Origin: an uncultured Rhodobacterales bacterium
GTDB taxonomy: Bacteria; Pseudomonadota; Alphaproteobacteria; Rhodobacterales; Rhodobacteraceae
Reading direction: 5' to 3'
Assembly (NCBI GenBank): GCA_964594465.1
Contig: CAZQMR010000001.1
Coordinates: 1-47,078, forward strand
Length of the DNA stretch: 47,078 bases
The stretch's first letter is position 1; every line of letters starts with the position of its first letter. This document shows, one piece after another, positions 1-47,078 of the stretch. The notes under the pieces were generated by a model. That model was not told the DNA's origin. It made no database searches and saw only the letters and a program-made list of their open reading frames with translations. A program made the position numbers and the translations under genes.

Positions 1-10
1 CGTGCCATTC

Positions 11-1186
11 CTAGCGCCCCCATGCCGTTTGTATCAGGTCTTCAATCTCGCCATTTACCGCATTCAGGCTTTCCATCGCCCGCTCATAGGTCGCGCGCGT
101 AAACTGGCCCTTCTCGATCTCATAAAGCGTCTGCTTGGTGATCCCCGCATCGGAAATTGCCGTACTTTTCAGCGCTGTGTGATTGAGCACATGCTCTCCA
201 AACATCGAGCGCATGAACGAAACCATCTGGTTCTGCGGCCCATCCCCCGGCTCGTACCGCGTCACAACATAGCGCAACCAATCATAGCTCATATCGCCGC
301 CAGCCTCGGCCACAACGCCCAGTAAGTTCGAGGTCATCAGCAAAAACTGACACATGCTCATCACATCCAACATTTGCGGATGCACGGTCACCAACACCGC
401 CGTGGCCGCAGAAAGCGCACTCATGGTCAAAAAGCCAAGTTGGGGTGGGCAGTCAATCACAACCAGATCATACTCCTGCTCAACCTCCGCCAGCTTGTCG
501 CCCACGCGGGTGAAAAACAGCGCCCCCTGACGCTCGGCAATCGCCGCCGGGGTCTCATGCTCAAATTCCATCAGGTCCAGATTGCCCGGTATGATATCCA
601 AACCGGCAAAATAGGTTTTTTGGATCACATCGCTCAGCGGCACCGGATCCTCATAGCGGATCGCATCGTAAAGTGTGCCGCCATCAAGCAGATCAAATTC
701 CGGCTGATAGCCATGCAACGCCGAAAAGCTTGCCTGCGGGTCCAGATCAATCGCCAAAACGCGATACCCATCCAGCGCCGCCTTTTGCGCCAGATGCGCG
801 GCAGTTGTTGTCTTGCCAGAGCCGCCCTTGAAATTGATCACCGTGACCACCTGCAAATGATCACCCTCACGACGCCCCGGCAGATACGTCCCCGGTGTCT
901 TGGCGCCTTTTTCGAGATATTCCCGCAGTTCGTGGATGTCCTCGGGCGAGTAAAACCGCCGCCCGCCTGCACGAGTTTCGGGCGAGGGGCCTTTGCCATC
1001 AAGGCTCAGCTTGCGCAAATAGGCATCCTTCACGCCAAGCAAATCCGCGACCTCACCGGACGTGAATTTTCTCAGCTCTCGTTGAGCGTTTGGCGGAAAC
1101 AATTGCTCACGATGCGCCTGTAGACGCGCCGACAATTTTTCTGCATGCTCCCCGACAAGCTGGTCGATCCGCTCGTTCTTGCGCAT
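11..1186 (-). CDS. repA: RepA, the ParA-type partition ATPase of a repABC plasmid/chromid replication-partition operon
   Basis: 391-aa ORF. Deviant Walker A 'NFKGGSGKTTTAAHLA', 'VLAIDLDPQ', and Walker B-like 'YDLVVIDCPPQLG'. The ~110-aa N-terminal extension with HTH-like 'FTSGEVADLLGV' is typical of repABC RepA. The ORF ends 10 nt from the window edge, so repB/repC would lie off-window. Confidence 0.85.
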   Translation of the reverse strand: MRKNERIDQLVGEHAEKLSARLQAHREQLFPPNAQRELRKFTSGEVADLLGVKDAYLRKLSLDGKGPSPETRAGGRRFYSPEDIHELREYLEKGAKTPGTYLPGRREGDHLQVVTVINFKGGSGKTTTAAHLAQKAALDGYRVLAIDLDPQASFSALHGYQPEFDLLDGGTLYDAIRYEDPVPLSDVIQKTYFAGLDIIPGNLDLMEFEHETPAAIAERQGALFFTRVGDKLAEVEQEYDLVVIDCPPQLGFLTMSALSAATAVLVTVHPQMLDVMSMCQFLLMTSNLLGVVAEAGGDMSYDWLRYVVTRYEPGDGPQNQMVSFMRSMFGEHVLNHTALKSTAISDAGITKQTLYEIEKGQFTRATYERAMESLNAVNGEIEDLIQTAWGR

Positions 1187-1209
1187 TATATGCCTCTGAC
1201 TGCCCAGTC

Positions 1210-1282
1210 TATTACCGCTGATTGCGCTCGATTTTATCTAGCGTAAGTTACGGTAAAAGCCGTTTTGTTCTCTTATTACCGT
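1210..1282. promoter_or_regulatory. Repeat cluster upstream of repA; possible RepA/RepB operator or partition site
   Basis: Direct repeat TATTACCG at 1210-1217 and 1274-1281. Inverted partner ACGGTAA at 1250-1256 facing TTACCGT at 1276-1282. Lies 25-95 nt upstream of the repA start codon. Confidence 0.3.
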
Positions 1283-1524
1283 ATTTAATGGCGCTATCTA
1301 ACGATTCCTGCAAGGTTTTTTTCGCCGCTTGGCCGTATCGCCCGTTCTGTCGCGTCGTTTCGCTGCAACAAAGCCGCTGTGGGCGTTTCATCCATCAGGC
1401 CGATGCCGTAGTGCAAAAAAGGCCAATTATTCTGAATCTACGATATTTTCTATTGCGACAAGATACCTGTGGAGTGCAGGATTTCGCGTCTGAAATTGTC
1501 CACATTAGAAGACGTGAAACCACA

Positions 1525-2361
1525 ATGCCAAATCGCACAAACACATCACTACCGATGCGGGCCTGGAATATCCGCCGTCATGCTTTGCGCATGGGCGAGG
1601 TTCAGGGCCAAGGCTATATCGGTCAGGCGCTGGGGTTTGCAGATACATTGGCAACGCTATATTTCCACGCTGCAACATACCGCGCGCAGTCGCCCGACTG
1701 GGAAGGGCGCGACCGTATTTACCTGTCCATCGGTCATTATGCGATTGCGCTTTACGCGGCGCTTATTGAGGCCGGCGTGTTGCCCGAAGAAGAGCTTCAG
1801 ACCTATGGAATGGATGACAGCCGAATGCCGATGTCCGGCATGGCGAGTTACACACCAGGGATGGAGATCACAGGTGGATCCTTGGGGCAGGGGCTTGGGA
1901 TTGCTGTTGGCGCTGCCCTCGGGCTGAAGCGAAAGCGCAATCCGGCTTTTGTTTTCAATATGATGTCGGATGGTGAGTTGGGTGAGGGGTCAACATGGGA
2001 GGCCGTGATGTCTGCCACGCAATGGCAGTTGGACAACCTGATTTGCGTTGTGGATTTCAACAATCAGCAAGCCGATGGGCATTCAACGGACGCATTGGCG
2101 ATCGGACCCGAAGCGCCAAAATGGGAGGCGTTTGGATGGTTTGCGCAAGAAATCGACGGCAATGATTTGACTGCGCTGGTTGAGGCATTTGACAAAGCCC
2201 GTGCGCTGGCTGAGCCAAAGCCACGGGTGATCATCTGCCACACCAAAATGTGCAAGGGCGTGGATTTTCTTGAAGCCAGAGAGATGAACCATTTCGTGCG
2301 GGTCGAGGCCGATGAATGGAAGCTGGCATTGGAGAAACTGGACCAAGGCCGCCCGCAATGA
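1525..2361 (+). CDS. Transketolase, N-terminal (ThDP/PP-domain) subunit of a split transketolase (copy 1, divergent)
   Basis: ATG at 1525 within ORF 1222-2361. ThDP-binding motif 'SDGELGEGSTWEAV...NLICVVDFNN', plus 'SIGHYAIALYAAL' and 'GGSLGQGLGIAVGAA'. ATGA stop/start overlap with the next gene. Confidence 0.85.
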   Translation: MPNRTNTSLPMRAWNIRRHALRMGEVQGQGYIGQALGFADTLATLYFHAATYRAQSPDWEGRDRIYLSIGHYAIALYAALIEAGVLPEEELQTYGMDDSRMPMSGMASYTPGMEITGGSLGQGLGIAVGAALGLKRKRNPAFVFNMMSDGELGEGSTWEAVMSATQWQLDNLICVVDFNNQQADGHSTDALAIGPEAPKWEAFGWFAQEIDGNDLTALVEAFDKARALAEPKPRVIICHTKMCKGVDFLEAREMNHFVRVEADEWKLALEKLDQGRPQ

Positions 2362-3386
2362 CCCACGACTCCATGCGGCGTCAATTCGAGCAGCGCCAAC
2401 CGCCTCAAAAACAAGTCGCCACCTCGGCCATGATCGCCTCATTGGAGGCAGAAGGCTACGAGACAGTCTCCGCACCGTTTGGCCATGCGCTGGTTGAGGC
2501 CGCAACTCAGAACGATAAAATCGTCGGGCTTTCGGCGGATTTGTCAAAATACACCGATCTGCATGTTTTCGCCAAAGCAATGCCAGAGCGTTTCTACCAA
2601 ATGGGCATGGCTGAACAGCTCTTGTTTTCTGCGGCCTCAGGTTTGGCGCGTGAAGGCTTCATCCCGTTTGCAACCACCTATGCAGTTTTTGCCTCGCGGC
2701 GGGCTTACGATTTTATCGCCATGGCAATCGCAGAAGAAAATCTGCCGGTGAAAATCGCCTGCGCACTTCCGGGGCTTACGACCGGTTATGGCCCAAGCCA
2801 CCAAGCAACGGAAGATTTGGCGATTTTCCGTGGGCTGCCCAACATGACCATCATTGACCCCTGCGATGCCTGCGATGTCGCAGGGATGGTTCCCGCGATG
2901 ATTGAAGCGCCCGGCCCGGTTTATGCCCGTCTTTTGCGGGGCAATGTGCCAAGCGTGCTGACACGGCATAAACCCGATTACAAATTCCAACTGGGCAAAG
3001 CTCAGATGATCCGCGAGGGTCAGGATGTCTTGGTGATCTCGACTGGCCTGATGACAATGCGCGCACTGGATGCAGCGGAGCAACTAAAGGCCGACAAGAT
3101 TGATGTGGCAGTGCTCCATGTGCCGACAATCAAACCATTGGATGTCGCCACCATTTCGGCTGAAGCTGCCAAGGGTCGGCTGGTTATCACCGCAGAGAAC
3201 CACACCAGAAACGGTGGGCTCGGTGAAGCTGTGGCCAAGGAATTGATGCTTGCTGGTATCCACCCACGCTTTCGGATGATTGCGCTTCCCGATGAATTCT
3301 TGGAGGCAGGGGCATTGCCCACATTGCATGACATGTACGGTCTTTCGACGCATGCGGTGACACGACAGATCAAAGAATGGCTCTAA
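2358..3386 (+). CDS. Transketolase, C-terminal (pyrimidine-binding plus C-terminal domain) subunit (copy 1)
   Basis: ATG at 2358 overlaps the upstream TGA. 'QMGMAEQLLFSAASGLA' and 'ATTYAVFASRRAYD' are typical of split-TK B subunits. Confidence 0.85.
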   Translation: MTHDSMRRQFEQRQPPQKQVATSAMIASLEAEGYETVSAPFGHALVEAATQNDKIVGLSADLSKYTDLHVFAKAMPERFYQMGMAEQLLFSAASGLAREGFIPFATTYAVFASRRAYDFIAMAIAEENLPVKIACALPGLTTGYGPSHQATEDLAIFRGLPNMTIIDPCDACDVAGMVPAMIEAPGPVYARLLRGNVPSVLTRHKPDYKFQLGKAQMIREGQDVLVISTGLMTMRALDAAEQLKADKIDVAVLHVPTIKPLDVATISAEAAKGRLVITAENHTRNGGLGEAVAKELMLAGIHPRFRMIALPDEFLEAGALPTLHDMYGLSTHAVTRQIKEWL

Positions 3387-3414
3387 GAGCGCAACTAAAA
3401 GGGGAGGGGTATAG

Positions 3415-4170
3415 ATGTCTCTATTGGATGGAAAAATCGCAGTTGTCACGGGAGCTGCCAGTGAAAATGGTATCGGCAAGGCAATTGCTCAGCTTTTTGC
3501 AGAGCATGGGGCCCGCATTGTCATCACTGATCTCAGCGCCCAAGCCGCAGCGGCGACGGCGGCTCAACTTCCCGGTCAGGGCCATATCGGGCTTGCAGGC
3601 GATGTGACCGATCCAACGGCTTGCAACGAGGTGGCGGCCCATGTGCTTGATAAGATGGGTCGCATTGATGTGCTTGTGAACAATGCCGGCATCACCCAAC
3701 CTTTGAAGCTGATGGATATCGCACCGGAAAACTATGAGGCCGTCACAGATGTAAGCCTGCGCGGAACGCTCTATATGAGCCAATCCGTGATCCCTTCGAT
3801 GCGCGCACAAAAAAGTGGCTCAATTATCAATCTGTCTTCTGTGTCCGCTCAACGTGGTGGCGGTATTTTTGGGGGGCCGCATTATTCTGCGGCAAAGGCT
3901 GGTGTTTTGGGGCTGACCAAAGCCATGGCCCGCGAGCTGGCCCCTGACAACATTCGCTCAAATGCAATCTGTCCGGGGTTTATTTCAACTGACATCACGG
4001 CCGGGAAATTGAGCGACGAAATGCGCGCAAATGTCCTTGCGGGTATCCCGATGGGCCGCGCAGGTACTGCAACAGACGTGGCAGGATGTGCGCTGTTTCT
4101 TGCATCAAACCTGTCTGCATATTGCACCGGGACGGAAATCGACGTGAACGGCGGTTCTTTGATCCATTAA
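3415..4170 (+). CDS. Short-chain dehydrogenase/reductase (FabG-like)
   Basis: 251 aa. 'VVTGAASENGIGKAIA' Rossmann motif, 'NNAG', catalytic 'YSAAKAG', and 'PGFISTD'. Confidence 0.85.
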   Translation: MSLLDGKIAVVTGAASENGIGKAIAQLFAEHGARIVITDLSAQAAAATAAQLPGQGHIGLAGDVTDPTACNEVAAHVLDKMGRIDVLVNNAGITQPLKLMDIAPENYEAVTDVSLRGTLYMSQSVIPSMRAQKSGSIINLSSVSAQRGGGIFGGPHYSAAKAGVLGLTKAMARELAPDNIRSNAICPGFISTDITAGKLSDEMRANVLAGIPMGRAGTATDVAGCALFLASNLSAYCTGTEIDVNGGSLIH

Positions 4171-4436
4171 GTCGGCCCACTGGCCATCCTGCATATCCCA
4201 TCGACCAGCCGCTTGGGAAAATCTTGGAAATCCGCGAAAGCGCATCGCTAAATGCAACGTGAGAGTGCAAAAACAGCGGTTACATTTACATATGGCGCTC
4301 AAAATTTAGACAGCAAAACACACAAAGCACAATTCATTAGCTTTGTTGCCCGCCGTTTAGCATAGCTTTGGAATTCGATTGCCACTTTGGGCTCATCTAG
4401 TAACGTCTGCTCTGATAAAAATACTGGGAGCATCTT

Positions 4437-5441
4437 ATGCCTTTTAAATCACTGGTGGCACTCGCCGCCCTCACCTTTGCCACGTCAGCCATGGCTGATA
4501 CGGACATGCCGTTTGCGCTGGATTGGAAGTTTGAGGGGCCCTCGGCACCTTATTTCCATGCTCTGGACGCGGGCTATTTTGCAGCGTCTGATTTGAATGT
4601 GACAATCAGCGAAGGGCGTGGCTCCTTGGATGCGATCCCAAAGGTTGCCACTGGCGCATTTCCTGTAGGTTTTGCCGACATCAATTCCCTGATGCGCTTC
4701 CTTGATCAGAACCCGGGCGCGCCCGTGACTGCTGTGATGATGGTGTATGACAAGCCGCCTTTTGCGGTGGTGGGGCGAAAGTCATTGGGTGTTGCCGCGC
4801 CTGCTGATCTGGAAGGCAAAGTGCTTGGCGCACCGCCCCCGGATGGCGCGTGGGCTCAATTCCCGATCTTTGCTGCTGAAACCGGCATTGATCCAACCGC
4901 GATTAAAGTAGAGCCAGTTGGCTTTCCGACCCGTGAACCGATGCTGGCAGAAGGCAATGTTGCTGCGATTACCGGGTTTTCGTTTTCCTCTACGCTCAAT
5001 CTAAAGCGCTTGGGCGTACCGGCTGACGACATCTCGGTGCTTTTGATGGCCGATTTTGGTGTGGATCTTTATGGCAATGCGATCATCGTAAACACTGACT
5101 TTGCCAGCGCAAATCCTGATGCGATTAAGGGCTTTTTGTCAGCCATTGGCAAAGGTTGGAAGGATGCGATTGGCTCTCCTGAGACTGCGATTGCAGCCTT
5201 GATGAAGCGCAATCCGGCCGCAGATGCTGCGCTTGAGACAGAGCGCTTGCAGATGGCAATCGACGCCAATGTGCTGACTGAATTTGTGCAGGCCAATGGC
5301 ATGGGCACAGTTGATGCAGGGCGTATGGCGAGCGCGATTGAGCAAACAAAATCAGTCTATGAATTCAACTCAGCACCTGATGCGGCGCTTTATTTTGACG
5401 ACAGTTACTTGCCAACCGATGGGTCTTTGGTTCTTAAGTAA
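4437..5441 (+). CDS. ABC transporter periplasmic substrate-binding protein, NMT1/THI5-like (NitT/TauT family)
   Basis: 334 aa. Signal peptide 'MPFKSLVALAALTFATSAMA'. Followed by a cognate NitT/TauT-type ATPase and permease. Confidence 0.75.
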   Translation: MPFKSLVALAALTFATSAMADTDMPFALDWKFEGPSAPYFHALDAGYFAASDLNVTISEGRGSLDAIPKVATGAFPVGFADINSLMRFLDQNPGAPVTAVMMVYDKPPFAVVGRKSLGVAAPADLEGKVLGAPPPDGAWAQFPIFAAETGIDPTAIKVEPVGFPTREPMLAEGNVAAITGFSFSSTLNLKRLGVPADDISVLLMADFGVDLYGNAIIVNTDFASANPDAIKGFLSAIGKGWKDAIGSPETAIAALMKRNPAADAALETERLQMAIDANVLTEFVQANGMGTVDAGRMASAIEQTKSVYEFNSAPDAALYFDDSYLPTDGSLVLK

Positions 5442-5455
5442 CCCAACGACGAGAA

Positions 5456-6295
5456 TTGAACGGGCCGCCGTATCATCGGCGGCCCGCTGCTATTGGGGGT
5501 CTGAAGATCGAAAACCTCATTGATATTAAAGCTGTAACCCATGCCTATTCCACGGATAGCGGCCCACTGCCGGTGTTGGATGGTTTGGATGTATCTGTGC
5601 CAGAAGGCTCGTTTGCTGCGGTTGTTGGGCCTTCGGGCTGCGGAAAATCAACGCTGACACGCCTTGTTGCAGGGTTGCTGAAACCAGATGAAGGCGAGGT
5701 TTGGCTTAAGGGCGAACGTGTCACGGGGCCGCGCAAAACCGTGGGCATGGCCTTCCAGAACCCGGTGCTGCTGGAATGGCGCACGATCATTGATAACATC
5801 ATCCTACCCCTTGAAATCGTAGCGCCAGGCATGTCCCGCAAGAGCCGCGTGGATCGCGCGATGGAGCTTTTGGATATGGTGGGGCTGACGGGTTTTGGCG
5901 ACAAGAAACCGTCTGAGCTATCCGGGGGGATGCGTCAGCGTGCCTCCCTGTGTCGCTCGATCGTTCATAAGCCCGAAGTACTGATCATGGACGAGCCTTT
6001 CGGTGCGCTTGATGCCTTCACCCGCGAAGACCTGTGGCAAACCATGCGTGACTTGCGCCGGGCGGAGCCCTTTACCGCCGTTCTGATCACCCATGATTTG
6101 CGCGAGAGTGTGTATTTGGGAGACCAAGTGGTTGTGCTGTCAGGTCGGCCTGCCCGCACGCAATACGTTATGGACATCGATTTGCCTGAGGATCGTAGTT
6201 TGGACGTGCTTTACACGCCTAAGGTGGCGGACATGCTGAGTATTTTGCGCGACCAAATCAAAATCGCTCAGGGCCGTGACGGAGACCTTCACTGA
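5456..6295 (+). CDS. ABC transporter ATP-binding protein (NitT/TauT family)
   Basis: Walker A 'GPSGCGKST', signature 'LSGGMRQR', Walker B 'LIMDEPFGALD'. The start is uncertain: the TTG at 5456 lies inside or just upstream of the hairpin, so the real start may be downstream (for example CTG 5501). Confidence 0.8.
   Translation: MNGPPYHRRPAAIGGLKIENLIDIKAVTHAYSTDSGPLPVLDGLDVSVPEGSFAAVVGPSGCGKSTLTRLVAGLLKPDEGEVWLKGERVTGPRKTVGMAFQNPVLLEWRTIIDNIILPLEIVAPGMSRKSRVDRAMELLDMVGLTGFGDKKPSELSGGMRQRASLCRSIVHKPEVLIMDEPFGALDAFTREDLWQTMRDLRRAEPFTAVLITHDLRESVYLGDQVVVLSGRPARTQYVMDIDLPEDRSLDVLYTPKVADMLSILRDQIKIAQGRDGDLH
5462..5485 (+). promoter_or_regulatory. Intercistronic GC stem-loop after the SBP gene (no U-tract)
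   Basis: Perfect 9-bp stem GGGCCGCCG (5462-5470) / CGGCGGCCC (5477-5485) with loop TATCAT. Confidence 0.5.
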
Positions 6296-7053
6296 TGCTG
6301 CGCAAAATAGCTGTGCCATTGCTGGCAGTTTTGATTTTTCTGGGGTTATGGGAGGCGCTCGTCTGGGTGAACAATTGGCCAAATTACAAGATGGCCTCCC
6401 CTTCGGATCTGCCGCCTGCGTTTTGGAAATACAAGCATCTGTTTTTAGAAATGGGTTGGCAAACGCTCTGGCGCACTGTGGCGGGCCTGATGCTTGCGGT
6501 TCTTTTTGGCACAGCCATTGGCATCATCATTGGGTTTTCAAAGATCGCGCGGGATGCGCTTTATCCCTTGCTGGTTGGGTTTAATGCAATTCCAAAGGCC
6601 ACTCTGGTGCCGGTGATTTCACTGATTTTCATTGGGCAGCATGATTTCAACACGGTTCTTATGGCTTTCATGATCTCATTTTTTCCAATCGCGGTATCGG
6701 TTGGCATTGGTCTGTCAACGCTGGAACCTGAGTATCGCGATATCCTGCGTGCGCTGGGGGCGTCACGCTTTGCAATTTTCTGGAAGATTGCGCTCCCCAA
6801 AACGTTGCCGGAGTTTTTTGGTGCGTTGAAAGTTTCGGCAACTCTGGCGTTTATCGGAACCAATTTGGTCGAGATCGTTAGCCCGCACGGACGAGGCCTA
6901 GGTGCGCTGTTCAAATCGGGAGAAACAAATGGCGACTACCCATTGATGTTCGCCGTGCTCATAGCGTTGGCGTTTCTGGGGATCGTTTTATACTACGCGG
7001 TGATCGTATTGGAGCGGCACTTTGCGGGCTGGGCCGAGCGCGAATCCAACTGA
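6295..7053 (+). CDS. ABC transporter permease (NitT/TauT family)
   Basis: 252 aa, multi-TM. EAA-like loop 'ILRALGASRFAIFWKIALPKTLPEF'. Its ATG overlaps the upstream TGA. Confidence 0.85.
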   Translation: MLRKIAVPLLAVLIFLGLWEALVWVNNWPNYKMASPSDLPPAFWKYKHLFLEMGWQTLWRTVAGLMLAVLFGTAIGIIIGFSKIARDALYPLLVGFNAIPKATLVPVISLIFIGQHDFNTVLMAFMISFFPIAVSVGIGLSTLEPEYRDILRALGASRFAIFWKIALPKTLPEFFGALKVSATLAFIGTNLVEIVSPHGRGLGALFKSGETNGDYPLMFAVLIALAFLGIVLYYAVIVLERHFAGWAERESN

Positions 7054-7107
7054 TCGCTTCACGCTTGGATCGGCGCATTGGTGCGGGCTTAACCTATACA
7101 GTAGAAT

Positions 7108-7563
7108 TTAATTGGCGTTGTACTTTTGATCCACGTCGTCGATTGCTTGAACATTTGCGGCAGAGCGCCCCTCTGGATCAAAGGAGCTTTCGAGATATGC
7201 ATCCACGATCGTCTTGGCCAATTCTGCAGCTATCGTGCGCGCGCCGATTGTTATGATCTGAGCATTGTTTGATGTCGCGGCTTTTCCGGCTGAATATGCA
7301 TCGCTTACCAAGGCGGCTCGGATACCCGGCACTTTGTTGGCAGAAATGCAGACGCCGATGCCAGTCCCACACACGAGGATAGCGCGGTCGTAGGTTTTGT
7401 TCAGGACCCCTTGCGAAACGCGATCGGACAGATCGGCATAAAAGGCGTCCGGACCGCTTTGGGTATGCGAGATTTCGGAAACGTCGAACCGCTGGCTCAG
7501 GTAGTCAGCCAATTCGCGCGCTAGGATTTCTCCGGCGCTGTCACCCGCAACTGCAAGTTTCAT
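7108..7563 (-). CDS. rpiB: RpiB/LacA/LacB-family sugar-phosphate isomerase (candidate erythrulose-4-P/erythrose-4-P isomerase)
   Basis: ATG at 7563 preceded by AGGAG. '[14 protein letters not shown]' and '[12 protein letters not shown]'. ATGA overlap (7560-7563) with the upstream TIM-like gene. Confidence 0.85.
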
Positions 7564-8330
7564 TTCTGTCTCCTTAGGGTGTCTGTGCAAAGTCCAAGAA
7601 TTTCTAGATAACCATCAATGTTCCAAGCGGATCGCCCGATGAACAGCCCATCAATGTTTGGGCAGTTTATGAGCTCTTGGCAATTCGTTGGGTTCACCGA
7701 CCCGCCATAGAGGCAGGGGATCCGGTGGCCCAAAAGCTCTTGCGCAACTGCAATAATCTCTTCGTGTTTTTCGTCGGCGTAGTCAGAGGTTGCCGGGATA
7801 CCGCCGTCGCCGATCGCCCAGACGGGTTCGTAGGCCAGCAGCACCTGTGCATTCGGCTTGAGCGTGGAAATGCCAGACAAGGCAGCGCTAACTTGCTTGC
7901 GCAGGACTTTGCTTGCGTCTCCCGCTTCGCGTTCTTCAAGTGTTTCGCCGATGCAAATCAATGGGATCAATCCATTTCGCACGGCGGCGGCGGCCTTTAG
8001 TCCTACGGTCGTATCAGTTTCGCCAAAATGCGCTCTGCGTTCTGAATGACCCAGTTCTACGATTTCAGCGCCGCAATCCGCGACCATCAGGGGCGAAATT
8101 TCGCCGGTCCACGCCCCTTGGTCTTCCCAGTGCATGTTTTGCACCCCGACCTTGATCGACGTGTCCGACAGAATGCTTGCGACCTCGCGCACGGCCGTAA
8201 ATGGCGGTATGACGAAACGCTGAATTTTGGTGTCATCATTGCCACTCAGACGCAATCCTTGGGCAAAGGTTTGCGCCTGTGCCAATGTTTTGTTCATCTT
8301 CCAACTGGTGCCGATCCAGAAGTCTGCCAC
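7560..8330 (-). CDS. tpiA: Triosephosphate isomerase family protein (paralog; candidate tetrulose-phosphate isomerase)
   Basis: 'SWKMNK', 'LGHSERR' and 'AYEPVWAIG' catalytic motifs. The ORF extends to the TTG at 8351. GTG at 8330 (preceded by GGTGGA) gives the usual N-terminal length, so the start is uncertain. Confidence 0.8.
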
Positions 8331-8361
8331 TGAAAATTCCACCCAAGCCAATACCTATTGT

Positions 8362-8376
8362 AACTGGTATAATGAG
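8362..8376 (+). promoter_or_regulatory. Shared box copy a: AACTGGTATAATGAG (tpiA/tal divergent promoter region)
   Basis: One of six near-identical boxes found in intergenic regions. Contains the extended -10-like TGGTATAAT, oriented toward tal. Confidence 0.55.
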
Positions 8377-8447
8377 TTAGTATGGGGTTGAAAACCCGAA
8401 AACTTTCGTGGATTTAGGAACCAACCGGCCTAACCTTGGGGACCAAA

Positions 8448-9392
8448 ATGGCAAGTGCATTAGAACAATTGCGGTCAATGACCGTTGTCGTGGCAGACAC
8501 CGGCGACGTTGAGGCCGTAAAGACTTATAAACCCGTCGATTGCACAACCAATCCATCGCTGGTTTTGGCTGCACTGTCAGACCCGGCGTCTGAAGAACTG
8601 GTCGTGACGGAAATTGAATCGGGTCGAAAAACAAGCAGATCTGCAGAGCAGGTCTGTGCATCGCTCACAGTTGCAGCGGGTGCCCGGCTTGCCGCTTTGA
8701 TCCCTGGCCGCGTTTCCACGGAGGTTGATGCCTGTTTGTCGTTTGACAAAGACGCCTCTGTCGCACGTGCCCGTGACATTGTGGCAGATTATGCCCAGCG
8801 AGGGATCGACAAGGATCGCATCCTTATCAAACTTGCCTCCACATGGGAGGGCATTCGTGCTGCGGAAATTCTTCAAGACGAAGGCGTTGACTGTAACCTG
8901 ACATTGCTCTTCTCATCCGCGCAGGCTGTAGCTTGCGCCGATGCTGGTGCTTTTCTGATTTCGCCCTTTGTGGGTCGGATCACGGATTGGTACAAAAAGG
9001 CTGAAGGGCGCGACAGCTACGCCCCGGATGATGACCCGGGCGTAAAGTCTGTGCGCGGCATTTACGACTACTACAAATCCAATGGGATTAAGACTGTCGT
9101 GATGGGGGCGTCCTTCCGCAGCACCGATCAGATAAAGGCCCTAGCGGGCTGCGATAACCTGACGATTGCGCCAAAACTGTTGGATGCTTTGGAGAGCGAT
9201 CAATCGGAATTGCCGCGAATTCTGTCACCTGAAGGGGCAACAGGCGTACCAGCGATTGCGATGGATGAAGCCACGTTCCGCTGGCAGATGAACGCCGATG
9301 CTATGGCAACAGAGAAACTGGCGGAAGGGATCCGCAATTTCGACGCTGATCATCAAAAGCTAATCAAGATCATCGCAGAAAAGATGGCCTAG
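8448..9392 (+). CDS. tal: Transaldolase (TalB-type)
   Basis: 'DTGD', 'TTNPSL', Schiff-base lysine context '[11 protein letters not shown]', and 'ISPFVGRI'. ATG at 8448 inside ORF 8436-9392. Confidence 0.9.
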
Positions 9393-9405
9393 AGCTTAGG
9401 TCGGC

Positions 9406-10683
9406 TTAGCCCCATTTATCCAGAGCGGCTTTTAGTTCTGGATGATGGTTCGCGTAGTCGGAAAGCTCGACATCAGCTTCGGCCGCTTCCCAAGCTTGGC
9501 GGATGGCGCGCACGCCAGCTGCGGCGCCCATTGGGTGCCCGTGAACACCACCGCCGCAAAGGTACATAAGATCAAGCGTTCGGCCTGTACGTTGATAGGT
9601 TTCGGGCGCTTGCCCTCCCCATTGTCCTGATCCAACCACTGGCAAAGGTTTGTCATCGTCGGAAAAGATCGGTTCAGACACTGCTTGGAAAGATCGCACG
9701 AAGCTTTCGTCGGGTTCCCAGTATTTCGCCTGAATGCCATTGATCTGGAATTGGTCAACGCCCAGCAGCCGCCAGATTTTTTGGTACGCACGGAATTCCA
9801 TGCCAAGGCCGGGATGCCTTGTGAGAATATCCCACCCGTTGCGATGCGCATGAAGGCAAAGCCCAGATCGCTTGCGCAAAAATGACATTCCACCGTAGCC
9901 GATGGAGTTGATGTTCAAAACTGCGGCGTTGCCGCCCGCTTCGAGCACCACATCATGGTTGCGCATCATGGTGTCGGGGTCGGCGGAGGATATGCCAAAC
10001 GCATACATCACCCGCTTGCCGGTTTTTTGTTCATGTGCGTCCACTACCGGCATGATGGCTTTGACGCGATCTTTGAGCGAGGAATATCCCGGGCTCATCA
10101 ACTTTTCATCATCCTTGATGAAATCGACACCGGCCTCGCATAGCTGTGCGATCACGGTTGCGGTTTCATCGGGCAAAAGACCAAGTGATGGTTTGATGAT
10201 TGAGCCCACCATCGGGCCCTGTGTGACCCCCATCAATTCACGTGACCCGTTGATGCCAAATTGCGGTCCGGGATGGCACGACCATGCCTGAGGCAGGCTG
10301 ATATCCATCACGCGCACGCCGGTCAGCCCCCGCACGGCATAAACACCCCCAATAGCGATGGTGACGAGGGCCGCGATGTCTGTGCCAACTGCCTCCAGCG
10401 GGTAGGTGATAACAACATCTGCCCGATTGTAAGGCCCGTGACCATTTGGATCAGGAAAAGACGGCACGGTTGTTGGTTCCAAGGTTTGGATATCAATCAC
10501 ACGGGCCGCGCAGCGCGCTTGAACCGCAGCGGTTTCGCCCGGCAATTCAGTGAAGGTCCCGGTAGATTGGTCGGACGCGATTTTGGCGGCAAGGGCCGCG
10601 ATGTCGCCCGACGTCTCAAGCCTGTAAGTGACGAGGATTTCGGTGTTGCTCAAGGCTTTCTTCCGCTTTGTTTGGCCCAGCAA
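9406..10683 (-). CDS. RuBisCO-like protein (form IV RLP; RuBisCO large-subunit family, non-carboxylase)
   Basis: 'IIKPSLGL', 'GVDFIKDDEKL', 'LHAHRNGW' and 'CGGGVHGHPMG' align by eye with RuBisCO large-subunit active-site segments. Last gene of the ABC operon. The start is uncertain: TTG 10683, or TTG 10653 preceded by GGAAGA. Confidence 0.85.
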   Translation of the reverse strand: MLGQTKRKKALSNTEILVTYRLETSGDIAALAAKIASDQSTGTFTELPGETAAVQARCAARVIDIQTLEPTTVPSFPDPNGHGPYNRADVVITYPLEAVGTDIAALVTIAIGGVYAVRGLTGVRVMDISLPQAWSCHPGPQFGINGSRELMGVTQGPMVGSIIKPSLGLLPDETATVIAQLCEAGVDFIKDDEKLMSPGYSSLKDRVKAIMPVVDAHEQKTGKRVMYAFGISSADPDTMMRNHDVVLEAGGNAAVLNINSIGYGGMSFLRKRSGLCLHAHRNGWDILTRHPGLGMEFRAYQKIWRLLGVDQFQINGIQAKYWEPDESFVRSFQAVSEPIFSDDDKPLPVVGSGQWGGQAPETYQRTGRTLDLMYLCGGGVHGHPMGAAAGVRAIRQAWEAAEADVELSDYANHHPELKAALDKWG

Positions 10684-10760
10684 AGCGGTGTCGCTTTGGG
10701 CTCTCTATGCAGATGTGATTACTGTTAGACCGGAGTGGCTGTCAAACGCTCTGAGGACTG

Positions 10761-11804
10761 TCAGAGCCGCTCGCCGTCCTCACCAAACAGATGCGCTGCG
10801 CTCATATCCGGGGACAGAACAACCGTATCGCCAGGGTTGGGATTGAAGCGTTCTTTGAAAACAGCAAGAACTTGTTGGCCGTTAAAGTCGGCGGTGACCT
10901 GCGTTTCTGAGCCAGTTGGTTCAACTACTGAGACTTCGACGCTGATGCCAGTTTCGGCAGGCAAAAGATGCTCAGGCCGAATGCCAAGGGTTGCAGGCCC
11001 GTTGGAGTAGGTCGAACTGTGCAAGGTCAGGCTGTTTTCACCGTCGATCACAAACTGATCTCCCTCGATCACGCCATTAAAGAAGTTCATGGCGGGCGAC
11101 CCAATAAACCCGGCGACAAATTTGTTCTGGGGGTTATCGTAAAGTTCTAGCGGTGTGCCGAGCTGCATGATCACACCCTCCTGCATTACGACAATGACGT
11201 CCGCCATAGTCATCGCTTCTATCTGATCATGCGTAACATAGACGGTCGTTGTTTTTAGGCGCTGATGCAGCGCCTTTAGCTCAGTGCGCATCTGCACGCG
11301 CAATTTAGCATCCAGATTTGACAAAGGTTCGTCGAATAGAAAGACCGATGCGTCACGCACAATTGCGCGGCCCATTGCGACACGCTGCCTTTGCCCACCG
11401 GACAGTGCTTTGGGGTAGCGGTCGAGCAACTGATCAAGGCCCAGAATCTCGGCCGCTTCGTTCACTCGGTCGGTGATGGTCTGGCGATTTTCTTTGCGCA
11501 GTCGAAGAGAAAACGCCATGTTTTCGCGCACGGTCAGGTGCGGGTACAATGCATAGTTTTGGAAAACCATTGCAATGTCGCGATCTTTGGGCGCGACGTC
11601 ATTGACGATTGTGTCGCCAATCAATATCTCGCCGGCGCTTATGTCCTCAAGTCCTGCAATCGTCCTTAGCAATGTCGACTTGCCGCATCCCGAGGGGCCG
11701 ACAAGAACGACGAAATCACCATCTTTGATATCAAAGTCGATCCCGAAAATCACCGGGTCGGAGGCATAAGCTTTCCAAACCTCACGAATGGCTATGGAGG
11801 TCAT
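10761..11804 (-). CDS. Carbohydrate ABC transporter ATP-binding protein (MalK/UgpC-like)
   Basis: ATG at 11804. 'GPSGCGKST', 'LSGGQRQR' and 'FLFDEPLSNLD', plus a C-terminal MalK-type regulatory domain. Confidence 0.9.
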   Translation of the reverse strand: MTSIAIREVWKAYASDPVIFGIDFDIKDGDFVVLVGPSGCGKSTLLRTIAGLEDISAGEILIGDTIVNDVAPKDRDIAMVFQNYALYPHLTVRENMAFSLRLRKENRQTITDRVNEAAEILGLDQLLDRYPKALSGGQRQRVAMGRAIVRDASVFLFDEPLSNLDAKLRVQMRTELKALHQRLKTTTVYVTHDQIEAMTMADVIVVMQEGVIMQLGTPLELYDNPQNKFVAGFIGSPAMNFFNGVIEGDQFVIDGENSLTLHSSTYSNGPATLGIRPEHLLPAETGISVEVSVVEPTGSETQVTADFNGQQVLAVFKERFNPNPGDTVVLSPDMSAAHLFGEDGERL

Positions 11805-11868
11805 CGTTATTCCCTTTTGTTGATTAGAATGCGGGCGTCGGTCATCCCGACGCCCGCACACCCCACCA

Positions 11869-13197
11869 TCACTTAGACATTTCTGCCTTAGCGTCGGCTA
11901 CCCGTTCACTCAAAAGCATGGCTGCTTCTGATACTGCTTTTGCTGGATCGGCATCTTCATAGGCAATCTTTTGGATCGCACGTGCGTAGAGGTTTGAGTT
12001 CCAAAGCACGCTTCTAAAGGGATTGACCTTGCCGGTTGCATTCAGCTTACACGTTGCTGTGTCCAATCCACCTGCATGGAGGATCTCGCTATAGCCATCG
12101 ACGGCTGCTGGATAAACCGTGTCAAACAACAGGTCACCATAAGCTGCAACTGTTGGCGCGTCCGAGCCTTTCAGGGCATCCATCGCGGCACCTGTTGCTG
12201 GTGGGTAGAGAAGCGGGCTCATACCTGTAAGATCAGCGGCATTGTTGGGCGAGAAGATATACTCAATCCATTTTTTGCCAGTGTCCAAAGTGGTCGAGTT
12301 GTTGAACAAGGCCACATAACGACCGCCAGTTTGTGTGGCTTTCATTTTGTTCGCTGTCACCGGCGCGATGCCGATATTCTCAACCATTGCAGGGTTCTGG
12401 CGCATCATCAAATCAAGCGCGTGCCAGTGAATGACCATAGCTGCACGGCCAGACCAGAAGCTTTCTGGTGGCTCGTTGAACGCCCAAGCTGCCGCATCAG
12501 GTGCGGAGTATTTTAGCAAGTCTGCATAGTGAGTTGCTGCTTCAACCGCATTGGGGTGATCAAGGATCACATTGCCGTCTGCGTCAAAGAAGTCGTGACA
12601 GTTTTGCCAAAGCATTGTGCCAGCCATGATGGTGGTCATGCGGTTCTCACCGCCTGCAAGTGCAATGCCGATCACATCATCGGAATGCAGTTTCTTAGCG
12701 GCTGCAGTGACTTCTTCCCAAGTAGAAGGTGGGGCGATGCCAGCTGCCTCGAACATGTCCTTTCGGTAGAACAATTGTGGAGATGTTGCAGCTTGGTTGA
12801 TCGCGTAGACTTTGTCGTCAACGATCACAAGGCGGTTGTTGAGGAATGAGTCCCGTCCGCCAAGGGCTTCGACGACGTCATCCAGTGGTGCAAGCAAACC
12901 CTCAACAGCAAGACGTGCCGCGGTGCCTGGATCTGAGTGAACAACGTCAAGCGGCGCACCGGCTTGAACGTAGGTCGCAATCCTCTGGTTGATGACACCA
13001 GCAGGGGCGCTTTCAAGGATGACGTCAGTTCCGGGGTTGGATTCCAGGAACCCTTTGACCCAGTTGCGTTGAATGCGAACAACGGCAGGGTCGGTTTCTT
13101 GGCTTAGGTAGCGAACGACCTCAATCCCTTGAGCATTCGCGCTCATCCCCCCGAATAGACTAAGGGCAGCAGCGCACATGGTTAATTTGTAGTTCAT
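11869..13197 (-). CDS. Carbohydrate ABC transporter substrate-binding protein (family 1 / CUT1)
   Basis: 442 aa. Signal peptide 'MNYKLTMCAAALSLFGGMSANA'. Sits within a permease/ATPase operon. Confidence 0.85.
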   Translation of the reverse strand: MNYKLTMCAAALSLFGGMSANAQGIEVVRYLSQETDPAVVRIQRNWVKGFLESNPGTDVILESAPAGVINQRIATYVQAGAPLDVVHSDPGTAARLAVEGLLAPLDDVVEALGGRDSFLNNRLVIVDDKVYAINQAATSPQLFYRKDMFEAAGIAPPSTWEEVTAAAKKLHSDDVIGIALAGGENRMTTIMAGTMLWQNCHDFFDADGNVILDHPNAVEAATHYADLLKYSAPDAAAWAFNEPPESFWSGRAAMVIHWHALDLMMRQNPAMVENIGIAPVTANKMKATQTGGRYVALFNNSTTLDTGKKWIEYIFSPNNAADLTGMSPLLYPPATGAAMDALKGSDAPTVAAYGDLLFDTVYPAAVDGYSEILHAGGLDTATCKLNATGKVNPFRSVLWNSNLYARAIQKIAYEDADPAKAVSEAAMLLSERVADAKAEMSK

Positions 13198-13287
13198 AAG
13201 TTCCTCCCAAAAAAAGATTTTGGCCGCTGTTGTTCTTGTTCTGCGCCCTTTGCGGCCAAGAGGGCGTTGTATCTCGACGTTACTGGT

Positions 13288-14181
13288 TCACCCTTTCACC
13301 GCTCCCGCACCAAGGCCGGACACCATCTGACGTGCGGCGAAAGCGAATAGGAAAAGGACGGGCACTGTCGCCAAAACGCCAGCTGCGTTGACGAGGCCCC
13401 ACGAATAGACCGAAGTTTCCAAAATCAAGGACGCAATGCCCAAAGAAACGGTCCGTTTTGTTTCGTCTGAGATCAGCACGAGCGAATAGAGCAGCTCGTT
13501 CCAGACGACGACAAATGTAAAGACAAAGGATGCGACGATCCCTGGCCAAGCCTGAGGCACGATGACCTTTCGGAATGCCTGAAACCGGGTACAGCCGTCG
13601 ATCATTGCTGCTTCTTCCAAGGCTTGTGGGATCGCCTCAATGTAGGGGCGCAGTATCCACAAGGAGAATGGCAGAGTGATCGTCAGATAGGTGATGCCCA
13701 AAGCCCAGAGGCTGTTTAGCATGTCCAGATTGTACCAAATCCGAAAGAACGGCAGCGCCAACAGGATCGGCGGCAGCATGTAGATTAGCAAAATTCCAAA
13801 AGCAAACGCACGCGCGGCGATGAACTCGAACCGTGTAATTGAAAAGACGGTGACTAAGCTGATCCCTACACCCACAAAGCAGGATATTCCGGCCACAAGG
13901 AACGTGTTCAGGAAGTACCGTGGGAAGCTCGTGAAATCCCAAAGTTCGACATAGTGTTCGAATGTGGGTTCTTTCGCGAACACTTTTGGCGGTCTTTCAA
14001 ACAGCTCTACGTTCGGTTTGAAACTTGACGCCAGCATCCAGAACAGCGGTACCAAGACGATCATAAGGACGGCCAGCGCACAGAGCATCAGGAGGGCCTG
14101 CTCGAAACGGCGCTTGGCCGCTGCCCTTTTTGCTCGCGGACTGATGGCAAGCTTAGGCATTTCTTTGCGCACGCTAGTCAT
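13288..14181 (-). CDS. Carbohydrate ABC transporter permease (MalG-like)
   Basis: ATG at 14181 forms an ATGA overlap with the upstream ORF stop. EAA loop 'EAAMIDGCTRFQAFRKVIVPQAWPG'. Confidence 0.85.
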   Translation of the reverse strand: MTSVRKEMPKLAISPRAKRAAAKRRFEQALLMLCALAVLMIVLVPLFWMLASSFKPNVELFERPPKVFAKEPTFEHYVELWDFTSFPRYFLNTFLVAGISCFVGVGISLVTVFSITRFEFIAARAFAFGILLIYMLPPILLALPFFRIWYNLDMLNSLWALGITYLTITLPFSLWILRPYIEAIPQALEEAAMIDGCTRFQAFRKVIVPQAWPGIVASFVFTFVVVWNELLYSLVLISDETKRTVSLGIASLILETSVYSWGLVNAAGVLATVPVLFLFAFAARQMVSGLGAGAVKG

Positions 14182-15052
14182 CGGAATCGCTCCTGCGTGC
14201 GCTCGTATAATCGCCAATAAATGACGGACATGATCAAAAGAACGAAGAAGACGATCACCGCAAGCGCTGCTCCTCGACCGAGGCTAAAGTCACCAAAGAC
14301 AAATCTATAGATATAGAGCGGCAGGGTTTCGGTTCGGCCAATTGGACCACCTTGGGTTAGCAAGAAAACAACCTCGAAGTTATTGAAATTCCATATGGTT
14401 CTGAGCATCCCGACGACCAGCATGATTGGCAGAAGGGACGGCAATGTGATCTTTGTGAGTTTTTGCCAGGCCGTTGCTCCATCGACCGAAGCCGCCTCGT
14501 AAAGCTGACGGTCAATGGTTTGCAGTTGCGCAAGGAAAACGATGACCATGAACGGGAAGTTCTTCCACGCATTGACCACGATCACGCCAACCATTGCGAA
14601 ATCTAGCGATCCGAATGGCGAGGCGGGGATTGGCAGTTCGCTCGCTCGGATCCAATAATTCAGTATTCCGGTTGTGTCCGAAAACATGAATTTCCATGTC
14701 ATCGCGCGACGACATAGGGCACCAGATACGAAAACAGCATGACCCCGCGGATCGGATTTCGCAGCGGAAACTCACGATTAAGGAGGAGGGCGATCGGTAA
14801 GCCAAGACCCATTTGCAGGAAAAGCGACCCAAACGTGAAAACGAACGTGTTCTTTACGGAGCGCGGGAACCCTTCGTGGCTTACGACGGCTTCAAAATTC
14901 TTCAGCCCTGCGAAGGTTGCTTCTGTACTGTAAAGGCTCTGCTGCTGGAACGAAAGCGAGACGACCTGGAAGATCGGATAGATCGTCAGCCCGAGAACCA
15001 GAACAATCAGCGGCAATAGCAAAAGCAGACCGATTTTTCGGTCCCGAGACAT
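14178..15052 (-). pseudogene. MalF-like carbohydrate ABC permease split by a frameshift at ~14699-14702
   Basis: The N-terminal fragment (ORF 14699-15148, likely ATG 15052 or 15079) ends '...YLVPYVVAR*'. The C-terminal fragment (14178-14702) begins 'MTWKFMFSDTTGILNYW' and carries the EAA loop 'EAASVDGATAWQKLTKITLP'. Joined, they make one ~290-aa permease. The junction reads CGATGACATGG. Confidence 0.65.
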
Positions 15053-15158
15053 TCCTCGGCTTCGGCTCGCCACCGGCATTGGCCGAGCGCGCGCTTTTTC
15101 CGCTGCTGTTAGCACCACTTTCCCTCTCCAAGTTACATACTGGTACATTCATGAGGTT

Positions 15159-15170
15159 ATTATACCACTT
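15159..15170 (-). promoter_or_regulatory. Shared box copy b2: AAGTGGTATAAT (oriented toward the ABC/RLP operon)
   Basis: The plus strand reads ATTATACCACTT. A weaker half-copy, ACTGGTA, lies at 15139-15145. Confidence 0.5.
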
Positions 15171-15192
15171 TGCAGCGTTTGAACAAAATTGC

Positions 15193-15206
15193 AACTGGTA
15201 TAATGG
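15193..15206 (+). promoter_or_regulatory. Shared box copy b3: AACTGGTATAATGG (oriented toward gntR-1)
   Basis: Exact 12-mer match to copies a and c. Confidence 0.55.
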
Positions 15207-15336
15207 CTATGTAACATGATGAACCAATTTGCAGGTTATCGAGCTATCCAAGCCTATGGGGTTTGGGTTTCGATTGTGCTGGATGGCAGCCCAAACTAGG
15301 GTTCCTAGGAAACCAGCAAGCCTGTACGAGAGTTTT

Positions 15337-16056
15337 ATGAGAAAACAGCAAGCCAAAGAGCAGATCCACCGGCAAAGGCTTTCAGAGCTCGTATTTGATA
15401 AACTGTGGAACATGATTGTTTCCGGCGAACTCACACCCGGGGATCTCTTGCCATCAGAACGCGCGTTGATGGAACGATTCGGCGTTGGTCGCCCGGCCGC
15501 ACGCGAAGCGCTTCAAATGTTGGCAAACAAGGGTCTTATCACGATCTCCCATGGGGAACGCAGCCGCGTAAACGAATTGAACGCCGGCATGGCCTTTGAT
15601 CAGGTCAACGACATCGCAAAACTCCTTTTGTCGTCGGACCCTTCAAACCTGACGCATCTGATGCAAATCCGGAAAATTCTGGAATTTGGAACAGCGCGTT
15701 TGGCTGCACGAAACTGCACTCGCGCGGATGCAGAGGATCTTCGGCGTATCAATGCTGAACAACGGGAAAACCTGGGGAATATCGAGTTGTTCATTCAGGC
15801 TGACATGGCGTTTCATGTGCGTCTTGCCCAAATTTCCAACAACCCTCTTTTGATCGAAATCACCAAAGCTATGCTATCTTGGTTGTTCGACTACTACCGC
15901 CCGCTGCTGTATTGGTCGGGCCATGAAGACACCACGCTGTTGGAGCATAAAAAGCTGGCTGATGTGCTTGAAACAAACGATGAGGCTGCCGCTTTTGAAG
16001 CGATGCGAGAGCATCTAAACCGGTCCGAGCCATTGTATTCTTTCGAGCCAACATAG
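15337..16056 (+). CDS. GntR-family transcriptional regulator, FadR subfamily (paralog 1)
   Basis: ATG at 15337 gives 239 aa. wHTH 'LPSERALMERFGVGRPAAREALQMLANKGLITISHGERSRV' plus a helical FCD-type C-terminal domain. Confidence 0.85.
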   Translation: MRKQQAKEQIHRQRLSELVFDKLWNMIVSGELTPGDLLPSERALMERFGVGRPAAREALQMLANKGLITISHGERSRVNELNAGMAFDQVNDIAKLLLSSDPSNLTHLMQIRKILEFGTARLAARNCTRADAEDLRRINAEQRENLGNIELFIQADMAFHVRLAQISNNPLLIEITKAMLSWLFDYYRPLLYWSGHEDTTLLEHKKLADVLETNDEAAAFEAMREHLNRSEPLYSFEPT

Positions 16057-16096
16057 GAAGAACTCTGGCATCTGCTTTTCTGTTCACATCCACTTA

Positions 16097-16125
16097 GGCC
16101 GCGATGGGTTTCATCGCGGCCTTTT
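16097..16125 (+). terminator. Rho-independent terminator after gntR-1
   Basis: Stem GGCCGCGATG (16097-16106), loop GGTTT, stem CATCGCGGCC (16112-16121), then TTTT. Confidence 0.75.
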
Positions 16126-16229
16126 CAACTTTGGTAGCGAGACTGAGGATGAGTTTGAGCGTTTTATCTGAACATATCAGGAGGCCAATCACTTTAGGAT
16201 TGCAGCCTTGGGAGATAACTTATATAGTT

Positions 16230-16241
16230 ATTATACCAGTT
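16230..16241 (-). promoter_or_regulatory. Shared box copy c: AACTGGTATAAT (15 nt upstream of the oxidoreductase ATG, inverted orientation)
   Basis: The plus strand reads ATTATACCAGTT. This is the only copy pointing away from the downstream gene, which argues for an operator rather than only a -10 element. Confidence 0.5.
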
Positions 16242-16255
16242 TTAAGGAATGTAAG

Positions 16256-17083
16256 ATGACAAAGATCGCTCTTTTTGGCGCCGGCGGGAAAATGGGCGTG
16301 CGCAGCGGGAAAAATCTTCTCGAAACGGATTTCGAAGTTGCCCATGTAGAAATTTCCGAGGCGGGGCAGCAACGCGTCAAAGATGAACTTGGGAAGGACT
16401 GTGTGCCGACCGAGGACGCTTTGAAAGGCGCAGATGTCATTGTTTTGGCCGTCCCCGACACCGCAATCAAGGCGGTTTCCCACGCGATCATTGATCAAGT
16501 CGAGCCGGGTGCGATGCTGATTTGTTTGGATGCGGCTGGGCCTTTCGCGGGTCATTTGCCCAAGCGCGATGACGTGACGTATTTCATCTCACATCCTTGC
16601 CATCCTCCCATCTTCAATGACGAGAACACGCCTGAGGGTCGCAACGATCACTTTGGGGGCGTTGCCGCAAAACAAGGTATCGTCAACGCGCTGATGCAGG
16701 GACCAGCTGAGCATTATGAGCTTGGCGAAGCGGTTGGCAAAGCGATTTACGCGCCCGTTGTTCGCTCGCACCGTGTTACTGTGGAACAGATGGCGCTTCT
16801 TGAGCCGGGTCTTTCTGAAACAGTCTGTGCCTCACTGCTTTATGTCATGAAAGAAGCAATAGATGAGGTTGTCGCGCGTGGCGTTCCTGAAGAAGCTGCC
16901 CGCGATTTTCTTCTGGGGCACATGAACATCCTTGCGGCGGTCACCTTTGGCCACATCGACGGTGTCTTTTCCGATGCATGCTACAAGGCCATCGAGAATG
17001 GTCTGCCGATCTTGATGAAAGACGATTGGAAGCGGGTTTTCGAACCTGAAGAGATTGCGGCCAGTATCGAAAGAATTACCTAA
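16256..17083 (+). CDS. NAD(P)-binding Rossmann-fold oxidoreductase of uncertain specificity (prephenate dehydrogenase / 6PGDH-C-like architecture)
   Basis: ATG at 16256 preceded by AAGGAA. 'KIALFGAGGKMG' dinucleotide motif and 'VIVLAVPD'. 275 aa. Monocistronic, between a terminator and a convergent operon. Confidence 0.6.
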   Translation: MTKIALFGAGGKMGVRSGKNLLETDFEVAHVEISEAGQQRVKDELGKDCVPTEDALKGADVIVLAVPDTAIKAVSHAIIDQVEPGAMLICLDAAGPFAGHLPKRDDVTYFISHPCHPPIFNDENTPEGRNDHFGGVAAKQGIVNALMQGPAEHYELGEAVGKAIYAPVVRSHRVTVEQMALLEPGLSETVCASLLYVMKEAIDEVVARGVPEEAARDFLLGHMNILAAVTFGHIDGVFSDACYKAIENGLPILMKDDWKRVFEPEEIAASIERIT

Positions 17084-17168
17084 ACTTCTAAGCTACCGGG
17101 TCGGATGATCGGAGCTGGATTCTTTTCCAACACTCATCTGAACGGTCAAAAGTGTGGTTGGTGCGGTC

Positions 17169-18212
17169 CTAGAGACGGACCGCATCGCCACTGGTTAGAT
17201 CGAAAAATTGCGTCCTCTCCATCGCGACTGACAGCTTGGTGTCGCTCTTATTAGTCGCATGCGCATCCAACTCAGCCATCATATGATTGTTCTCGATGTA
17301 GAAGGTGCCGTAGGATCGCGAACCCGTCGGCTGTATTACGTCGAGTTTGACCGACAATGCGCCTGCTTCGCTTACCGAGAAATGCTCTGGCCGGATGCCC
17401 CAAGTGTACCGTCCGTCTGGAACCCAAGCGCCTTGGATCGTTTGACCGTCCGGCAGTGTCAAAGCACCGCCAGCCACGCTTACATCGATAAAGTTCATTG
17501 AGGGGGATCCAAGGAACGCCGCTACAAACTTGTTCTGCGGACGCTCAAACAGATCAAGGGGCGCACCGGCCTGTTCGATCTGGCCATCCTTTAGAAGGAA
17601 AATCCGTTGAGCCAGTGTCATCGCTTCGATCTGGTCATGTGTGACGTAGATGAATGTTTTACCCAAGCGTTCGTGCAGCTTCTTGATTTCCTCACGCATG
17701 CCATCGCGCAGCTTCGCATCAAGGTTCGAAAGAGGCTCGTCGAACAGATAGAGATCCGCATCCCGAACAATGGCGCGGCCAATGGCAACGCGCTGGCGTT
17801 GACCCCCGGAAAGCTCCCGTGGGAACCGATCAAGATAGTTGGTTATGTCGAGCACATCTGCGGCCCATGCAACTTGGCTGTCGATCTCGGCCTCTGACGC
17901 CTTTCGAGCGCGCAGGCCAAATGCGATGTTTTCGCGAACACTTAGATATGGGTAGAGCGCGTATGACTGGAAAACCATCGCGACGTTTCGATCCCGCGGC
18001 GCAAGATTAGAGATAGACTTGCCATCCAAAATCATATCGCCAGTGGAGATCTCTTCCAATCCGGCAATTGAGCGCAAAAGAGTGGACTTGCCGCAGCCCG
18101 ATGATCCAACCAGAACGACAAATTCGCCTGACGGAATATCTAGGGAAACGTCTCGCACAGCGTGAAAGTCACCGTAGTGTTTATTGATATTTTTGAGACT
18201 GAGATCGGTCAT
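17169..18212 (-). CDS. Carbohydrate ABC transporter ATP-binding protein (MalK/UgpC-like)
   Basis: 'GSSGCGKST', 'LSGGQRQR' and 'YLFDEPLSNLD'. 347 aa. Confidence 0.9.
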   Translation of the reverse strand: MTDLSLKNINKHYGDFHAVRDVSLDIPSGEFVVLVGSSGCGKSTLLRSIAGLEEISTGDMILDGKSISNLAPRDRNVAMVFQSYALYPYLSVRENIAFGLRARKASEAEIDSQVAWAADVLDITNYLDRFPRELSGGQRQRVAIGRAIVRDADLYLFDEPLSNLDAKLRDGMREEIKKLHERLGKTFIYVTHDQIEAMTLAQRIFLLKDGQIEQAGAPLDLFERPQNKFVAAFLGSPSMNFIDVSVAGGALTLPDGQTIQGAWVPDGRYTWGIRPEHFSVSEAGALSVKLDVIQPTGSRSYGTFYIENNHMMAELDAHATNKSDTKLSVAMERTQFFDLTSGDAVRL

Positions 18213-18215
18213 GAT

Positions 18216-19043
18216 CTAACCCTTTACGGCTCCGAGTGACATTCCGCGCACGATGAAGCGCTGCATAGTTCCAACAACCACCATCATGGGCAAAACACCG
18301 AGCATGCTCATGGCTCCGATTTTGGACCAGAAGGTTGATTGAGATCCGAAATATCCAGTGACTTTCACGGTATATGTCACGGCTTCGGACTTGGTGAGGA
18401 TAAGCGCGAACAGGAAGTCGTTCCACGCGAAGATAAATGTGAAGACAGCCGTGGCGAAGAGCCCGGCGCGGGCCATTGGCAGCACGACCTTCCACAAAAC
18501 AGCCCAACGTGTGTGGCCATCCACAAGTGCGGATTGTTCCAGTTCTAGGGGAATGTCTTGGATATACCCACGCATCATCCAGGTGACGTATGGGACGTTA
18601 AAGGCAGTGTATAACAGGATCAGACCCATCCGTGTGTCGACCCATTGCCATGTGACGAACAACAGAAAGATTGGGAAAGCGACGCAGATTGGCGGGATCA
18701 TCCGCTGCGAGATGATCCAGATCGCCAAATGCTCACCTCCCGTTCTGAACCGAACAATCGAGTAAGCCGCCGCTGTTCCGATAATCATGGCTAAAACCGT
18801 GCTGACACTGGCGGTGACCAGTGAATTCCAGACGGCCCAAGCATCACCGTCGCGAAAGAGCGTGAAATATGCGGAAAACTGGAATTCAGACGGGAACCAA
18901 ACCGGTGGATAGGAGTAGATTTCATCTGGTGTCTTCACTGAGATCATCGCCAGCCAGTAGACCGGAAAAACGAAGAGCAAAGTTATTAGGCAGGCAAGTG
19001 CGAGCCGAATGTATAAACGCCAGCCTCGGTCCCAGCGGATCAT
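18216..19043 (-). CDS. Carbohydrate ABC transporter permease (MalG-like)
   Basis: ATG at 19043 forms an ATGA overlap with the upstream stop. EAA loop 'EQSALVDGHTRWAVLWKVVLPMARAG'. Confidence 0.85.
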   Translation of the reverse strand: MIRWDRGWRLYIRLALACLITLLFVFPVYWLAMISVKTPDEIYSYPPVWFPSEFQFSAYFTLFRDGDAWAVWNSLVTASVSTVLAMIIGTAAAYSIVRFRTGGEHLAIWIISQRMIPPICVAFPIFLLFVTWQWVDTRMGLILLYTAFNVPYVTWMMRGYIQDIPLELEQSALVDGHTRWAVLWKVVLPMARAGLFATAVFTFIFAWNDFLFALILTKSEAVTYTVKVTGYFGSQSTFWSKIGAMSMLGVLPMMVVVGTMQRFIVRGMSLGAVKG

Positions 19044-19927
19044 CGTTCGACCTCCACTCTGCGTAATAGCCAAATCACCAGTACGGTCAGAAAGAAGATC
19101 ACCAAGAAGGCGATGGCCGAAGAATAGGACGTTTCAAACTCGCGGAATGCCATATTGTAGGCGTAGATCGAAATAGTCTCAGTCTTCGTTCCGGGTCCGC
19201 CCTGCGTCATCGTCCAGATAATGTCAAAGATACGAAATAGGTCCAGGCCACGGATCAACAATGCGATAATCATGACCGGCAAGATTGCAGGCAATACGAT
19301 CCTTCTAAACGTCATCCACCAAGAGGCGCCATCAATCTGGGCCGCTTCAAGCTGTTCCTTGTCGACATTGGACAAAGCTGCATAAAGCATCAGGAACATA
19401 AAGGGCGTCCACTGCCAAACCTCTGCCAGCATAATGGCAGGCCACACCAGATGGCTTTCGATTGTCCAAAGAATTTCGACATCGCGACCCGCGAACCAGC
19501 CGATAAGTTGGTTCACCGGACCAAAGCGTTGATCTAGCATCAAGCGCCAGGTCGACCCCGCTACAATGGGCGAGATAATAGTGGGCAAAAGGATGATTGC
19601 GACGAAGAATGATTTGAACGGTATTCGTTCCAAGAACAGCAGCGCTAGGAGATATCCAAGCACGAGTTCAATTGGCAAAGCTATCAGCGTGAACACGACC
19701 GTGTGCAGGATTGATTCCCAAAGCCGACTGTCTTCAAACAAGCGGCTGTAATGTTTAAATCCCTGCCAGTTGGTGTCCGCGCCGAACATCGAGATGTCCT
19801 GAAACGAGGTTACAGCAAGCTTAACCAAGGGATACAAACCGATAAGAAGAATAACGAAAACTGCTGGCGCAATGAGCAGGTATTTGAAGACCTTCGGGTT
19901 ATCTAAGGTGCGTGTCAGAGTGCTCAT
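19040..19927 (-). CDS. Carbohydrate ABC transporter permease (MalF-like)
   Basis: 295 aa. EAA loop 'EAAQIDGASWWMTFRRIVLPAILP'. Confidence 0.9.
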   Translation of the reverse strand: MSTLTRTLDNPKVFKYLLIAPAVFVILLIGLYPLVKLAVTSFQDISMFGADTNWQGFKHYSRLFEDSRLWESILHTVVFTLIALPIELVLGYLLALLFLERIPFKSFFVAIILLPTIISPIVAGSTWRLMLDQRFGPVNQLIGWFAGRDVEILWTIESHLVWPAIMLAEVWQWTPFMFLMLYAALSNVDKEQLEAAQIDGASWWMTFRRIVLPAILPVMIIALLIRGLDLFRIFDIIWTMTQGGPGTKTETISIYAYNMAFREFETSYSSAIAFLVIFFLTVLVIWLLRRVEVER

Positions 19928-19949
19928 TCAGGTTTTCCAAAATTGGCGG

Positions 19950-19979
19950 GTGTCCCAAGGTCCAAAGCCGTTGGGACAC
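19950..19979 (-). promoter_or_regulatory. Intercistronic stem-loop between the SBP and permease genes
   Basis: GTGTCCCAA (19950-19958) pairs with TTGGGACAC (19971-19979). Confidence 0.45.
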
Positions 19980-19993
19980 ACCGGAAGTGATGT

Positions 19994-21442
19994 TTACTTA
20001 GGATAGGAGTTGGGTTTGCTCGCCCAATCCAGATAAACACGCTTTTGCTTGTCAGTGCCGATCCGGTCGGTCAATGCATCCCAATCCGCTGCAACCTGAT
20101 CAAGAACCCCTTGAGGATTTTCCCCGGCCCAAAGACGGCTGAAGCCCTGACGCAGTGCTTCGTTGTAACGGTCGATCTGGATTAGAGACAAATCGAGCAT
20201 GCCAGTGTTGGCGCCCTCTTCAAGAATATCTAGATACTCGCCCGCAGACGGCCAACGTGAACGATAGTCTTCGTTTGCGAAGTGGCTGGTCCGGAAGGGG
20301 TCACGAAGCGCATATGGTAACTGCACACGCTGGAGACTTATCTCTTCAGAATTCATCCACATAGCATAGAGGAACGCAGCTTCTTTGTGCTTGGACCCGG
20401 ACGCGACGGATAGCGAGAAACCTGCTGCGAGTGCTGGTTTGCCACCTGGTGGCAGCGCGTACCCGATCGTGTCTGCGACAGTTGTTTCGGGAATCCAGCT
20501 CAAGGCTTCTTCGCCCTTACCGTATCCAGCAGCCCAACGACCAACCGGTGGCCAGCTTACGGCCATTGCGATGTCACCTGCAAGGAATGCTGAGAAGACC
20601 TCTCCAAAGCCCCACTGTTCGACACCAGCGGGCATCCATTCGTTTTCGGCCAGCATACCCTGCATGGTGCGCAGACCTGCTTCGGAATTCACCGTGGCTT
20701 TCATCGTATCAGGGTCAAAGAACCGCCCGCCTTCTACGCGGAAACGCTCTTCGAACAAGAACTTAGCGGTACCCGGCTGACGGAACATTCCGGCGCCGTA
20801 AAGGTCTGGGCCAAATTTGTCGGTGATGAACTGACCAATATCGCTGAACTGATCCCAAGTCTTTGGGGGTGCCAGATCATAGCCATGCTTGGCCTTGAAC
20901 TCTGCCATGTTCTCAGGATTTTCGAAAACATCCTTGCGATAGTACATAACAAACACGTCGCCATCGTCGGGCAGGCCGTAGATTGTACCTTCAACCTTCA
21001 TCTGGTTGTCGCGGTAAACCGGCGCAATCTTGTCCAGTTCCTCAGCGTAATTATACTTTGCGACGAAATCGTCGAGCGGCTCCAGAGCGCCAGCAAGTGC
21101 AAGGTCAGGCATTTGGCTTGGAAGGACGTTCAACACGTCATACCCGCCGCCGCCACCCAAGTGGTCTTGCATCGTCTTGGTGAACATCTCCTCGTTGGGA
21201 GACTCAATGACATTGATCTTGATGCCAGTCAGTTCCTCCCACATTGGGCCCGTAAAGTTCTTGGGATCCAATGGCTGAAGACCGGCTTCGTAGAACACAT
21301 TGAGTGTGATCCCGGAATACGCCTTGGCCGCCTCAACGGCGCGTTCGGCCGCAGATTGGGCAAAAGCGCCGCCAGCGCTTGTGGCCAGAACCGAGGCCGC
21401 GGTGAGTGCCAGAGCTTTGCGCCTGGTCAGGTTGAGCAACAT
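19994..21442 (-). CDS. Carbohydrate ABC transporter substrate-binding protein (family 1, large ~480-aa form)
   Basis: ATG at 21442 preceded by GGAGGA. Tat-like signal 'LTRRKALALTAASVLATSAGGAFAQ'. The longer ORF reaching 21601 would overlap the upstream gene. Confidence 0.85.
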   Translation of the reverse strand: MLLNLTRRKALALTAASVLATSAGGAFAQSAAERAVEAAKAYSGITLNVFYEAGLQPLDPKNFTGPMWEELTGIKINVIESPNEEMFTKTMQDHLGGGGGYDVLNVLPSQMPDLALAGALEPLDDFVAKYNYAEELDKIAPVYRDNQMKVEGTIYGLPDDGDVFVMYYRKDVFENPENMAEFKAKHGYDLAPPKTWDQFSDIGQFITDKFGPDLYGAGMFRQPGTAKFLFEERFRVEGGRFFDPDTMKATVNSEAGLRTMQGMLAENEWMPAGVEQWGFGEVFSAFLAGDIAMAVSWPPVGRWAAGYGKGEEALSWIPETTVADTIGYALPPGGKPALAAGFSLSVASGSKHKEAAFLYAMWMNSEEISLQRVQLPYALRDPFRTSHFANEDYRSRWPSAGEYLDILEEGANTGMLDLSLIQIDRYNEALRQGFSRLWAGENPQGVLDQVAADWDALTDRIGTDKQKRVYLDWASKPNSYPK

Positions 21443-21467
21443 AGTTTTTCCTCCCACTTGTTGTCGT

Positions 21468-23360
21468 TCAATTTGGTGCAGTTTCCATTTCGATGAAGGC
21501 CACTGAGAAGGCCGACAAGCTGAGCTTTTCGGTCTTTGTCTGCGCTGCGTTCGCGAGCCAATCGGGTGACGCCGTTGCGGCATCGAAAGATTGGGCGTCA
21601 AGAATTGTGACGCTAGCCGCTTGCCCCAGCAGAATTTCCTTCGTTGTATCGGTCGTGTTCGCCATCATGATCCGCGCCGCCCCGGCGATCAAAGCACCGT
21701 ATCCCGAAACGCCATCGCCAATTCCCGCAATCGAAAGGCGAGGGTGCCCGGCCATCAGACATGCCTCGCGCACAACGTGGAACAGCGGGTAAACCGCGCG
21801 CCTGGCCCCGTCATACCCAGCTTGCGGATAGTCATTTGGCTCATAACAAAGCCCAAAGGGCCCGACCGGAGCGCCAAGGCAGATCGCTTCAACATTGCTC
21901 TCATAGGTCGCCGCCAGGACCCCCACTGCGAAGGCGGATCCAAACAGACCGCGATGACGTGGTTCGATCTTTGCCATCGTGCGGCGCACCTGCGCGGGGT
22001 TTTGAGCAACTGCCGCCCCGTAAGGGTTGGACCGCATCCCAATGCTGGATAACCCAAGGCGATAGGGGAGACCCTTTGCCATTGCGTCCGTACTGGAAAA
22101 AATCTGTGGCAGAGCCTCAAGCGTTTCCAGAACGGACATGTCATCGCCGGCATGGACAAGCGGCGTCAGGCTGTGCGTAACGTAGTCACATTTGGAGACG
22201 TCTGGCCGATATCGGTTCATCTCGGTAAAATTTGTCAGCATCCCGCCACCGATCATGGACTTGGGAAAGGCTTGTCGAACTGCATCAAGGATGTCGTTTG
22301 GCGCAGCGCCGTCCGGCCATGGCCCGACCGGCTGATGGCTACCAAGATAGGCTTCAGGAAGGGCGATAACCCGCCTTGGCACAATGCCGTGATTTTCAAG
22401 CGCCGTTGCCAGTTCTTGAAGGTCGGATTCTGCACGTGTGGCGGCAGGAAGGACGATTTCTAAATCGATAATTTCCCAACCACGCAGGAAGTCTGCCAGT
22501 TTATCGATCCTATCCAAGTTCGGCGTTGTTCGCAGTAAGACATGCGAAAACCCGCTTAGGGCGATGTCAGTCTTGGGCAACCAATCGGCTTCAAGCGCAA
22601 GTCCGACGTCGATCGCGTTCTCTTTGGTTTGCGCAACGTGCAGAGCGGTTTTTACTGCACCAGCATCTGACGAAACAGCGTCGCCATCACAGGTTATGCG
22701 AACTGATTGTTTCGTGGGCTGTGAAATTTCGTAGGTAAAGGGATAGACCAATGGCACACAGTAAGTTTTGTAAGATGCGTCCGACCAGTTTCTTTGGTCT
22801 TCCATCTCAAAAACTTCGCCGCCAAAGACGATGGCTACACCTTGTCCGCCCAATTCGTACTTCAGTTCTGATATGTCTTTGACAGGCTGGTCGGGCTGAA
22901 TGTGAAGTGGAAAGCGCGTGTTTTCCCTGGTTCCGTTCGAATGCGTTACAGCGAGCGGAGACCCTGCAACGCCTTTGATTGGATGCAAAACGGTAAAGCC
23001 AGCTCGATTGGTTGCAAACGTACCGTTATTGGGCGTCATCGTCAGCTCCGCAACAATAACGCCTTTGGAAGAAGCGTGGATGTGCAGGTCACACGTCAGT
23101 CTGCCGCCGCCAACAGCGAACTTCAGTCCAGCCTCGAAATCATGGGTGGTTTGGGACCATTCATCGACAATCTCCACCGGATAAGTGCCCCAATTTTCAT
23201 CTCGTATTGGCCACGCCAACGCACGCACCAATTCGGTCCCATTCCATGAGATGCGCCGCAAGCCCTCTTGTGAATAAAAAAACGAAAGTGGACCGGTCGT
23301 CACCCTCCGCAGTGCAGGCAGGGACTCGCCAGTTCCATAGAGTTTCTCAAGAGCGTTCAT
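21468..23360 (-). CDS. Conserved-looking protein of unknown function (~630 aa); first gene of the second CUT1 ABC operon
   Basis: Long, uninterrupted ORF with coding-like composition. ATG at 23360 (TTG at 23369 is an alternative). I recognise no catalytic motif. There is no signal peptide and no TM segment. Confidence 0.7.
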   Translation of the reverse strand: MNALEKLYGTGESLPALRRVTTGPLSFFYSQEGLRRISWNGTELVRALAWPIRDENWGTYPVEIVDEWSQTTHDFEAGLKFAVGGGRLTCDLHIHASSKGVIVAELTMTPNNGTFATNRAGFTVLHPIKGVAGSPLAVTHSNGTRENTRFPLHIQPDQPVKDISELKYELGGQGVAIVFGGEVFEMEDQRNWSDASYKTYCVPLVYPFTYEISQPTKQSVRITCDGDAVSSDAGAVKTALHVAQTKENAIDVGLALEADWLPKTDIALSGFSHVLLRTTPNLDRIDKLADFLRGWEIIDLEIVLPAATRAESDLQELATALENHGIVPRRVIALPEAYLGSHQPVGPWPDGAAPNDILDAVRQAFPKSMIGGGMLTNFTEMNRYRPDVSKCDYVTHSLTPLVHAGDDMSVLETLEALPQIFSSTDAMAKGLPYRLGLSSIGMRSNPYGAAVAQNPAQVRRTMAKIEPRHRGLFGSAFAVGVLAATYESNVEAICLGAPVGPFGLCYEPNDYPQAGYDGARRAVYPLFHVVREACLMAGHPRLSIAGIGDGVSGYGALIAGAARIMMANTTDTTKEILLGQAASVTILDAQSFDAATASPDWLANAAQTKTEKLSLSAFSVAFIEMETAPN

Positions 23361-23402
23361 TTTATTCAATCACCGAACCCACGCAACATCGTACGTAACA
23401 TA

Positions 23403-23417
23403 CTCATTATACCAGCT
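23403..23417 (-). promoter_or_regulatory. Shared box copy d: AGCTGGTATAATGAG (oriented toward the 630-aa/ABC operon)
   Basis: The plus strand reads CTCATTATACCAGCT. Lies ~45 nt upstream of the 23360 start. Confidence 0.55.
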
Positions 23418-23471
23418 ATAAAGACGCGTCAAACCTAAAGGTCTCAAGCCAGGTCAAGAGTTGAGAATGGT

Positions 23472-24215
23472 TTAGGTGGCGCGGCGCGGTGCGAACATTT
23501 CCCGGGACCGGTCTAGATGGCTTTGCATTTCAACCACGGCACCTGCGGAATCTTTCTCTGCGATGCAGTCAATAATCCGTGCATGTTCTGCCAAAGTGAT
23601 TTCCTCGTTGCCCGACCAATGCAACAATGCGGTGTGGAACTCCTGCAGCCAGCGCAGCATTGCGCTTGAAGCGGCGGTCACAACAGGGTTGCCGAGAATA
23701 TCTGCAATACCTGTATGAAACGCCATGTCCGCCTCAATGAAGTTTCGAACATCGACATTGTCCGACAAGAATTTTTCTTGTTTCGCATTCAAGCTACGAA
23801 GGGCCTCAATATGCTCTTCTGTCGCCTTCTGAGCTGCGGCATTGACAATTCCAAGCTCGAACATTCGTCGTGCTTCTTTGAGGTGTTCCAGATTGGCCGG
23901 CACTGCGTCCAGCAGAATTTTCGCAACGGTATCGCTTTGATCAAGCACAAGATTGGCCGAAAGTTCATTGACCCGGCTTCGCTCACCATGGCTGATCGTG
24001 ATCAGTCCCTGAGTATGCATGGATTGCAATGCTTCACGAACCGCTGGGCGACCGACGCTAAAGCGTTCCATCAAGGCACGTTCCGACGGTAAATAATCGC
24101 CAGGGCTAAGCTCACCGCTACGGAGCATCTCGCGCAACCGTTCCAACACTTGTTCGGAGAGTTTCAGTCTTACAATCTTTTCCGCACTTTTCTGCGGTAC
24201 ATCAGATGTCATCAT
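23472..24215 (-). CDS. GntR-family transcriptional regulator, FadR subfamily (paralog 2)
   Basis: 247 aa. '[41 protein letters not shown]' is nearly identical to the wHTH of paralog 1. Confidence 0.85.
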   Translation of the reverse strand: [247 protein letters not shown]

Positions 24216-24315
24216 TCATTCCATTTTTTTCGACCAAATCTCAAGGTATCGGATTATAAGTCAACTGAATTGATCTTCTCTGACGTTGACCTTAACCAAA
24301 GCCAAGAGTAGTAGA

Positions 24316-24330
24316 TACTGGTATGATGAG
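24316..24330 (+). promoter_or_regulatory. Shared box copy e: TACTGGTATGATGAG (13 nt upstream of the kinase ATG)
   Basis: One mismatch in the TATAAT core relative to copies a and d. Confidence 0.5.
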
Positions 24331-24342
24331 GTGATATATAAC

Positions 24343-25710
24343 ATGAATTCCCCTGCTGCCAACAAATTCCGTCGACCTTTGGTCGCTTGGCTAGGAGATG
24401 ATTTCACTGGAGCCGCCGCCGTTATGGAGGTTTTGAGCTTCGCCGGACTGCCGTCAATCTTGTACTTATCCACACCTGACGCAAAGGCTCTAGAAGAAAA
24501 CAAGGACTGCGTGGGGATTGGTATCGCTACTCTCGCGCGGTCAAAATCACCGGATTGGATGGAAGACAACCTTCCAGCGGTTTTTGAGTTTCTTGATCAG
24601 ACGGGAGCCGAACTGGTGCACTATAAAATCTGCACCACGCTCGACTCTTCACCATTGGTTGGATCGATCGGCAAAGCCATTGATCTGGGCCTAAAACATT
24701 TTGGAGAAGCCGCAGTTCCGGTGGTGACAGCAGCCCCGCAAATGAGACGGTATCAAGCCTTTGGGTCTTTGTTTTGCTCAGCTGCCAACGGAGTATACCG
24801 GCTCGATCGCCACCCGGTCATGGCCCATCATCCAGTGACACCGATGGATGAAGCGGATGTCGCCCGCCACTTAGCAAAGCAAACGCAAAGGCCGACGGGC
24901 TGCATAGATCTGGAGGATCTTTCAGAGCAGCGCGCGGCTCAGAAGCTGGAAAGTGCCGCGCAAGTCTGGACCCTTGATCTGACAGCCGCCGAGCAACAAG
25001 CAGAAGTGGGTCGCCTGCTTTGGGAGCGGCGTAAAGACAGCCGCTTTGTTGTGGGGTCTCAGGGTATTGAATACACGTTGGTCTCTTATCTGCGCGAGCA
25101 GGGCATAATCGAGTCAATCGCCCCTCCACCTGGTCTTGGGCGAGACAACAATTTTGCAGTCGTATCCGGCTCGGTATCTCCAACCAGCGCTGCGCAAATT
25201 GCTTGGGCACGCGAAAACGGTTTTGCCGCAATCCGGCTTAACGCGGCGCAGCTTTTATCTGGCGATGCCGCAATGGTGGAGGATCAGGCGTTGTCCGAAG
25301 CAAAGGCTGCTCTTGCAATAGGCAAGCCGCCCATCATCTTTACTGCGGAGGGCCCCGACGACCCAACCCTGGACGAAGTCAATAAAGCCGCGTCAGGCGA
25401 CATGGATCATGCAAATGACCTGATCGGCCAAGCGCTTGGTAGGATCATGCGGGCTTTGGTTATTGATCTTGATCTGCGACGCATCGCCGTATCGGGCGGT
25501 GATACATCTGGCCGGGTCTGCAAGGAATTGGGCATCTATGCATTGGTCGCGGTTTCTCCGACCATCCCTGGGGCTGCAATATGCCGAGCACGTGCGAACG
25601 GCAAATTAGACGGTCTCGAAATTGCACTGAAAGGCGGCCAGATGGGTTCGCCCGATTATTTTGGCTGGGTGCGCGATGGAGGCGGGGTTTCGTCGCAGCG
25701 ATCAGCTTAG
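24343..25710 (+). CDS. DUF1537 'four-carbon acid sugar kinase' family protein
   Basis: ATG at 24343 in ORF 24286-25710. N-terminal 'VAWLGDDFTGAAAV' and C-terminal nucleotide-binding 'IAVSGGDTSGRV' are motifs characteristic of the OtnK/DtnK/OiaK family. Confidence 0.8.
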   Translation: MNSPAANKFRRPLVAWLGDDFTGAAAVMEVLSFAGLPSILYLSTPDAKALEENKDCVGIGIATLARSKSPDWMEDNLPAVFEFLDQTGAELVHYKICTTLDSSPLVGSIGKAIDLGLKHFGEAAVPVVTAAPQMRRYQAFGSLFCSAANGVYRLDRHPVMAHHPVTPMDEADVARHLAKQTQRPTGCIDLEDLSEQRAAQKLESAAQVWTLDLTAAEQQAEVGRLLWERRKDSRFVVGSQGIEYTLVSYLREQGIIESIAPPPGLGRDNNFAVVSGSVSPTSAAQIAWARENGFAAIRLNAAQLLSGDAAMVEDQALSEAKAALAIGKPPIIFTAEGPDDPTLDEVNKAASGDMDHANDLIGQALGRIMRALVIDLDLRRIAVSGGDTSGRVCKELGIYALVAVSPTIPGAAICRARANGKLDGLEIALKGGQMGSPDYFGWVRDGGGVSSQRSA

Positions 25711-25812
25711 ACAAGTGTTACAACTATTTTTGGCACGAAATTTTGGGAATTGGCTTTCCCAAGCCGACTTTAGTGCCCCTTGCAAAGACTGCAAAGCACA
25801 CTGATATGCAGA

Positions 25813-26604
25813 TCACCAGCAGCAGAAGCCGCCATCTACCAACAGATCCACGCCTGTGCAATAGGACGCAGCATCTGACAGCAAAAACACCGCAGGCCCG
25901 ACCATCTCGTTGACATCCGCCATACGCTGCATTGGGGTCTGGCTTTCAAATTCCTTGGTCTGGTGGATCATTTCGGGCCGCGTGTTCATCGGCGTCGCGG
26001 TATATCCCGGCGATATAGAATTGACCCGGATGCCGCGATCCACCCACTCCATCGCGATGGATTTGGACATATGGATCACGCCAGCCTTGGACGCATTATA
26101 ATGCACTTGATTGAGGCCACGATTGACAATCACACCCGACATCGAGGCGATATTGACGATGGACCCGCCCAGCCCATGAGCGAGCATAGCGCGCCCCTCT
26201 GCCTGACAGGACAGCCAGATGCCCTTCATATTGATGTCCATAAGGGTCTGGTACTGATCTTCGGGCATATCCTCGATGCCCTCTGCATTGGCGATACCTG
26301 CTGCATTGAGCGCCAGCCGCAAAGGGCCAAGCTCCGCCTCGGTTTGCGCGACCGCCGCCGCCATAGCCTCGCCAGAGGTCACATCGGCTGCAATCTGAAG
26401 CGACTTGCACCCGCTTGATGCAATCGCCGCAGCGGTATCCGCCAGCCCATTATCCGTGCGACGGTCCAGCAGGGCCACATCCGCCCCGCATTGCGCAAGA
26501 CCCATCGCAATCCGCTGTCCGATCCCGCTGCCTGCACCCGTTACAAGCGCCACGCGCCCTGAGAGATCAAAGAGGGCAGGCGCGTTAAGGGATATGTCCG
26601 ACAT
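25813..26604 (-). CDS. Short-chain dehydrogenase/reductase (polyol/sugar dehydrogenase-like)
   Basis: 'VTGAGSGIGQRIA', catalytic 'YNASKAG', and 'SPGYTATPM'. Sits 23 nt downstream of the ABC ATPase gene, so probably in the same operon. Confidence 0.85.
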   Translation of the reverse strand: MSDISLNAPALFDLSGRVALVTGAGSGIGQRIAMGLAQCGADVALLDRRTDNGLADTAAAIASSGCKSLQIAADVTSGEAMAAAVAQTEAELGPLRLALNAAGIANAEGIEDMPEDQYQTLMDINMKGIWLSCQAEGRAMLAHGLGGSIVNIASMSGVIVNRGLNQVHYNASKAGVIHMSKSIAMEWVDRGIRVNSISPGYTATPMNTRPEMIHQTKEFESQTPMQRMADVNEMVGPAVFLLSDAASYCTGVDLLVDGGFCCW

Positions 26605-26627
26605 AATTGTTTCCTTTCGAACCGGGC

Positions 26628-28121
26628 CTATAGTGTGGCCAATTCCATGATTGAGACGTCATTTGCGTTCTCGCGAGACAAGATGCCTGACTGCTTGCCT
26701 TGCGCCATCACCATGATGCGGTTGGACACACCCAGCACTTCCTCTAGGTCCGAACTGACCACAATGACCGAAACGCCTTCATTGGCTAGGCCTACGATGA
26801 TGTCATAGATGGAGGAGCGTGCGCCAACATCAATGCCGCGCGTCGGCTCATCAAGTACCACCACGCGAGGATTGCGGGCTAGCCATTTGGCGATCACAAC
26901 CTTCTGTTGATTGCCGCCCGACATCTCATTGGCGTTCTGATGGCCTTGCCCCTTCACTCCGAATTTTGCGATATTCTCGCTGGCAAATCCGTTGACGCGC
27001 CGCGCGGAAACAAAGCCCGAGGGCGCGACTTCTTTCATATTGGCATAAGCGATGTTCTCCGCAATCCTGTGTTGCAGTACCAAACCCTGCTGTTTGCGGT
27101 CCTCTGGAACCATCACGATGCCCTTCTTGATCGCATCTTTGGGGCTGCGCGGGGTGATCTCTTGCCCATCCAGCAGAACCTGCCCACTCGCAATCGGGTC
27201 AATTCCGGTGATAGCGCGCACCAGTTCTGTGCGCCCGGCACCAATCAGACCCGCAATCCCGAAAATCTCGCCCTTTTGAACTTCAAAATTGACGTCCGAG
27301 AAATGACCAAGCCCCGAGCTTAGATCCCGCACATCCAGCACGGTTTCAGTCTTGGGCGTCGGAATCGCCGGGAACATCCGGTCAAGGCTGCGCCCAACCA
27401 TGGCCTCCACAATGCTGCGTACAGGCACATCCGCGCTGTCAAACTCCTGAACTTTCGCCCCATCACGCATCACCACAACACGATCCGCGATGCGTTTGAT
27501 CTCTTCGAGACGGTGGGAAATATAGATGATCCCCACGCCATCGGTTTTGAGCCGCTCGATCTGCTCGAAAAGCTTTGTGGTCTCGTCACCGCCCAAGGCT
27601 GCAGTTGGCTCATCCAGGATCAAAAGCCGCGCATTCAGCGTCAGCGCTTTTGCGATCTCAATAAGCTGCTGATTGGCCGTCGAAAGCCCCGCCACAAGAC
27701 GACGCGGCGAGACATCAAGCCCCAAGCGCTGAAGCCCTGCATGGGCGCGCTCTTCCATTGCGCGGCGATCCACAAAGCCAACGCGGGTCGGGTTGCGCCC
27801 GACAAAGATATTTTCAGCTATCGAAAGATGCGGCAGCAGCAGCAATTCCTGATGGATCATGCCCACGCCGCTGTTCAAAGCCTCCCGAGGGTTGGCGGGC
27901 GCATAAGGTGCGCCCTGCCAAGTCATTGTTCCAGACGAAGGGAGAACCGTGCCGGAAATGACATTTGAAACCGTAGATTTGCCAGCACCATTCTCGCCAA
28001 GCAATGCAACGACCTCGCCAGCGCAAACATCCAGATCAATTCCATGCAGCACTTCAATCAGCCCATAAGACTTCTTGATATTGCGCAAGGACAGGATCGG
28101 CGTCCTACTGTCAGGGGTCAT
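26628..28121 (-). CDS. Sugar ABC transporter ATP-binding protein with tandem NBDs (RbsA/MglA-like, CUT2)
   Basis: 497 aa. 'GENGAGKST' and 'LILDEPTAAL' in NBD1; 'MSGGNQQKV' and 'VVLDEPTRGID' in NBD2. Confidence 0.9.
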   Translation of the reverse strand: MTPDSRTPILSLRNIKKSYGLIEVLHGIDLDVCAGEVVALLGENGAGKSTVSNVISGTVLPSSGTMTWQGAPYAPANPREALNSGVGMIHQELLLLPHLSIAENIFVGRNPTRVGFVDRRAMEERAHAGLQRLGLDVSPRRLVAGLSTANQQLIEIAKALTLNARLLILDEPTAALGGDETTKLFEQIERLKTDGVGIIYISHRLEEIKRIADRVVVMRDGAKVQEFDSADVPVRSIVEAMVGRSLDRMFPAIPTPKTETVLDVRDLSSGLGHFSDVNFEVQKGEIFGIAGLIGAGRTELVRAITGIDPIASGQVLLDGQEITPRSPKDAIKKGIVMVPEDRKQQGLVLQHRIAENIAYANMKEVAPSGFVSARRVNGFASENIAKFGVKGQGHQNANEMSGGNQQKVVIAKWLARNPRVVVLDEPTRGIDVGARSSIYDIIVGLANEGVSVIVVSSDLEEVLGVSNRIMVMAQGKQSGILSRENANDVSIMELATL

Positions 28122-28160
28122 TGCAAGGCCTTTTGTTCTCTGGTGCTAGCAGGACTTGGT

Positions 28161-29105
28161 TTATGGGTGCTTCTCAACGAACTTTGCCGCATCGTTGCAT
28201 GTTGTCAGTACAGCGTTCGGGATCTGGCGCGCAGGCACAGAGGCACCATTTGCAACCGCAATCGCTGAGTTTACCGCTAGAACACCCATGGCTTGCGTGC
28301 TTTGTGTCGCGGTCACGATAAAGGGCGTGTCACAAGCCACCAGCGATTCCAGCGCGGCACCATCACCATCATAACCACCAACGATGACCTGATCTGAGAG
28401 ACCTGCAACCTCAACCGCTTTGGCAGCACCCATGGCAAGACCGTCCGCCTGACCAAAGATGATCTTGATGTCGGAATTTGCCTGCAACATGTTTTGAGCA
28501 ATGTTGAAGCCTTCATCCGGGGACCACTGCTGGCTCCACTGCTGGGCGACCAGCTCTACACCGGGGTTCTCGTCGATGGCCATTTTGCAGCCTTCAAAGC
28601 GCTGAACTTCTGGCGTTGTGCCTTTCTGGCCGTGGATCACCACCATTTTGCCACTGCCACCGGCAAGACCAATGATGTGGTCGCAAACCTGATAAGCCGA
28701 CAGGACGTTTTCGCCGTAAATCACCGTGTCACCCGGCGCGCCATCAGGCTCGCGGTCAACATTGATCACTGGGATGCCTTCTGCACGGGCCAGACGTGTT
28801 GGCACGGCCGCCGCAGCAGCACCCGCTGGGATATAGATAAACGCATCAATGCCTTGTGTGATCAAATCCTGAACCTGGCTCACCTGTGTCGCTGTGTCGT
28901 TCTTGGCATCCACTACGATGACATCAATCCCGAGCTTGCCCGCATAGCCTTCAACACCCAGTTTGATCTGGTTGAAGAAGTCAGCTTGTAGGTTTGGCAC
29001 AGCTAGACCAATCTTTTTCACACCACCCACACCATCAGCCGTAGCGGATGTTGCAAGGGCCGCAAACGCTGTTGCTGCCAATAGGCTTTTCACAATGTTC
29101 TTCAT
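28161..29105 (-). CDS. Sugar ABC transporter periplasmic binding protein (RbsB-like, type I PBP)
   Basis: ATG at 29105 preceded by AAGGAGGAG. Signal peptide 'MKNIVKSLLAATAFAALATSATA'. Confidence 0.85.
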   Translation of the reverse strand: MKNIVKSLLAATAFAALATSATADGVGGVKKIGLAVPNLQADFFNQIKLGVEGYAGKLGIDVIVVDAKNDTATQVSQVQDLITQGIDAFIYIPAGAAAAAVPTRLARAEGIPVINVDREPDGAPGDTVIYGENVLSAYQVCDHIIGLAGGSGKMVVIHGQKGTTPEVQRFEGCKMAIDENPGVELVAQQWSQQWSPDEGFNIAQNMLQANSDIKIIFGQADGLAMGAAKAVEVAGLSDQVIVGGYDGDGAALESLVACDTPFIVTATQSTQAMGVLAVNSAIAVANGASVPARQIPNAVLTTCNDAAKFVEKHP

Positions 29106-29188
29106 GGTTTTCTCCTCCTTGATGTTCGGCCCACCTGATCCGGTCAGGCCATCTTGTTGAAGGCGCTCGCAATCAGCGCCCGTCTCGT

Positions 29189-30172
29189 TCACACTCTCCG
29201 GTGTTTGAAAGTTTCCGCAGCCACAGCCAAAACAATGACCAGTCCAATGACGACTGCTTGCAAAAATGGTGAAACGCTGAGCAAATTCAGCCCATTGCGC
29301 AAAACGCCAATGATCAGCACCCCAATCAGCGTGCCCACGACACCCCCGGTGCCGCCCGAAAGACTTGTGCCGCCGATGACGACAGCGGCGATTGCATCCA
29401 GTTCATAGGCAACGCCAGAGCTCGGCTGTACCGAGTCCAGACGCGCGGCTAAAAGCACGCCCGCAAGGCCCGACAAAAGGGCGCAAACTGTATAAACCAT
29501 CACCGTTGTCAGCTTCACATTGACCCCGGCCAGCCGCGCCACTTCAGGGTTGCCGCCAATCGCGTAAAGCGCGCGCCCTTCTTTGCGAAAGCGCAAGAAC
29601 AGGATGGCGAGCACAAAAACCACCAGCATGACTGAGACTGTCATCGTCAAAAAACCCCATTGCCGGATGATCGCGCCCATATTGAACCAGGCCGGAAAGC
29701 CGATGATCTGCGAGCCATTGGTGATCATATTTGCAAGGCCCCGCGCGATGGACATCATCGCAAGCGTGGCAATAAAGGCAGGCACCGCGAATTCCGTGAT
29801 CAAAAGACCCGAAATCACGCCACAAAGCGCCGCCGCGATCAGCGCACCGCCGATGGCAACTGTCATGGACATGCCCGCCTCGACATTGAGATAGCCCAGC
29901 ACCATCATCGCAAGGGCCATCACCGAGCCAACCGACAAGTCAATTCCGCCAATCAGAATCACAAATGTCATGCCCACAGCCATAATCCCAAGCACGGTGA
30001 TCTGGTCTGCAATGTTCAGAAAATTGCGAAAAGACAGAAAAGCGTCCGTGGCAAAGGACAAGAAAACGCAAAGCAGGATAAGCCCGATGAGCGGGCCGGT
30101 TGCACCGCTGAGCGAAAAGAACTGGGACAGCCTTGCCCTCCCGCTTGGGCCGGGAATTTCCGTGGTGCTCAT
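29189..30172 (-). CDS. Sugar ABC transporter permease (RbsC-like)
   Basis: ATG at 30172 preceded by GGGAGGA. About 10 hydrophobic segments, with glycine-rich 'GGTSLSGGTGGVVGT'. Confidence 0.85.
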   Translation of the reverse strand: MSTTEIPGPSGRARLSQFFSLSGATGPLIGLILLCVFLSFATDAFLSFRNFLNIADQITVLGIMAVGMTFVILIGGIDLSVGSVMALAMMVLGYLNVEAGMSMTVAIGGALIAAALCGVISGLLITEFAVPAFIATLAMMSIARGLANMITNGSQIIGFPAWFNMGAIIRQWGFLTMTVSVMLVVFVLAILFLRFRKEGRALYAIGGNPEVARLAGVNVKLTTVMVYTVCALLSGLAGVLLAARLDSVQPSSGVAYELDAIAAVVIGGTSLSGGTGGVVGTLIGVLIIGVLRNGLNLLSVSPFLQAVVIGLVIVLAVAAETFKHRRV

Positions 30173-30358
30173 CAATCCTCCCACTGCGAATAATTATGCA
30201 TTGTCGAGATTAAATGCTAGGCGAAGGATATGAGCCTGTCAACGTCCCAAAACATTTCAGCGACCTAAGACTGATGTAAGCTGCTAACCTCTCAGAACGG
30301 CTTGACAGATTCGGTATTGCATGTTTTCTTATATGTGAATTTTTATACAGGGACGCGT

Positions 30359-31180
30359 ATGAACTCCGCTCAACTCCGTGCTCAAGCCAACAAGATGAGG
30401 CGCCGCGATGTGCAAGCCGTCTATGAGGCGGGTGCGGGGCATGTGGGTGGCGAAATGTCTGTTATGGATCTGCTCACAGCGCTCTATTTCGACATTCTGT
30501 CCGTGGATCCCGCCGCGCCAAATGACCCAAAGCGTGACCGCTTTGTGCTGAGCAAAGGCCACACAGCGCTCGCGCTCTACATCGTGCTGTCCGAACGGGG
30601 CTTCATCCCGAAAGAGGAAATCAAAACCTTCCTGCAGCCCCATTCGCGCCTCAACGGTCACCCAAACCGAACGAAAGTCCCCGGCGTGGAAACCAACACC
30701 GGTCCTTTGGGCCATGGCCTGCCCATAGGCGTTGGCATGGCGCAGGCAGCCAAGCTGAACGGCGAAAGCTGGCGCACTTTCGTCATCACTGGGGATGGTG
30801 AAATGCAAGAGGGCTCCAATTGGGAAGCCATCATGGCCGCCGCTCAGTTCAAGCTTGATAACCTCACGCTCATCATTGACCATAATCGCCTGCAACAAGG
30901 CGCGCGTCTTGCCGACACCAATGACCTTGCACCGCTTCGCCCCAAGCTGGAGGCTTTTGGCTGGGCGGTTCAGGAAATTGACGGCCATGACATGGATGAG
31001 ATCTGCACCGCGCTGGCAGCCGACAAGATAACGCTGGGCAAACCGACCTGCATCGTTGCCCATACGAACAAGGGACACGGCATTTCCTTCATGTCGGACA
31101 ATGTCGCTTGGCATCACAAAGTTCCCAACGAGGTGCAGTATTGGCAGGCCATGGCCGAACTTGAGGACGCCGCCCCATGA
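30359..31180 (+). CDS. Transketolase, N-terminal subunit of a split transketolase (copy 2, canonical motifs)
   Basis: 'GAGHVGGEMS', 'SKGH', 'GPLGHGL', and 'GDGEMQEGSNWEA...NLTLIIDHN'. ATG at 30359. Confidence 0.9.
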   Translation: MNSAQLRAQANKMRRRDVQAVYEAGAGHVGGEMSVMDLLTALYFDILSVDPAAPNDPKRDRFVLSKGHTALALYIVLSERGFIPKEEIKTFLQPHSRLNGHPNRTKVPGVETNTGPLGHGLPIGVGMAQAAKLNGESWRTFVITGDGEMQEGSNWEAIMAAAQFKLDNLTLIIDHNRLQQGARLADTNDLAPLRPKLEAFGWAVQEIDGHDMDEICTALAADKITLGKPTCIVAHTNKGHGISFMSDNVAWHHKVPNEVQYWQAMAELEDAAP

Positions 31181-32136
31181 ACGCTCCTTTGGAAGGTGCC
31201 AAGCTGTTTGATTGCCGCGATGCCTTTGTGAGCACACTAGAAGCGCTTGGCGCTTCAAACACAGACATCGTTGCTGTCTGCAACGATTCCGTTGGTTCCT
31301 CCAAGCTGGCAGGTTTTCGCGACAAGTACCCAGGGCGCCTGATCAATGTCGGCATCGCTGAGCAGAATATGGTCGGTGTTGGCGCGGGCCTTGCCAACGG
31401 CGGGAAAATTCCCTTCGTCTGCGCCGCCGCGCCCTTCCTGACTGGCCGCGCACTTGAACAGATCAAGGCGGATGTTGCTTATTCAGAATCTAACGTAAAG
31501 CTCGTTGGGATCAGCTCGGGCATGGCCTATGGCACCCTTGGCGCAACCCATCACTCGATCGAGGATTTCGCCTGGATCCGCGCGCTCCCGAATGTGCCTG
31601 TGATTGCTCCTGCGGATCGCATCGAAACCGCAGCCGCCGTGACATGGGCAGCGGATCATGAAGGTGGATGCTTTTTGCGCCTCAGCCGTGTTGGCGTGCC
31701 AGATCTTCTTCCCGAAGATCACAGATTCACGCTGGGCCGCGCGAACATGCTGCGCGACGGTTCGGATGTAACGATCATTGCCAACGGCACCCTAACCCAC
31801 CGCGCCCTGAGTGCGGCCGCAGTTTTGAGCGCGCAAAACATCACAGCGCGTGTTCTCAATATGGCAACGGTGCGCCCTATCGACAGCGCGGCCATCGTAG
31901 CCGCTGCAAAAGACACCAGCGCGATCCTTACATGCGAAGAACATACCGTCTTTGGCGGCCTTGGTAGTGCGGTGGCTGAGGTCGTTGTCGACCAAATTCC
32001 GGTCCCCATGACGCGCCTTGGCGTGCCCGGCATCTTTGCCCCAACAGGAGATGCAAATTTCCTCCTTGATGAGTTTGGCATGTCACCGGATGGTATCGCA
32101 CAAAGCGCAACTGAACTCCTGAAGCGAAAGGCCTGA
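31177..32136 (+). CDS. Transketolase, C-terminal subunit (copy 2)
   Basis: ATGA overlap with the upstream gene. 'NVGIAEQNMVGVGAGLA' and 'GATHHSIEDFA'. Confidence 0.9.
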   Translation: MNAPLEGAKLFDCRDAFVSTLEALGASNTDIVAVCNDSVGSSKLAGFRDKYPGRLINVGIAEQNMVGVGAGLANGGKIPFVCAAAPFLTGRALEQIKADVAYSESNVKLVGISSGMAYGTLGATHHSIEDFAWIRALPNVPVIAPADRIETAAAVTWAADHEGGCFLRLSRVGVPDLLPEDHRFTLGRANMLRDGSDVTIIANGTLTHRALSAAAVLSAQNITARVLNMATVRPIDSAAIVAAAKDTSAILTCEEHTVFGGLGSAVAEVVVDQIPVPMTRLGVPGIFAPTGDANFLLDEFGMSPDGIAQSATELLKRKA

Positions 32137-32138
32137 GC

Positions 32139-33602
32139 GTGGCACAAAAGGTCGTCCTGGCAATTGATGAAGGCACGACCAATTCCAAGGCCGTGCTTGT
32201 GAACCACGCCGGAGACATCATTACAAGTGCCTCAGCGCCGGTTCCCATCACTCATCCCCAATCCGGCTGGGTCGAACAGGACGCCAATGAGATCTGGACC
32301 GCCACGACAACCGCGATATTCGACTGCCTGAAACAAGCGCATGGCGCAGAAATCATCGCCCTTGGTATCGCAAACCAACGCGAATCCATCCTCATCTGGG
32401 ACCGCAAAACCGGCAAACCGCTCGGCCCGGTGGTTACATGGCAGTGCCGCCGCACCGCACCCGCATGCGAAGAGCTAAAACAAGCGGGCCACGAGCCAGC
32501 CGTCATCGCTAAAACCGGCCTGCCGCTCGACCCGATGTTCCCCCCAACCAAAGCGGCTTGGTTAATGGAAAACCATGCCAGCATTGGGCAGGAAATCTGC
32601 ATCGGTACAGTGGACAGCTGGCTGATCTGGAAACTCTCTGGCCAGCGTATCCACGCCACTGATCGCTCAAACGCGGCACGAACGCAGTTGTTCAACTTGG
32701 CTGACCGGTGCTGGGACGCGGAACTCTGCGCCCTTTTTGGCGTCACCCTAGAAAACCTGCCAGAGGTCTTTGACTCCTCACATATCTTCGGTGAAACCCA
32801 AGGCACCGACGTAATGCCCGATGGTGTTCCCATTGCCTCCGCCATAGGCGACTCCCACGCTGCCCTATTCGGGCACGGCGCATTTGGCACGGGGGACGGC
32901 AAGATCACCTTTGGCACCGGCTCGTCAGTTATGACAACCGTGCCAACCTTTACCACCCCGCCCAAAGGCATCACCACCACAATCGCGTGGTCGCTCAACG
33001 GCACATCCACCTACGCCTTTGAGGGGAACATCCTTGTTAGCGCCGCGATATTCCCCTGGACCGCCGAATTGCTGGGGCTAGCAAGCGTGGATGCACTTCT
33101 TGATTTGGCGCAGACGGTGGAAGATGCCGGCGGTGTCTCGCTGGTGCCGGCACATGTTGGTCTTGGCTCACCCCATTGGGACAGCCATGCACGCGGTCTG
33201 ATCTCTGGCCTCTCGTTCAATTCAAAGCATGCGCATATTGCACGCGCATCCGCAGACAGCCTCGCCCATCAGGTGGCCGATATTTATGAGATCATGGCCA
33301 ACATAGGGTCTGATATCGGGCGCCTGTTTGTGGATGGTGGCCCAAGCAAAAACCCGTTCCTGATGCAGCTTGTTGCCGACAGTCTTGGCAAAGCCGTCAC
33401 ACCTTGTCGCAACTCAGAAGCCTCAGCGCTGGGGGCCGCGCATTTGGCAGGACTGGCGACTGGATTCTGGCCGGACCTGGCCGCCCTTTCAGGGCTTGCA
33501 GCCCATGGTGAGCCCTACGCACCACAGAGGAGCACTCAAAACCACCAAGCCGCGCGAGCCTCGTGGCAGGAAGCCATTGCTCGCACCAGATTTCGACTAT
33601 AG
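32139..33602 (+). CDS. FGGY-family carbohydrate kinase (glycerol-kinase-like)
   Basis: GTG start 2 nt after the TK stop. 'LAIDEGTTNSK', 'GIANQRESILIWD', 'VTWQCRRTA' and 'VDGGPSKNPFLMQLVAD'. Confidence 0.85.
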   Translation: MAQKVVLAIDEGTTNSKAVLVNHAGDIITSASAPVPITHPQSGWVEQDANEIWTATTTAIFDCLKQAHGAEIIALGIANQRESILIWDRKTGKPLGPVVTWQCRRTAPACEELKQAGHEPAVIAKTGLPLDPMFPPTKAAWLMENHASIGQEICIGTVDSWLIWKLSGQRIHATDRSNAARTQLFNLADRCWDAELCALFGVTLENLPEVFDSSHIFGETQGTDVMPDGVPIASAIGDSHAALFGHGAFGTGDGKITFGTGSSVMTTVPTFTTPPKGITTTIAWSLNGTSTYAFEGNILVSAAIFPWTAELLGLASVDALLDLAQTVEDAGGVSLVPAHVGLGSPHWDSHARGLISGLSFNSKHAHIARASADSLAHQVADIYEIMANIGSDIGRLFVDGGPSKNPFLMQLVADSLGKAVTPCRNSEASALGAAHLAGLATGFWPDLAALSGLAAHGEPYAPQRSTQNHQAARASWQEAIARTRFRL

Positions 33603-33617
33603 TGAATATATATTCAC
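33602..33617. promoter_or_regulatory. Perfect 16-bp palindrome GTGAATATATATTCAC; candidate SorC operator
   Basis: Begins at the last base of the kinase stop codon and ends 21 nt upstream of the SorC ATG. A half-site-like TGTGAAT also occurs at ~30336-30342, upstream of TK copy 2. Confidence 0.5.
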
Positions 33618-33638
33618 ATAAATTCGAAAGCACGCCAC

Positions 33639-34616
33639 ATGTCCCGCCTGAACGAACTTAGAATGATCGCCCGTGTCGCTCAGATGTATCATGTGGAAAA
33701 TCAGCGCCAGGCAGATATCGCCAAGCATTTGCGGATGTCCCAAGCGACGGTGTCGCGGATGCTCAAACGCGCGCAGGAAGAGGAAATCGTCCGCACCACG
33801 GTGATTTCTCCCTCTGGAACCTACGCAGATCTGGAAACAGGCTTGCGCAAGAGCTTTGGCCTCACCGAAGCGATTGTGGTTGAGTGCTCAGAGGACAGCG
33901 ATGGCCCGATCATGGCGCGCATAGGCGAGGCGGCCGCGCATTTCATTGAGGCCACGCTCCAGCCCGAAGAAGTCATCGGCGTGTCCAGCTGGTCTGAAAC
34001 CATCCTCAAAATGGTCGACAACATCCACCCGATGAAGTCCGGCAAGGCAAAACAAATCGTGCAAACGCTGGGCGGCATGGGTGATCCGACCGTGCAGATC
34101 CACGCCAACCAATTGACCACACGGCTCGCCAAACTCACGGGCGGTGAAGCCCATCTCCTAAGCGCGCCGGGTGTCGCCCAATCGCGCGAGGCCAAGCTGG
34201 TGCTGCTGAGCGATACCTATGTTCGTGAAACCATGGAACTCTTCACCAAGGTCACGCTTGCCATCGTCGGCATCGGTGCGATTGAGCCATCGAGTATGTT
34301 GTCGCGCAGCGGCAATGTTTTCACCTCTAGAGAACTGGCGGAGGTCAAGGATGCAGGTGGCGTCGGAGACATCAGCTTGCGCTTCTTTGATGCAGAAGGT
34401 CACACAGTCAAAACACCGATGGACGACCGGGTGATTGGCATGTCCCTTGAAGAACTGTCTCAGATTGGCCGGGTCATCGCGCTTGCTGGCGGTGCGTCAA
34501 AAACGGCAGCGATCAAAGGCGCGCTGCGCACCGGTGTCATCGACCTATTGGTGACGGACAAATTCACGGCGGACCGCCTCTTGACCCCGCCCGAGGTAAA
34601 CACATCAGCGGAGTAG
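33639..34616 (+). CDS. SorC-family (sugar-binding) transcriptional regulator
   Basis: N-terminal HTH 'QADIAKHLRMSQATVSRMLKRAQ' plus a ~250-aa SorC/DeoR-type effector domain. Confidence 0.85.
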   Translation: MSRLNELRMIARVAQMYHVENQRQADIAKHLRMSQATVSRMLKRAQEEEIVRTTVISPSGTYADLETGLRKSFGLTEAIVVECSEDSDGPIMARIGEAAAHFIEATLQPEEVIGVSSWSETILKMVDNIHPMKSGKAKQIVQTLGGMGDPTVQIHANQLTTRLAKLTGGEAHLLSAPGVAQSREAKLVLLSDTYVRETMELFTKVTLAIVGIGAIEPSSMLSRSGNVFTSRELAEVKDAGGVGDISLRFFDAEGHTVKTPMDDRVIGMSLEELSQIGRVIALAGGASKTAAIKGALRTGVIDLLVTDKFTADRLLTPPEVNTSAE

Positions 34617-34621
34617 ATATC

Positions 34622-35404
34622 ATGTCCAGATTTTCAGACAAAACAGTTGTCGTTACAGGTGGCAACAAAGGCATTGGTTACGCGATCGCAGAGCGCTTCG
34701 CCTCGGAGGGGGCAAACCTCGTCATCGCCTCCGTAGAGGAACAGGCGCACGAGGCGGCTGCCGTCCTGTCCGAAAACGGCGCCCTTGTGAAAGGCTTTGT
34801 TTGCGATGTTTCCGATCTTGAGCAGGTCAAAGCGCTTTACGCTCATGCCACAGAGGCTTTCGGCGGGATCGACGTGTCTGTCCAAAACGCCGGGATCATC
34901 ACCATCGCCAAGGTCGAGGATCTCACCGAAGCGGAATGGGACGCAACGATGGACGTGAACACCAAAGGCGTGTTCCTTTGCTGCCAAGAGGCGATCCGGC
35001 ATATGCGCAGCGCTGGTAAGGGTGGCAGCCTGATCAACACCGCCTCAGGCCAAGCCCGTGACGGCTTCATCTACACGCCCCATTACGCGGCCTCCAAGTT
35101 CGGTGTGATGGGTCTGTCGCAAAGCCTTGCCAAAGAGGTGGCGCTGGATGGCATCACGGTAAATGCCATCTGCCCGGGCATCATCAAGACCGATATGTGG
35201 GATTACAACGACCGTGTCTGGGGCAAAATGCTGGGTGATTTCGGCCCCGGTGAGTTGATGGAAAGCTGGGTGCAGAACATCCCGATGAAACGCGCCGGCG
35301 AGGGCCGCGATGTGGCGGGACTGGTGGCGTTTCTGGCCAGTCCGGATGCATCCTATATCACAGGGCAGACCATCAACGTGGATGGCGGGCTAATCATGTC
35401 CTGA
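34622..35404 (+). CDS. Short-chain dehydrogenase/reductase (sorbitol-6-P / polyol dehydrogenase-like)
   Basis: 'VVTGGNKGIGYAIA', 'NAGI', 'YAASKFG' and 'PGIIKTDMW'. Confidence 0.85.
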   Translation: MSRFSDKTVVVTGGNKGIGYAIAERFASEGANLVIASVEEQAHEAAAVLSENGALVKGFVCDVSDLEQVKALYAHATEAFGGIDVSVQNAGIITIAKVEDLTEAEWDATMDVNTKGVFLCCQEAIRHMRSAGKGGSLINTASGQARDGFIYTPHYAASKFGVMGLSQSLAKEVALDGITVNAICPGIIKTDMWDYNDRVWGKMLGDFGPGELMESWVQNIPMKRAGEGRDVAGLVAFLASPDASYITGQTINVDGGLIMS

Positions 35405-35465
35405 TCGCAACGTAAGTTGTGCTTTTTTCGAGTCTTGAAGTGGAATGGGTGACTAAGGGATACCG

Positions 35466-36665
35466 TCAATCATGCAGGTAGTTTTCCGCAAAGCTCCCAA
35501 TACTGCAACGTCTCAACCGGACATCTGCCTGAGACATTGGCAGGGTTGTCGAACCGACCGTGGGTTGATCCGACATGTGTACAATTTTCACATCAGGGAT
35601 ACCGTCGCACCAAGTGTCTGCGATTAACTTCTCGTATTCGACCGTTTCAAAGACATCACTTTTCGTGCAGAGCAAAAGCTGAAGCGCGCCATCTTTGCGT
35701 GCAATCATTGGAAAATGCTCACAAAATGTAACTGCTGCGGGTGTATTGTTTGGCTTGAAAAGAATGGAATCGATGCTGAACGTGTCTTCAGCGGCAGCAC
35801 CCCATTTCCGCTTGAACTGGAACAAGCCATCATTCGGAAATGCGCGGGTTCCTAGGAAGTTCACGAATTTGTAGCCATGTTCAAAGGCGTATTGCAGACT
35901 AAAGTAATACAGCGCTTGCATCGCGGCCACAGGAGGATTTTCAAGGAAAGCCTTAGGCATGCCTGTTGCCAAAAGGCGCAGTGTATCACCGTGTGGGAAG
36001 TAAACCCCGGCTGCTACCACGCCGTCGTCGTCAACAACTTGCACGATTGTGCCATCTCGGGCGCGTTGTTCGATTATTGCTCGGGGCGTGAGATGTGTTT
36101 CGTCTTCATGACGTGATTTTATGAAGGTTACATAGAGTGTCTCGTAAAAGCTCTTAATGATGGTCGGATCGTTCGTCGGAACGCTTCGATAGTTGTTTTT
36201 GCGAATAAGGCGGCCAATGTTCTTGCGGATCGTTTTGCGAAAGTTTTGTTTGGTTTCATCCCAAGTCGTTTTCAGGGATACGGTCATGCAAATGTAGTCC
36301 GGCAATTCGAGGTATTCGTCGTTCTTGTTTATGCGACTATTGTAGGGCCAGCCGACGTCAACGAAGACAACATCTGCATCGTGTTCTTCAGCAACAATAG
36401 CCTTATGGAACGAAAACAGGTTTGATTTTTTGGACCGGAGCGTTTCAACCTCATTGAAAAACTTCTTTTTGAAATGCGACAGGTTCAGCCGCCTGCCCAC
36501 ATAAAGCATCGTAATTGTTTCGCCGCTTATGGGCATTTGACCACGAAGGGTCACAACATCGACTTTGAACGCAAAAATCGCGACCAGCGTTTCCCGGGTT
36601 TCTTCCCACCAATGAGCAAGTAGAGCGCGCGGTTTACCCAAAACCGCAGTTAAATTCATGGCCAT
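35466..36665 (-). CDS. FemAB/CelD-like GNAT-fold acyl- or aminoacyl-transferase (tentative)
   Basis: ATG at 36665 preceded by AAAGG. C-terminal 'GYKFVNFLGTRAFPNDGLFQFKRKWGA' resembles the FK..(W/F)G motif of the BioF2-like/FemAB acetyltransferase family. The coding sequence is AT-rich compared with its neighbours. Confidence 0.45.
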   Translation of the reverse strand: MAMNLTAVLGKPRALLAHWWEETRETLVAIFAFKVDVVTLRGQMPISGETITMLYVGRRLNLSHFKKKFFNEVETLRSKKSNLFSFHKAIVAEEHDADVVFVDVGWPYNSRINKNDEYLELPDYICMTVSLKTTWDETKQNFRKTIRKNIGRLIRKNNYRSVPTNDPTIIKSFYETLYVTFIKSRHEDETHLTPRAIIEQRARDGTIVQVVDDDGVVAAGVYFPHGDTLRLLATGMPKAFLENPPVAAMQALYYFSLQYAFEHGYKFVNFLGTRAFPNDGLFQFKRKWGAAAEDTFSIDSILFKPNNTPAAVTFCEHFPMIARKDGALQLLLCTKSDVFETVEYEKLIADTWCDGIPDVKIVHMSDQPTVGSTTLPMSQADVRLRRCSIGSFAENYLHD

Positions 36666-36856
36666 TCGTGACCTTTCACAGAGGTTGTCATTTCGGTTTC
36701 CTGGAAATATTCGGCTACATTGTTCATGCCAGCACAAAGGTCACAATTCGGTTACCCAGTTTAATGCTAAGGTCGCCATGATCAACGGCATAGAGAGCCG
36801 CATTTTGGCGGTCTTCCCGAACGCAGGTCCAAAGAACCGGCTTGGCCTTTACGGCG

Positions 36857-37834
36857 TCAGCCATGCCCGTCTCTTTCTTCAATCGGTTGCCAACCTGGCG
36901 GCATAATCAGAGTGTAAAGGCGATTTTGCCATCCGCTACGTCGCCGCAGATCGCGTGCTAGAGAAATCAGTTCAAACAAACCGATGCGCACCGGGTTTTG
37001 AGTTTCGATCGGTGTGGTCAGGCCGTATTGCACCGTCTCGACCTCTGGTTCGTAGGTGCCAAATAGCCGGTCCCAGATCACCAGAATTCCGGCATAGTTC
37101 TTGTCCAGATATTGCGGATTAGACCCATGGTGGACGCGGTGAACCGAAGGGGAGCTGAACACTCTATCGAACCAGCCGAGCTTGCCGATTTTGTCGGTAT
37201 GGACCCAAATCATATAGGTAAAAACGATCAGCATGCAGACCAATACCTGCGGCCCTGAAAAACCAATCAGCACAAGTGGGATAAAAAAGAAAACAATGGT
37301 CAGATCGATCAGCCAAAAAATCCGCAAAGAGGTGCTGAGGTCATATTCTTCAGAGGAATGGTGCACGCTGTGCAAAGCCCAGAAAAAGCGCACGCGATGC
37401 TCGGTTCGATGCATCCAGTAATAGGTGAAATCGGTGGCCAGAAGGCATAGCACCCAGGTCCAGCCTGTGACCGGAATTTGTATCAGCGCATAAGGCTCCA
37501 GCCATGCAAATCCAGCAATTACAACAAGGCCGTAAAATGTGCGTTGCAGGACCAGTGACACAGCTTGAAAGGATAGATTCGCAAGAGGTTCCCAAACCGT
37601 TTTGCGGTGACCGAAATACTTGTCCCATGCGATTTCTACAAGGATCAAGAGGACAAAGAAAATGCCGATAACCTCCAGATAAGTAAGAATTTCACCTATG
37701 GTTAACAGTCGATCAAGAAAGCCCTCGATCGGGTTTTGGGCCACTGCGTCTTCAAGGTTTTCCTGTTTCAAATCAATGCCCTCACTCCAGAAGCTGTTGG
37801 GCCAGCAATACCTGCCAATTGCTAAATCTGACAC
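36857..37834 (-). CDS. Fatty-acid hydroxylase / sterol desaturase superfamily membrane protein
   Basis: Three histidine boxes, 'HRTEH', 'HSVHH' and 'HRVHH', with several hydrophobic segments. GTG start at 37834 is uncertain. Confidence 0.8.
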   Translation of the reverse strand: MSDLAIGRYCWPNSFWSEGIDLKQENLEDAVAQNPIEGFLDRLLTIGEILTYLEVIGIFFVLLILVEIAWDKYFGHRKTVWEPLANLSFQAVSLVLQRTFYGLVVIAGFAWLEPYALIQIPVTGWTWVLCLLATDFTYYWMHRTEHRVRFFWALHSVHHSSEEYDLSTSLRIFWLIDLTIVFFFIPLVLIGFSGPQVLVCMLIVFTYMIWVHTDKIGKLGWFDRVFSSPSVHRVHHGSNPQYLDKNYAGILVIWDRLFGTYEPEVETVQYGLTTPIETQNPVRIGLFELISLARDLRRRSGWQNRLYTLIMPPGWQPIEERDGHG

Positions 37835-38222
37835 TTGAAACCGGCGTTATTGGCTCTGCATATTTGCAGATAGGGTCCACATTTTCGGGCATATCGTGCC
37901 GCTTGAAATGTAACTGCTAAGTGCGCGAGAATGGTCGTGAGGGGTCTCAAAGCTGTCCGTAAGATCATGTTAAGGTTTTCGATCTAACACGGAGCAGGGC
38001 TGGGCAGAGCGTAAGTTTAAAGAGTGCTTTGAATAAGTGTTGGAGTGGGGCTAATTTGTCTATTTTATTGGTCAAGACGTTGTCTTGCTGGCTTGGCGTT
38101 GCTTGCCGAAATGTTCGGCCGGACGTGACGCGTCAATCAGATATCACGCGATTCTCATATCCCAATTCAGGCACTAGCTGCGCTTCATTGCCATCTATTT
38201 GTGAGTTTCTGCGGGGGATATC

Positions 38223-41200
38223 ATGCTTCATCAAAATGTAGCGCATTCAGGCGTAGCCGATCGGACTTCGGTTAGCCGCAACGAGCCTATTGCGATTGTC
38301 GGTCTTAGTGGTCGGTACCCCGGTGGGGCCAACTCGCCAGAGCTGCTGTGGGAGAACCTGAAGGCTGGCGTTGATGCTGTCAGTGACATCAAAGGAGACC
38401 GCTGGGATCTTGGGTGGCATAACCCCGATGCAGACCGTCTGAACCGCATCTATGCCATGTCGGCGGGTTTGCTGGACAGGATTGACGGGTTTGATGCGGA
38501 ATTCTTCGGCATATCGCCGCGTGAAGCTCAACAAATTGACCCGCAGCAAAGACTATTGCTGGAACTGGCATGGGAGACCTTTGAGGATGCAGGCATCCCG
38601 GCCCGCACTGCGGCGGGGCAGGACATTGGCGTGTTTGTCGGGATTTCCAATAACGATTACGGGCAGATGGCTGAGGCCGGGACTGCCAATGCCTATTCCA
38701 ATACAGGTGTGGCTTTTAGCATCGCGGCCAACCGTATTTCCTACATTTTTGACCTTCACGGCCCAAGCATGGCTGTGGACACGGCCTGTTCGTCAAGTCT
38801 TGTGTGTTTGCATCAGGCAGTACAGGCCATTCAGGCTGGCCAGTGTCATGCGGCCTTGGCAGGTGGCGTGAATATTCTGGCTGACGTGCGCCCGTGGCTG
38901 GGCTTTTCGCGCGCCTCGATGTTGTCACCAGATGGGCGGTGCAAGAGTTTCGATGAAAGCGGGAACGGCTATGTCCGGGCTGAAGGTGGCGGGCTGGTCC
39001 TGCTCAAGCCGCTCAAGGATGCAGAGCGCGATGGCGACCATATTCACTGCGTGATCCGCGCAACCGGTGTGAACTCGGACGGCCGCACCCTCGGGCTTGC
39101 GATGCCAAACGGCGATGCACAAACAGCGCTGTTGCGACAGGTTTACGAAGGCAACGGGATCGCGGCTGAAGACGTGTTCTATGTCGAGGCACATGGCACA
39201 GGCACATCCGTTGGTGACCCGATTGAGTGCAAATCGCTTGGCACAATTCTGGGGGAGCCACGCAATGATGGCAGCCAGGTCCATATGGGGTCCATCAAGT
39301 CCAATATCGGACATCTGGAGTCTGCTTCAGGCATTGCCGGTCTGACCAAGTTGATCCTTGCGATGAAACACCGCGAGATCCCTGCCAACCTGCATTTTGA
39401 AACACCAAACCCCAAGATCGAGTTTGAGGATTGGAAGCTGAATGTTGTGGCAGAAGCGTTGCCCTTTCCCAAGCAGGAAAAGCCAGTGGCCGTGGGCATC
39501 AACTCGTTCGGATTTGGCGGGACCAATGCTCATGCTGTGATTGAGGAGTACAAAGGCGGTGCGGTTCTCTCTGTGGAGGCTACTGCCGATACGCCGAAGT
39601 TTCTGATGATCTCGGCAAGCTCCAACGAGGCTTTGGCCGATCTGGCGCGCCAGTACATTGAGATTTTGCGCAGCCCTGACGCGGATTGGGTTGAAATCGC
39701 ATCTGGCGCAGCCCTTTGCCGTTCTACTTTGCGGGTTCGCTTGGTTGTTTCAGCTGATAATGCCCCAGACGCCGCGAAGAAGCTGGAAAACTGGCTTGCG
39801 GGATCGGAAGAGCCGGGCACGCAACTTGGCGCATCAAACGCGGTCGATGTCCAGACGGCTTTTGTCTTTTCGGGCAACGGGCCACAGTGGTGGGGCATGG
39901 GTCGTGAGTTGCTGGCGGAGAATGCACATTTTCGTGCAGAGATCGAGGCAATTGACGCGATTTTTCAGCCGCTTTCCGGGTGGTCACTGATTGATGAGAT
40001 GGCGCGAGCTGAAGCAGACAGTCGAATCCATCTGACCGAAGTGGCGCAACCGATGCTGTTTGCGATGCAGTTGGGGCTTGTCGCGGCCTTTGCACAAGAA
40101 GGGATCACGCCGTCTGCGGTGTTCGGTCATTCTGTGGGCGAGGTAGCGGCGGCCTGTGCAAGTGGTGCTTTGACGCGAGAGCAGGGCACGCAGGTCATTT
40201 TCCACCGCTCCCGTGAGCAGGCTACAACTGCCGGGTTGGGCAAGATGGCAGCGCTTGGACTTGGTGAAGAGGCTGCTGCGAAGCTGATCGCGGAAGTTAG
40301 CGGTTGGTTGGAAATTGCTGCTGTCAATGGACCCGCTGCGGTCACGGTTGCTGGGGACGAGGTGGCCCTGACGACCTTGGTCGACAGGGTGATGGCAGAG
40401 GGCAGTTTTGCGCGGCTGCTGACGCTTGACTATCCGTTTCACACCAAGGCGATGGACGGCATTCGCGATGGGCTGTTGGCGGCGCTTACTGATCTAACGC
40501 CGAGCGAAACCAACATTCCCTTTATCTCGACTGTTAGCGGGCGCGCCAAGGCGGGCTCAGAGCTTAGGGCAGAATACTGGTTTGACAACGTGCGTCAGCC
40601 AGTCAAGTTTTCACCGGCAGTATCTTCGCTGATTGAGGATCATGGGATTGCGCTTTTTGTCGAGATCGGCCCGCATCCGGTTTTGAAAGATTACGTCACC
40701 CAAACGGCACGTGAGATGAGTGCGCCAGCGGTTGCGTTACAAAGCTTGCGGCGGCCCAGTCAGCGCAGCCCGGAATCTGACAAAGATAACCATTTAGATG
40801 CGATTGCGGCGGCCCATGCGCATGGCGCGAGCCATTTGCCAAAGCTCTTTGACCGCCCAACCAAGTTGCCAAATCTGCCGACCTATCCATGGCAGCGCAG
40901 TCGACATTGGCGGGGTCGTGTTGGCCTGCCTGATATGGTCATACCTTCCCAAAAAGATCATCCGCTGCTGGGCGCGCGTCTGCCGCGCACGGATGGTTTG
41001 TGGGAAATGGCGATGGACAAGAACCTGCTGAGCTATTTGCAGGATCATGTGGTGCAAGGCTCTGCACTATTCCCGGCAGCGGGCTATCTCGAACTGTTAC
41101 TGGCCTCAGCGCGTCACAAGCTTGAGCATGAGGGTATTCTTGATATCGAAACGCTCCAAATCGAGCGTCCGCTGGTTCTGCCGGCTGACCATGATCCGCT

Positions 41201-44200
41201 GGTTCAGACCTTGATTGATAGCCGAGATGGCTTTGCGGAAATCAGCTCGCGGCGGGATTCGAGTAGCAAGGACCACACAATTCACGTGCGCGGTCGCGTG
41301 AGTGCGGCAGAGGATTGTGCAGCCCCGGTTGCGGATCTTGACGCGCTGCGCACCCGCTTGCCGGTGCATGTGACGAGTGACGCGCATTATGCGGCTTGCG
41401 TGTTTCGTGGCCTGGACTATGGCCCGACATTTCAGGGCATCCGCGACATTCAGATGACGGAACCTACAGCGCAAACGCGTGAGGCGCTGGCCCATGTCCG
41501 GCTCGACTTTCTAGCTGAGGATGGCATCGAAGGATACCGCGCACACCCATCTGTTTTTGACAGCTGTTTGCAGACGACGATTGCGCTCGTTGCGCAAAAT
41601 GACAGCCGCAACATGTCGACCCTGCCGATCCAGTTCGAGCGGGTGCGCAGCTACGCGGTGCTTCCGGCGGACGTGCTGTGCCATGTCACGATTATCAGCG
41701 AGACGCAGCGATCTGTTGTTGCTCAGATCGACATTCTGTCGTTGGACGGCACGCTTTTGTTGCGGGTCGAAGGTGGACGTTGCATCAAGGCAAATCTCAC
41801 CGGAGAGGTCCTGTCACCTCAGACATCCGAATGGTGGCGTCTTGATGATACGCACGCCAATCAGGGTGATTTGCCGCCTTTGCCGTCCTTTGAAGTGATT
41901 GCGAGTGCTGTTGGCACAACTGGCGCGGATGATGCGCCGGTGGCCGACCGGCTTGACCAGATTGCAGCACTTTATGCGGTGGATGCCCTTGATTGCCTGC
42001 GCCCGGATACGGCGCGGTTCAGCCTGTCCAGTTTTGCGCGGCATGCCCGGATCGGGCGCAAATCCACGGCGCTTTTGACCCGTTTGCTTGAGATCGCGGA
42101 GAAGGCCGGTCAGGTCACTCAGGACGGCAAGGATTGGGTTTGGAATGCGGACGCGCGTGGCTCGGTGGACGAGCTTTGGGCTGATACCTTCTGCAACCAT
42201 CCTGACCATCAGGCCGAGCTATTGCTTTTGTCAGAGCTTGGCGAAGGTCTTGTGGCCCGCCTCAAGGGGGAGGATGCGCCCGAGGCAAGTGCGGGCTTAC
42301 TGGATCAGGTGCAGGATGTGGCTCCGTTTGCGGCAGACGCCAATAGTCTGTGCCTTGATGCCCTTCGGGCGTTGGTTGAAAACTGGCCTTCCGATCGCCC
42401 GATGCGGGTGCTTGAAATCGGTGGTGGCAGTGGTGGTCTGGCGTCATGGCTGTTGCCGGTCTTCCCGGCTGAACGGACTGATTATGTGCTGACCGATCCT
42501 TCAGAGACGCATATTGCGCGGGCTGAACGTCGCCTCAAGGGACATGGATTTTTGCGGACAGCGCCGCTTTCAACAAGCCTGAGCGCGGAAGAACAAGGGT
42601 TTACGCGCGGGTATTTTGATCTGGTGATTGCGGGCGGTCTTGCTGGGTTCGGGTCGTCTGCTGCGCAGATGTTGGAGGCCTTGCGTCCTGTGCTGGCAGA
42701 TGGTGCCGTGATGCTTGCTCCTGTGCCGCCACACGGTGCTGCATCGGCGTTGATGCTTGGCGATCTGGCGGATGTTTCTGCGGGCTTGCTGGAGACGGCT
42801 GGATTTGCGCAAACTGCACAGCTTTTACGAGGGCGTTCCGGCCTCATACTAGGCCGTCATTCGCGCACCGTTGAGCCACGCCCAGCACCACAGATGGAGC
42901 GCGCGACCTATTTGCTGGTGGCCGAAGATTCGGGTGATTTTGCGAATGAAGTTAGTGCGGCGCTTTGCACAAGCGGCCATCTTGCCTCGGTCATTGAGGT
43001 TCCGACAGCAACGGGTGATGCGGCCAAAGAGCAATTGCTGGACGCGATCAAGTCGACCCGTGCGGACCATGTGGTGTTTCTTGGCGCGCAATCGCCGCAG
43101 GCGACACCCAACGGCGTGTTTGGGGCGCAATCACATCGCACGCTGAGCGCTGTTGCACTTGTTTTAGCGATGGAAGAGGCCCGTCAGGACATGGATTGCG
43201 ATCTGACGCTTGTGACCCGAGGCGCGTTCAAATCGGCCTTTGGGGGTGCCCCGCTCGATCCGGCAGAAGCTGCCCTTTGGGGCATGGGTCGTGTCATCGG
43301 CAATGAGCATTTCGGACTGGCCACGCGCCTTGTCGATTTGCACGCAAGGCAGGAAGGCCCGATTGAGGCAAACTGGCTGGCACAAGAGTTGTCCCGCCAG
43401 GATGACGAGACCGAAGTCCAGCTTGCAGCAGGCCACCGCTTTGTGAACCGCGAACGGGTGAATGCGCCCGTGGATCAGGACCAGCGAGGCCGTGGTGAGA
43501 ACGGCGCGTTTTTCCTTGATTTTGCCGCCAAAGGTGGCCTCGACAGCTTGCATTTGCGGGGCTTGGAGCGTCGTGTGCCCGCGGCTCAGGAAATTGAAAT
43601 TGCAGTCAAAGCTGCCGGGCTCAATTTCCGCGACGTGTTGTGGTGCATGGGCATGTTGCCGGAAGAAGCGGTAGAGCACGGGTTCTCCGGGCCGACCATT
43701 GGTATGGAATGTGCAGGCGAAGTTGTCCGTGTGGGGGCGGATGTCACGGAATTTGCGCCCGGCGATCGTGTGTTGTCGTTTGCGTCTTCTTGCTTTGCCA
43801 GCCATGTGGTCACGCATCAAAAATCGGTTGAGAAGATGCCAGAGGGCATGAGTTTTGCCGAGGCTGCTACAATTCCGACCACCTTCCTGACCGCATGGTA
43901 CGGTCTGGACTACCTTGCCCGGCTTGAGCCGGGGGAAACGATCCTAATCCATGGGGCTGCTGGCGGTGTTGGTCTTGCGGCAATCCAGATTGCCAAGGCC
44001 AAGGGCGCGGTTGTGATTGGCACGGCTGGCTCGCCGGGCAAACGGCGGATGCTGGAGTTGTTGGGCGTGGATCATGTGCTTAACTCTCGCACGCTGGAGT
44101 TCAGCGATCAGGTGATGGAACTCACCAATGGCGAGGGGGTCGATGTTGTGCTGAACTCGCTGGCAGGCGAGGCGATCCTCAAGGGGCTGAACTGCTTGCG

Positions 44201-45671
44201 TCCGTTTGGCCGGTTCCTAGAAATCGGCAAGCGCGATCTTTATGCCAACAGTCGAATTGGGTTGCGACCATTCCGCAATAATCTTTCCTACTTTGGCATT
44301 GATGCGGATACATTGCTTGTCCACCGTGCAGCCCTAGCTCAGCGGCTTTTTGGCGAGGTGATCGCGCAATTTGGCACCGGTGTGCTAAAGCCGTTGCCGC
44401 ATCAGGTTATGCCAATTTCCCGCGCGAGTGAGGCCTTTCGAGCCATGCAGCAGTCGCGCCATGTTGGTAAGCTTGTGATTTCGCTGGAACGTGACGCATT
44501 GGAAACCCTGCCGGTGGTGCGGGTGGCTTCATCGGTGCGCGCAGGCGGCACTTACCTTGTGACGGGTGGTCTGGGCGGCTTTGGCCTTGCCACCGCACGC
44601 TGGCTTGTGGAGCGGGGCGCAGATTCTTTGGCGCTGGTTTCGCGAAGTGGGGCAAAAAGCGATGAGGCAAAGGTCGCTTTGGCCGAGTTTTCCGAGGCAG
44701 GCATAACCGTGCGTGCCTTTGCGGCAGATGTCTCAAACGAGGCAGAAGTAGCCGCCGTGCTGGACAGTGTTCGCGCAGACATGTCTCCGCTTATTGGGGT
44801 CATTCACTCCGCCGCCGTGATCGAGGATGCACCCATTGCAAGCATGACGGCCGAACAAGTGGAACACGTTTATTTGGCCAAGATGATCGGCGCGCATAAC
44901 CTGCATAATCTGACGCAAAATGACCCGCTGGAGATGTTTGTTCTGTATTCCTCTGCCAGTGCGGTTGTCGGCAATCCGGGGCAGGGGGCTTATGTCGCGG
45001 CCAACCTTTATCTGGACGCTCTTGCCCAGTACCGGCACGCCAATGGCCAGCCAGCGCTTGCCATCGGTTGGGGTGCGATACGGGATGCAGGCTTTTTGAC
45101 CCGCAATGAAAACGTCGTGGATATGCTGAAGTCCCGCACCGGGCTTGAAGCGACCCCTGCCCAAGACGCATTGGATGACTTGGACAGGGTGCTGTCGGCG
45201 GGTGCTTCGCGTGTCAGCGTTGCACGGTTTGATATGCAGCGGCTCCAGCAGATTTTGCCAGCCGCTCAAACACCCCGCTTTGCACCGATCATGCCCAGCA
45301 AGGCTGACGCGGCACTAGCCGGTGAGGAGGATCTTGGCGAGCTGCTTAGCGCCATGCCAAAGCCCGAGCGGCGTGGGTTTGTGCTTGAGCGGATCATGGA
45401 GAACACGGCGAAAGTTCTTGGGACCTCCGCTGACCAGATCGATGCGAGCAAGCCACTATCGGATCTTGGTCTTGACTCGTTGATGGCTGTTGAACTCGCG
45501 GGTGCGATTGAACGGGATGTGGGGCAACCCATACCGGTGATGCAGCTTTTGGGCGTGCCATCACTGTCTGGCGTGGTGGATCTTGTCGCCAAAATTCTGG
45601 GAATTGAACTTGATGCAGCTCTGCCTTCGGACGCGGGTTCAGCCGATAGAGAAGACCTGAAGACTGAGTAG
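38223..45671 (+). CDS. Type I polyketide synthase, single fully reducing module: KS-AT-DH-MT(like)-ER-KR-ACP
   Basis: 2482 aa. KS aa 21-443 (nt 38283-39551): DTACSSS with Cys189 at 38787-38789, EAHGTGT, NIGHLE. AT aa ~545-835 (nt ~39855-40727): GHSVG with Ser637 at 40131-40133, YPFH at 737-740. DH aa ~910-1195: HPLLGARLP with His913 at 40959-40961, YGPTFQG. MT-like aa ~1370-1545: LEIGGGSGG at 42411-42437. ER aa ~1760-2090: HGAAGGVGLAA at 43950-43982. KR aa ~2105-2295: TGGLGGFG at 44562-44585, Tyr2257. ACP aa ~2380-2460: LGLDSL with Ser2419 at 45477-45479. There is no TE or R domain. Confidence 0.92.
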   Translation: MLHQNVAHSGVADRTSVSRNEPIAIVGLSGRYPGGANSPELLWENLKAGVDAVSDIKGDRWDLGWHNPDADRLNRIYAMSAGLLDRIDGFDAEFFGISPREAQQIDPQQRLLLELAWETFEDAGIPARTAAGQDIGVFVGISNNDYGQMAEAGTANAYSNTGVAFSIAANRISYIFDLHGPSMAVDTACSSSLVCLHQAVQAIQAGQCHAALAGGVNILADVRPWLGFSRASMLSPDGRCKSFDESGNGYVRAEGGGLVLLKPLKDAERDGDHIHCVIRATGVNSDGRTLGLAMPNGDAQTALLRQVYEGNGIAAEDVFYVEAHGTGTSVGDPIECKSLGTILGEPRNDGSQVHMGSIKSNIGHLESASGIAGLTKLILAMKHREIPANLHFETPNPKIEFEDWKLNVVAEALPFPKQEKPVAVGINSFGFGGTNAHAVIEEYKGGAVLSVEATADTPKFLMISASSNEALADLARQYIEILRSPDADWVEIASGAALCRSTLRVRLVVSADNAPDAAKKLENWLAGSEEPGTQLGASNAVDVQTAFVFSGNGPQWWGMGRELLAENAHFRAEIEAIDAIFQPLSGWSLIDEMARAEADSRIHLTEVAQPMLFAMQLGLVAAFAQEGITPSAVFGHSVGEVAAACASGALTREQGTQVIFHRSREQATTAGLGKMAALGLGEEAAAKLIAEVSGWLEIAAVNGPAAVTVAGDEVALTTLVDRVMAEGSFARLLTLDYPFHTKAMDGIRDGLLAALTDLTPSETNIPFISTVSGRAKAGSELRAEYWFDNVRQPVKFSPAVSSLIEDHGIALFVEIGPHPVLKDYVTQTAREMSAPAVALQSLRRPSQRSPESDKDNHLDAIAAAHAHGASHLPKLFDRPTKLPNLPTYPWQRSRHWRGRVGLPDMVIPSQKDHPLLGARLPRTDGLWEMAMDKNLLSYLQDHVVQGSALFPAAGYLELLLASARHKLEHEGILDIETLQIERPLVLPADHDPLVQTLIDSRDGFAEISSRRDSSSKDHTIHVRGRVSAAEDCAAPVADLDALRTRLPVHVTSDAHYAACVFRGLDYGPTFQGIRDIQMTEPTAQTREALAHVRLDFLAEDGIEGYRAHPSVFDSCLQTTIALVAQNDSRNMSTLPIQFERVRSYAVLPADVLCHVTIISETQRSVVAQIDILSLDGTLLLRVEGGRCIKANLTGEVLSPQTSEWWRLDDTHANQGDLPPLPSFEVIASAVGTTGADDAPVADRLDQIAALYAVDALDCLRPDTARFSLSSFARHARIGRKSTALLTRLLEIAEKAGQVTQDGKDWVWNADARGSVDELWADTFCNHPDHQAELLLLSELGEGLVARLKGEDAPEASAGLLDQVQDVAPFAADANSLCLDALRALVENWPSDRPMRVLEIGGGSGGLASWLLPVFPAERTDYVLTDPSETHIARAERRLKGHGFLRTAPLSTSLSAEEQGFTRGYFDLVIAGGLAGFGSSAAQMLEALRPVLADGAVMLAPVPPHGAASALMLGDLADVSAGLLETAGFAQTAQLLRGRSGLILGRHSRTVEPRPAPQMERATYLLVAEDSGDFANEVSAALCTSGHLASVIEVPTATGDAAKEQLLDAIKSTRADHVVFLGAQSPQATPNGVFGAQSHRTLSAVALVLAMEEARQDMDCDLTLVTRGAFKSAFGGAPLDPAEAALWGMGRVIGNEHFGLATRLVDLHARQEGPIEANWLAQELSRQDDETEVQLAAGHRFVNRERVNAPVDQDQRGRGENGAFFLDFAAKGGLDSLHLRGLERRVPAAQEIEIAVKAAGLNFRDVLWCMGMLPEEAVEHGFSGPTIGMECAGEVVRVGADVTEFAPGDRVLSFASSCFASHVVTHQKSVEKMPEGMSFAEAATIPTTFLTAWYGLDYLARLEPGETILIHGAAGGVGLAAIQIAKAKGAVVIGTAGSPGKRRMLELLGVDHVLNSRTLEFSDQVMELTNGEGVDVVLNSLAGEAILKGLNCLRPFGRFLEIGKRDLYANSRIGLRPFRNNLSYFGIDADTLLVHRAALAQRLFGEVIAQFGTGVLKPLPHQVMPISRASEAFRAMQQSRHVGKLVISLERDALETLPVVRVASSVRAGGTYLVTGGLGGFGLATARWLVERGADSLALVSRSGAKSDEAKVALAEFSEAGITVRAFAADVSNEAEVAAVLDSVRADMSPLIGVIHSAAVIEDAPIASMTAEQVEHVYLAKMIGAHNLHNLTQNDPLEMFVLYSSASAVVGNPGQGAYVAANLYLDALAQYRHANGQPALAIGWGAIRDAGFLTRNENVVDMLKSRTGLEATPAQDALDDLDRVLSAGASRVSVARFDMQRLQQILPAAQTPRFAPIMPSKADAALAGEEDLGELLSAMPKPERRGFVLERIMENTAKVLGTSADQIDASKPLSDLGLDSLMAVELAGAIERDVGQPIPVMQLLGVPSLSGVVDLVAKILGIELDAALPSDAGSADREDLKTE

Positions 45672-45721
45672 TTCGGAGCAGTTTTGCTTTGAGAGTAATA
45701 GTAATGAGAGCGGGTTGAACA

Positions 45722-47078
45722 ATGGCACCAGACGGTAGAATTCCCCCATTGGAGCGGGACTATCACCCATTGGGCGCGGCTCAGGTGGCGCTCTGGTTTG
45801 ACGCGCAAATGGCAGGCACTGGCGGCTATCGGTTGGGCGGTTGGCTGAAATCTGGCATTTCGCTTGACCCCGAGCAGTTACGCCAATCGCTTCGCGTTTT
45901 GATGGCAAGGCACGATGGCCTTCGCCTGCGCATGGATGTCGACCAGCCACGACAATGGATCGCCGATAGCATTGAGCCACCACTGGAGGTCATTCGTTTG
46001 ACCGGTGACGACCCGGAAGCGCTGTTTCAGGATCAGGTTCAAAAGCTGACGCGCACGCCGATGCCCTTTGGCGATCACCCACTGTTCCTTATCCGTTTGG
46101 TGACGATTAACGACCAGAGCTTTGTGGTCTGGTGTTTTCATCATATCATTGCAGACAGCGCCTCGGTTCAGATCACCATGGGCCATTGGTTCAGTTCGTT
46201 TCAGGCTCAGATCAACCCAGAACAGGCCGCGCTTTCGCCAGTGTCCTCCATCCTGCCCACACTTCAGGAGGATGCAGCATACGCAGCCTCGTCGGGCAAC
46301 ACACGCGACCGGGCCTATTGGGCGGAACGGCTGAAAACCCGGCCCGCGCCACTTTTGGGTGAGTACCGTCCGCGCCGCTCGCCTGATGTGCTTGGCAAAT
46401 CCGTAACCCGCGACATTTCTGGGCAGGACCACGAGGTTTTGGTTCAACTGGCTGAGGATTTGGGTGTTCTGCCCAACCGCCTTCTTTTCGGTGTGATCTC
46501 AGCCGCCCTCGCCCGGCGGTTTGGGACAACGCAGATCATCACTGGCCTTGCCTTGCATGGGCGCAATCATAGCAATTTCCATGTGGTCGGCATGATGGCC
46601 GGGCTTATGCCTGTACTCACGGAGTTCGAGGATTGGTGGTCCATTGGCGATTGTGTCTCCGCGTTCAGCGAACAGATGGACGCGGATCTACTTCATCATC
46701 GCTTGCCGATGGATGCTATTTACCGCGAGCTGGGGATCACCGCGCAATCGGGCGAGGCACTTTTTGACGTCACCCTGTCGTGGATACCGGGCGGTAACCT
46801 GTCGCTTCCGGGCGCGGAATTGTTTGAAACTGGCGTGATCGACTGCCGTGAGGCAAGCCCGATTGCCATTCATGCTACAGAAAATCCCGAAACGGGTGGC
46901 ATCCGCTATCGGCTCTCTGTCAATCCAGACTATCTGGAGCAGGTCGATCCAGACATGCTGGCGGACCATATTGACGCGTCCCTTGCGCTCTATCTTGAAG
47001 ACGAGTTTGCCGATTTCGATGGGCTTCCTGTTCTTTCGTCATTTGAGCTTGGAGTTTTGTCTGGTTTTGGTGGGGGTT
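45722..47078 (+). CDS. Non-ribosomal peptide synthetase, N-terminal condensation (starter-C-like) domain; 3' end truncated by the window edge
   Basis: This open reading frame is not in the supplied track. It runs from ATG 45722 to the window end with no stop (452 codons read by hand). Condensation core motif 'HHIIADSAS' at 46139-46165. It begins 50 nt after the PKS stop. Confidence 0.8.
   Translation, partial: MAPDGRIPPLERDYHPLGAAQVALWFDAQMAGTGGYRLGGWLKSGISLDPEQLRQSLRVLMARHDGLRLRMDVDQPRQWIADSIEPPLEVIRLTGDDPEALFQDQVQKLTRTPMPFGDHPLFLIRLVTINDQSFVVWCFHHIIADSASVQITMGHWFSSFQAQINPEQAALSPVSSILPTLQEDAAYAASSGNTRDRAYWAERLKTRPAPLLGEYRPRRSPDVLGKSVTRDISGQDHEVLVQLAEDLGVLPNRLLFGVISAALARRFGTTQIITGLALHGRNHSNFHVVGMMAGLMPVLTEFEDWWSIGDCVSAFSEQMDADLLHHRLPMDAIYRELGITAQSGEALFDVTLSWIPGGNLSLPGAELFETGVIDCREASPIAIHATENPETGGIRYRLSVNPDYLEQVDPDMLADHIDASLALYLEDEFADFDGLPVLSSFELGVLSGFGGG

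Follow-up and report, generated by a model that had tools for sequence, protein, structure and literature searches.

A RuBisCO-like protein encoded behind a family-1 ABC cassette in an uncultured Rhodobacterales bacterium is very probably OiaX, the decarboxylase of D-apiose/D-apionate breakdown

The closest described system is the breakdown of D-apiose and D-apionate, one enzyme of which, OiaX, is known from work on Agrobacterium radiobacter K84 (Carter et al. 2018, Nat Chem Biol 14:696, cited by PMC6302742 and PMC12994016). According to the same two papers and PMC11747546, D-apionate is degraded by ApnO, OiaK and OiaX, and the RuBisCO-like proteins (RLPs) of A. radiobacter K84 and X. autotrophicus carry out decarboxylation and transcarboxylation/hydrolysis of 3-oxo-isoapionate-4-phosphate. 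In most relatives, oiaX is found directly behind oiaK or divergent from a CUT2-type ABC system with a Gfo/Idh/MocA dehydrogenase, whereas in the window, by which we mean the whole stretch of 47,078 nt analysed here, the RLP gene stands behind a family-1 ABC cassette and, unlike that of most relatives, adjoins neither oiaK nor apnO. In other respects the window resembles the characterised OiaX systems, both in the RLP itself (curated model, length and invariant active site) and in its company of ApnO, an OiaK-type kinase, a NanR-type regulator, a TIM/RpiB pair and a transaldolase. The genes concerned are the following.

7108..7590, minus strand: RpiB-family D-erythrulose-4-phosphate isomerase (DerI) candidate (NCBIfam NF051858)
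7560..8351, minus strand: TIM-family isomerase, putative L-erythrulose-1-phosphate isomerase of LerI/EryH type (Pfam TIM)
8436..9392, plus strand, convergent with oiaX: transaldolase (TIGR00874, 432.6 bits against a cut-off of 396)
9406..10653, minus strand: RLP gene, in all probability oiaX (NCBIfam NF042437; Pfam RuBisCO_large and RuBisCO_large_N; 77-86% identity to relatives)
15229..16056, plus strand: GntR/FCD (NanR-like) regulator (Pfam GntR and FCD; NCBIfam NanR subfamily, 260.2 bits against a cut-off of 260)
16208..17083, plus strand: apnO, D-apionate oxidoisomerase candidate (PDB 5T57, 413.6 bits, E = 3.8e-123)
21468..23369, minus strand: distant homologue of ApnL, D-apionate lactonase (NCBIfam ApnL, 404.8 bits, far under the cut-off of 750)
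24286..25710, plus strand: OiaK-type four-carbon acid sugar kinase of the DUF1537 family (NCBIfam OiaK; Pfam SBD_N and NBD_C)

The reading frame at 9406-10683 is open on the minus strand as far as an upstream TTG at 10683, which would give 425 aa. Gene call P0001 and the lengths of orthologues point to the TTG at 10653, preceded by GGAAG, as the likely start, giving a protein of 415 aa; orthologues measure about 415 aa, and the ORF of the window is intact and equal to them in length. A first-pass annotation of this DNA had placed an RLP gene at 9406-10683, and every motif it quoted (AGVDFIKDDEKL, LHAHRNG, GGGVHGHP, KPSLGL and GVDQFQING) is present in the translation of that interval; the strand, which it left unstated, is the minus strand. 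Compared with four orthologues, oiaX has a pN/pS of 0.12-0.18, with synonymous sites saturated, which indicates that the gene is under purifying selection.

Searching curated models, we found that the window protein scores 779.2 bits on the NCBIfam equivalog for OiaX (NF042437; cut-off 700), aligned over model positions 1-412 of 412, and that Pfam RuBisCO_large (260 bits) and RuBisCO_large_N (35.8 bits) recover the two-domain fold of the large subunit. [quoted passage not shown] The first-pass annotation had regarded clade and reaction as open; these two results decide both, and its list of candidate reactions did contain the correct one, a decarboxylase acting on a phosphorylated 3-oxo acid sugar. 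The RLP is accounted for without a new hypothesis, since standard curated models name it OiaX. On this reading the enzyme is an ordinary OiaX, encoded in an apiose/apionate gene region that has been rearranged, and only the position of its gene, behind an unrelated and partly broken importer operon, is unusual.

The family is widespread. In a large protein collection, a search at E <= 1e-30 recovered 2472 homologues; the top 120 are 77-86% identical to the window protein, and many of these carry the name OiaX (NCBI, JGI). A relative is encoded in 517 genome stretches among species-representative genomes, mostly of marine Rhodobacterales and Hyphomicrobiales, and in 307 plasmid or chromid records of PLSDB, several of them annotated oiaX, including Sinorhizobium and Rhizobium orthologues that are about 67% identical. 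The closest solved structure is PDB 3NWR (324 bits, E = 1e-95).

For the catalytic residues, we took spinach RbcL, which is identical over 475 residues to PDB 8RUC/1IR1, as the reference and mapped positions both by BLASTP (24% identity) and in a 204-sequence MAFFT alignment, with equal results. The window protein keeps K175, K201, D203, E204, H292, H294, R295, K334 and G403-405, where K201, D203 and E204 are K180, D182 and E183 in the numbering of the 415-aa protein. Replaced are K177S, H325Q and H327Q and, beyond what had been reported before, E60D, W66F, N123G, T173I, H298W and S379G; in the 415-aa numbering, positions 123, 177, 325 and 327 are G103, S156, Q301 and Q303. The earlier comparison by eye agrees with both alignments: the change from KPKLGL to KPSLGL, with loss of the second Lys, is K177S; the loss of both His between GDHIHSGT and GVDQFQING is H325Q plus H327Q; and the retained K-D-E, HAHR and GGGVHGHP align with K201/D203/E204, H294/R295 and G403/G404. 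The description of a non-carboxylating RLP with an intact metal/carbamate triad was likewise sound.

Form I-III RuBisCO has in common with the window protein the two-domain fold, the carbamate Lys with its Asp/Glu metal site, H294, R295, K334 and the GGG phosphate loop. On these features one could read the gene as coding for a genuine CO2-fixing RuBisCO (form II/III-like) or for a methionine-salvage enolase/isomerase RLP, but the probability of either is practically nil. In place of the full carboxylase set K177, H327, N123, T173, E60 and S379, the protein has S, Q, G, I, D and G. It misses the cut-off of the type III RuBisCO model by far (227 against 497 bits), and the same is true for form II (124 against 489) and for the two MtnW (DK-MTP-1-P enolase) models, NF007095 (164.6 against 409) and TIGR03332 (120.3 against 513.6 bits). 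In addition, cbbS, prk, cbbR-type and methionine-salvage genes are absent from the large ORFs of the 47-kb window, all of which are assigned to other families, as the first-pass annotation had said of cbbS, prk and cbbR. In contrast to the RuBisCO forms, the OiaX of the window has neither a small subunit nor a prk gene beside it and would decarboxylate its substrate, a monophosphate.

Conservation was assessed in 200 OiaX-clade sequences that are 69-100% identical to the window protein. D60, F66, I173, K175, D203, E204, H294, R295, W298, Q325, Q327 and K334 occur in all 200, and G123 and K201 in 199 each. Position 177 is S in 187 sequences and A in 13, and position 379 varies between C (164) and G (36), with G in the window protein, which at every active-site column compared except 379 has the commonest residue of the clade. 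On this alignment, the window protein falls well inside the decarboxylase clade, and the altered catalytic residues are a conserved signature of a characterised decarboxylase family and not a local oddity.

The pattern D60, G123, S/A177, W298, Q325, Q327 and K334 is that of the window protein, and most of these columns differ from the clade of 3NWR, a Paraburkholderia fungorum structure. That clade, represented by 120 sequences, contains one member (P0314) labelled OiaT by its NCBI record, and on this one record name its identification as OiaT is tentative. OiaT, a 3-oxo-isoapionate-4-phosphate transcarboxylase/hydrolase yielding 3-phosphoglycerate and glycolate, belongs to the same superfamily as OiaX and acts on the same substrate; K175, K201, D203, E204, H294, R295 and K334 are kept in both, the 3NWR clade also has H292, F66 and I173 in common with the window protein, and the closest structure comes from the clade with the OiaT-named member. 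It is nevertheless most improbable that the window protein is OiaT. It is merely 39-43% identical to the 3NWR clade and parts from it at near-invariant columns (D against E at 60, G against N at 123, S against N at 177, Q against H at 325 and at 327), so that of the 3NWR pattern E60, N123, N177, H325, H327 and S379 none is present, the window having D, G, S, Q, Q and G. The OiaX cut-off is passed, and the TIM-like and RpiB-like isomerases near the gene would be required only for a decarboxylase product. Two members of the 3NWR clade that were checked lie in LacI-TRAP-glyoxalase-RLP-kinase clusters with neither an apnO-type (PGDH_C) gene nor TIM/RpiB, a further reason for caution about the OiaT label of that clade. 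The OiaX and 3NWR clades separate cleanly at positions 60, 123, 177, 325, 327 and 379, which are therefore usable for sorting RLPs of this group.

The substrate of OiaX, a beta-keto acid, resembles the carboxylated intermediate of RuBisCO, in which K177, H327 and N123 serve CO2 addition and the later hydration and cleavage steps. By analogy with the characterised homologue, we infer decarboxylation chemistry for the OiaX of the window, drawing on papers that cite the original work and on the general chemistry of RuBisCO. A carbamylated Lys (K180, the K201 equivalent), together with D182 and E183, would hold Mg2+, and the metal would polarise the substrate at its 3-oxo group; CO2 would be lost and the Mg-stabilised enediolate then protonated, releasing L-erythrulose-1-phosphate. 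Such a step would amount to the RuBisCO carboxylation half-reaction run in reverse, without hydration and C-C cleavage, and the loss of K177, H327 and N123 is consistent with a reaction that ends at decarboxylation.

The neighbouring genes would supply most of a route from D-apionate. In a first step, the product of 16208-17083, whose match PDB 5T57 was identified as the D-apionate oxidoisomerase ApnO in a classification paper (bioRxiv 10.1101/2020.08.24.261826), would convert D-apionate to 3-oxo-isoapionate, which the OiaK-type kinase (24286-25710) would phosphorylate in a second. OiaK is the best NCBIfam model for this kinase, at 447 bits under a cut-off of 700; because the kinase of the canonical Martelella apnO/oiaX cluster scores similarly (467.5 bits), the sub-threshold value is no mark against the role. 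OiaX would then decarboxylate the 3-oxo-isoapionate phosphate, its product would be turned into D-erythrose-4-phosphate by the TIM-like (7560-8351) and RpiB-like (7108-7590) isomerases, and transaldolase and transketolase would pass D-erythrose-4-phosphate into the pentose phosphate pathway.

NCBIfam names the 7560-8351 product only as triose-phosphate isomerase, and its role as an L-erythrulose-1-phosphate isomerase is one that we infer from context. The RpiB-type protein reaches 225.9 bits on NF051858, slightly under the cut-off of 240. The two genes overlap, and in this the window is like the erythritol pathway of Brucella and Rhizobium with its EryH (TIM) and EryI (RpiB). A pair of the EryH/EryI type would take L-erythrulose-1-phosphate to D-erythrose-4-phosphate; EryH and EryI serve erythritol, whereas the pair of the window presumably serves the apiose route.

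A Gfo/Idh/MocA apiose dehydrogenase, as in the Martelella cluster, was not found in the window, and because of this the pathway may start from apionate or the lactone of apionate instead of apiose; alternatively, one of the SDR genes may code for the apiose dehydrogenase, or that enzyme may be encoded elsewhere. The ApnL-like protein, about 35% identical to the lactonase candidates of related clusters, is encoded by the gene that heads a second family-1 (SBP_bac_1) ABC operon at 17169-21601. Along the window, 5.5 kb separate oiaX from apnO and 13.6 kb separate it from oiaK. The NanR-like regulator at 15229-16056 is divergent from the ABC-oiaX run and lies upstream of apnO. A second NanR-like regulator lies beyond apnO, near the second ABC operon.

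We compared this arrangement with 80 related oiaX genome loci. Near oiaX, oiaK is found in 72 of the 80, apnO in 63 (median identity to the window homologue 66%), a NanR-type GntR gene in about 60, an ApnL-like gene in 39 and the TIM and RpiB pair in 21. The solute-binding protein of the window's own cassette (11869-13197) is near oiaX in none of the 80, and its permeases have no match of at least 45% identity there. Judged by these gene neighbourhoods, it is apnO, oiaK, the NanR-type GntR regulator and TIM/RpiB that are conserved as partners of oiaX, not the ABC cassette. For transport, the relatives typically have a CUT2-type (ribose-type) ABC system with a Gfo/Idh/MocA dehydrogenase, or a TRAP system, or none. 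A CUT2-type ABC system of the window, at 26628-30184, is a doubtful candidate for the canonical apiose transporter, since its CUT2-type counterparts in related clusters share just 32-42% identity with it. The closest relative has the same order of oiaX, transaldolase and TIM-RpiB, apart from a single RraA-like gene that separates oiaX from the transaldolase gene. A megablast of 7000-17200 against plasmids returned no close DNA relative, only matches of about 70% to TIM genes. Upstream of oiaX, no palindromic operator recurs among the 80 loci, any one motif being present in at most 7.

The cassette upstream of oiaX is made up as follows.

10654..10760, minus strand: malK-oiaX spacer, 107 nt
10761..11861, minus strand: MalK/UgpC-type ABC ATPase (Pfam ABC_tran, OB_MalK and TOBE_2; NCBIfam UgpC subfamily, 485 bits)
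11869..13197, minus strand: family-1 (SBP_bac_1) solute-binding protein, SBP1 (Pfam SBP_bac_1)
13288..14217, minus strand: ABC permease of MalG/UgpE type (Pfam BPD_transp_1, NCBIfam)
14178..15148, minus strand: ABC permease of MalF/UgpA type, split (NCBIfam UgpA profile)

The same-strand order permease-permease-SBP-ATPase, with the RLP gene last behind the MalK-like ATPase gene, is thus as first described. The gap, given there as 77 nt, is 107 nt from the malK stop at 10761 to the TTG at 10653, because the start is at 10653 and not at 10683. A scan of 9200-11000, limited for promoters to the sigma-70 consensus, revealed no terminator-like or sigma-70-like site in the spacer, and an Rfam scan of 7000-17500, spacer included, gave no match; oiaX may still have a promoter of its own outside the sigma-70 consensus. 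Read-through from the ABC promoter into oiaX is plausible on this layout, and oiaX would be co-transcribed with the ABC operon, under the putative control of the divergent NanR-like GntR regulator.

The first permease gene is broken. Its two ORFs, 14699-15148 and 14178-14702, match positions 2-121 and 125-290 of the UgpA profile, and tblastn with an intact 313-aa permease orthologue places the frame switch at ...LVPYVVA|AMTWKF..., where the window reads GCG CG ATG and orthologues read GCN GCN ATG; the 1-nt deletion leaves the two ORFs overlapping by ATGA. An assembly error seems less likely, as an independent Logan contig of run X1 (depth 18.5), which may however come from the same reads, has no indel relative to the window. 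An importer with a frameshifted permease may be impaired. For the SBP we found 74 relatives, with only remote ones in the PDB; orthologues that are 84-87% identical sit in self-contained permease-permease-SBP-ATPase cassettes among unrelated neighbours. One such orthologue belongs to the same assembly as the closest OiaX relative, on a different contig.

From the operon placement, it had been proposed that the RLP acts on the imported compound or a close derivative. That argument is weak, because the cassette is absent at the 80 related loci, stands free elsewhere and has a broken permease. A stronger form of it would be an OiaX paralogue recruited to another substrate, a phosphorylated 3-oxo acid sugar delivered by the upstream family-1 importer. 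Such a recruitment would suit a gene that is last in a same-strand ABC run, across a 107-nt gap without a terminator-like site, in an arrangement seen at none of the 80 loci and hence suggestive of a recent local rearrangement. We consider it highly improbable, since the protein is 77-86% identical to orthologues from canonical apnO-oiaK-oiaX clusters with its near-invariant active-site columns unchanged, the gene is under apparent purifying selection, the window contains apnO, oiaK and the isomerases, and the cassette has the free-standing orthologues and the 1-nt deletion described above. With OiaX as the preferred identity, the placement of oiaX behind the ABC operon is real but local, and it carries little functional information.

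A further possibility, doubtful as it is, leaves the enzyme as OiaX and concerns the transporter: the cassette at 10761-15148 might have been captured at a site with the NanR-type regulator/apnO pair on one side and oiaX on the other, and so have joined the apiose/apionate regulon. Around the cassette, the GC profile gives no sign of foreign DNA. If it was captured, the ligand of the SBP family would be D-apionate, an apioside or another branched acid sugar related to them, which would mean a new transporter specificity and a new pathway entry point in a plant- or alga-associated marine alphaproteobacterium.

Whatever the history of the cassette, the window documents, on a replicon of repABC type from a plant/alga metagenome, a nearly complete candidate route for D-apionate. 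A RepA partitioning gene of repABC type lies at the window start, and the window sequence was found in plant and algae metagenome DNA runs only, an origin that fits an apiose-rich source.

[quoted passage not shown]

1222-4170 and 30302-35404, plus strand: two distinct gene pairs for split transketolases
4437-7053, plus strand: NMT1/THI5-like binding protein, ABC ATPase and permease (nitrate/sulfonate/taurine-type system)
14178-15148, minus strand: permease gene (MalF/UgpA type) in the ABC cassette, with a 1-nt deletion at junction 14699-14702
17169-23369, minus strand: second family-1 (SBP_bac_1) ABC operon with an ApnL-like head gene

At the deletion site the window reads GCG CG ATG, versus GCN GCN ATG in orthologues, and the loss of this nucleotide splits the permease gene into two ORFs of 149 and 174 aa, the stop of one overlapping the start of the other (ATGA). 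The split gene may be a pseudogene, or its halves may be produced via translational coupling.

Besides an ATPase gene and two permease genes, the second family-1 operon has an SBP ORF of unusual length (up to 535 aa). Its head gene encodes a 633-aa protein in which no Pfam domain was found, a remote homologue of the D-apionate lactonase ApnL (405 bits against a cut-off of 750). Systems loosely resembling this operon sit beside oiaX at two related genome loci, L001 and L061.

In each split transketolase, the N-terminal and C-terminal halves are encoded by neighbouring genes. An SDR gene follows the first pair; the second is followed by genes for an FGGY kinase (glycerol-kinase-like), for a DeoR/SorC regulator and for an SDR. 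At three other related loci (L013, L022 and L026), oiaX is adjoined by TktN/TktC/SDR homologues with 74-79% identity. The two gene pairs of the window might be part of another tetrose, pentulose or apiose-related route. The NMT1/THI5-like system has the transketolase/SDR genes on one side and the isomerase pair on the other.

The sister RLP group around PDB 3NWR has a different gene neighbourhood at two loci:

L088, 6355-12563: LacI-TRAP-glyoxalase-RLP-DUF1537 kinase cluster
L089, 6398-12717: LacI-TRAP-glyoxalase-RLP-DUF1537 kinase cluster

No apnO-type (PGDH_C) gene was found in either cluster. One member of the clade is labelled OiaT, and for most the annotation goes no further than 'RuBisCO large subunit family protein'; these RLPs may act on a substrate other than 3-oxo-isoapionate-4-phosphate.

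The window also holds genes of other kinds:

11-1186, minus strand: RepA partitioning ATPase, repABC type (TIGR03453, 644 bits)
35466-45671: polyketide synthase region including upstream genes
38223-45671: type I polyketide synthase, 2482 aa, KS-AT-DH-MT-ER-KR-ACP

The contig is probably a piece of an alphaproteobacterial plasmid or chromid, and the runs containing the window sequence are plant and algae metagenomes only. A possible reading of the region 35466-45671 is a lipid or polyketide cluster without relation to the sugar genes. Genes for an OlsE-like fatty-acid hydroxylase and for a FemAB-family protein are located upstream of the synthase.

Follow-up and report, generated by a model that had tools for sequence, protein, structure and literature searches.

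A putative D-apionolactonase of the ApnL family at the head of a CUT1 importer operon in an uncultured Rhodobacterales bacterium

We analysed a 47,078-nucleotide stretch of DNA from an uncultured Rhodobacterales bacterium (hereafter, the window), in which a long open reading frame is the first gene of an operon that also encodes an ABC importer of the CUT1 type (Table 1). The frame spans 21468-23369 on the minus strand. The preliminary description of this DNA gave its length as 630 amino acids, which holds for translation from an ATG at 23360, the form in the protein database (entry P0002); from a TTG at the outer end of the frame, the product has 633 amino acids. The gene is full length, free of internal stops and ends in a TGA codon at 21468-21470. 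Given that the maximal 19-residue Kyte-Doolittle mean is 1.24 and that the N-terminus of the 630-amino-acid protein is not hydrophobic, the protein has no membrane segment or signal peptide, as had been stated.

The layout of the operon was also described correctly, with a 25-nucleotide gap to the gene for a Tat-signal solute-binding protein (SBP) of about 480 residues (482 in our analysis), then two permease genes and one for a MalK-like ATPase. The SBP gene starts with an ATG at 21442 behind a GGGAGG ribosome-binding site, and the N-terminus of the protein, MLLNLTRRKALALTAAS, reads as Tat-like. Its closest match among solved structures, a sorbitol SBP (4rya, E 2e-14), is distant.

A copy of a shared sequence box precedes the operon, as the preliminary description reported. 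It lies 43 nucleotides ahead of the ATG, and the extended -10 element in it is near-consensus. The 16-nucleotide form of the box occurs four times (0.05 expected), and the 14-nucleotide form, with up to three mismatches, occurs six times (1.7 expected), always between genes. Every one of the four to six copies lies in a promoter region within the set of apionate genes. The box probably serves the importer operon as promoter and operator, and may be an operator for NanR-like GntR regulators.

Table 1. Features of the window that relate to the operon and to apionate metabolism
Feature	Position	Strand	Evidence and remarks
TIM-like isomerase	7560-8351	-	NF000722, 412 bits
RpiB-like D-erythrulose-4-phosphate isomerase	7108-7590	-	NF051858, 226 bits (cut-off 240)
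OiaX, RuBisCO-like 3-oxo-isoapionate-4-phosphate decarboxylase	9406-10683	-	NF042437, 779 bits (cut-off 700)
D-apionate oxidoisomerase ApnO	16256-17083	+	Convergent with operon end; PGDH_C domain
MalK-like ABC ATPase, final operon gene	17169-18212	-	ABC_tran and OB_MalK
ABC permease 2	18216-19073	-	BPD_transp_1; 78-83% identical to the two syntenic clade-A loci
ABC permease 1	19040-19927	-	BPD_transp_1; 76-79% identical to the two syntenic clade-A loci
CUT1 solute-binding protein, 482 aa, Tat-like signal	19994-21442	-	SBP_bac_1, E 7e-36
ApnL-family gene, putative D-apionolactonase, operon gene 1	21468-23360	-	NF049900, PF25837/8/9, AlphaFold2 model, invariant residues
Shared box GCTGGTATAATGAG	23403-23416	-	Contains GGTATA; reads as extended -10 (TGGTATAAT)
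GntR/FCD regulator, NanR-like subfamily, directly upstream of ApnL-family gene	23472-24215	-	GntR and FCD; PRK03837, 276 bits (cut-off 260)
DUF1537 kinase, OiaK-like (3-oxo-isoapionate kinase)	24343-25710	+	NF042436, 447 bits (cut-off 700)
SDR oxidoreductase, last gene of neighbouring CUT2 importer operon	25813-26604	-	adh_short_C2; PRK06114, 466 bits

The genes for ApnO, the OiaK-like kinase, OiaX and the two isomerases are all behind copies of the shared box; the copy ahead of the kinase gene, which is divergent from the regulator gene, is at 24317-24330. The kinase reaches 447 bits on the OiaK model versus 160 bits on the model for 3-oxo-tetronate kinase. ApnO is 66-75% identical to the products of ApnO genes in canonical clusters and matches PDB entry 5t57, which we take to be a Cupriavidus protein assayed as ApnO, over residues 18-291 (E 4e-123). 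The TIM-like/RpiB-like pair is also present inside an apiose cluster of Rhizobium anhuiense. Thus, ApnO, OiaK and a RuBisCO-like protein (RLP), the genomic associates of ApnL, are all encoded in the window.

The first protein of the operon had been called an orphan with no motif assignable to a known family. This is not the case. Its sole NCBIfam match is NF049900 (D-apionate lactonase ApnL; E 6.2e-121, 404.8 bits), which aligns end to end (residues 9-580 on profile positions 4-592 of 595), and the precomputed annotation of P0002 and its relatives lists the Pfam 38.1 domains PF25839, PF25838 and PF25837. The names for PF25837-PF25839, taken from Atlas, are Apionate_lact_N, _M and _C. NF049900 and these domains span the whole protein, and the family is large, with 3,968 representative clusters (50% identity) at E<=1e-3. 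The profile search that had been proposed therefore leads to a family of carbohydrate pathways, and not to an unrelated one. A local Pfam-A scan gave no match because that copy lacks the PF25837-9 models, and a PDB sequence search with the protein gave nothing at E<=1. Searching the genome with NF049900 revealed only this one ApnL-family copy in the assembly (403 bits).

The score of 404.8 bits is below the NF049900 equivalog cut-off of 750 bits, the level at which NCBI transfers the name automatically. Equivalog-level identity is thus not established, and the protein is a member of the wider ApnL family. Its clade-A relatives (see below) score 434-477 bits, other clades 557-687 bits and the Rhizobium type 1044-1049 bits; every clade-B member tested (557-1049 bits) is above the window protein, in a scan that left out one relative with a stop codon in its sequence. 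Scores under the equivalog cut-offs are normal in the apionate pathway: the OiaK of a canonical Rhizobium cluster reaches 469 bits, versus a cut-off of 700.

In a tree of the family, the window protein belongs to a clade of 20 rows (clade A, SH-aLRT 100) that is apart from Rhizobium-type ApnL. The preliminary description proposed checking for co-occurrence with RLP and DUF1537 genes, and this association is apparent: an RLP gene adjoins the ApnL homologue in 15 of the 20 clade-A loci, mostly together with OiaK and ApnO. The usual order is GntR-ApnL-RLP-OiaK-ApnO, and many of these loci have a GntR gene ahead of the ApnL homologue. Two clade-A loci have ApnL-RLP-OiaK-ApnO followed by the same SBP-permease-permease-MalK set as in the window (69-83% identical; 71-75% for the SBPs). 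The gene is therefore present in syntenic loci, whereas its absence from them had been named as evidence against a role in the pathway. D-apionolactonase genes of many genomes have been reported in clusters with apionate genes of routes 2/3 (PMC13753588, section 21).

In nine loci, an immediate neighbour of the clade-A gene is a Gfo/Idh/MocA gene of the type that adjoins canonical Rhizobium ApnL, which is the expected pairing of dehydrogenase and lactonase. In the NCBI records listed, clade-A genes are named "hypothetical protein", as are canonical Rhizobium ApnL copies in plasmid records of 2024.

The AlphaFold2 model of the 630-amino-acid protein (pLDDT 94.4) has three domains: a mutarotase-like N-domain, a (beta/alpha)8 barrel like that of clan GH-A and a C-terminal beta-sandwich. 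Modelled alone (pLDDT 90.6), the N-domain of about 235 residues forms a beta-supersandwich like that of galactose mutarotase, and resembles 3imh (Z 15.0, rmsd 4.0 A, 217 residues aligned), 3nre (Z 14.8) and the N-domains of GH97 (Z 14.6). Residues 235-630 resemble the GH79 entry 7pr9 (Z 25.1, rmsd 3.7 A, 353 residues aligned); for GH79, GH30 and GH51 structures in general, the barrel and beta-sandwich give Z 22-25 and rmsd 3.4-4.0 A over 310-360 residues. The best whole-chain matches with Foldseek are GH97 and GH36 (E 1e-15), with TM-scores of only 0.2-0.3. Two earlier guesses from sequence texture, a mutarotase-like N-terminal third and a barrel in the remainder, agree with this model. We found no published description of a glycosidase-like three-domain fold for the ApnL family in the literature.

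In an alignment of 81 family members, E43, R46, R53, W57, R119, E185, E187, D188, R190, W192, D194, S196, K198 and Y200 are invariant in the N-terminal part, and E380, N382, R383, H403, D406 and R468 in the rest. The window protein retains every one of these residues, which are also those of the canonical members. Across the two clades, canonical Rhizobium rows included, conservation is 95% or higher at about 60 positions, and the clades can be told apart at a single one (437, L versus P). Candidate catalytic residues would be E301, E380, N382, R383, H403, D406, D407, R443, N445 and R468 in the barrel, and E185, E187, D188, R190, N191, W192 and K198 in the N-domain.

We consider it probable (roughly 0.7) that the protein is a cytoplasmic D-apiono-1,4-lactone hydrolase that catalyses the ApnL reaction and belongs to a divergent ApnL clade, and that its gene is the first of five in a CUT1 operon under a boxed extended -10 promoter. 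The protein is most likely a D-apionolactonase, and an ordinary, poorly annotated member of a known family. Among the functions that had been suggested, a lactonase missing from the pathway is the one that the NF049900 match, the clade's synteny and the tree support; glycoside hydrolase, lyase and epimerase activities are not supported.

In the pathway we propose, the boxed promoter would drive transcription of the ApnL-family gene and the importer genes as one operon. The presumed substrate, D-apiono-1,4-lactone, could arise from imported D-apiose, a sugar of plants, through a dehydrogenase, such as the nearby SDR, or be imported as such. The ApnL-family enzyme would open its ring to give D-apionate, which ApnO would convert into 3-oxo-isoapionate and the OiaK-like kinase into the 4-phosphate. 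OiaX would then yield L-erythrulose-1-P, which the TIM-like and RpiB-like isomerases would take towards erythrose-4-P. If so, this plasmid-borne D-apiose/D-apionate pathway, in an apparently marine alphaproteobacterium, is complete, and the assignment fills the sole step that lacked a name. Under the strict ApnL model of NCBI, a whole clade goes by "hypothetical protein" in the NCBI records listed.

A considerably less probable reading is that the enzyme, as a member of the same family, opens aldono-1,4-lactones but has another or broader preferred substrate (e.g., D-erythrono-, D-ribono- or L-threono-1,4-lactone), and that the acid released enters metabolism via ApnO and the DUF1537 kinase. 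The NF049900 score, far under the equivalog cut-off, is compatible with this reading, as are family members in non-apionate settings: Dongia has ApnL-like-OtnK-OtnC, a tetronate context, and in another genome with an ApnL-family member, searches for RLP and ApnO found neither. These settings imply that substrate range varies within the family. ApnO also accepts other aldonates: Table 1 of PMC13753588 gives good kinetics for its oxidation of D-erythronate, D-ribonate and L-lyxonate. However, the clade of the window protein is tied to RLP-OiaK-ApnO, the kinase favours the OiaK model, OiaX is above its cut-off and only one alignment position distinguishes the clades.

No D-apiose 1-dehydrogenase of the ApsD type (Gfo/Idh/MocA) adjoins the ApnL-family gene in the window. 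The best match in the genome, in an assembly that is 83% complete, is encoded on another contig; we did not accept it as ApsD because it is 42% identical and lies between two GcvT-like genes. The lack of an adjacent ApsD weakens the case for a lactonase without excluding the function, and the SDR at 25813-26604 could substitute. Apionolactonase genes were reported to cluster with putative dehydrogenase/reductase genes (PMC13753588, section 21). The SDR in the window, which also scores on models for glucose and rhamnose 1-dehydrogenases, might be an apiose 1-dehydrogenase. An SDR is not a regular partner of CUT1-linked ApnL genes, given that only 3 of 19 such loci have one within 5 kb.

ApsD-type genes occur within 10 kb in none of the 19 CUT1-linked ApnL loci, versus 18 of 34 CUT2-linked loci. 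In independent-pairs tests, the direction is as expected for both importers and neither is significant (median p 0.5 for CUT1 versus ApsD, a contrast with low power, and 0.125 for CUT2 versus ApsD). ApnL-family genes from two separate clades are linked to the same CUT1 system (SBPs 57-75% identical), and in Dongia one such module adjoins OtnK-OtnC in place of apionate enzymes. Given these three observations, we tentatively raise the idea, which we regard as rather unlikely, that the CUT1 importer and the ApnL-family enzyme are a self-contained module for uptake and opening of an aldono-1,4-lactone, here D-apionolactone or another apionate precursor that ApnL can cleave. The oxidative pathway would then begin outside the cell, and a cytoplasmic apiose dehydrogenase would not be needed. 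What this importer carries matters for the question of how bacteria obtain carbon derived from apiose.

CUT1 importers often transport oligosaccharides. The position of the gene at the head of a CUT1 operon with a large SBP, the absence of ApsD-type genes from CUT1-linked loci and the glycosidase-like architecture of the model could suggest a glycoside hydrolase or esterase that acts on an imported disaccharide or conjugate containing apiose and sets free apiose or apionate. We consider this improbable, and rejected it as the main explanation because the acidic residue on beta7 is not conserved. With beta4 and beta7 placed by the secondary structure of the predicted model, the column of the clan GH-A nucleophile (E491 in the window protein) holds E in 28, D in 24, A in 13, S in 7 and Q in 3 of 81 rows. 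The invariant E380 is seven residues past beta4, whose end carries the acid/base glutamate in clan GH-A, and is in FTExNR and not in an N-E-P motif. Moreover, identity to any glycosidase is about 8-14%, a common fold does not prove a common function and the protein shares its conserved residues with the clade to which NCBIfam gives the lactonase label. Least probable is that the gene is a paralogue that has decayed or lost its function and persists only through its place in the operon. The lack of an adjacent apiose dehydrogenase gene and a partly broken-looking neighbouring importer operon (two short permease ORFs) might hint at this, but the frame is intact, the invariant residues are retained, the model is confident and a near-consensus extended -10 element precedes the gene.

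Among known proteins, the glycosidases of clan GH-A (GH79 heparanase/beta-glucuronidase, GH30 xylanase XynC and GH51 arabinofuranosidase) share the barrel with an appended beta-sandwich, but identity is 9-14% and the window protein has an extra mutarotase-like N-domain. On the predicted model, this is a resemblance of folds and not family membership. The three-domain glycosidases of GH97 and GH36 have the same order of N-terminal beta-supersandwich, barrel and C-terminal beta-sandwich, at 7-11% identity. Galactose mutarotase (aldose 1-epimerase) shares the beta-supersandwich fold of the N-domain, at about 5-11% identity.

An oxidative D-apiose pathway that includes an assayed D-apionolactonase, ApnL, was reportedly described by Carter et al. 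in 2018, a study that PMC13753588 cites. Our full-text literature search for apionolactonase or ApnL found nothing beyond PMC13753588, and no assayed clade-A enzyme. The window protein is like ApnL in that the two are homologous from end to end, have three domains in common, share all family-invariant residues and have ApnO, OiaK, RLP and GntR as pathway neighbours. Compared with Rhizobium-type ApnL, it is in a separate, well-supported clade, is 33-36% identical and has a much lower profile score (405 versus 1044-1049 bits). The genomic context differs as well: the window gene heads a CUT1 importer operon, whereas canonical ApnL comes after a CUT2 importer and an ApsD gene.

The first protein encoded in the CUT1 importer operon almost certainly belongs to the D-apionate lactonase (ApnL) family, of which it is a divergent yet intact member. 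It matches the NCBIfam model NF049900 "D-apionate lactonase ApnL" (E 6e-121, 405 bits), with residues 9-580 aligned to positions 4-592 of the 595-position profile. Our local Pfam copy, a library without PF25837-PF25839, gave no match. The protein database assigns PF25839, PF25838 and PF25837 (Apionate_lact_C, _M and _N in Pfam 38.1, names from the Atlas) to this protein and to nearly all of its relatives. An exhaustive phmmer search found 3,968 representative clusters with E<=1e-3; 1,371 of them reach E<=1e-30. Given these matches, the label "orphan" in the preliminary description does not hold. Among the matches listed, the nearest relatives are just 54-63% identical and those bearing an NCBI name are "hypothetical protein", as are the canonical Rhizobium copies in plasmid records; a few have the JGI name "D-apionolactonase".

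The ATG at 23360 yields the 630-residue form of the protein database (68 kDa, pI 5.3). With hydropathy means over 19 residues peaking at 1.24, the protein has neither a signal peptide nor a membrane helix. The N-terminus of the solute-binding protein (SBP), MLLNLTRRKALALTAAS, resembles a Tat signal. On all these points of description (frame, lack of signal or transmembrane segments, 25-nt gap, SBP, permeases, MalK-like ATPase and upstream box) the preliminary description was accurate.

Features of the window and their positions
Feature	Position	Strand	Remarks
RepA	11-1186		
Second split transketolase and SDR	1222-7053		beside NMT1/SsuA-like SBP with its ABC ATPase and permease
TIM-like and RpiB-like isomerases	7108-8351		leading to erythrose-4-P
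OiaX	9406-10683		779 bits, exceeds cut-off
Stretch of the second CUT1 operon	13288-14702		operon ends in OiaX
Short permease ORF, 174 aa	14178-14702		represents one permease of second CUT1 operon; overlaps next ORF
GntR/FCD regulator	15229-16056		
ApnO	16256-17083		convergent with importer operon; PDB 5t57 match, E 4e-123
Two BPD_transp_1 permeases, then ABC_tran/OB_MalK ATPase		minus	after SBP gene
SBP_bac_1 protein, 482 aa	start ATG 21442	minus	opens 25 nt after ApnL-family stop codon; GGGAGG before ATG
ApnL-family ORF	21468-23369	minus	uninterrupted frame
Shared box GCTGGTATAATGAG	23403-23416		in 111-nt gap upstream of ApnL-family gene
GntR/FCD regulator	23472-24215		
OiaK-like kinase	24343-25710		divergent; 447 bits
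SDR	25813-26604		
CUT2 region	26628-35404		
Split transketolase	30302-32136		
FGGY kinase	32139-33602		
2,482-aa ORF	38223-45671	plus	higher G+C, strong positive GC skew

The shared box can be read as an extended -10 element (TGGTATAAT). Its 16-nt form occurs four times in the window (0.05 expected) and its 14-nt form six times (1.7 expected). All six copies lie in promoter regions: one in the TIM-like/transaldolase intergenic region, two upstream of the second GntR gene and one each upstream of ApnO, the ApnL-family gene and the DUF1537 kinase. The two GntR/FCD regulators are paralogues (DNA identity 71-75% over 67-94 nt), and both score higher than the NanR subfamily model requires. Within the box is GGTATA, the repeat unit of E. 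coli NanR.

At 405 bits, the window protein is well below the NCBI equivalog cut-off of NF049900 (750 bits). Proteins of Rhizobium leguminosarum and R. anhuiense score 1043-1049 bits, CUT1-joined members in Dongia and Rhizobium sp. Q54 631-687, Yersinia and Azospirillum members 557-564, and relatives within the window's own clade 434-477. Since the OiaK of the canonical Rhizobium cluster scores 469 bits against a cut-off of 700, sub-threshold scores are no warning in themselves in this pathway. In a maximum-likelihood tree, 81 family members taken from genome loci form two groups (SH-aLRT 100 each), and the window protein belongs to the smaller, of 20 members (clade A). Clade A differs consistently from the other members at a single alignment position, an argument that the whole family shares one chemistry.

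We compared the window proteins with 84 loci by tblastn. The usual gene order in clade A is GntR-ApnL-RLP-OiaK-ApnO, and the gene for the RuBisCO-like protein (RLP) adjoins the lactonase gene in 15 of 20 cases. Two close relatives have long flanks, L015 from a Hyphomicrobiaceae MAG (51% identity) and L023 from a Rhodobiaceae MAG (46%). In both, the operon is extended by SBP-permease-permease-MalK genes that share 69-83% identity with their counterparts in the window. The window therefore holds this conserved operon in rearranged form. The window ApnO is 66-75% identical to those of canonical clusters. Given RepA, the replicon is a repABC plasmid. In a D-apiose/D-apionate pathway encoded on this plasmid, the protein would be the lactonase. 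We take the pathway outline from PMC13753588, which cites Carter et al. 2018. A lactonase had been guessed earlier, and family membership together with the RLP-OiaK-ApnO linkage suggests that the guess was right.

The substrate could nonetheless be another small aldonolactone. In Dongia deserti (L060), the genes that come after the CUT1 importer and an ApnL-family gene encode a 3-oxo-tetronate kinase (616 bits) and, at 321 bits, a 3-oxo-tetronate-4-phosphate decarboxylase, both exceeding their cut-offs, and in genome G038, which has the CUT1-ApnL module, neither an OiaX-like RLP nor ApnO was found. The family therefore probably includes lactonases for such compounds, and we keep this alternative alive for the window protein, although the RLP-OiaK-ApnO linkage of its clade points to apionate. 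We put the probability that D-apionolactone is its physiological substrate at roughly 0.7.

The RLPs adjoining lactonase genes of three clade A loci (L015:4771-6000, L023:11935-13167 and L053:12932-14170) reach only 419-458 bits on the OiaX model, whose cut-off is 700, and share 40-43% identity with the window OiaX. They may be of the transcarboxylase/hydrolase type (OiaT), in which case the window pairs an OiaX of Rhizobium type with a lactonase of clade A. Two distant genomes have genes for an HpaI-like aldolase and a D-2-hydroxyacid dehydrogenase next to the same CUT1 importer; they follow MalK in one (L023:19792-21634) and precede the SBP in the other (L060:3611-5452). Neither is beside the importer in the window.

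In canonical clusters (L086, L077), ApnL is immediately preceded by a Gfo/Idh/MocA gene coding for 370 residues. At 24 loci, drawn from both clades and nine of them clade A, homologues of this gene lie beside the ApnL-family gene, and this pairing of dehydrogenase and lactonase speaks for clade A proteins being lactonases. The window has no Gfo/Idh/MocA gene of this D-apiose dehydrogenase (ApsD) type; the best match genome-wide (assembly 83% complete) is 42% identical and is found on contig C108 with a GcvT-like gene on either side. An ApsD-type gene is found within 10 kb in 0 of 19 loci with this CUT1 importer versus 18 of 34 with a CUT2 importer; phylogenetically independent pairs go in the same direction (CUT1 without the gene), with too few informative pairs. 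The lactone may be made by a non-orthologous dehydrogenase, for which the SDR at 25813-26604 is a candidate. Apionolactonase genes cluster with putative dehydrogenase/reductase genes that are under study as a new apiose dehydrogenase type (PMC13753588, section 21). Alternatively, the CUT1 importer may bring in the lactone itself.

In the CUT2 region, an RbsA/B/C-like importer and an SDR are divergent from a split transketolase, the FGGY kinase, a SorC regulator and another SDR. This region could be a transketolase route for D-apiose, and the plasmid would then carry two apiose routes. Solirhodobacter olei (L021) has a similar split transketolase (54-59% identity) next to its ApnL-RLP-OiaK-ApnO cluster. 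The gene set at 1222-7053 is unrelated to the apionate genes.

An AlphaFold2 model of the ApnL-family protein (77-sequence alignment) has pLDDT 94.4 and pTM 0.94. Residues 1-235 form an all-beta domain that, folded alone (pLDDT 90.6), is closest to galactose mutarotases (3imh, Z 15.0, rmsd 4.0 A, 217 residues aligned), followed by GH97 N-domains and beta-galactosidase domain 5 (Z 14-14.6). Residues 235-630 resemble the (beta/alpha)8 barrel plus beta-sandwich of GH79, GH30 and GH51 (7pr9, Z 25.1, rmsd 3.7 A, 353 residues aligned). The predicted structure thus bears out the earlier guess of a mutarotase-like sandwich followed by a barrel. Top whole-chain Foldseek matches are three-domain GH97 and GH36 enzymes (E 1e-15), with TM-scores of just 0.2-0.3.

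Invariant in all 81 sequences, which cover both clades, are E185, E187, D188, R190, W192, D194, S196, K198 and Y200 in the N-domain, and E380, N382, R383, H403, D406, D407, R443, N445 and R468 in barrel loops after beta4, beta5 and beta6; E301 on beta2 is 99% conserved. The beta7 position bears the nucleophile in clan GH-A enzymes. Because this column is variable (E in 28 of 81, D in 24, A in 13, S in 7), the defining catalytic feature of these glycosidases is missing, and we rejected a glycosidase as the main explanation.

Follow-up and report, generated by a model that had tools for sequence, protein, structure and literature searches.

A loader-less, fully reducing type I PKS next to an NRPS condensation domain in a Rhodobacterales contig: a probable lipid-forming enzyme of a hybrid PKS-NRPS line

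Described systems and the locus compared

Bacterial single-module PKSs that have no loader are typically iterative, as exemplified by MchA, the PTM synthases and mycocerosic acid synthase (MAS). In the myxochromide pathway, as Wenzel and colleagues are said to have described in 2005, the iterative type I PKS MchA feeds the NRPSs MchB and MchC. MAS uses methylmalonyl-CoA and has no methyltransferase (MT)-like insert. Known starter condensation (Cs) domains accept acyl-CoA, or acyl-ACP loaded by FAAL.

The window analyzed here is the whole stretch of 47,078 nucleotides from an uncultured Rhodobacterales bacterium (contig CAZQMR010000001.1). The following features lie in its last part:

35466..36737, minus strand: FemX/MprF-fold (tandem GNAT) gene with a weak PF02388 match; the database gene call, of 399 aa, covers 35466..36665
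36857..37834, minus strand: gene of the membrane di-iron fatty-acid hydroxylase/desaturase superfamily, divergent from the PKS gene (PF04116, E 1e-29)
37835..38222, no strand: 388-bp intergenic region separating the divergent hydroxylase and PKS genes, with presumed promoters
38223..45671, plus strand: PKS ORF, uninterrupted, 2482 aa; type I PKS, KS-AT-DH-(pseudo)MT-psiKR-ER-KR-ACP, without a loading domain and without a TE
45722..47078, plus strand: 5' part of an NRPS gene, 452 codons, truncated where the contig stops; N-terminal condensation (C) domain with HHIIAD (PF00668, E 2e-41)

Taking the whole explanation as a single claim, we consider it likely that this PKS opens a hybrid PKS-NRPS line, where it acts as the lipid-forming enzyme and makes the tail of a lipopeptide or lipo-amino-acid. 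As in the myxochromide system, a loader-less single type I PKS module, carried on its own protein and without a TE, would build the acyl tail, which is predicted to pass straight from the ACP to an NRPS encoded by another gene, entering it at the first C domain. In contrast to MchA, which makes a polyunsaturated chain and leaves its ER unused, the window PKS has the ER as its best conserved domain; the likeness is one of architecture. The domain order, with the MT between DH and ER/psiKR, is also that of the fungal highly reducing PKS-NRPS hybrids (KS-AT-DH-CMeT-ER0-KR-ACP-C-A-T-R, e.g., the tenellin synthetase TENS), and LovB (7cpx) and PsoA (9x2c) are among the significant PDB matches of the PKS. 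In two of the related loci (L001 and L010) C-A-T-R likewise comes after the PKS ACP. Unlike in the fungal hybrids, PKS and NRPS are separate proteins in the window and the lineage is bacterial; an intact ER combined with an apparently dead MT is the reverse of the usual fungal pattern, and the R domain of the relatives keeps YxxxK, as does the reductive MxaA, and is not of the Dieckmann type.

With MAS and the MAS-like mycobacterial PKSs the window PKS shares a loader-less KS-AT-DH-ER-KR-ACP architecture without a TE, from which the product is handed to a partner enzyme; the partner here, however, would be an NRPS C domain and not a PapA-type acyltransferase, the AT carries GHSVG and YPFH, and the NCBIfam equivalog cut-offs are not reached. 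The NCBIfam scores, together with the AT motifs and the presence of the MT insert, led us to reject a MAS-like identity of the PKS. An MT embedded between DH and psiKR, with motif I conserved, is a feature of CurJ/JamJ-type cis-AT modules as well, but the window PKS has Gly and Val in place of the catalytic dyad, and CurJ belongs to a long colinear line with upstream modules.

Domains and catalytic residues of the PKS

The domains of the PKS were assigned as follows:

38283..39551, plus strand: KS, aa 21-443, catalytic Cys189, His324 and His364 (PF00109 and PF02801)
39861..40736, plus strand: AT, aa 547-838, GHSVG (Ser637), Arg662 and YPFH at 737-740 (PF00698, E 1e-69)
40959..41789, plus strand: DH, aa 913-1189, His942 (HVVQGSALFP) and Asp1113 (DSCLQ) (PF21089 and PF14765)
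41790..42812, plus strand: C-methyltransferase-like domain, aa ~1190-1530, probably catalytically dead; best PDB match the CurJ C-MT (5thy)
42900..43502, plus strand: psiKR structural subdomain, aa ~1560-1760, with a weak PF22953 Rossmann match at 1623-1723
43515..44486, plus strand: ER, aa 1765-2088, HGAAGGVG at 1910 (PF08240, PF00107 and PF13602)
44547..45092, plus strand: KR, aa 2109-2290, TGGLGGFG at 2114 and Tyr2257 (YVAAN) (PF08659, E 1e-62)
45378..45602, plus strand: ACP, aa 2386-2460, phosphopantetheine site Ser2418 (GLDSL) (PF00550 at 2390-2455)

An earlier note on this DNA had read the order KS-AT-DH-MT-ER-KR-ACP in 38223-45671; this order was confirmed by Pfam, and the motifs cited were all found at the residues named. 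DH, ER, KR and ACP pass the Pfam gathering scores, and Pfam matches cover residues 21-393 of the KS (E 7e-89; its C-terminal extension and the KS-AT linker were also matched), 1788-2086 of the ER and 2109-2287 of the KR. The KS triad is complete (Cys189 in DTACSSS, His324 in EAHGTGT, His364 in KSNIGH), its motifs being kept in 76-89 of the 89 family members; in the AT, GHSVG stands at 635-639 and the downstream Arg is R662, within VIFHR. The HPLLG that had been given as the DH signature is present at 914-918, but it is the conserved N-terminal DH motif; the catalytic HxxxGxxxxP is that of H942, with D1113 as the partner Asp, both intact and conserved among homologues. The NADPH motif of the ER is present in 89/89 members. 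Motif check and family conservation thus bear out the intact KS, AT, DH, ER, KR and ACP chemistry and the full reducing loop previously described, and the protein is a genuine, intact fatty-acid-synthase-like type I PKS with a fully reducing module.

Full-length homologues (2435-2551 aa) are 45-71% identical, and the nearest of them come from Paracoccaceae/Rhodobacteraceae MAGs. Identity to homologues is 67-80% for the catalytic domains as compared to 46-49% for the linkers, a pattern expected under purifying selection; the ER is the most conserved domain (80% to the closest homologues), psiKR shows 46% identity to the same homologues, and the MT-like domain, at 49%, is among the least conserved parts. 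A metagenome scan with the PKS yielded nothing closer than 56-65% identity, the best matches in the plasmid database were only 35-42% identical, with no close relative among them, and no characterized homologue was found in the literature. The NCBIfam equivalog cut-offs were reached by neither the PKS, the C domain, the hydroxylase nor the FemAB-like gene, the PKS scoring 1164 bits against a cut-off of 2400 for the Pks2 model and 1238 against 1740 for PKS_plus_SDR. Its top PDB match overall is MAS (9d2y, 962 bits), which reflects the coverage of more domains.

No loading module, TE or PPTase was detected in the window by Pfam and tblastn, in agreement with the earlier note. The PKS ends ca. 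22 aa beyond the ACP, and an animal-FAS-type C-terminal thioesterase was found neither by Pfam on the PKS nor by tblastn of the window; tblastn with queries from relatives likewise gave no match to a PPTase, TE, adenylation (A), T or R domain in the window.

HAFH is a malonyl mark and YASH a methylmalonyl mark (PMC6164871), and in DEBS AT6 a YASH to YAFH mutation permits malonyl incorporation (PMC6090053). The AT of the window PKS reads GHSVG, not GHSQG, and has Phe739 at the third position of YPFH; across the family this motif is YPFH in 64/89 members and YAFH in 25/89. The methylmalonyl signatures, YASH or GHSQG, are absent from it. Because of GHSVG and the Phe at position 3, the AT appears to lean towards malonyl-CoA, a lean rather than a proof since YPFH is non-canonical, and the extender unit, previously called ambiguous, is narrowed in that direction.

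Catalysis by PKS C-MTs depends on a His-Glu dyad plus a Tyr (PMC9821293). The MT-like domain of the window PKS gives a Methyltransf_12 Pfam match at 1397-1496 (E 8e-11) and keeps the SAM-binding motif I (ExGxGxG) as VLEIGGGSG at 1396-1404. In a residue-by-residue alignment to its best PDB match, the CurJ C-MT (5thy, E 6.5e-19), the catalytic His of CurJ (VLHAT) falls on Gly1475 and the Glu position on Val1501; a separate alignment to 7dmb again placed Gly at the His position. We take the two CurJ residues to be the dyad His280 and Glu306 of Skiba et al. 2016, a correspondence for which the only check was the PDB chain index, offset by 24 residues. Among the 89 family members both dyad residues are kept in 11, Glu only in 28 and neither in 48; the window PKS and its 13 closest homologues all belong to the last group, and the members keeping both are the more distant ones.

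As both residues of the dyad are lost, no C-methylation is expected, and the domain is probably catalytically dead, a structural relic; with ExGxGxG intact, it may have a residual or altered activity. The MT-like insert that the earlier note had placed between DH and ER is therefore there, but it is predicted to be inactive, the one key domain for which this appears to be so. The suggestion of a possibly methyl-branched product fares poorly, with an MT that lacks both dyad residues and an AT that carries malonyl-type signatures. The family as a whole would represent a graded C-MT decay series (dyad intact, Glu only, neither, then deletion), which parallels the pseudo-methyltransferase of animal FAS.

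The NRPS gene, its relatives and the accessory genes

Between the PKS stop codon and the start of the NRPS ORF lie 50 nt, and a motif scan found no terminator-like site in this gap. The ORF runs off the end of the window and is hence missing from mechanical ORF lists. The contig end at 47078 falls inside or just after the C domain, which occupies the very N-terminus of the NRPS protein and has HHxxxD, as do the starter-C domains of RzmA and CDA PSI that act in lipoinitiation. The similarity to these is modest: RzmA-Cs (7c1h/k/p; 7C1H is RzmA, PMC7804268) and CDA-C1 are the top PDB matches, with E about 1e-19, and the ordinary C domains of Txo1/2 and TycC score similarly. In contrast to the known Cs domains, this one would receive its acyl chain from a dedicated type I PKS, with the PKS ACP as donor. 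The best NCBIfam match, MxcG, reaches only 67 bits against a cut-off of 2300. An exhaustive representative search with the C domain returned nothing above 43% identity, a word-indexed protein search returned a single match, and a metagenome scan found no relative.

About 25 related loci, ranging from Paracoccaceae to Acidobacteriota, share the arrangement of a PKS followed by this C domain. The window C domain is 41-46% identical, over the full domain, to the first C domains of NRPSs located 3' of PKS homologues, and 71% identical to that of L004 over the 91 aa that L004 retains. Directly or 1.4 kb after the family PKS, L001, L003-L017, L019 and L020 carry an orthologue of the first C domain, with 34-46% identity (71% in L004). 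In 13/14 genome loci with such a C domain the PKS lies directly upstream, and the pairing is also seen in every metagenome locus (7/7) where downstream DNA accompanies a PKS of 50% identity or more. In at least one close homologue (L002, 62% identical) the PKS adjoins only a PPTase and no NRPS, so that PKSs of this family can also function with a different partner.

The partner NRPSs of the relatives are C-A-T-R proteins of 1435 aa, a 3511-aa protein with at least four C domains, or multi-module lines ending in a TE and accompanied by MbtH and a PPTase. The C-A-T-R form resembles the terminal C-A-PCP-R of myxalamid MxaA and myxochelin MxcG; the R domain of L001 is closest to the PKS terminal reductase 8v1x and to the MxaA R domain (4u7w, E 1.5e-37). 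The A-domain specificity codes in relatives, DVGNMGMIDK and DVQNMGVIEK, presumably resemble ornithine-type codes. Glycine, suggested by a strong match to LgrA-A2, was dropped as the specificity of the relatives' A domain after the codes had been extracted.

Since a gene with an NRPS C domain begins 50 nt downstream, the PKS does not stand alone, and the two genes form a hybrid PKS-NRPS line. The earlier description of a stand-alone enzyme with no release does not hold, the pairing being conserved in relatives, and with the downstream C domain release would take place by amide formation on the NRPS. From the adjacency of the two genes only, we infer a hand-off from ACP to C domain, in which the C domain is predicted to accept the acyl chain bound to the PKS.

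Hydroxylase orthologues lie directly upstream of the PKS orthologues in L004 (73% identical) and L005 (64%). The protein shares only its superfamily (PF04116) with OlsE, scoring 67 bits against the OlsE cut-off of 475 in NCBIfam, so that the equivalog level is not reached. Homologues of the FemX/MprF-fold gene occur in L115 and L116, two loci with core genes of the same cluster type; the AF2 model of the protein (pLDDT 87) gave Sbb17/Sba18, FemX and aminoacyl-PG synthases as the best Foldseek matches (E 1e-10 to 1e-7). Both genes are conserved accessories, which probably tailor the product. A promoter/terminator scan gave no matches beyond chance, with two weak sigma-70-like matches in the 388-bp intergenic region. 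The cluster is located on a repABC-type replicon amid sugar-catabolism genes, and in the plasmid database near-identical DNA relevant to the replicon was limited to 64-71 nt of repA.

Proposed route and its alternatives

In the proposed route, the PKS would be primed by decarboxylation of malonyl-ACP, or by an acyl-CoA or acyl-ACP out of primary metabolism, there being no loading module. Elongation would proceed with malonyl-CoA, and KR, DH and ER would reduce every beta-keto group fully, yielding a straight saturated acyl chain on Ser2418 to which the MT-like domain would contribute no methyl groups. The module would probably be used over several rounds, in the manner of a fatty acid synthase. 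The N-terminal C domain of the NRPS would then take the acyl-S-ACP donor and, with no thioesterase involved, carry out lipoinitiation by acylating the first NRPS-bound amino acid on its amino group. The remaining NRPS would lie past the contig end; judging by relatives of known architecture, whose C domains are only 41-46% identical, it could be a C-A-T-R protein, whose reductive release would give an N-acyl amino aldehyde or alcohol, or else a multi-module line that ends in a TE. Tailoring by the divergent membrane di-iron hydroxylase and the FemX/MprF-fold transferase would probably complete the product.

Iterative use of the module is plausible: neither the window nor the flanks covered in relatives contain a loader gene. 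One possible, though rather unlikely, alternative is a one-shot colinear module, in which the KS is primed with a long fatty acyl-CoA or acyl-ACP and carries out a single fully reducing C2 extension, moving a ready-made fatty acid to a dedicated ACP for the NRPS, with the downstream steps as above. The KS-AT didomain scores higher with the modular cis-AT PKSs (DEBS M3 618 bits, CurL 612) than with the KS-AT of iterative MAS (532), a comparison that nevertheless appears neutral on iteration; the domain set is that of a standard fully reducing module with a C-MT, CurJ being the closest MT, and a single extension with alpha-methylation would make sense for ancestral members whose dyad is still active. 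Conversely, a single fully reduced extension with a dead MT alters chain length alone, and the window and the annotated flanks of related loci contain no fatty acyl-AMP ligase, CoA ligase or loading ACP (neither a stand-alone AMP-binding enzyme nor a free ACP gene was called in the flanks of the Pfam-annotated L001, L003 and L005). The typically iterative use of loader-less single-module PKSs in bacteria also argues against it.

With respect to the product, this is most likely an uncharacterized lipopeptide or lipo-amino-acid, and the cluster is of an ordinary kind. An alternative view, which we regard as improbable, is a route to a bacterial amino-lipid: the iterative PKS would make the chain de novo, the NRPS would add a basic amino acid, in some lineages with reductive release as an amino alcohol, and OlsE-like hydroxylation and aminoacyl-tRNA-dependent aminoacylation by the FemX/MprF-fold transferase would follow, giving an ornithine-lipid-like surface or membrane lipid by assembly-line logic and not by OlsB/OlsA. 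If true, such a route would be previously undescribed.

It is very improbable that the PKS is a stand-alone FAS-like or MAS-like iterative synthase whose product, made without an assembly-line partner, is a saturated and possibly methyl-branched fatty acid, either free or lipid-bound. The architecture without loader and TE, the full-length structure of MAS as the closest solved one, and the L002 homologue beside a PPTase only would all fit such an enzyme; the NRPS gene 50 nt downstream, in a pairing kept in about 25 loci, the lost MT dyad, the missing methylmalonyl signatures of the AT and scores far under the NCBIfam cut-offs for Pks2 and other mycobacterial PKS models all speak against it. 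A decaying or silent cluster of intact-looking relic genes on an accessory replicon, making no product, is scarcely credible: the degenerated MT, the missing PPTase and the repABC-type setting among sugar-catabolism genes would agree with it, but no frameshift interrupts the 7.4-kb ORF, each of the six catalytic motif sets is intact within domains that are better conserved than the linkers, and the accessory genes are conserved in synteny.

With a hybrid PKS-NRPS line as the preferred reading, the cluster is material for genome mining; it does not overturn current understanding and presents no conceptual surprise. In Rhodobacteraceae, hybrids of the NRPS-like/T1PKS type occur commonly and are unassigned (PMC10584327). 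For the engineering of lipopeptide lipid tails, a bacterial PKS of this sort, loader-less, fully reducing and passing its chain straight to an NRPS C domain, would be useful, and a FemX/MprF-fold enzyme recruited to a PKS-NRPS cluster would offer a further study case. If expressed, the cluster should yield an undescribed lipopeptide or N-acyl amino-acid derivative; its lineage, Paracoccaceae-like alphaproteobacteria that carry it on a repABC replicon, has been poorly mined.

The PKS gene and the condensation domain downstream

The PKS is encoded by a single, unbroken reading frame of 2482 codons (38223-45671, +), in which the following domains were located with Pfam.

Domains of the PKS, by protein residue
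21-393, KS, followed by a KS C-terminal extension and the KS-AT linker
547-838, AT
913-1189, DH
1397-1496, class I methyltransferase
1623-1723, ψKR-type Rossmann domain (weak match)
1788-2086, ER
2109-2287, KR
2390-2455, phosphopantetheine-binding domain

The anatomy described in the earlier note is real and its domains were read correctly; Cys189/His324/His364, GHSVG, YPFH (737-740), HGAAGGVG, TGGLGGFG, Tyr2257 and the ACP serine Ser2418 all lie where it placed them. The HPLLG it quoted for the DH is present as well (914-918), but this is the N-terminal motif of the domain and not a catalytic one; the catalytic His942 (HxxxGxxxxP) and its partner Asp1113 are both intact.

An ATG at 45722, 50 bases past the PKS stop codon, opens a frame that continues to the final base of the window, and is absent from ORF listings because it runs off that end. 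Over 452 codons it specifies an NRPS condensation (C) domain (PF00668, E 2e-41; active-site sequence HHIIAD), and a scan of the 50-nt gap found no terminator-like structure. As the window is the entire 47,078-nt contig according to the database gene table, the NRPS was cut by assembly and not by biology. Searches by tblastn with queries from relatives found no PPTase, TE, A, T or R domain elsewhere in the window. Among solved structures the C domain matches the lipoinitiation domains RzmA-Cs and CDA-C1 best, but with scores similar to those of ordinary C domains. In mechanism class the cluster is probably a hybrid PKS-NRPS lipoinitiation system, the adjacency of the two genes pointing to a hand-off from ACP to C domain.

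Pairing of PKS and NRPS in relatives

The PKS family consists of proteins of 2435-2551 aa with the same architecture, the top match being 71% identical and most others 45-64%; Paracoccaceae/Rhodobacteraceae MAGs are the main source, with the more distant members found in Rhizobiales and others.

Loci in other genomes, with identity to the PKS
L001, 64%: PPTase, outer-membrane factor, RND pump, PKS, 1435-aa C-A-T-R NRPS
L003, 53-63% (PKS split in two): PKS, MATE, multi-module NRPS with a terminal TE, MbtH, PPTase
L004, 71%: hydroxylase (73% to that of the window), PKS, first 91 codons of the C-domain ORF (71%)
L005, 62%: RND pump, fatty-acid hydroxylase, PKS, 3511-aa NRPS (four or more C domains)
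L006, 63%: PKS, then C domain

In a profile scan of 185,579 species genomes, C-domain orthologues (34-42% identical) turned up in no more than about 14 species: MAGs of Paracoccaceae, Rhodobacteraceae and Natronohydrobacter, Bryobacterales and other Acidobacteriota, Hoeflea, Ideonella and two MAGs labelled Gammaproteobacteria. The same PKS family lies directly upstream in 13 of the 14, and a C domain follows in all seven metagenome loci where the PKS reaches 50% identity and DNA beyond it is available; L002 is the only close PKS homologue found without an NRPS. This pairing across genome and metagenome loci indicates that the PKS-to-C-domain junction is a conserved functional unit, to which NRPSs of varying length are attached.

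In L002 (7778-17386) the 62%-identical PKS adjoins a PPTase gene in divergent orientation and a class I/II aminotransferase-family gene, which hints that a different off-loading partner may be used in some lineages. The NRPS of L005 (17457-27386) has three modules exactly 3198 nt apart with identical tblastn statistics, either near-identical tandem duplications or a long-read assembly artefact. In four metagenome loci (L076, L077, L096 and L100), where the PKS shares this architecture but is more distant (38-41% identity), the place of the NRPS is taken by a separate thioester-reductase-like gene, suggesting producers of fatty aldehydes or alcohols.

The predicted acyl chain

The AT carries GHSVG in place of the methylmalonyl-associated GHSQG. 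At the specificity motif it reads YPFH, as in 64 of 89 aligned family members, the other 25 having YAFH. HAFH denotes malonyl and YASH methylmalonyl (PMC6164871), and in DEBS AT6 a change from YASH to YAFH permitted malonyl incorporation (PMC6090053). The Phe at the third position thus makes malonyl-CoA the probable extender.

The methyltransferase-like domain has the CurJ C-methyltransferase as its best solved relative (5thy, E 6.5e-19), and its SAM motif I (VLEIGGGSG) is intact. A residue-level alignment to CurJ places Gly1475 at the histidine of VLHAT (taken to be His280, which a 24-residue tag shifts to chain index 304) and Val1501 at the glutamate position; a second alignment, to structure 7dmb, again gave Gly for His. 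PKS C-methyltransferases use this His-Glu dyad and a Tyr (PMC9821293). Both dyad residues are kept in 11 of the 89 family members, Glu only in 28 and neither in 48, the last group including the window PKS and all 13 of its closest homologues; a Rhizobiales-like branch has a 10-residue deletion in the region. The MT core (49%) and ψKR (46%) are also among the parts least conserved against the closest homologues, compared with 80% for the ER, 74% for KS, 71% for KR and 67% for AT; the ER appears to be under strong constraint. In this lineage the domain is probably a catalytically dead, structural pseudo-methyltransferase, analogous to that of animal FAS, and loss of the dyad argues against a functional C-methylating module. 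The lean towards malonyl, the dead MT and the constrained ER together predict a straight, saturated chain.

Three points of the earlier note are thereby revised. The PKS that it considered stand-alone has an NRPS gene 50 bases downstream, in a pairing that recurs in relatives; the methyl branching it thought possible is at odds with an MT-like domain lacking the dyad and with malonyl-leaning AT motifs; and the extender it left ambiguous is narrowed, by the Phe of YPFH and by GHSVG, to probable malonyl.

Iterative action of the module is somewhat favoured on circumstantial grounds. The protein begins at the KS without a loading module and tblastn found no adenylation-domain match in the window, both of which count for iteration, as does the fact that the genes called in the flanks of the annotated loci L001, L003 and L005 include neither a stand-alone adenylating enzyme nor a free ACP. 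With the MT dead, one fully reduced extension would also be of little purpose. Mycocerosic acid synthase (MAS) is the top PDB match only by covering more domains, and is neutral on iteration; when only the KS-AT didomain is compared, DEBS module 3 and CurL outscore the MAS KS-AT. A MAS-like PKS is ruled out by AT motifs, MT insert and NCBIfam scores, and an animal-type FAS by the missing TE.

Accessory genes, replicon and NRPS chemistry

Accessory genes and their positions
36857-37834 (-), membrane di-iron fatty-acid hydroxylase superfamily (PF04116), divergent from the PKS
35466-36737 (-), next gene along, FemAB-like (weak match; database gene call, 399 aa)

The hydroxylase-superfamily gene is kept beside the PKS in L004 and L005; its product is distant from OlsE (67 bits, cut-off 475). 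Homologues of the FemAB-like gene occur in two other loci with core genes of this cluster type: L115, with PKS and RND pump, and L116, with a ...T-C-A-T-R NRPS, MbtH, hydrolase, MFS transporter, PPTase, RND pump and free-standing C domain. This C domain, in a Paracoccaceae MAG, is a 505-aa protein (13266-14783, -) adjoining the RND pump, PPTase and FemX-like gene. The AlphaFold model of the FemAB-like protein (pLDDT 87) is closest to the aminoacyl-tRNA-dependent transferases Sbb17/Sba18, FemX and the MprF aminoacyl-phosphatidylglycerol synthase domain, with low TM-scores (0.37-0.50) that support a predicted fold class only.

Genes upstream of 35400 serve sugar catabolism and transport and lie outside the cluster. 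This large carbohydrate-catabolism island (1222-34616), unrelated to the PKS, holds two paralogous split-transketolase pairs (1222-3386 and 30302-32136), RpiB, TIM, transaldolase, an FGGY kinase, a RuBisCO-like protein (9406-10683, -), a four-carbon-acid-sugar-kinase-like gene (24286-25710), several sugar ABC transporters and GntR/SorC regulators. A 632-aa ORF (21468-23369, -) for which Pfam gave no match at E 0.01 shares 134 nt with the 5' end of a solute-binding-protein ORF (19994-21601) and may be real or spurious. At the contig start, 11-1186 (-) encodes a ParA-type ATPase with an N-terminal MerR-like HTH. A stretch of 64-71 nt matches annotated repA genes on plasmids of Rhizobium, Agrobacterium and Bradyrhizobium at 83-86% identity, which makes a repABC-type plasmid or chromid the probable location of the cluster.

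No characterised homologue was found in the literature; NRPS-like/T1PKS hybrids are common, and unassigned, in a survey of Rhodobacteraceae genomes (PMC10584327). The cluster belongs to an already known kind, the hybrid PKS-NRPS, and is closest in logic to MchA-MchB/C (myxochromide) and to fungal HR-PKS-NRPS hybrids. The C-A-T-R termini of relatives' NRPSs resemble those of MxaA/MxcG. Reductive release is predicted for L001, where YxxxK is retained in an R domain similar to a PKS terminal reductase and to that of MxaA.

The specificity codes of the relatives' first A domains, extracted against a GrsA reference that reproduced DAWTIAAICK as a self-check, are DVQNMGVIEK (L001/L010), DVENLGVIEK (L009/L012) and DVGNMGMIDK (L014/L003/L067). 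As a lead only, they resemble ornithine-type codes; this likeness and an acidic side chain at position 331 point to a basic amino acid, a choice that, if true, would suit both the OlsE-like hydroxylase and the FemX-like transferase.
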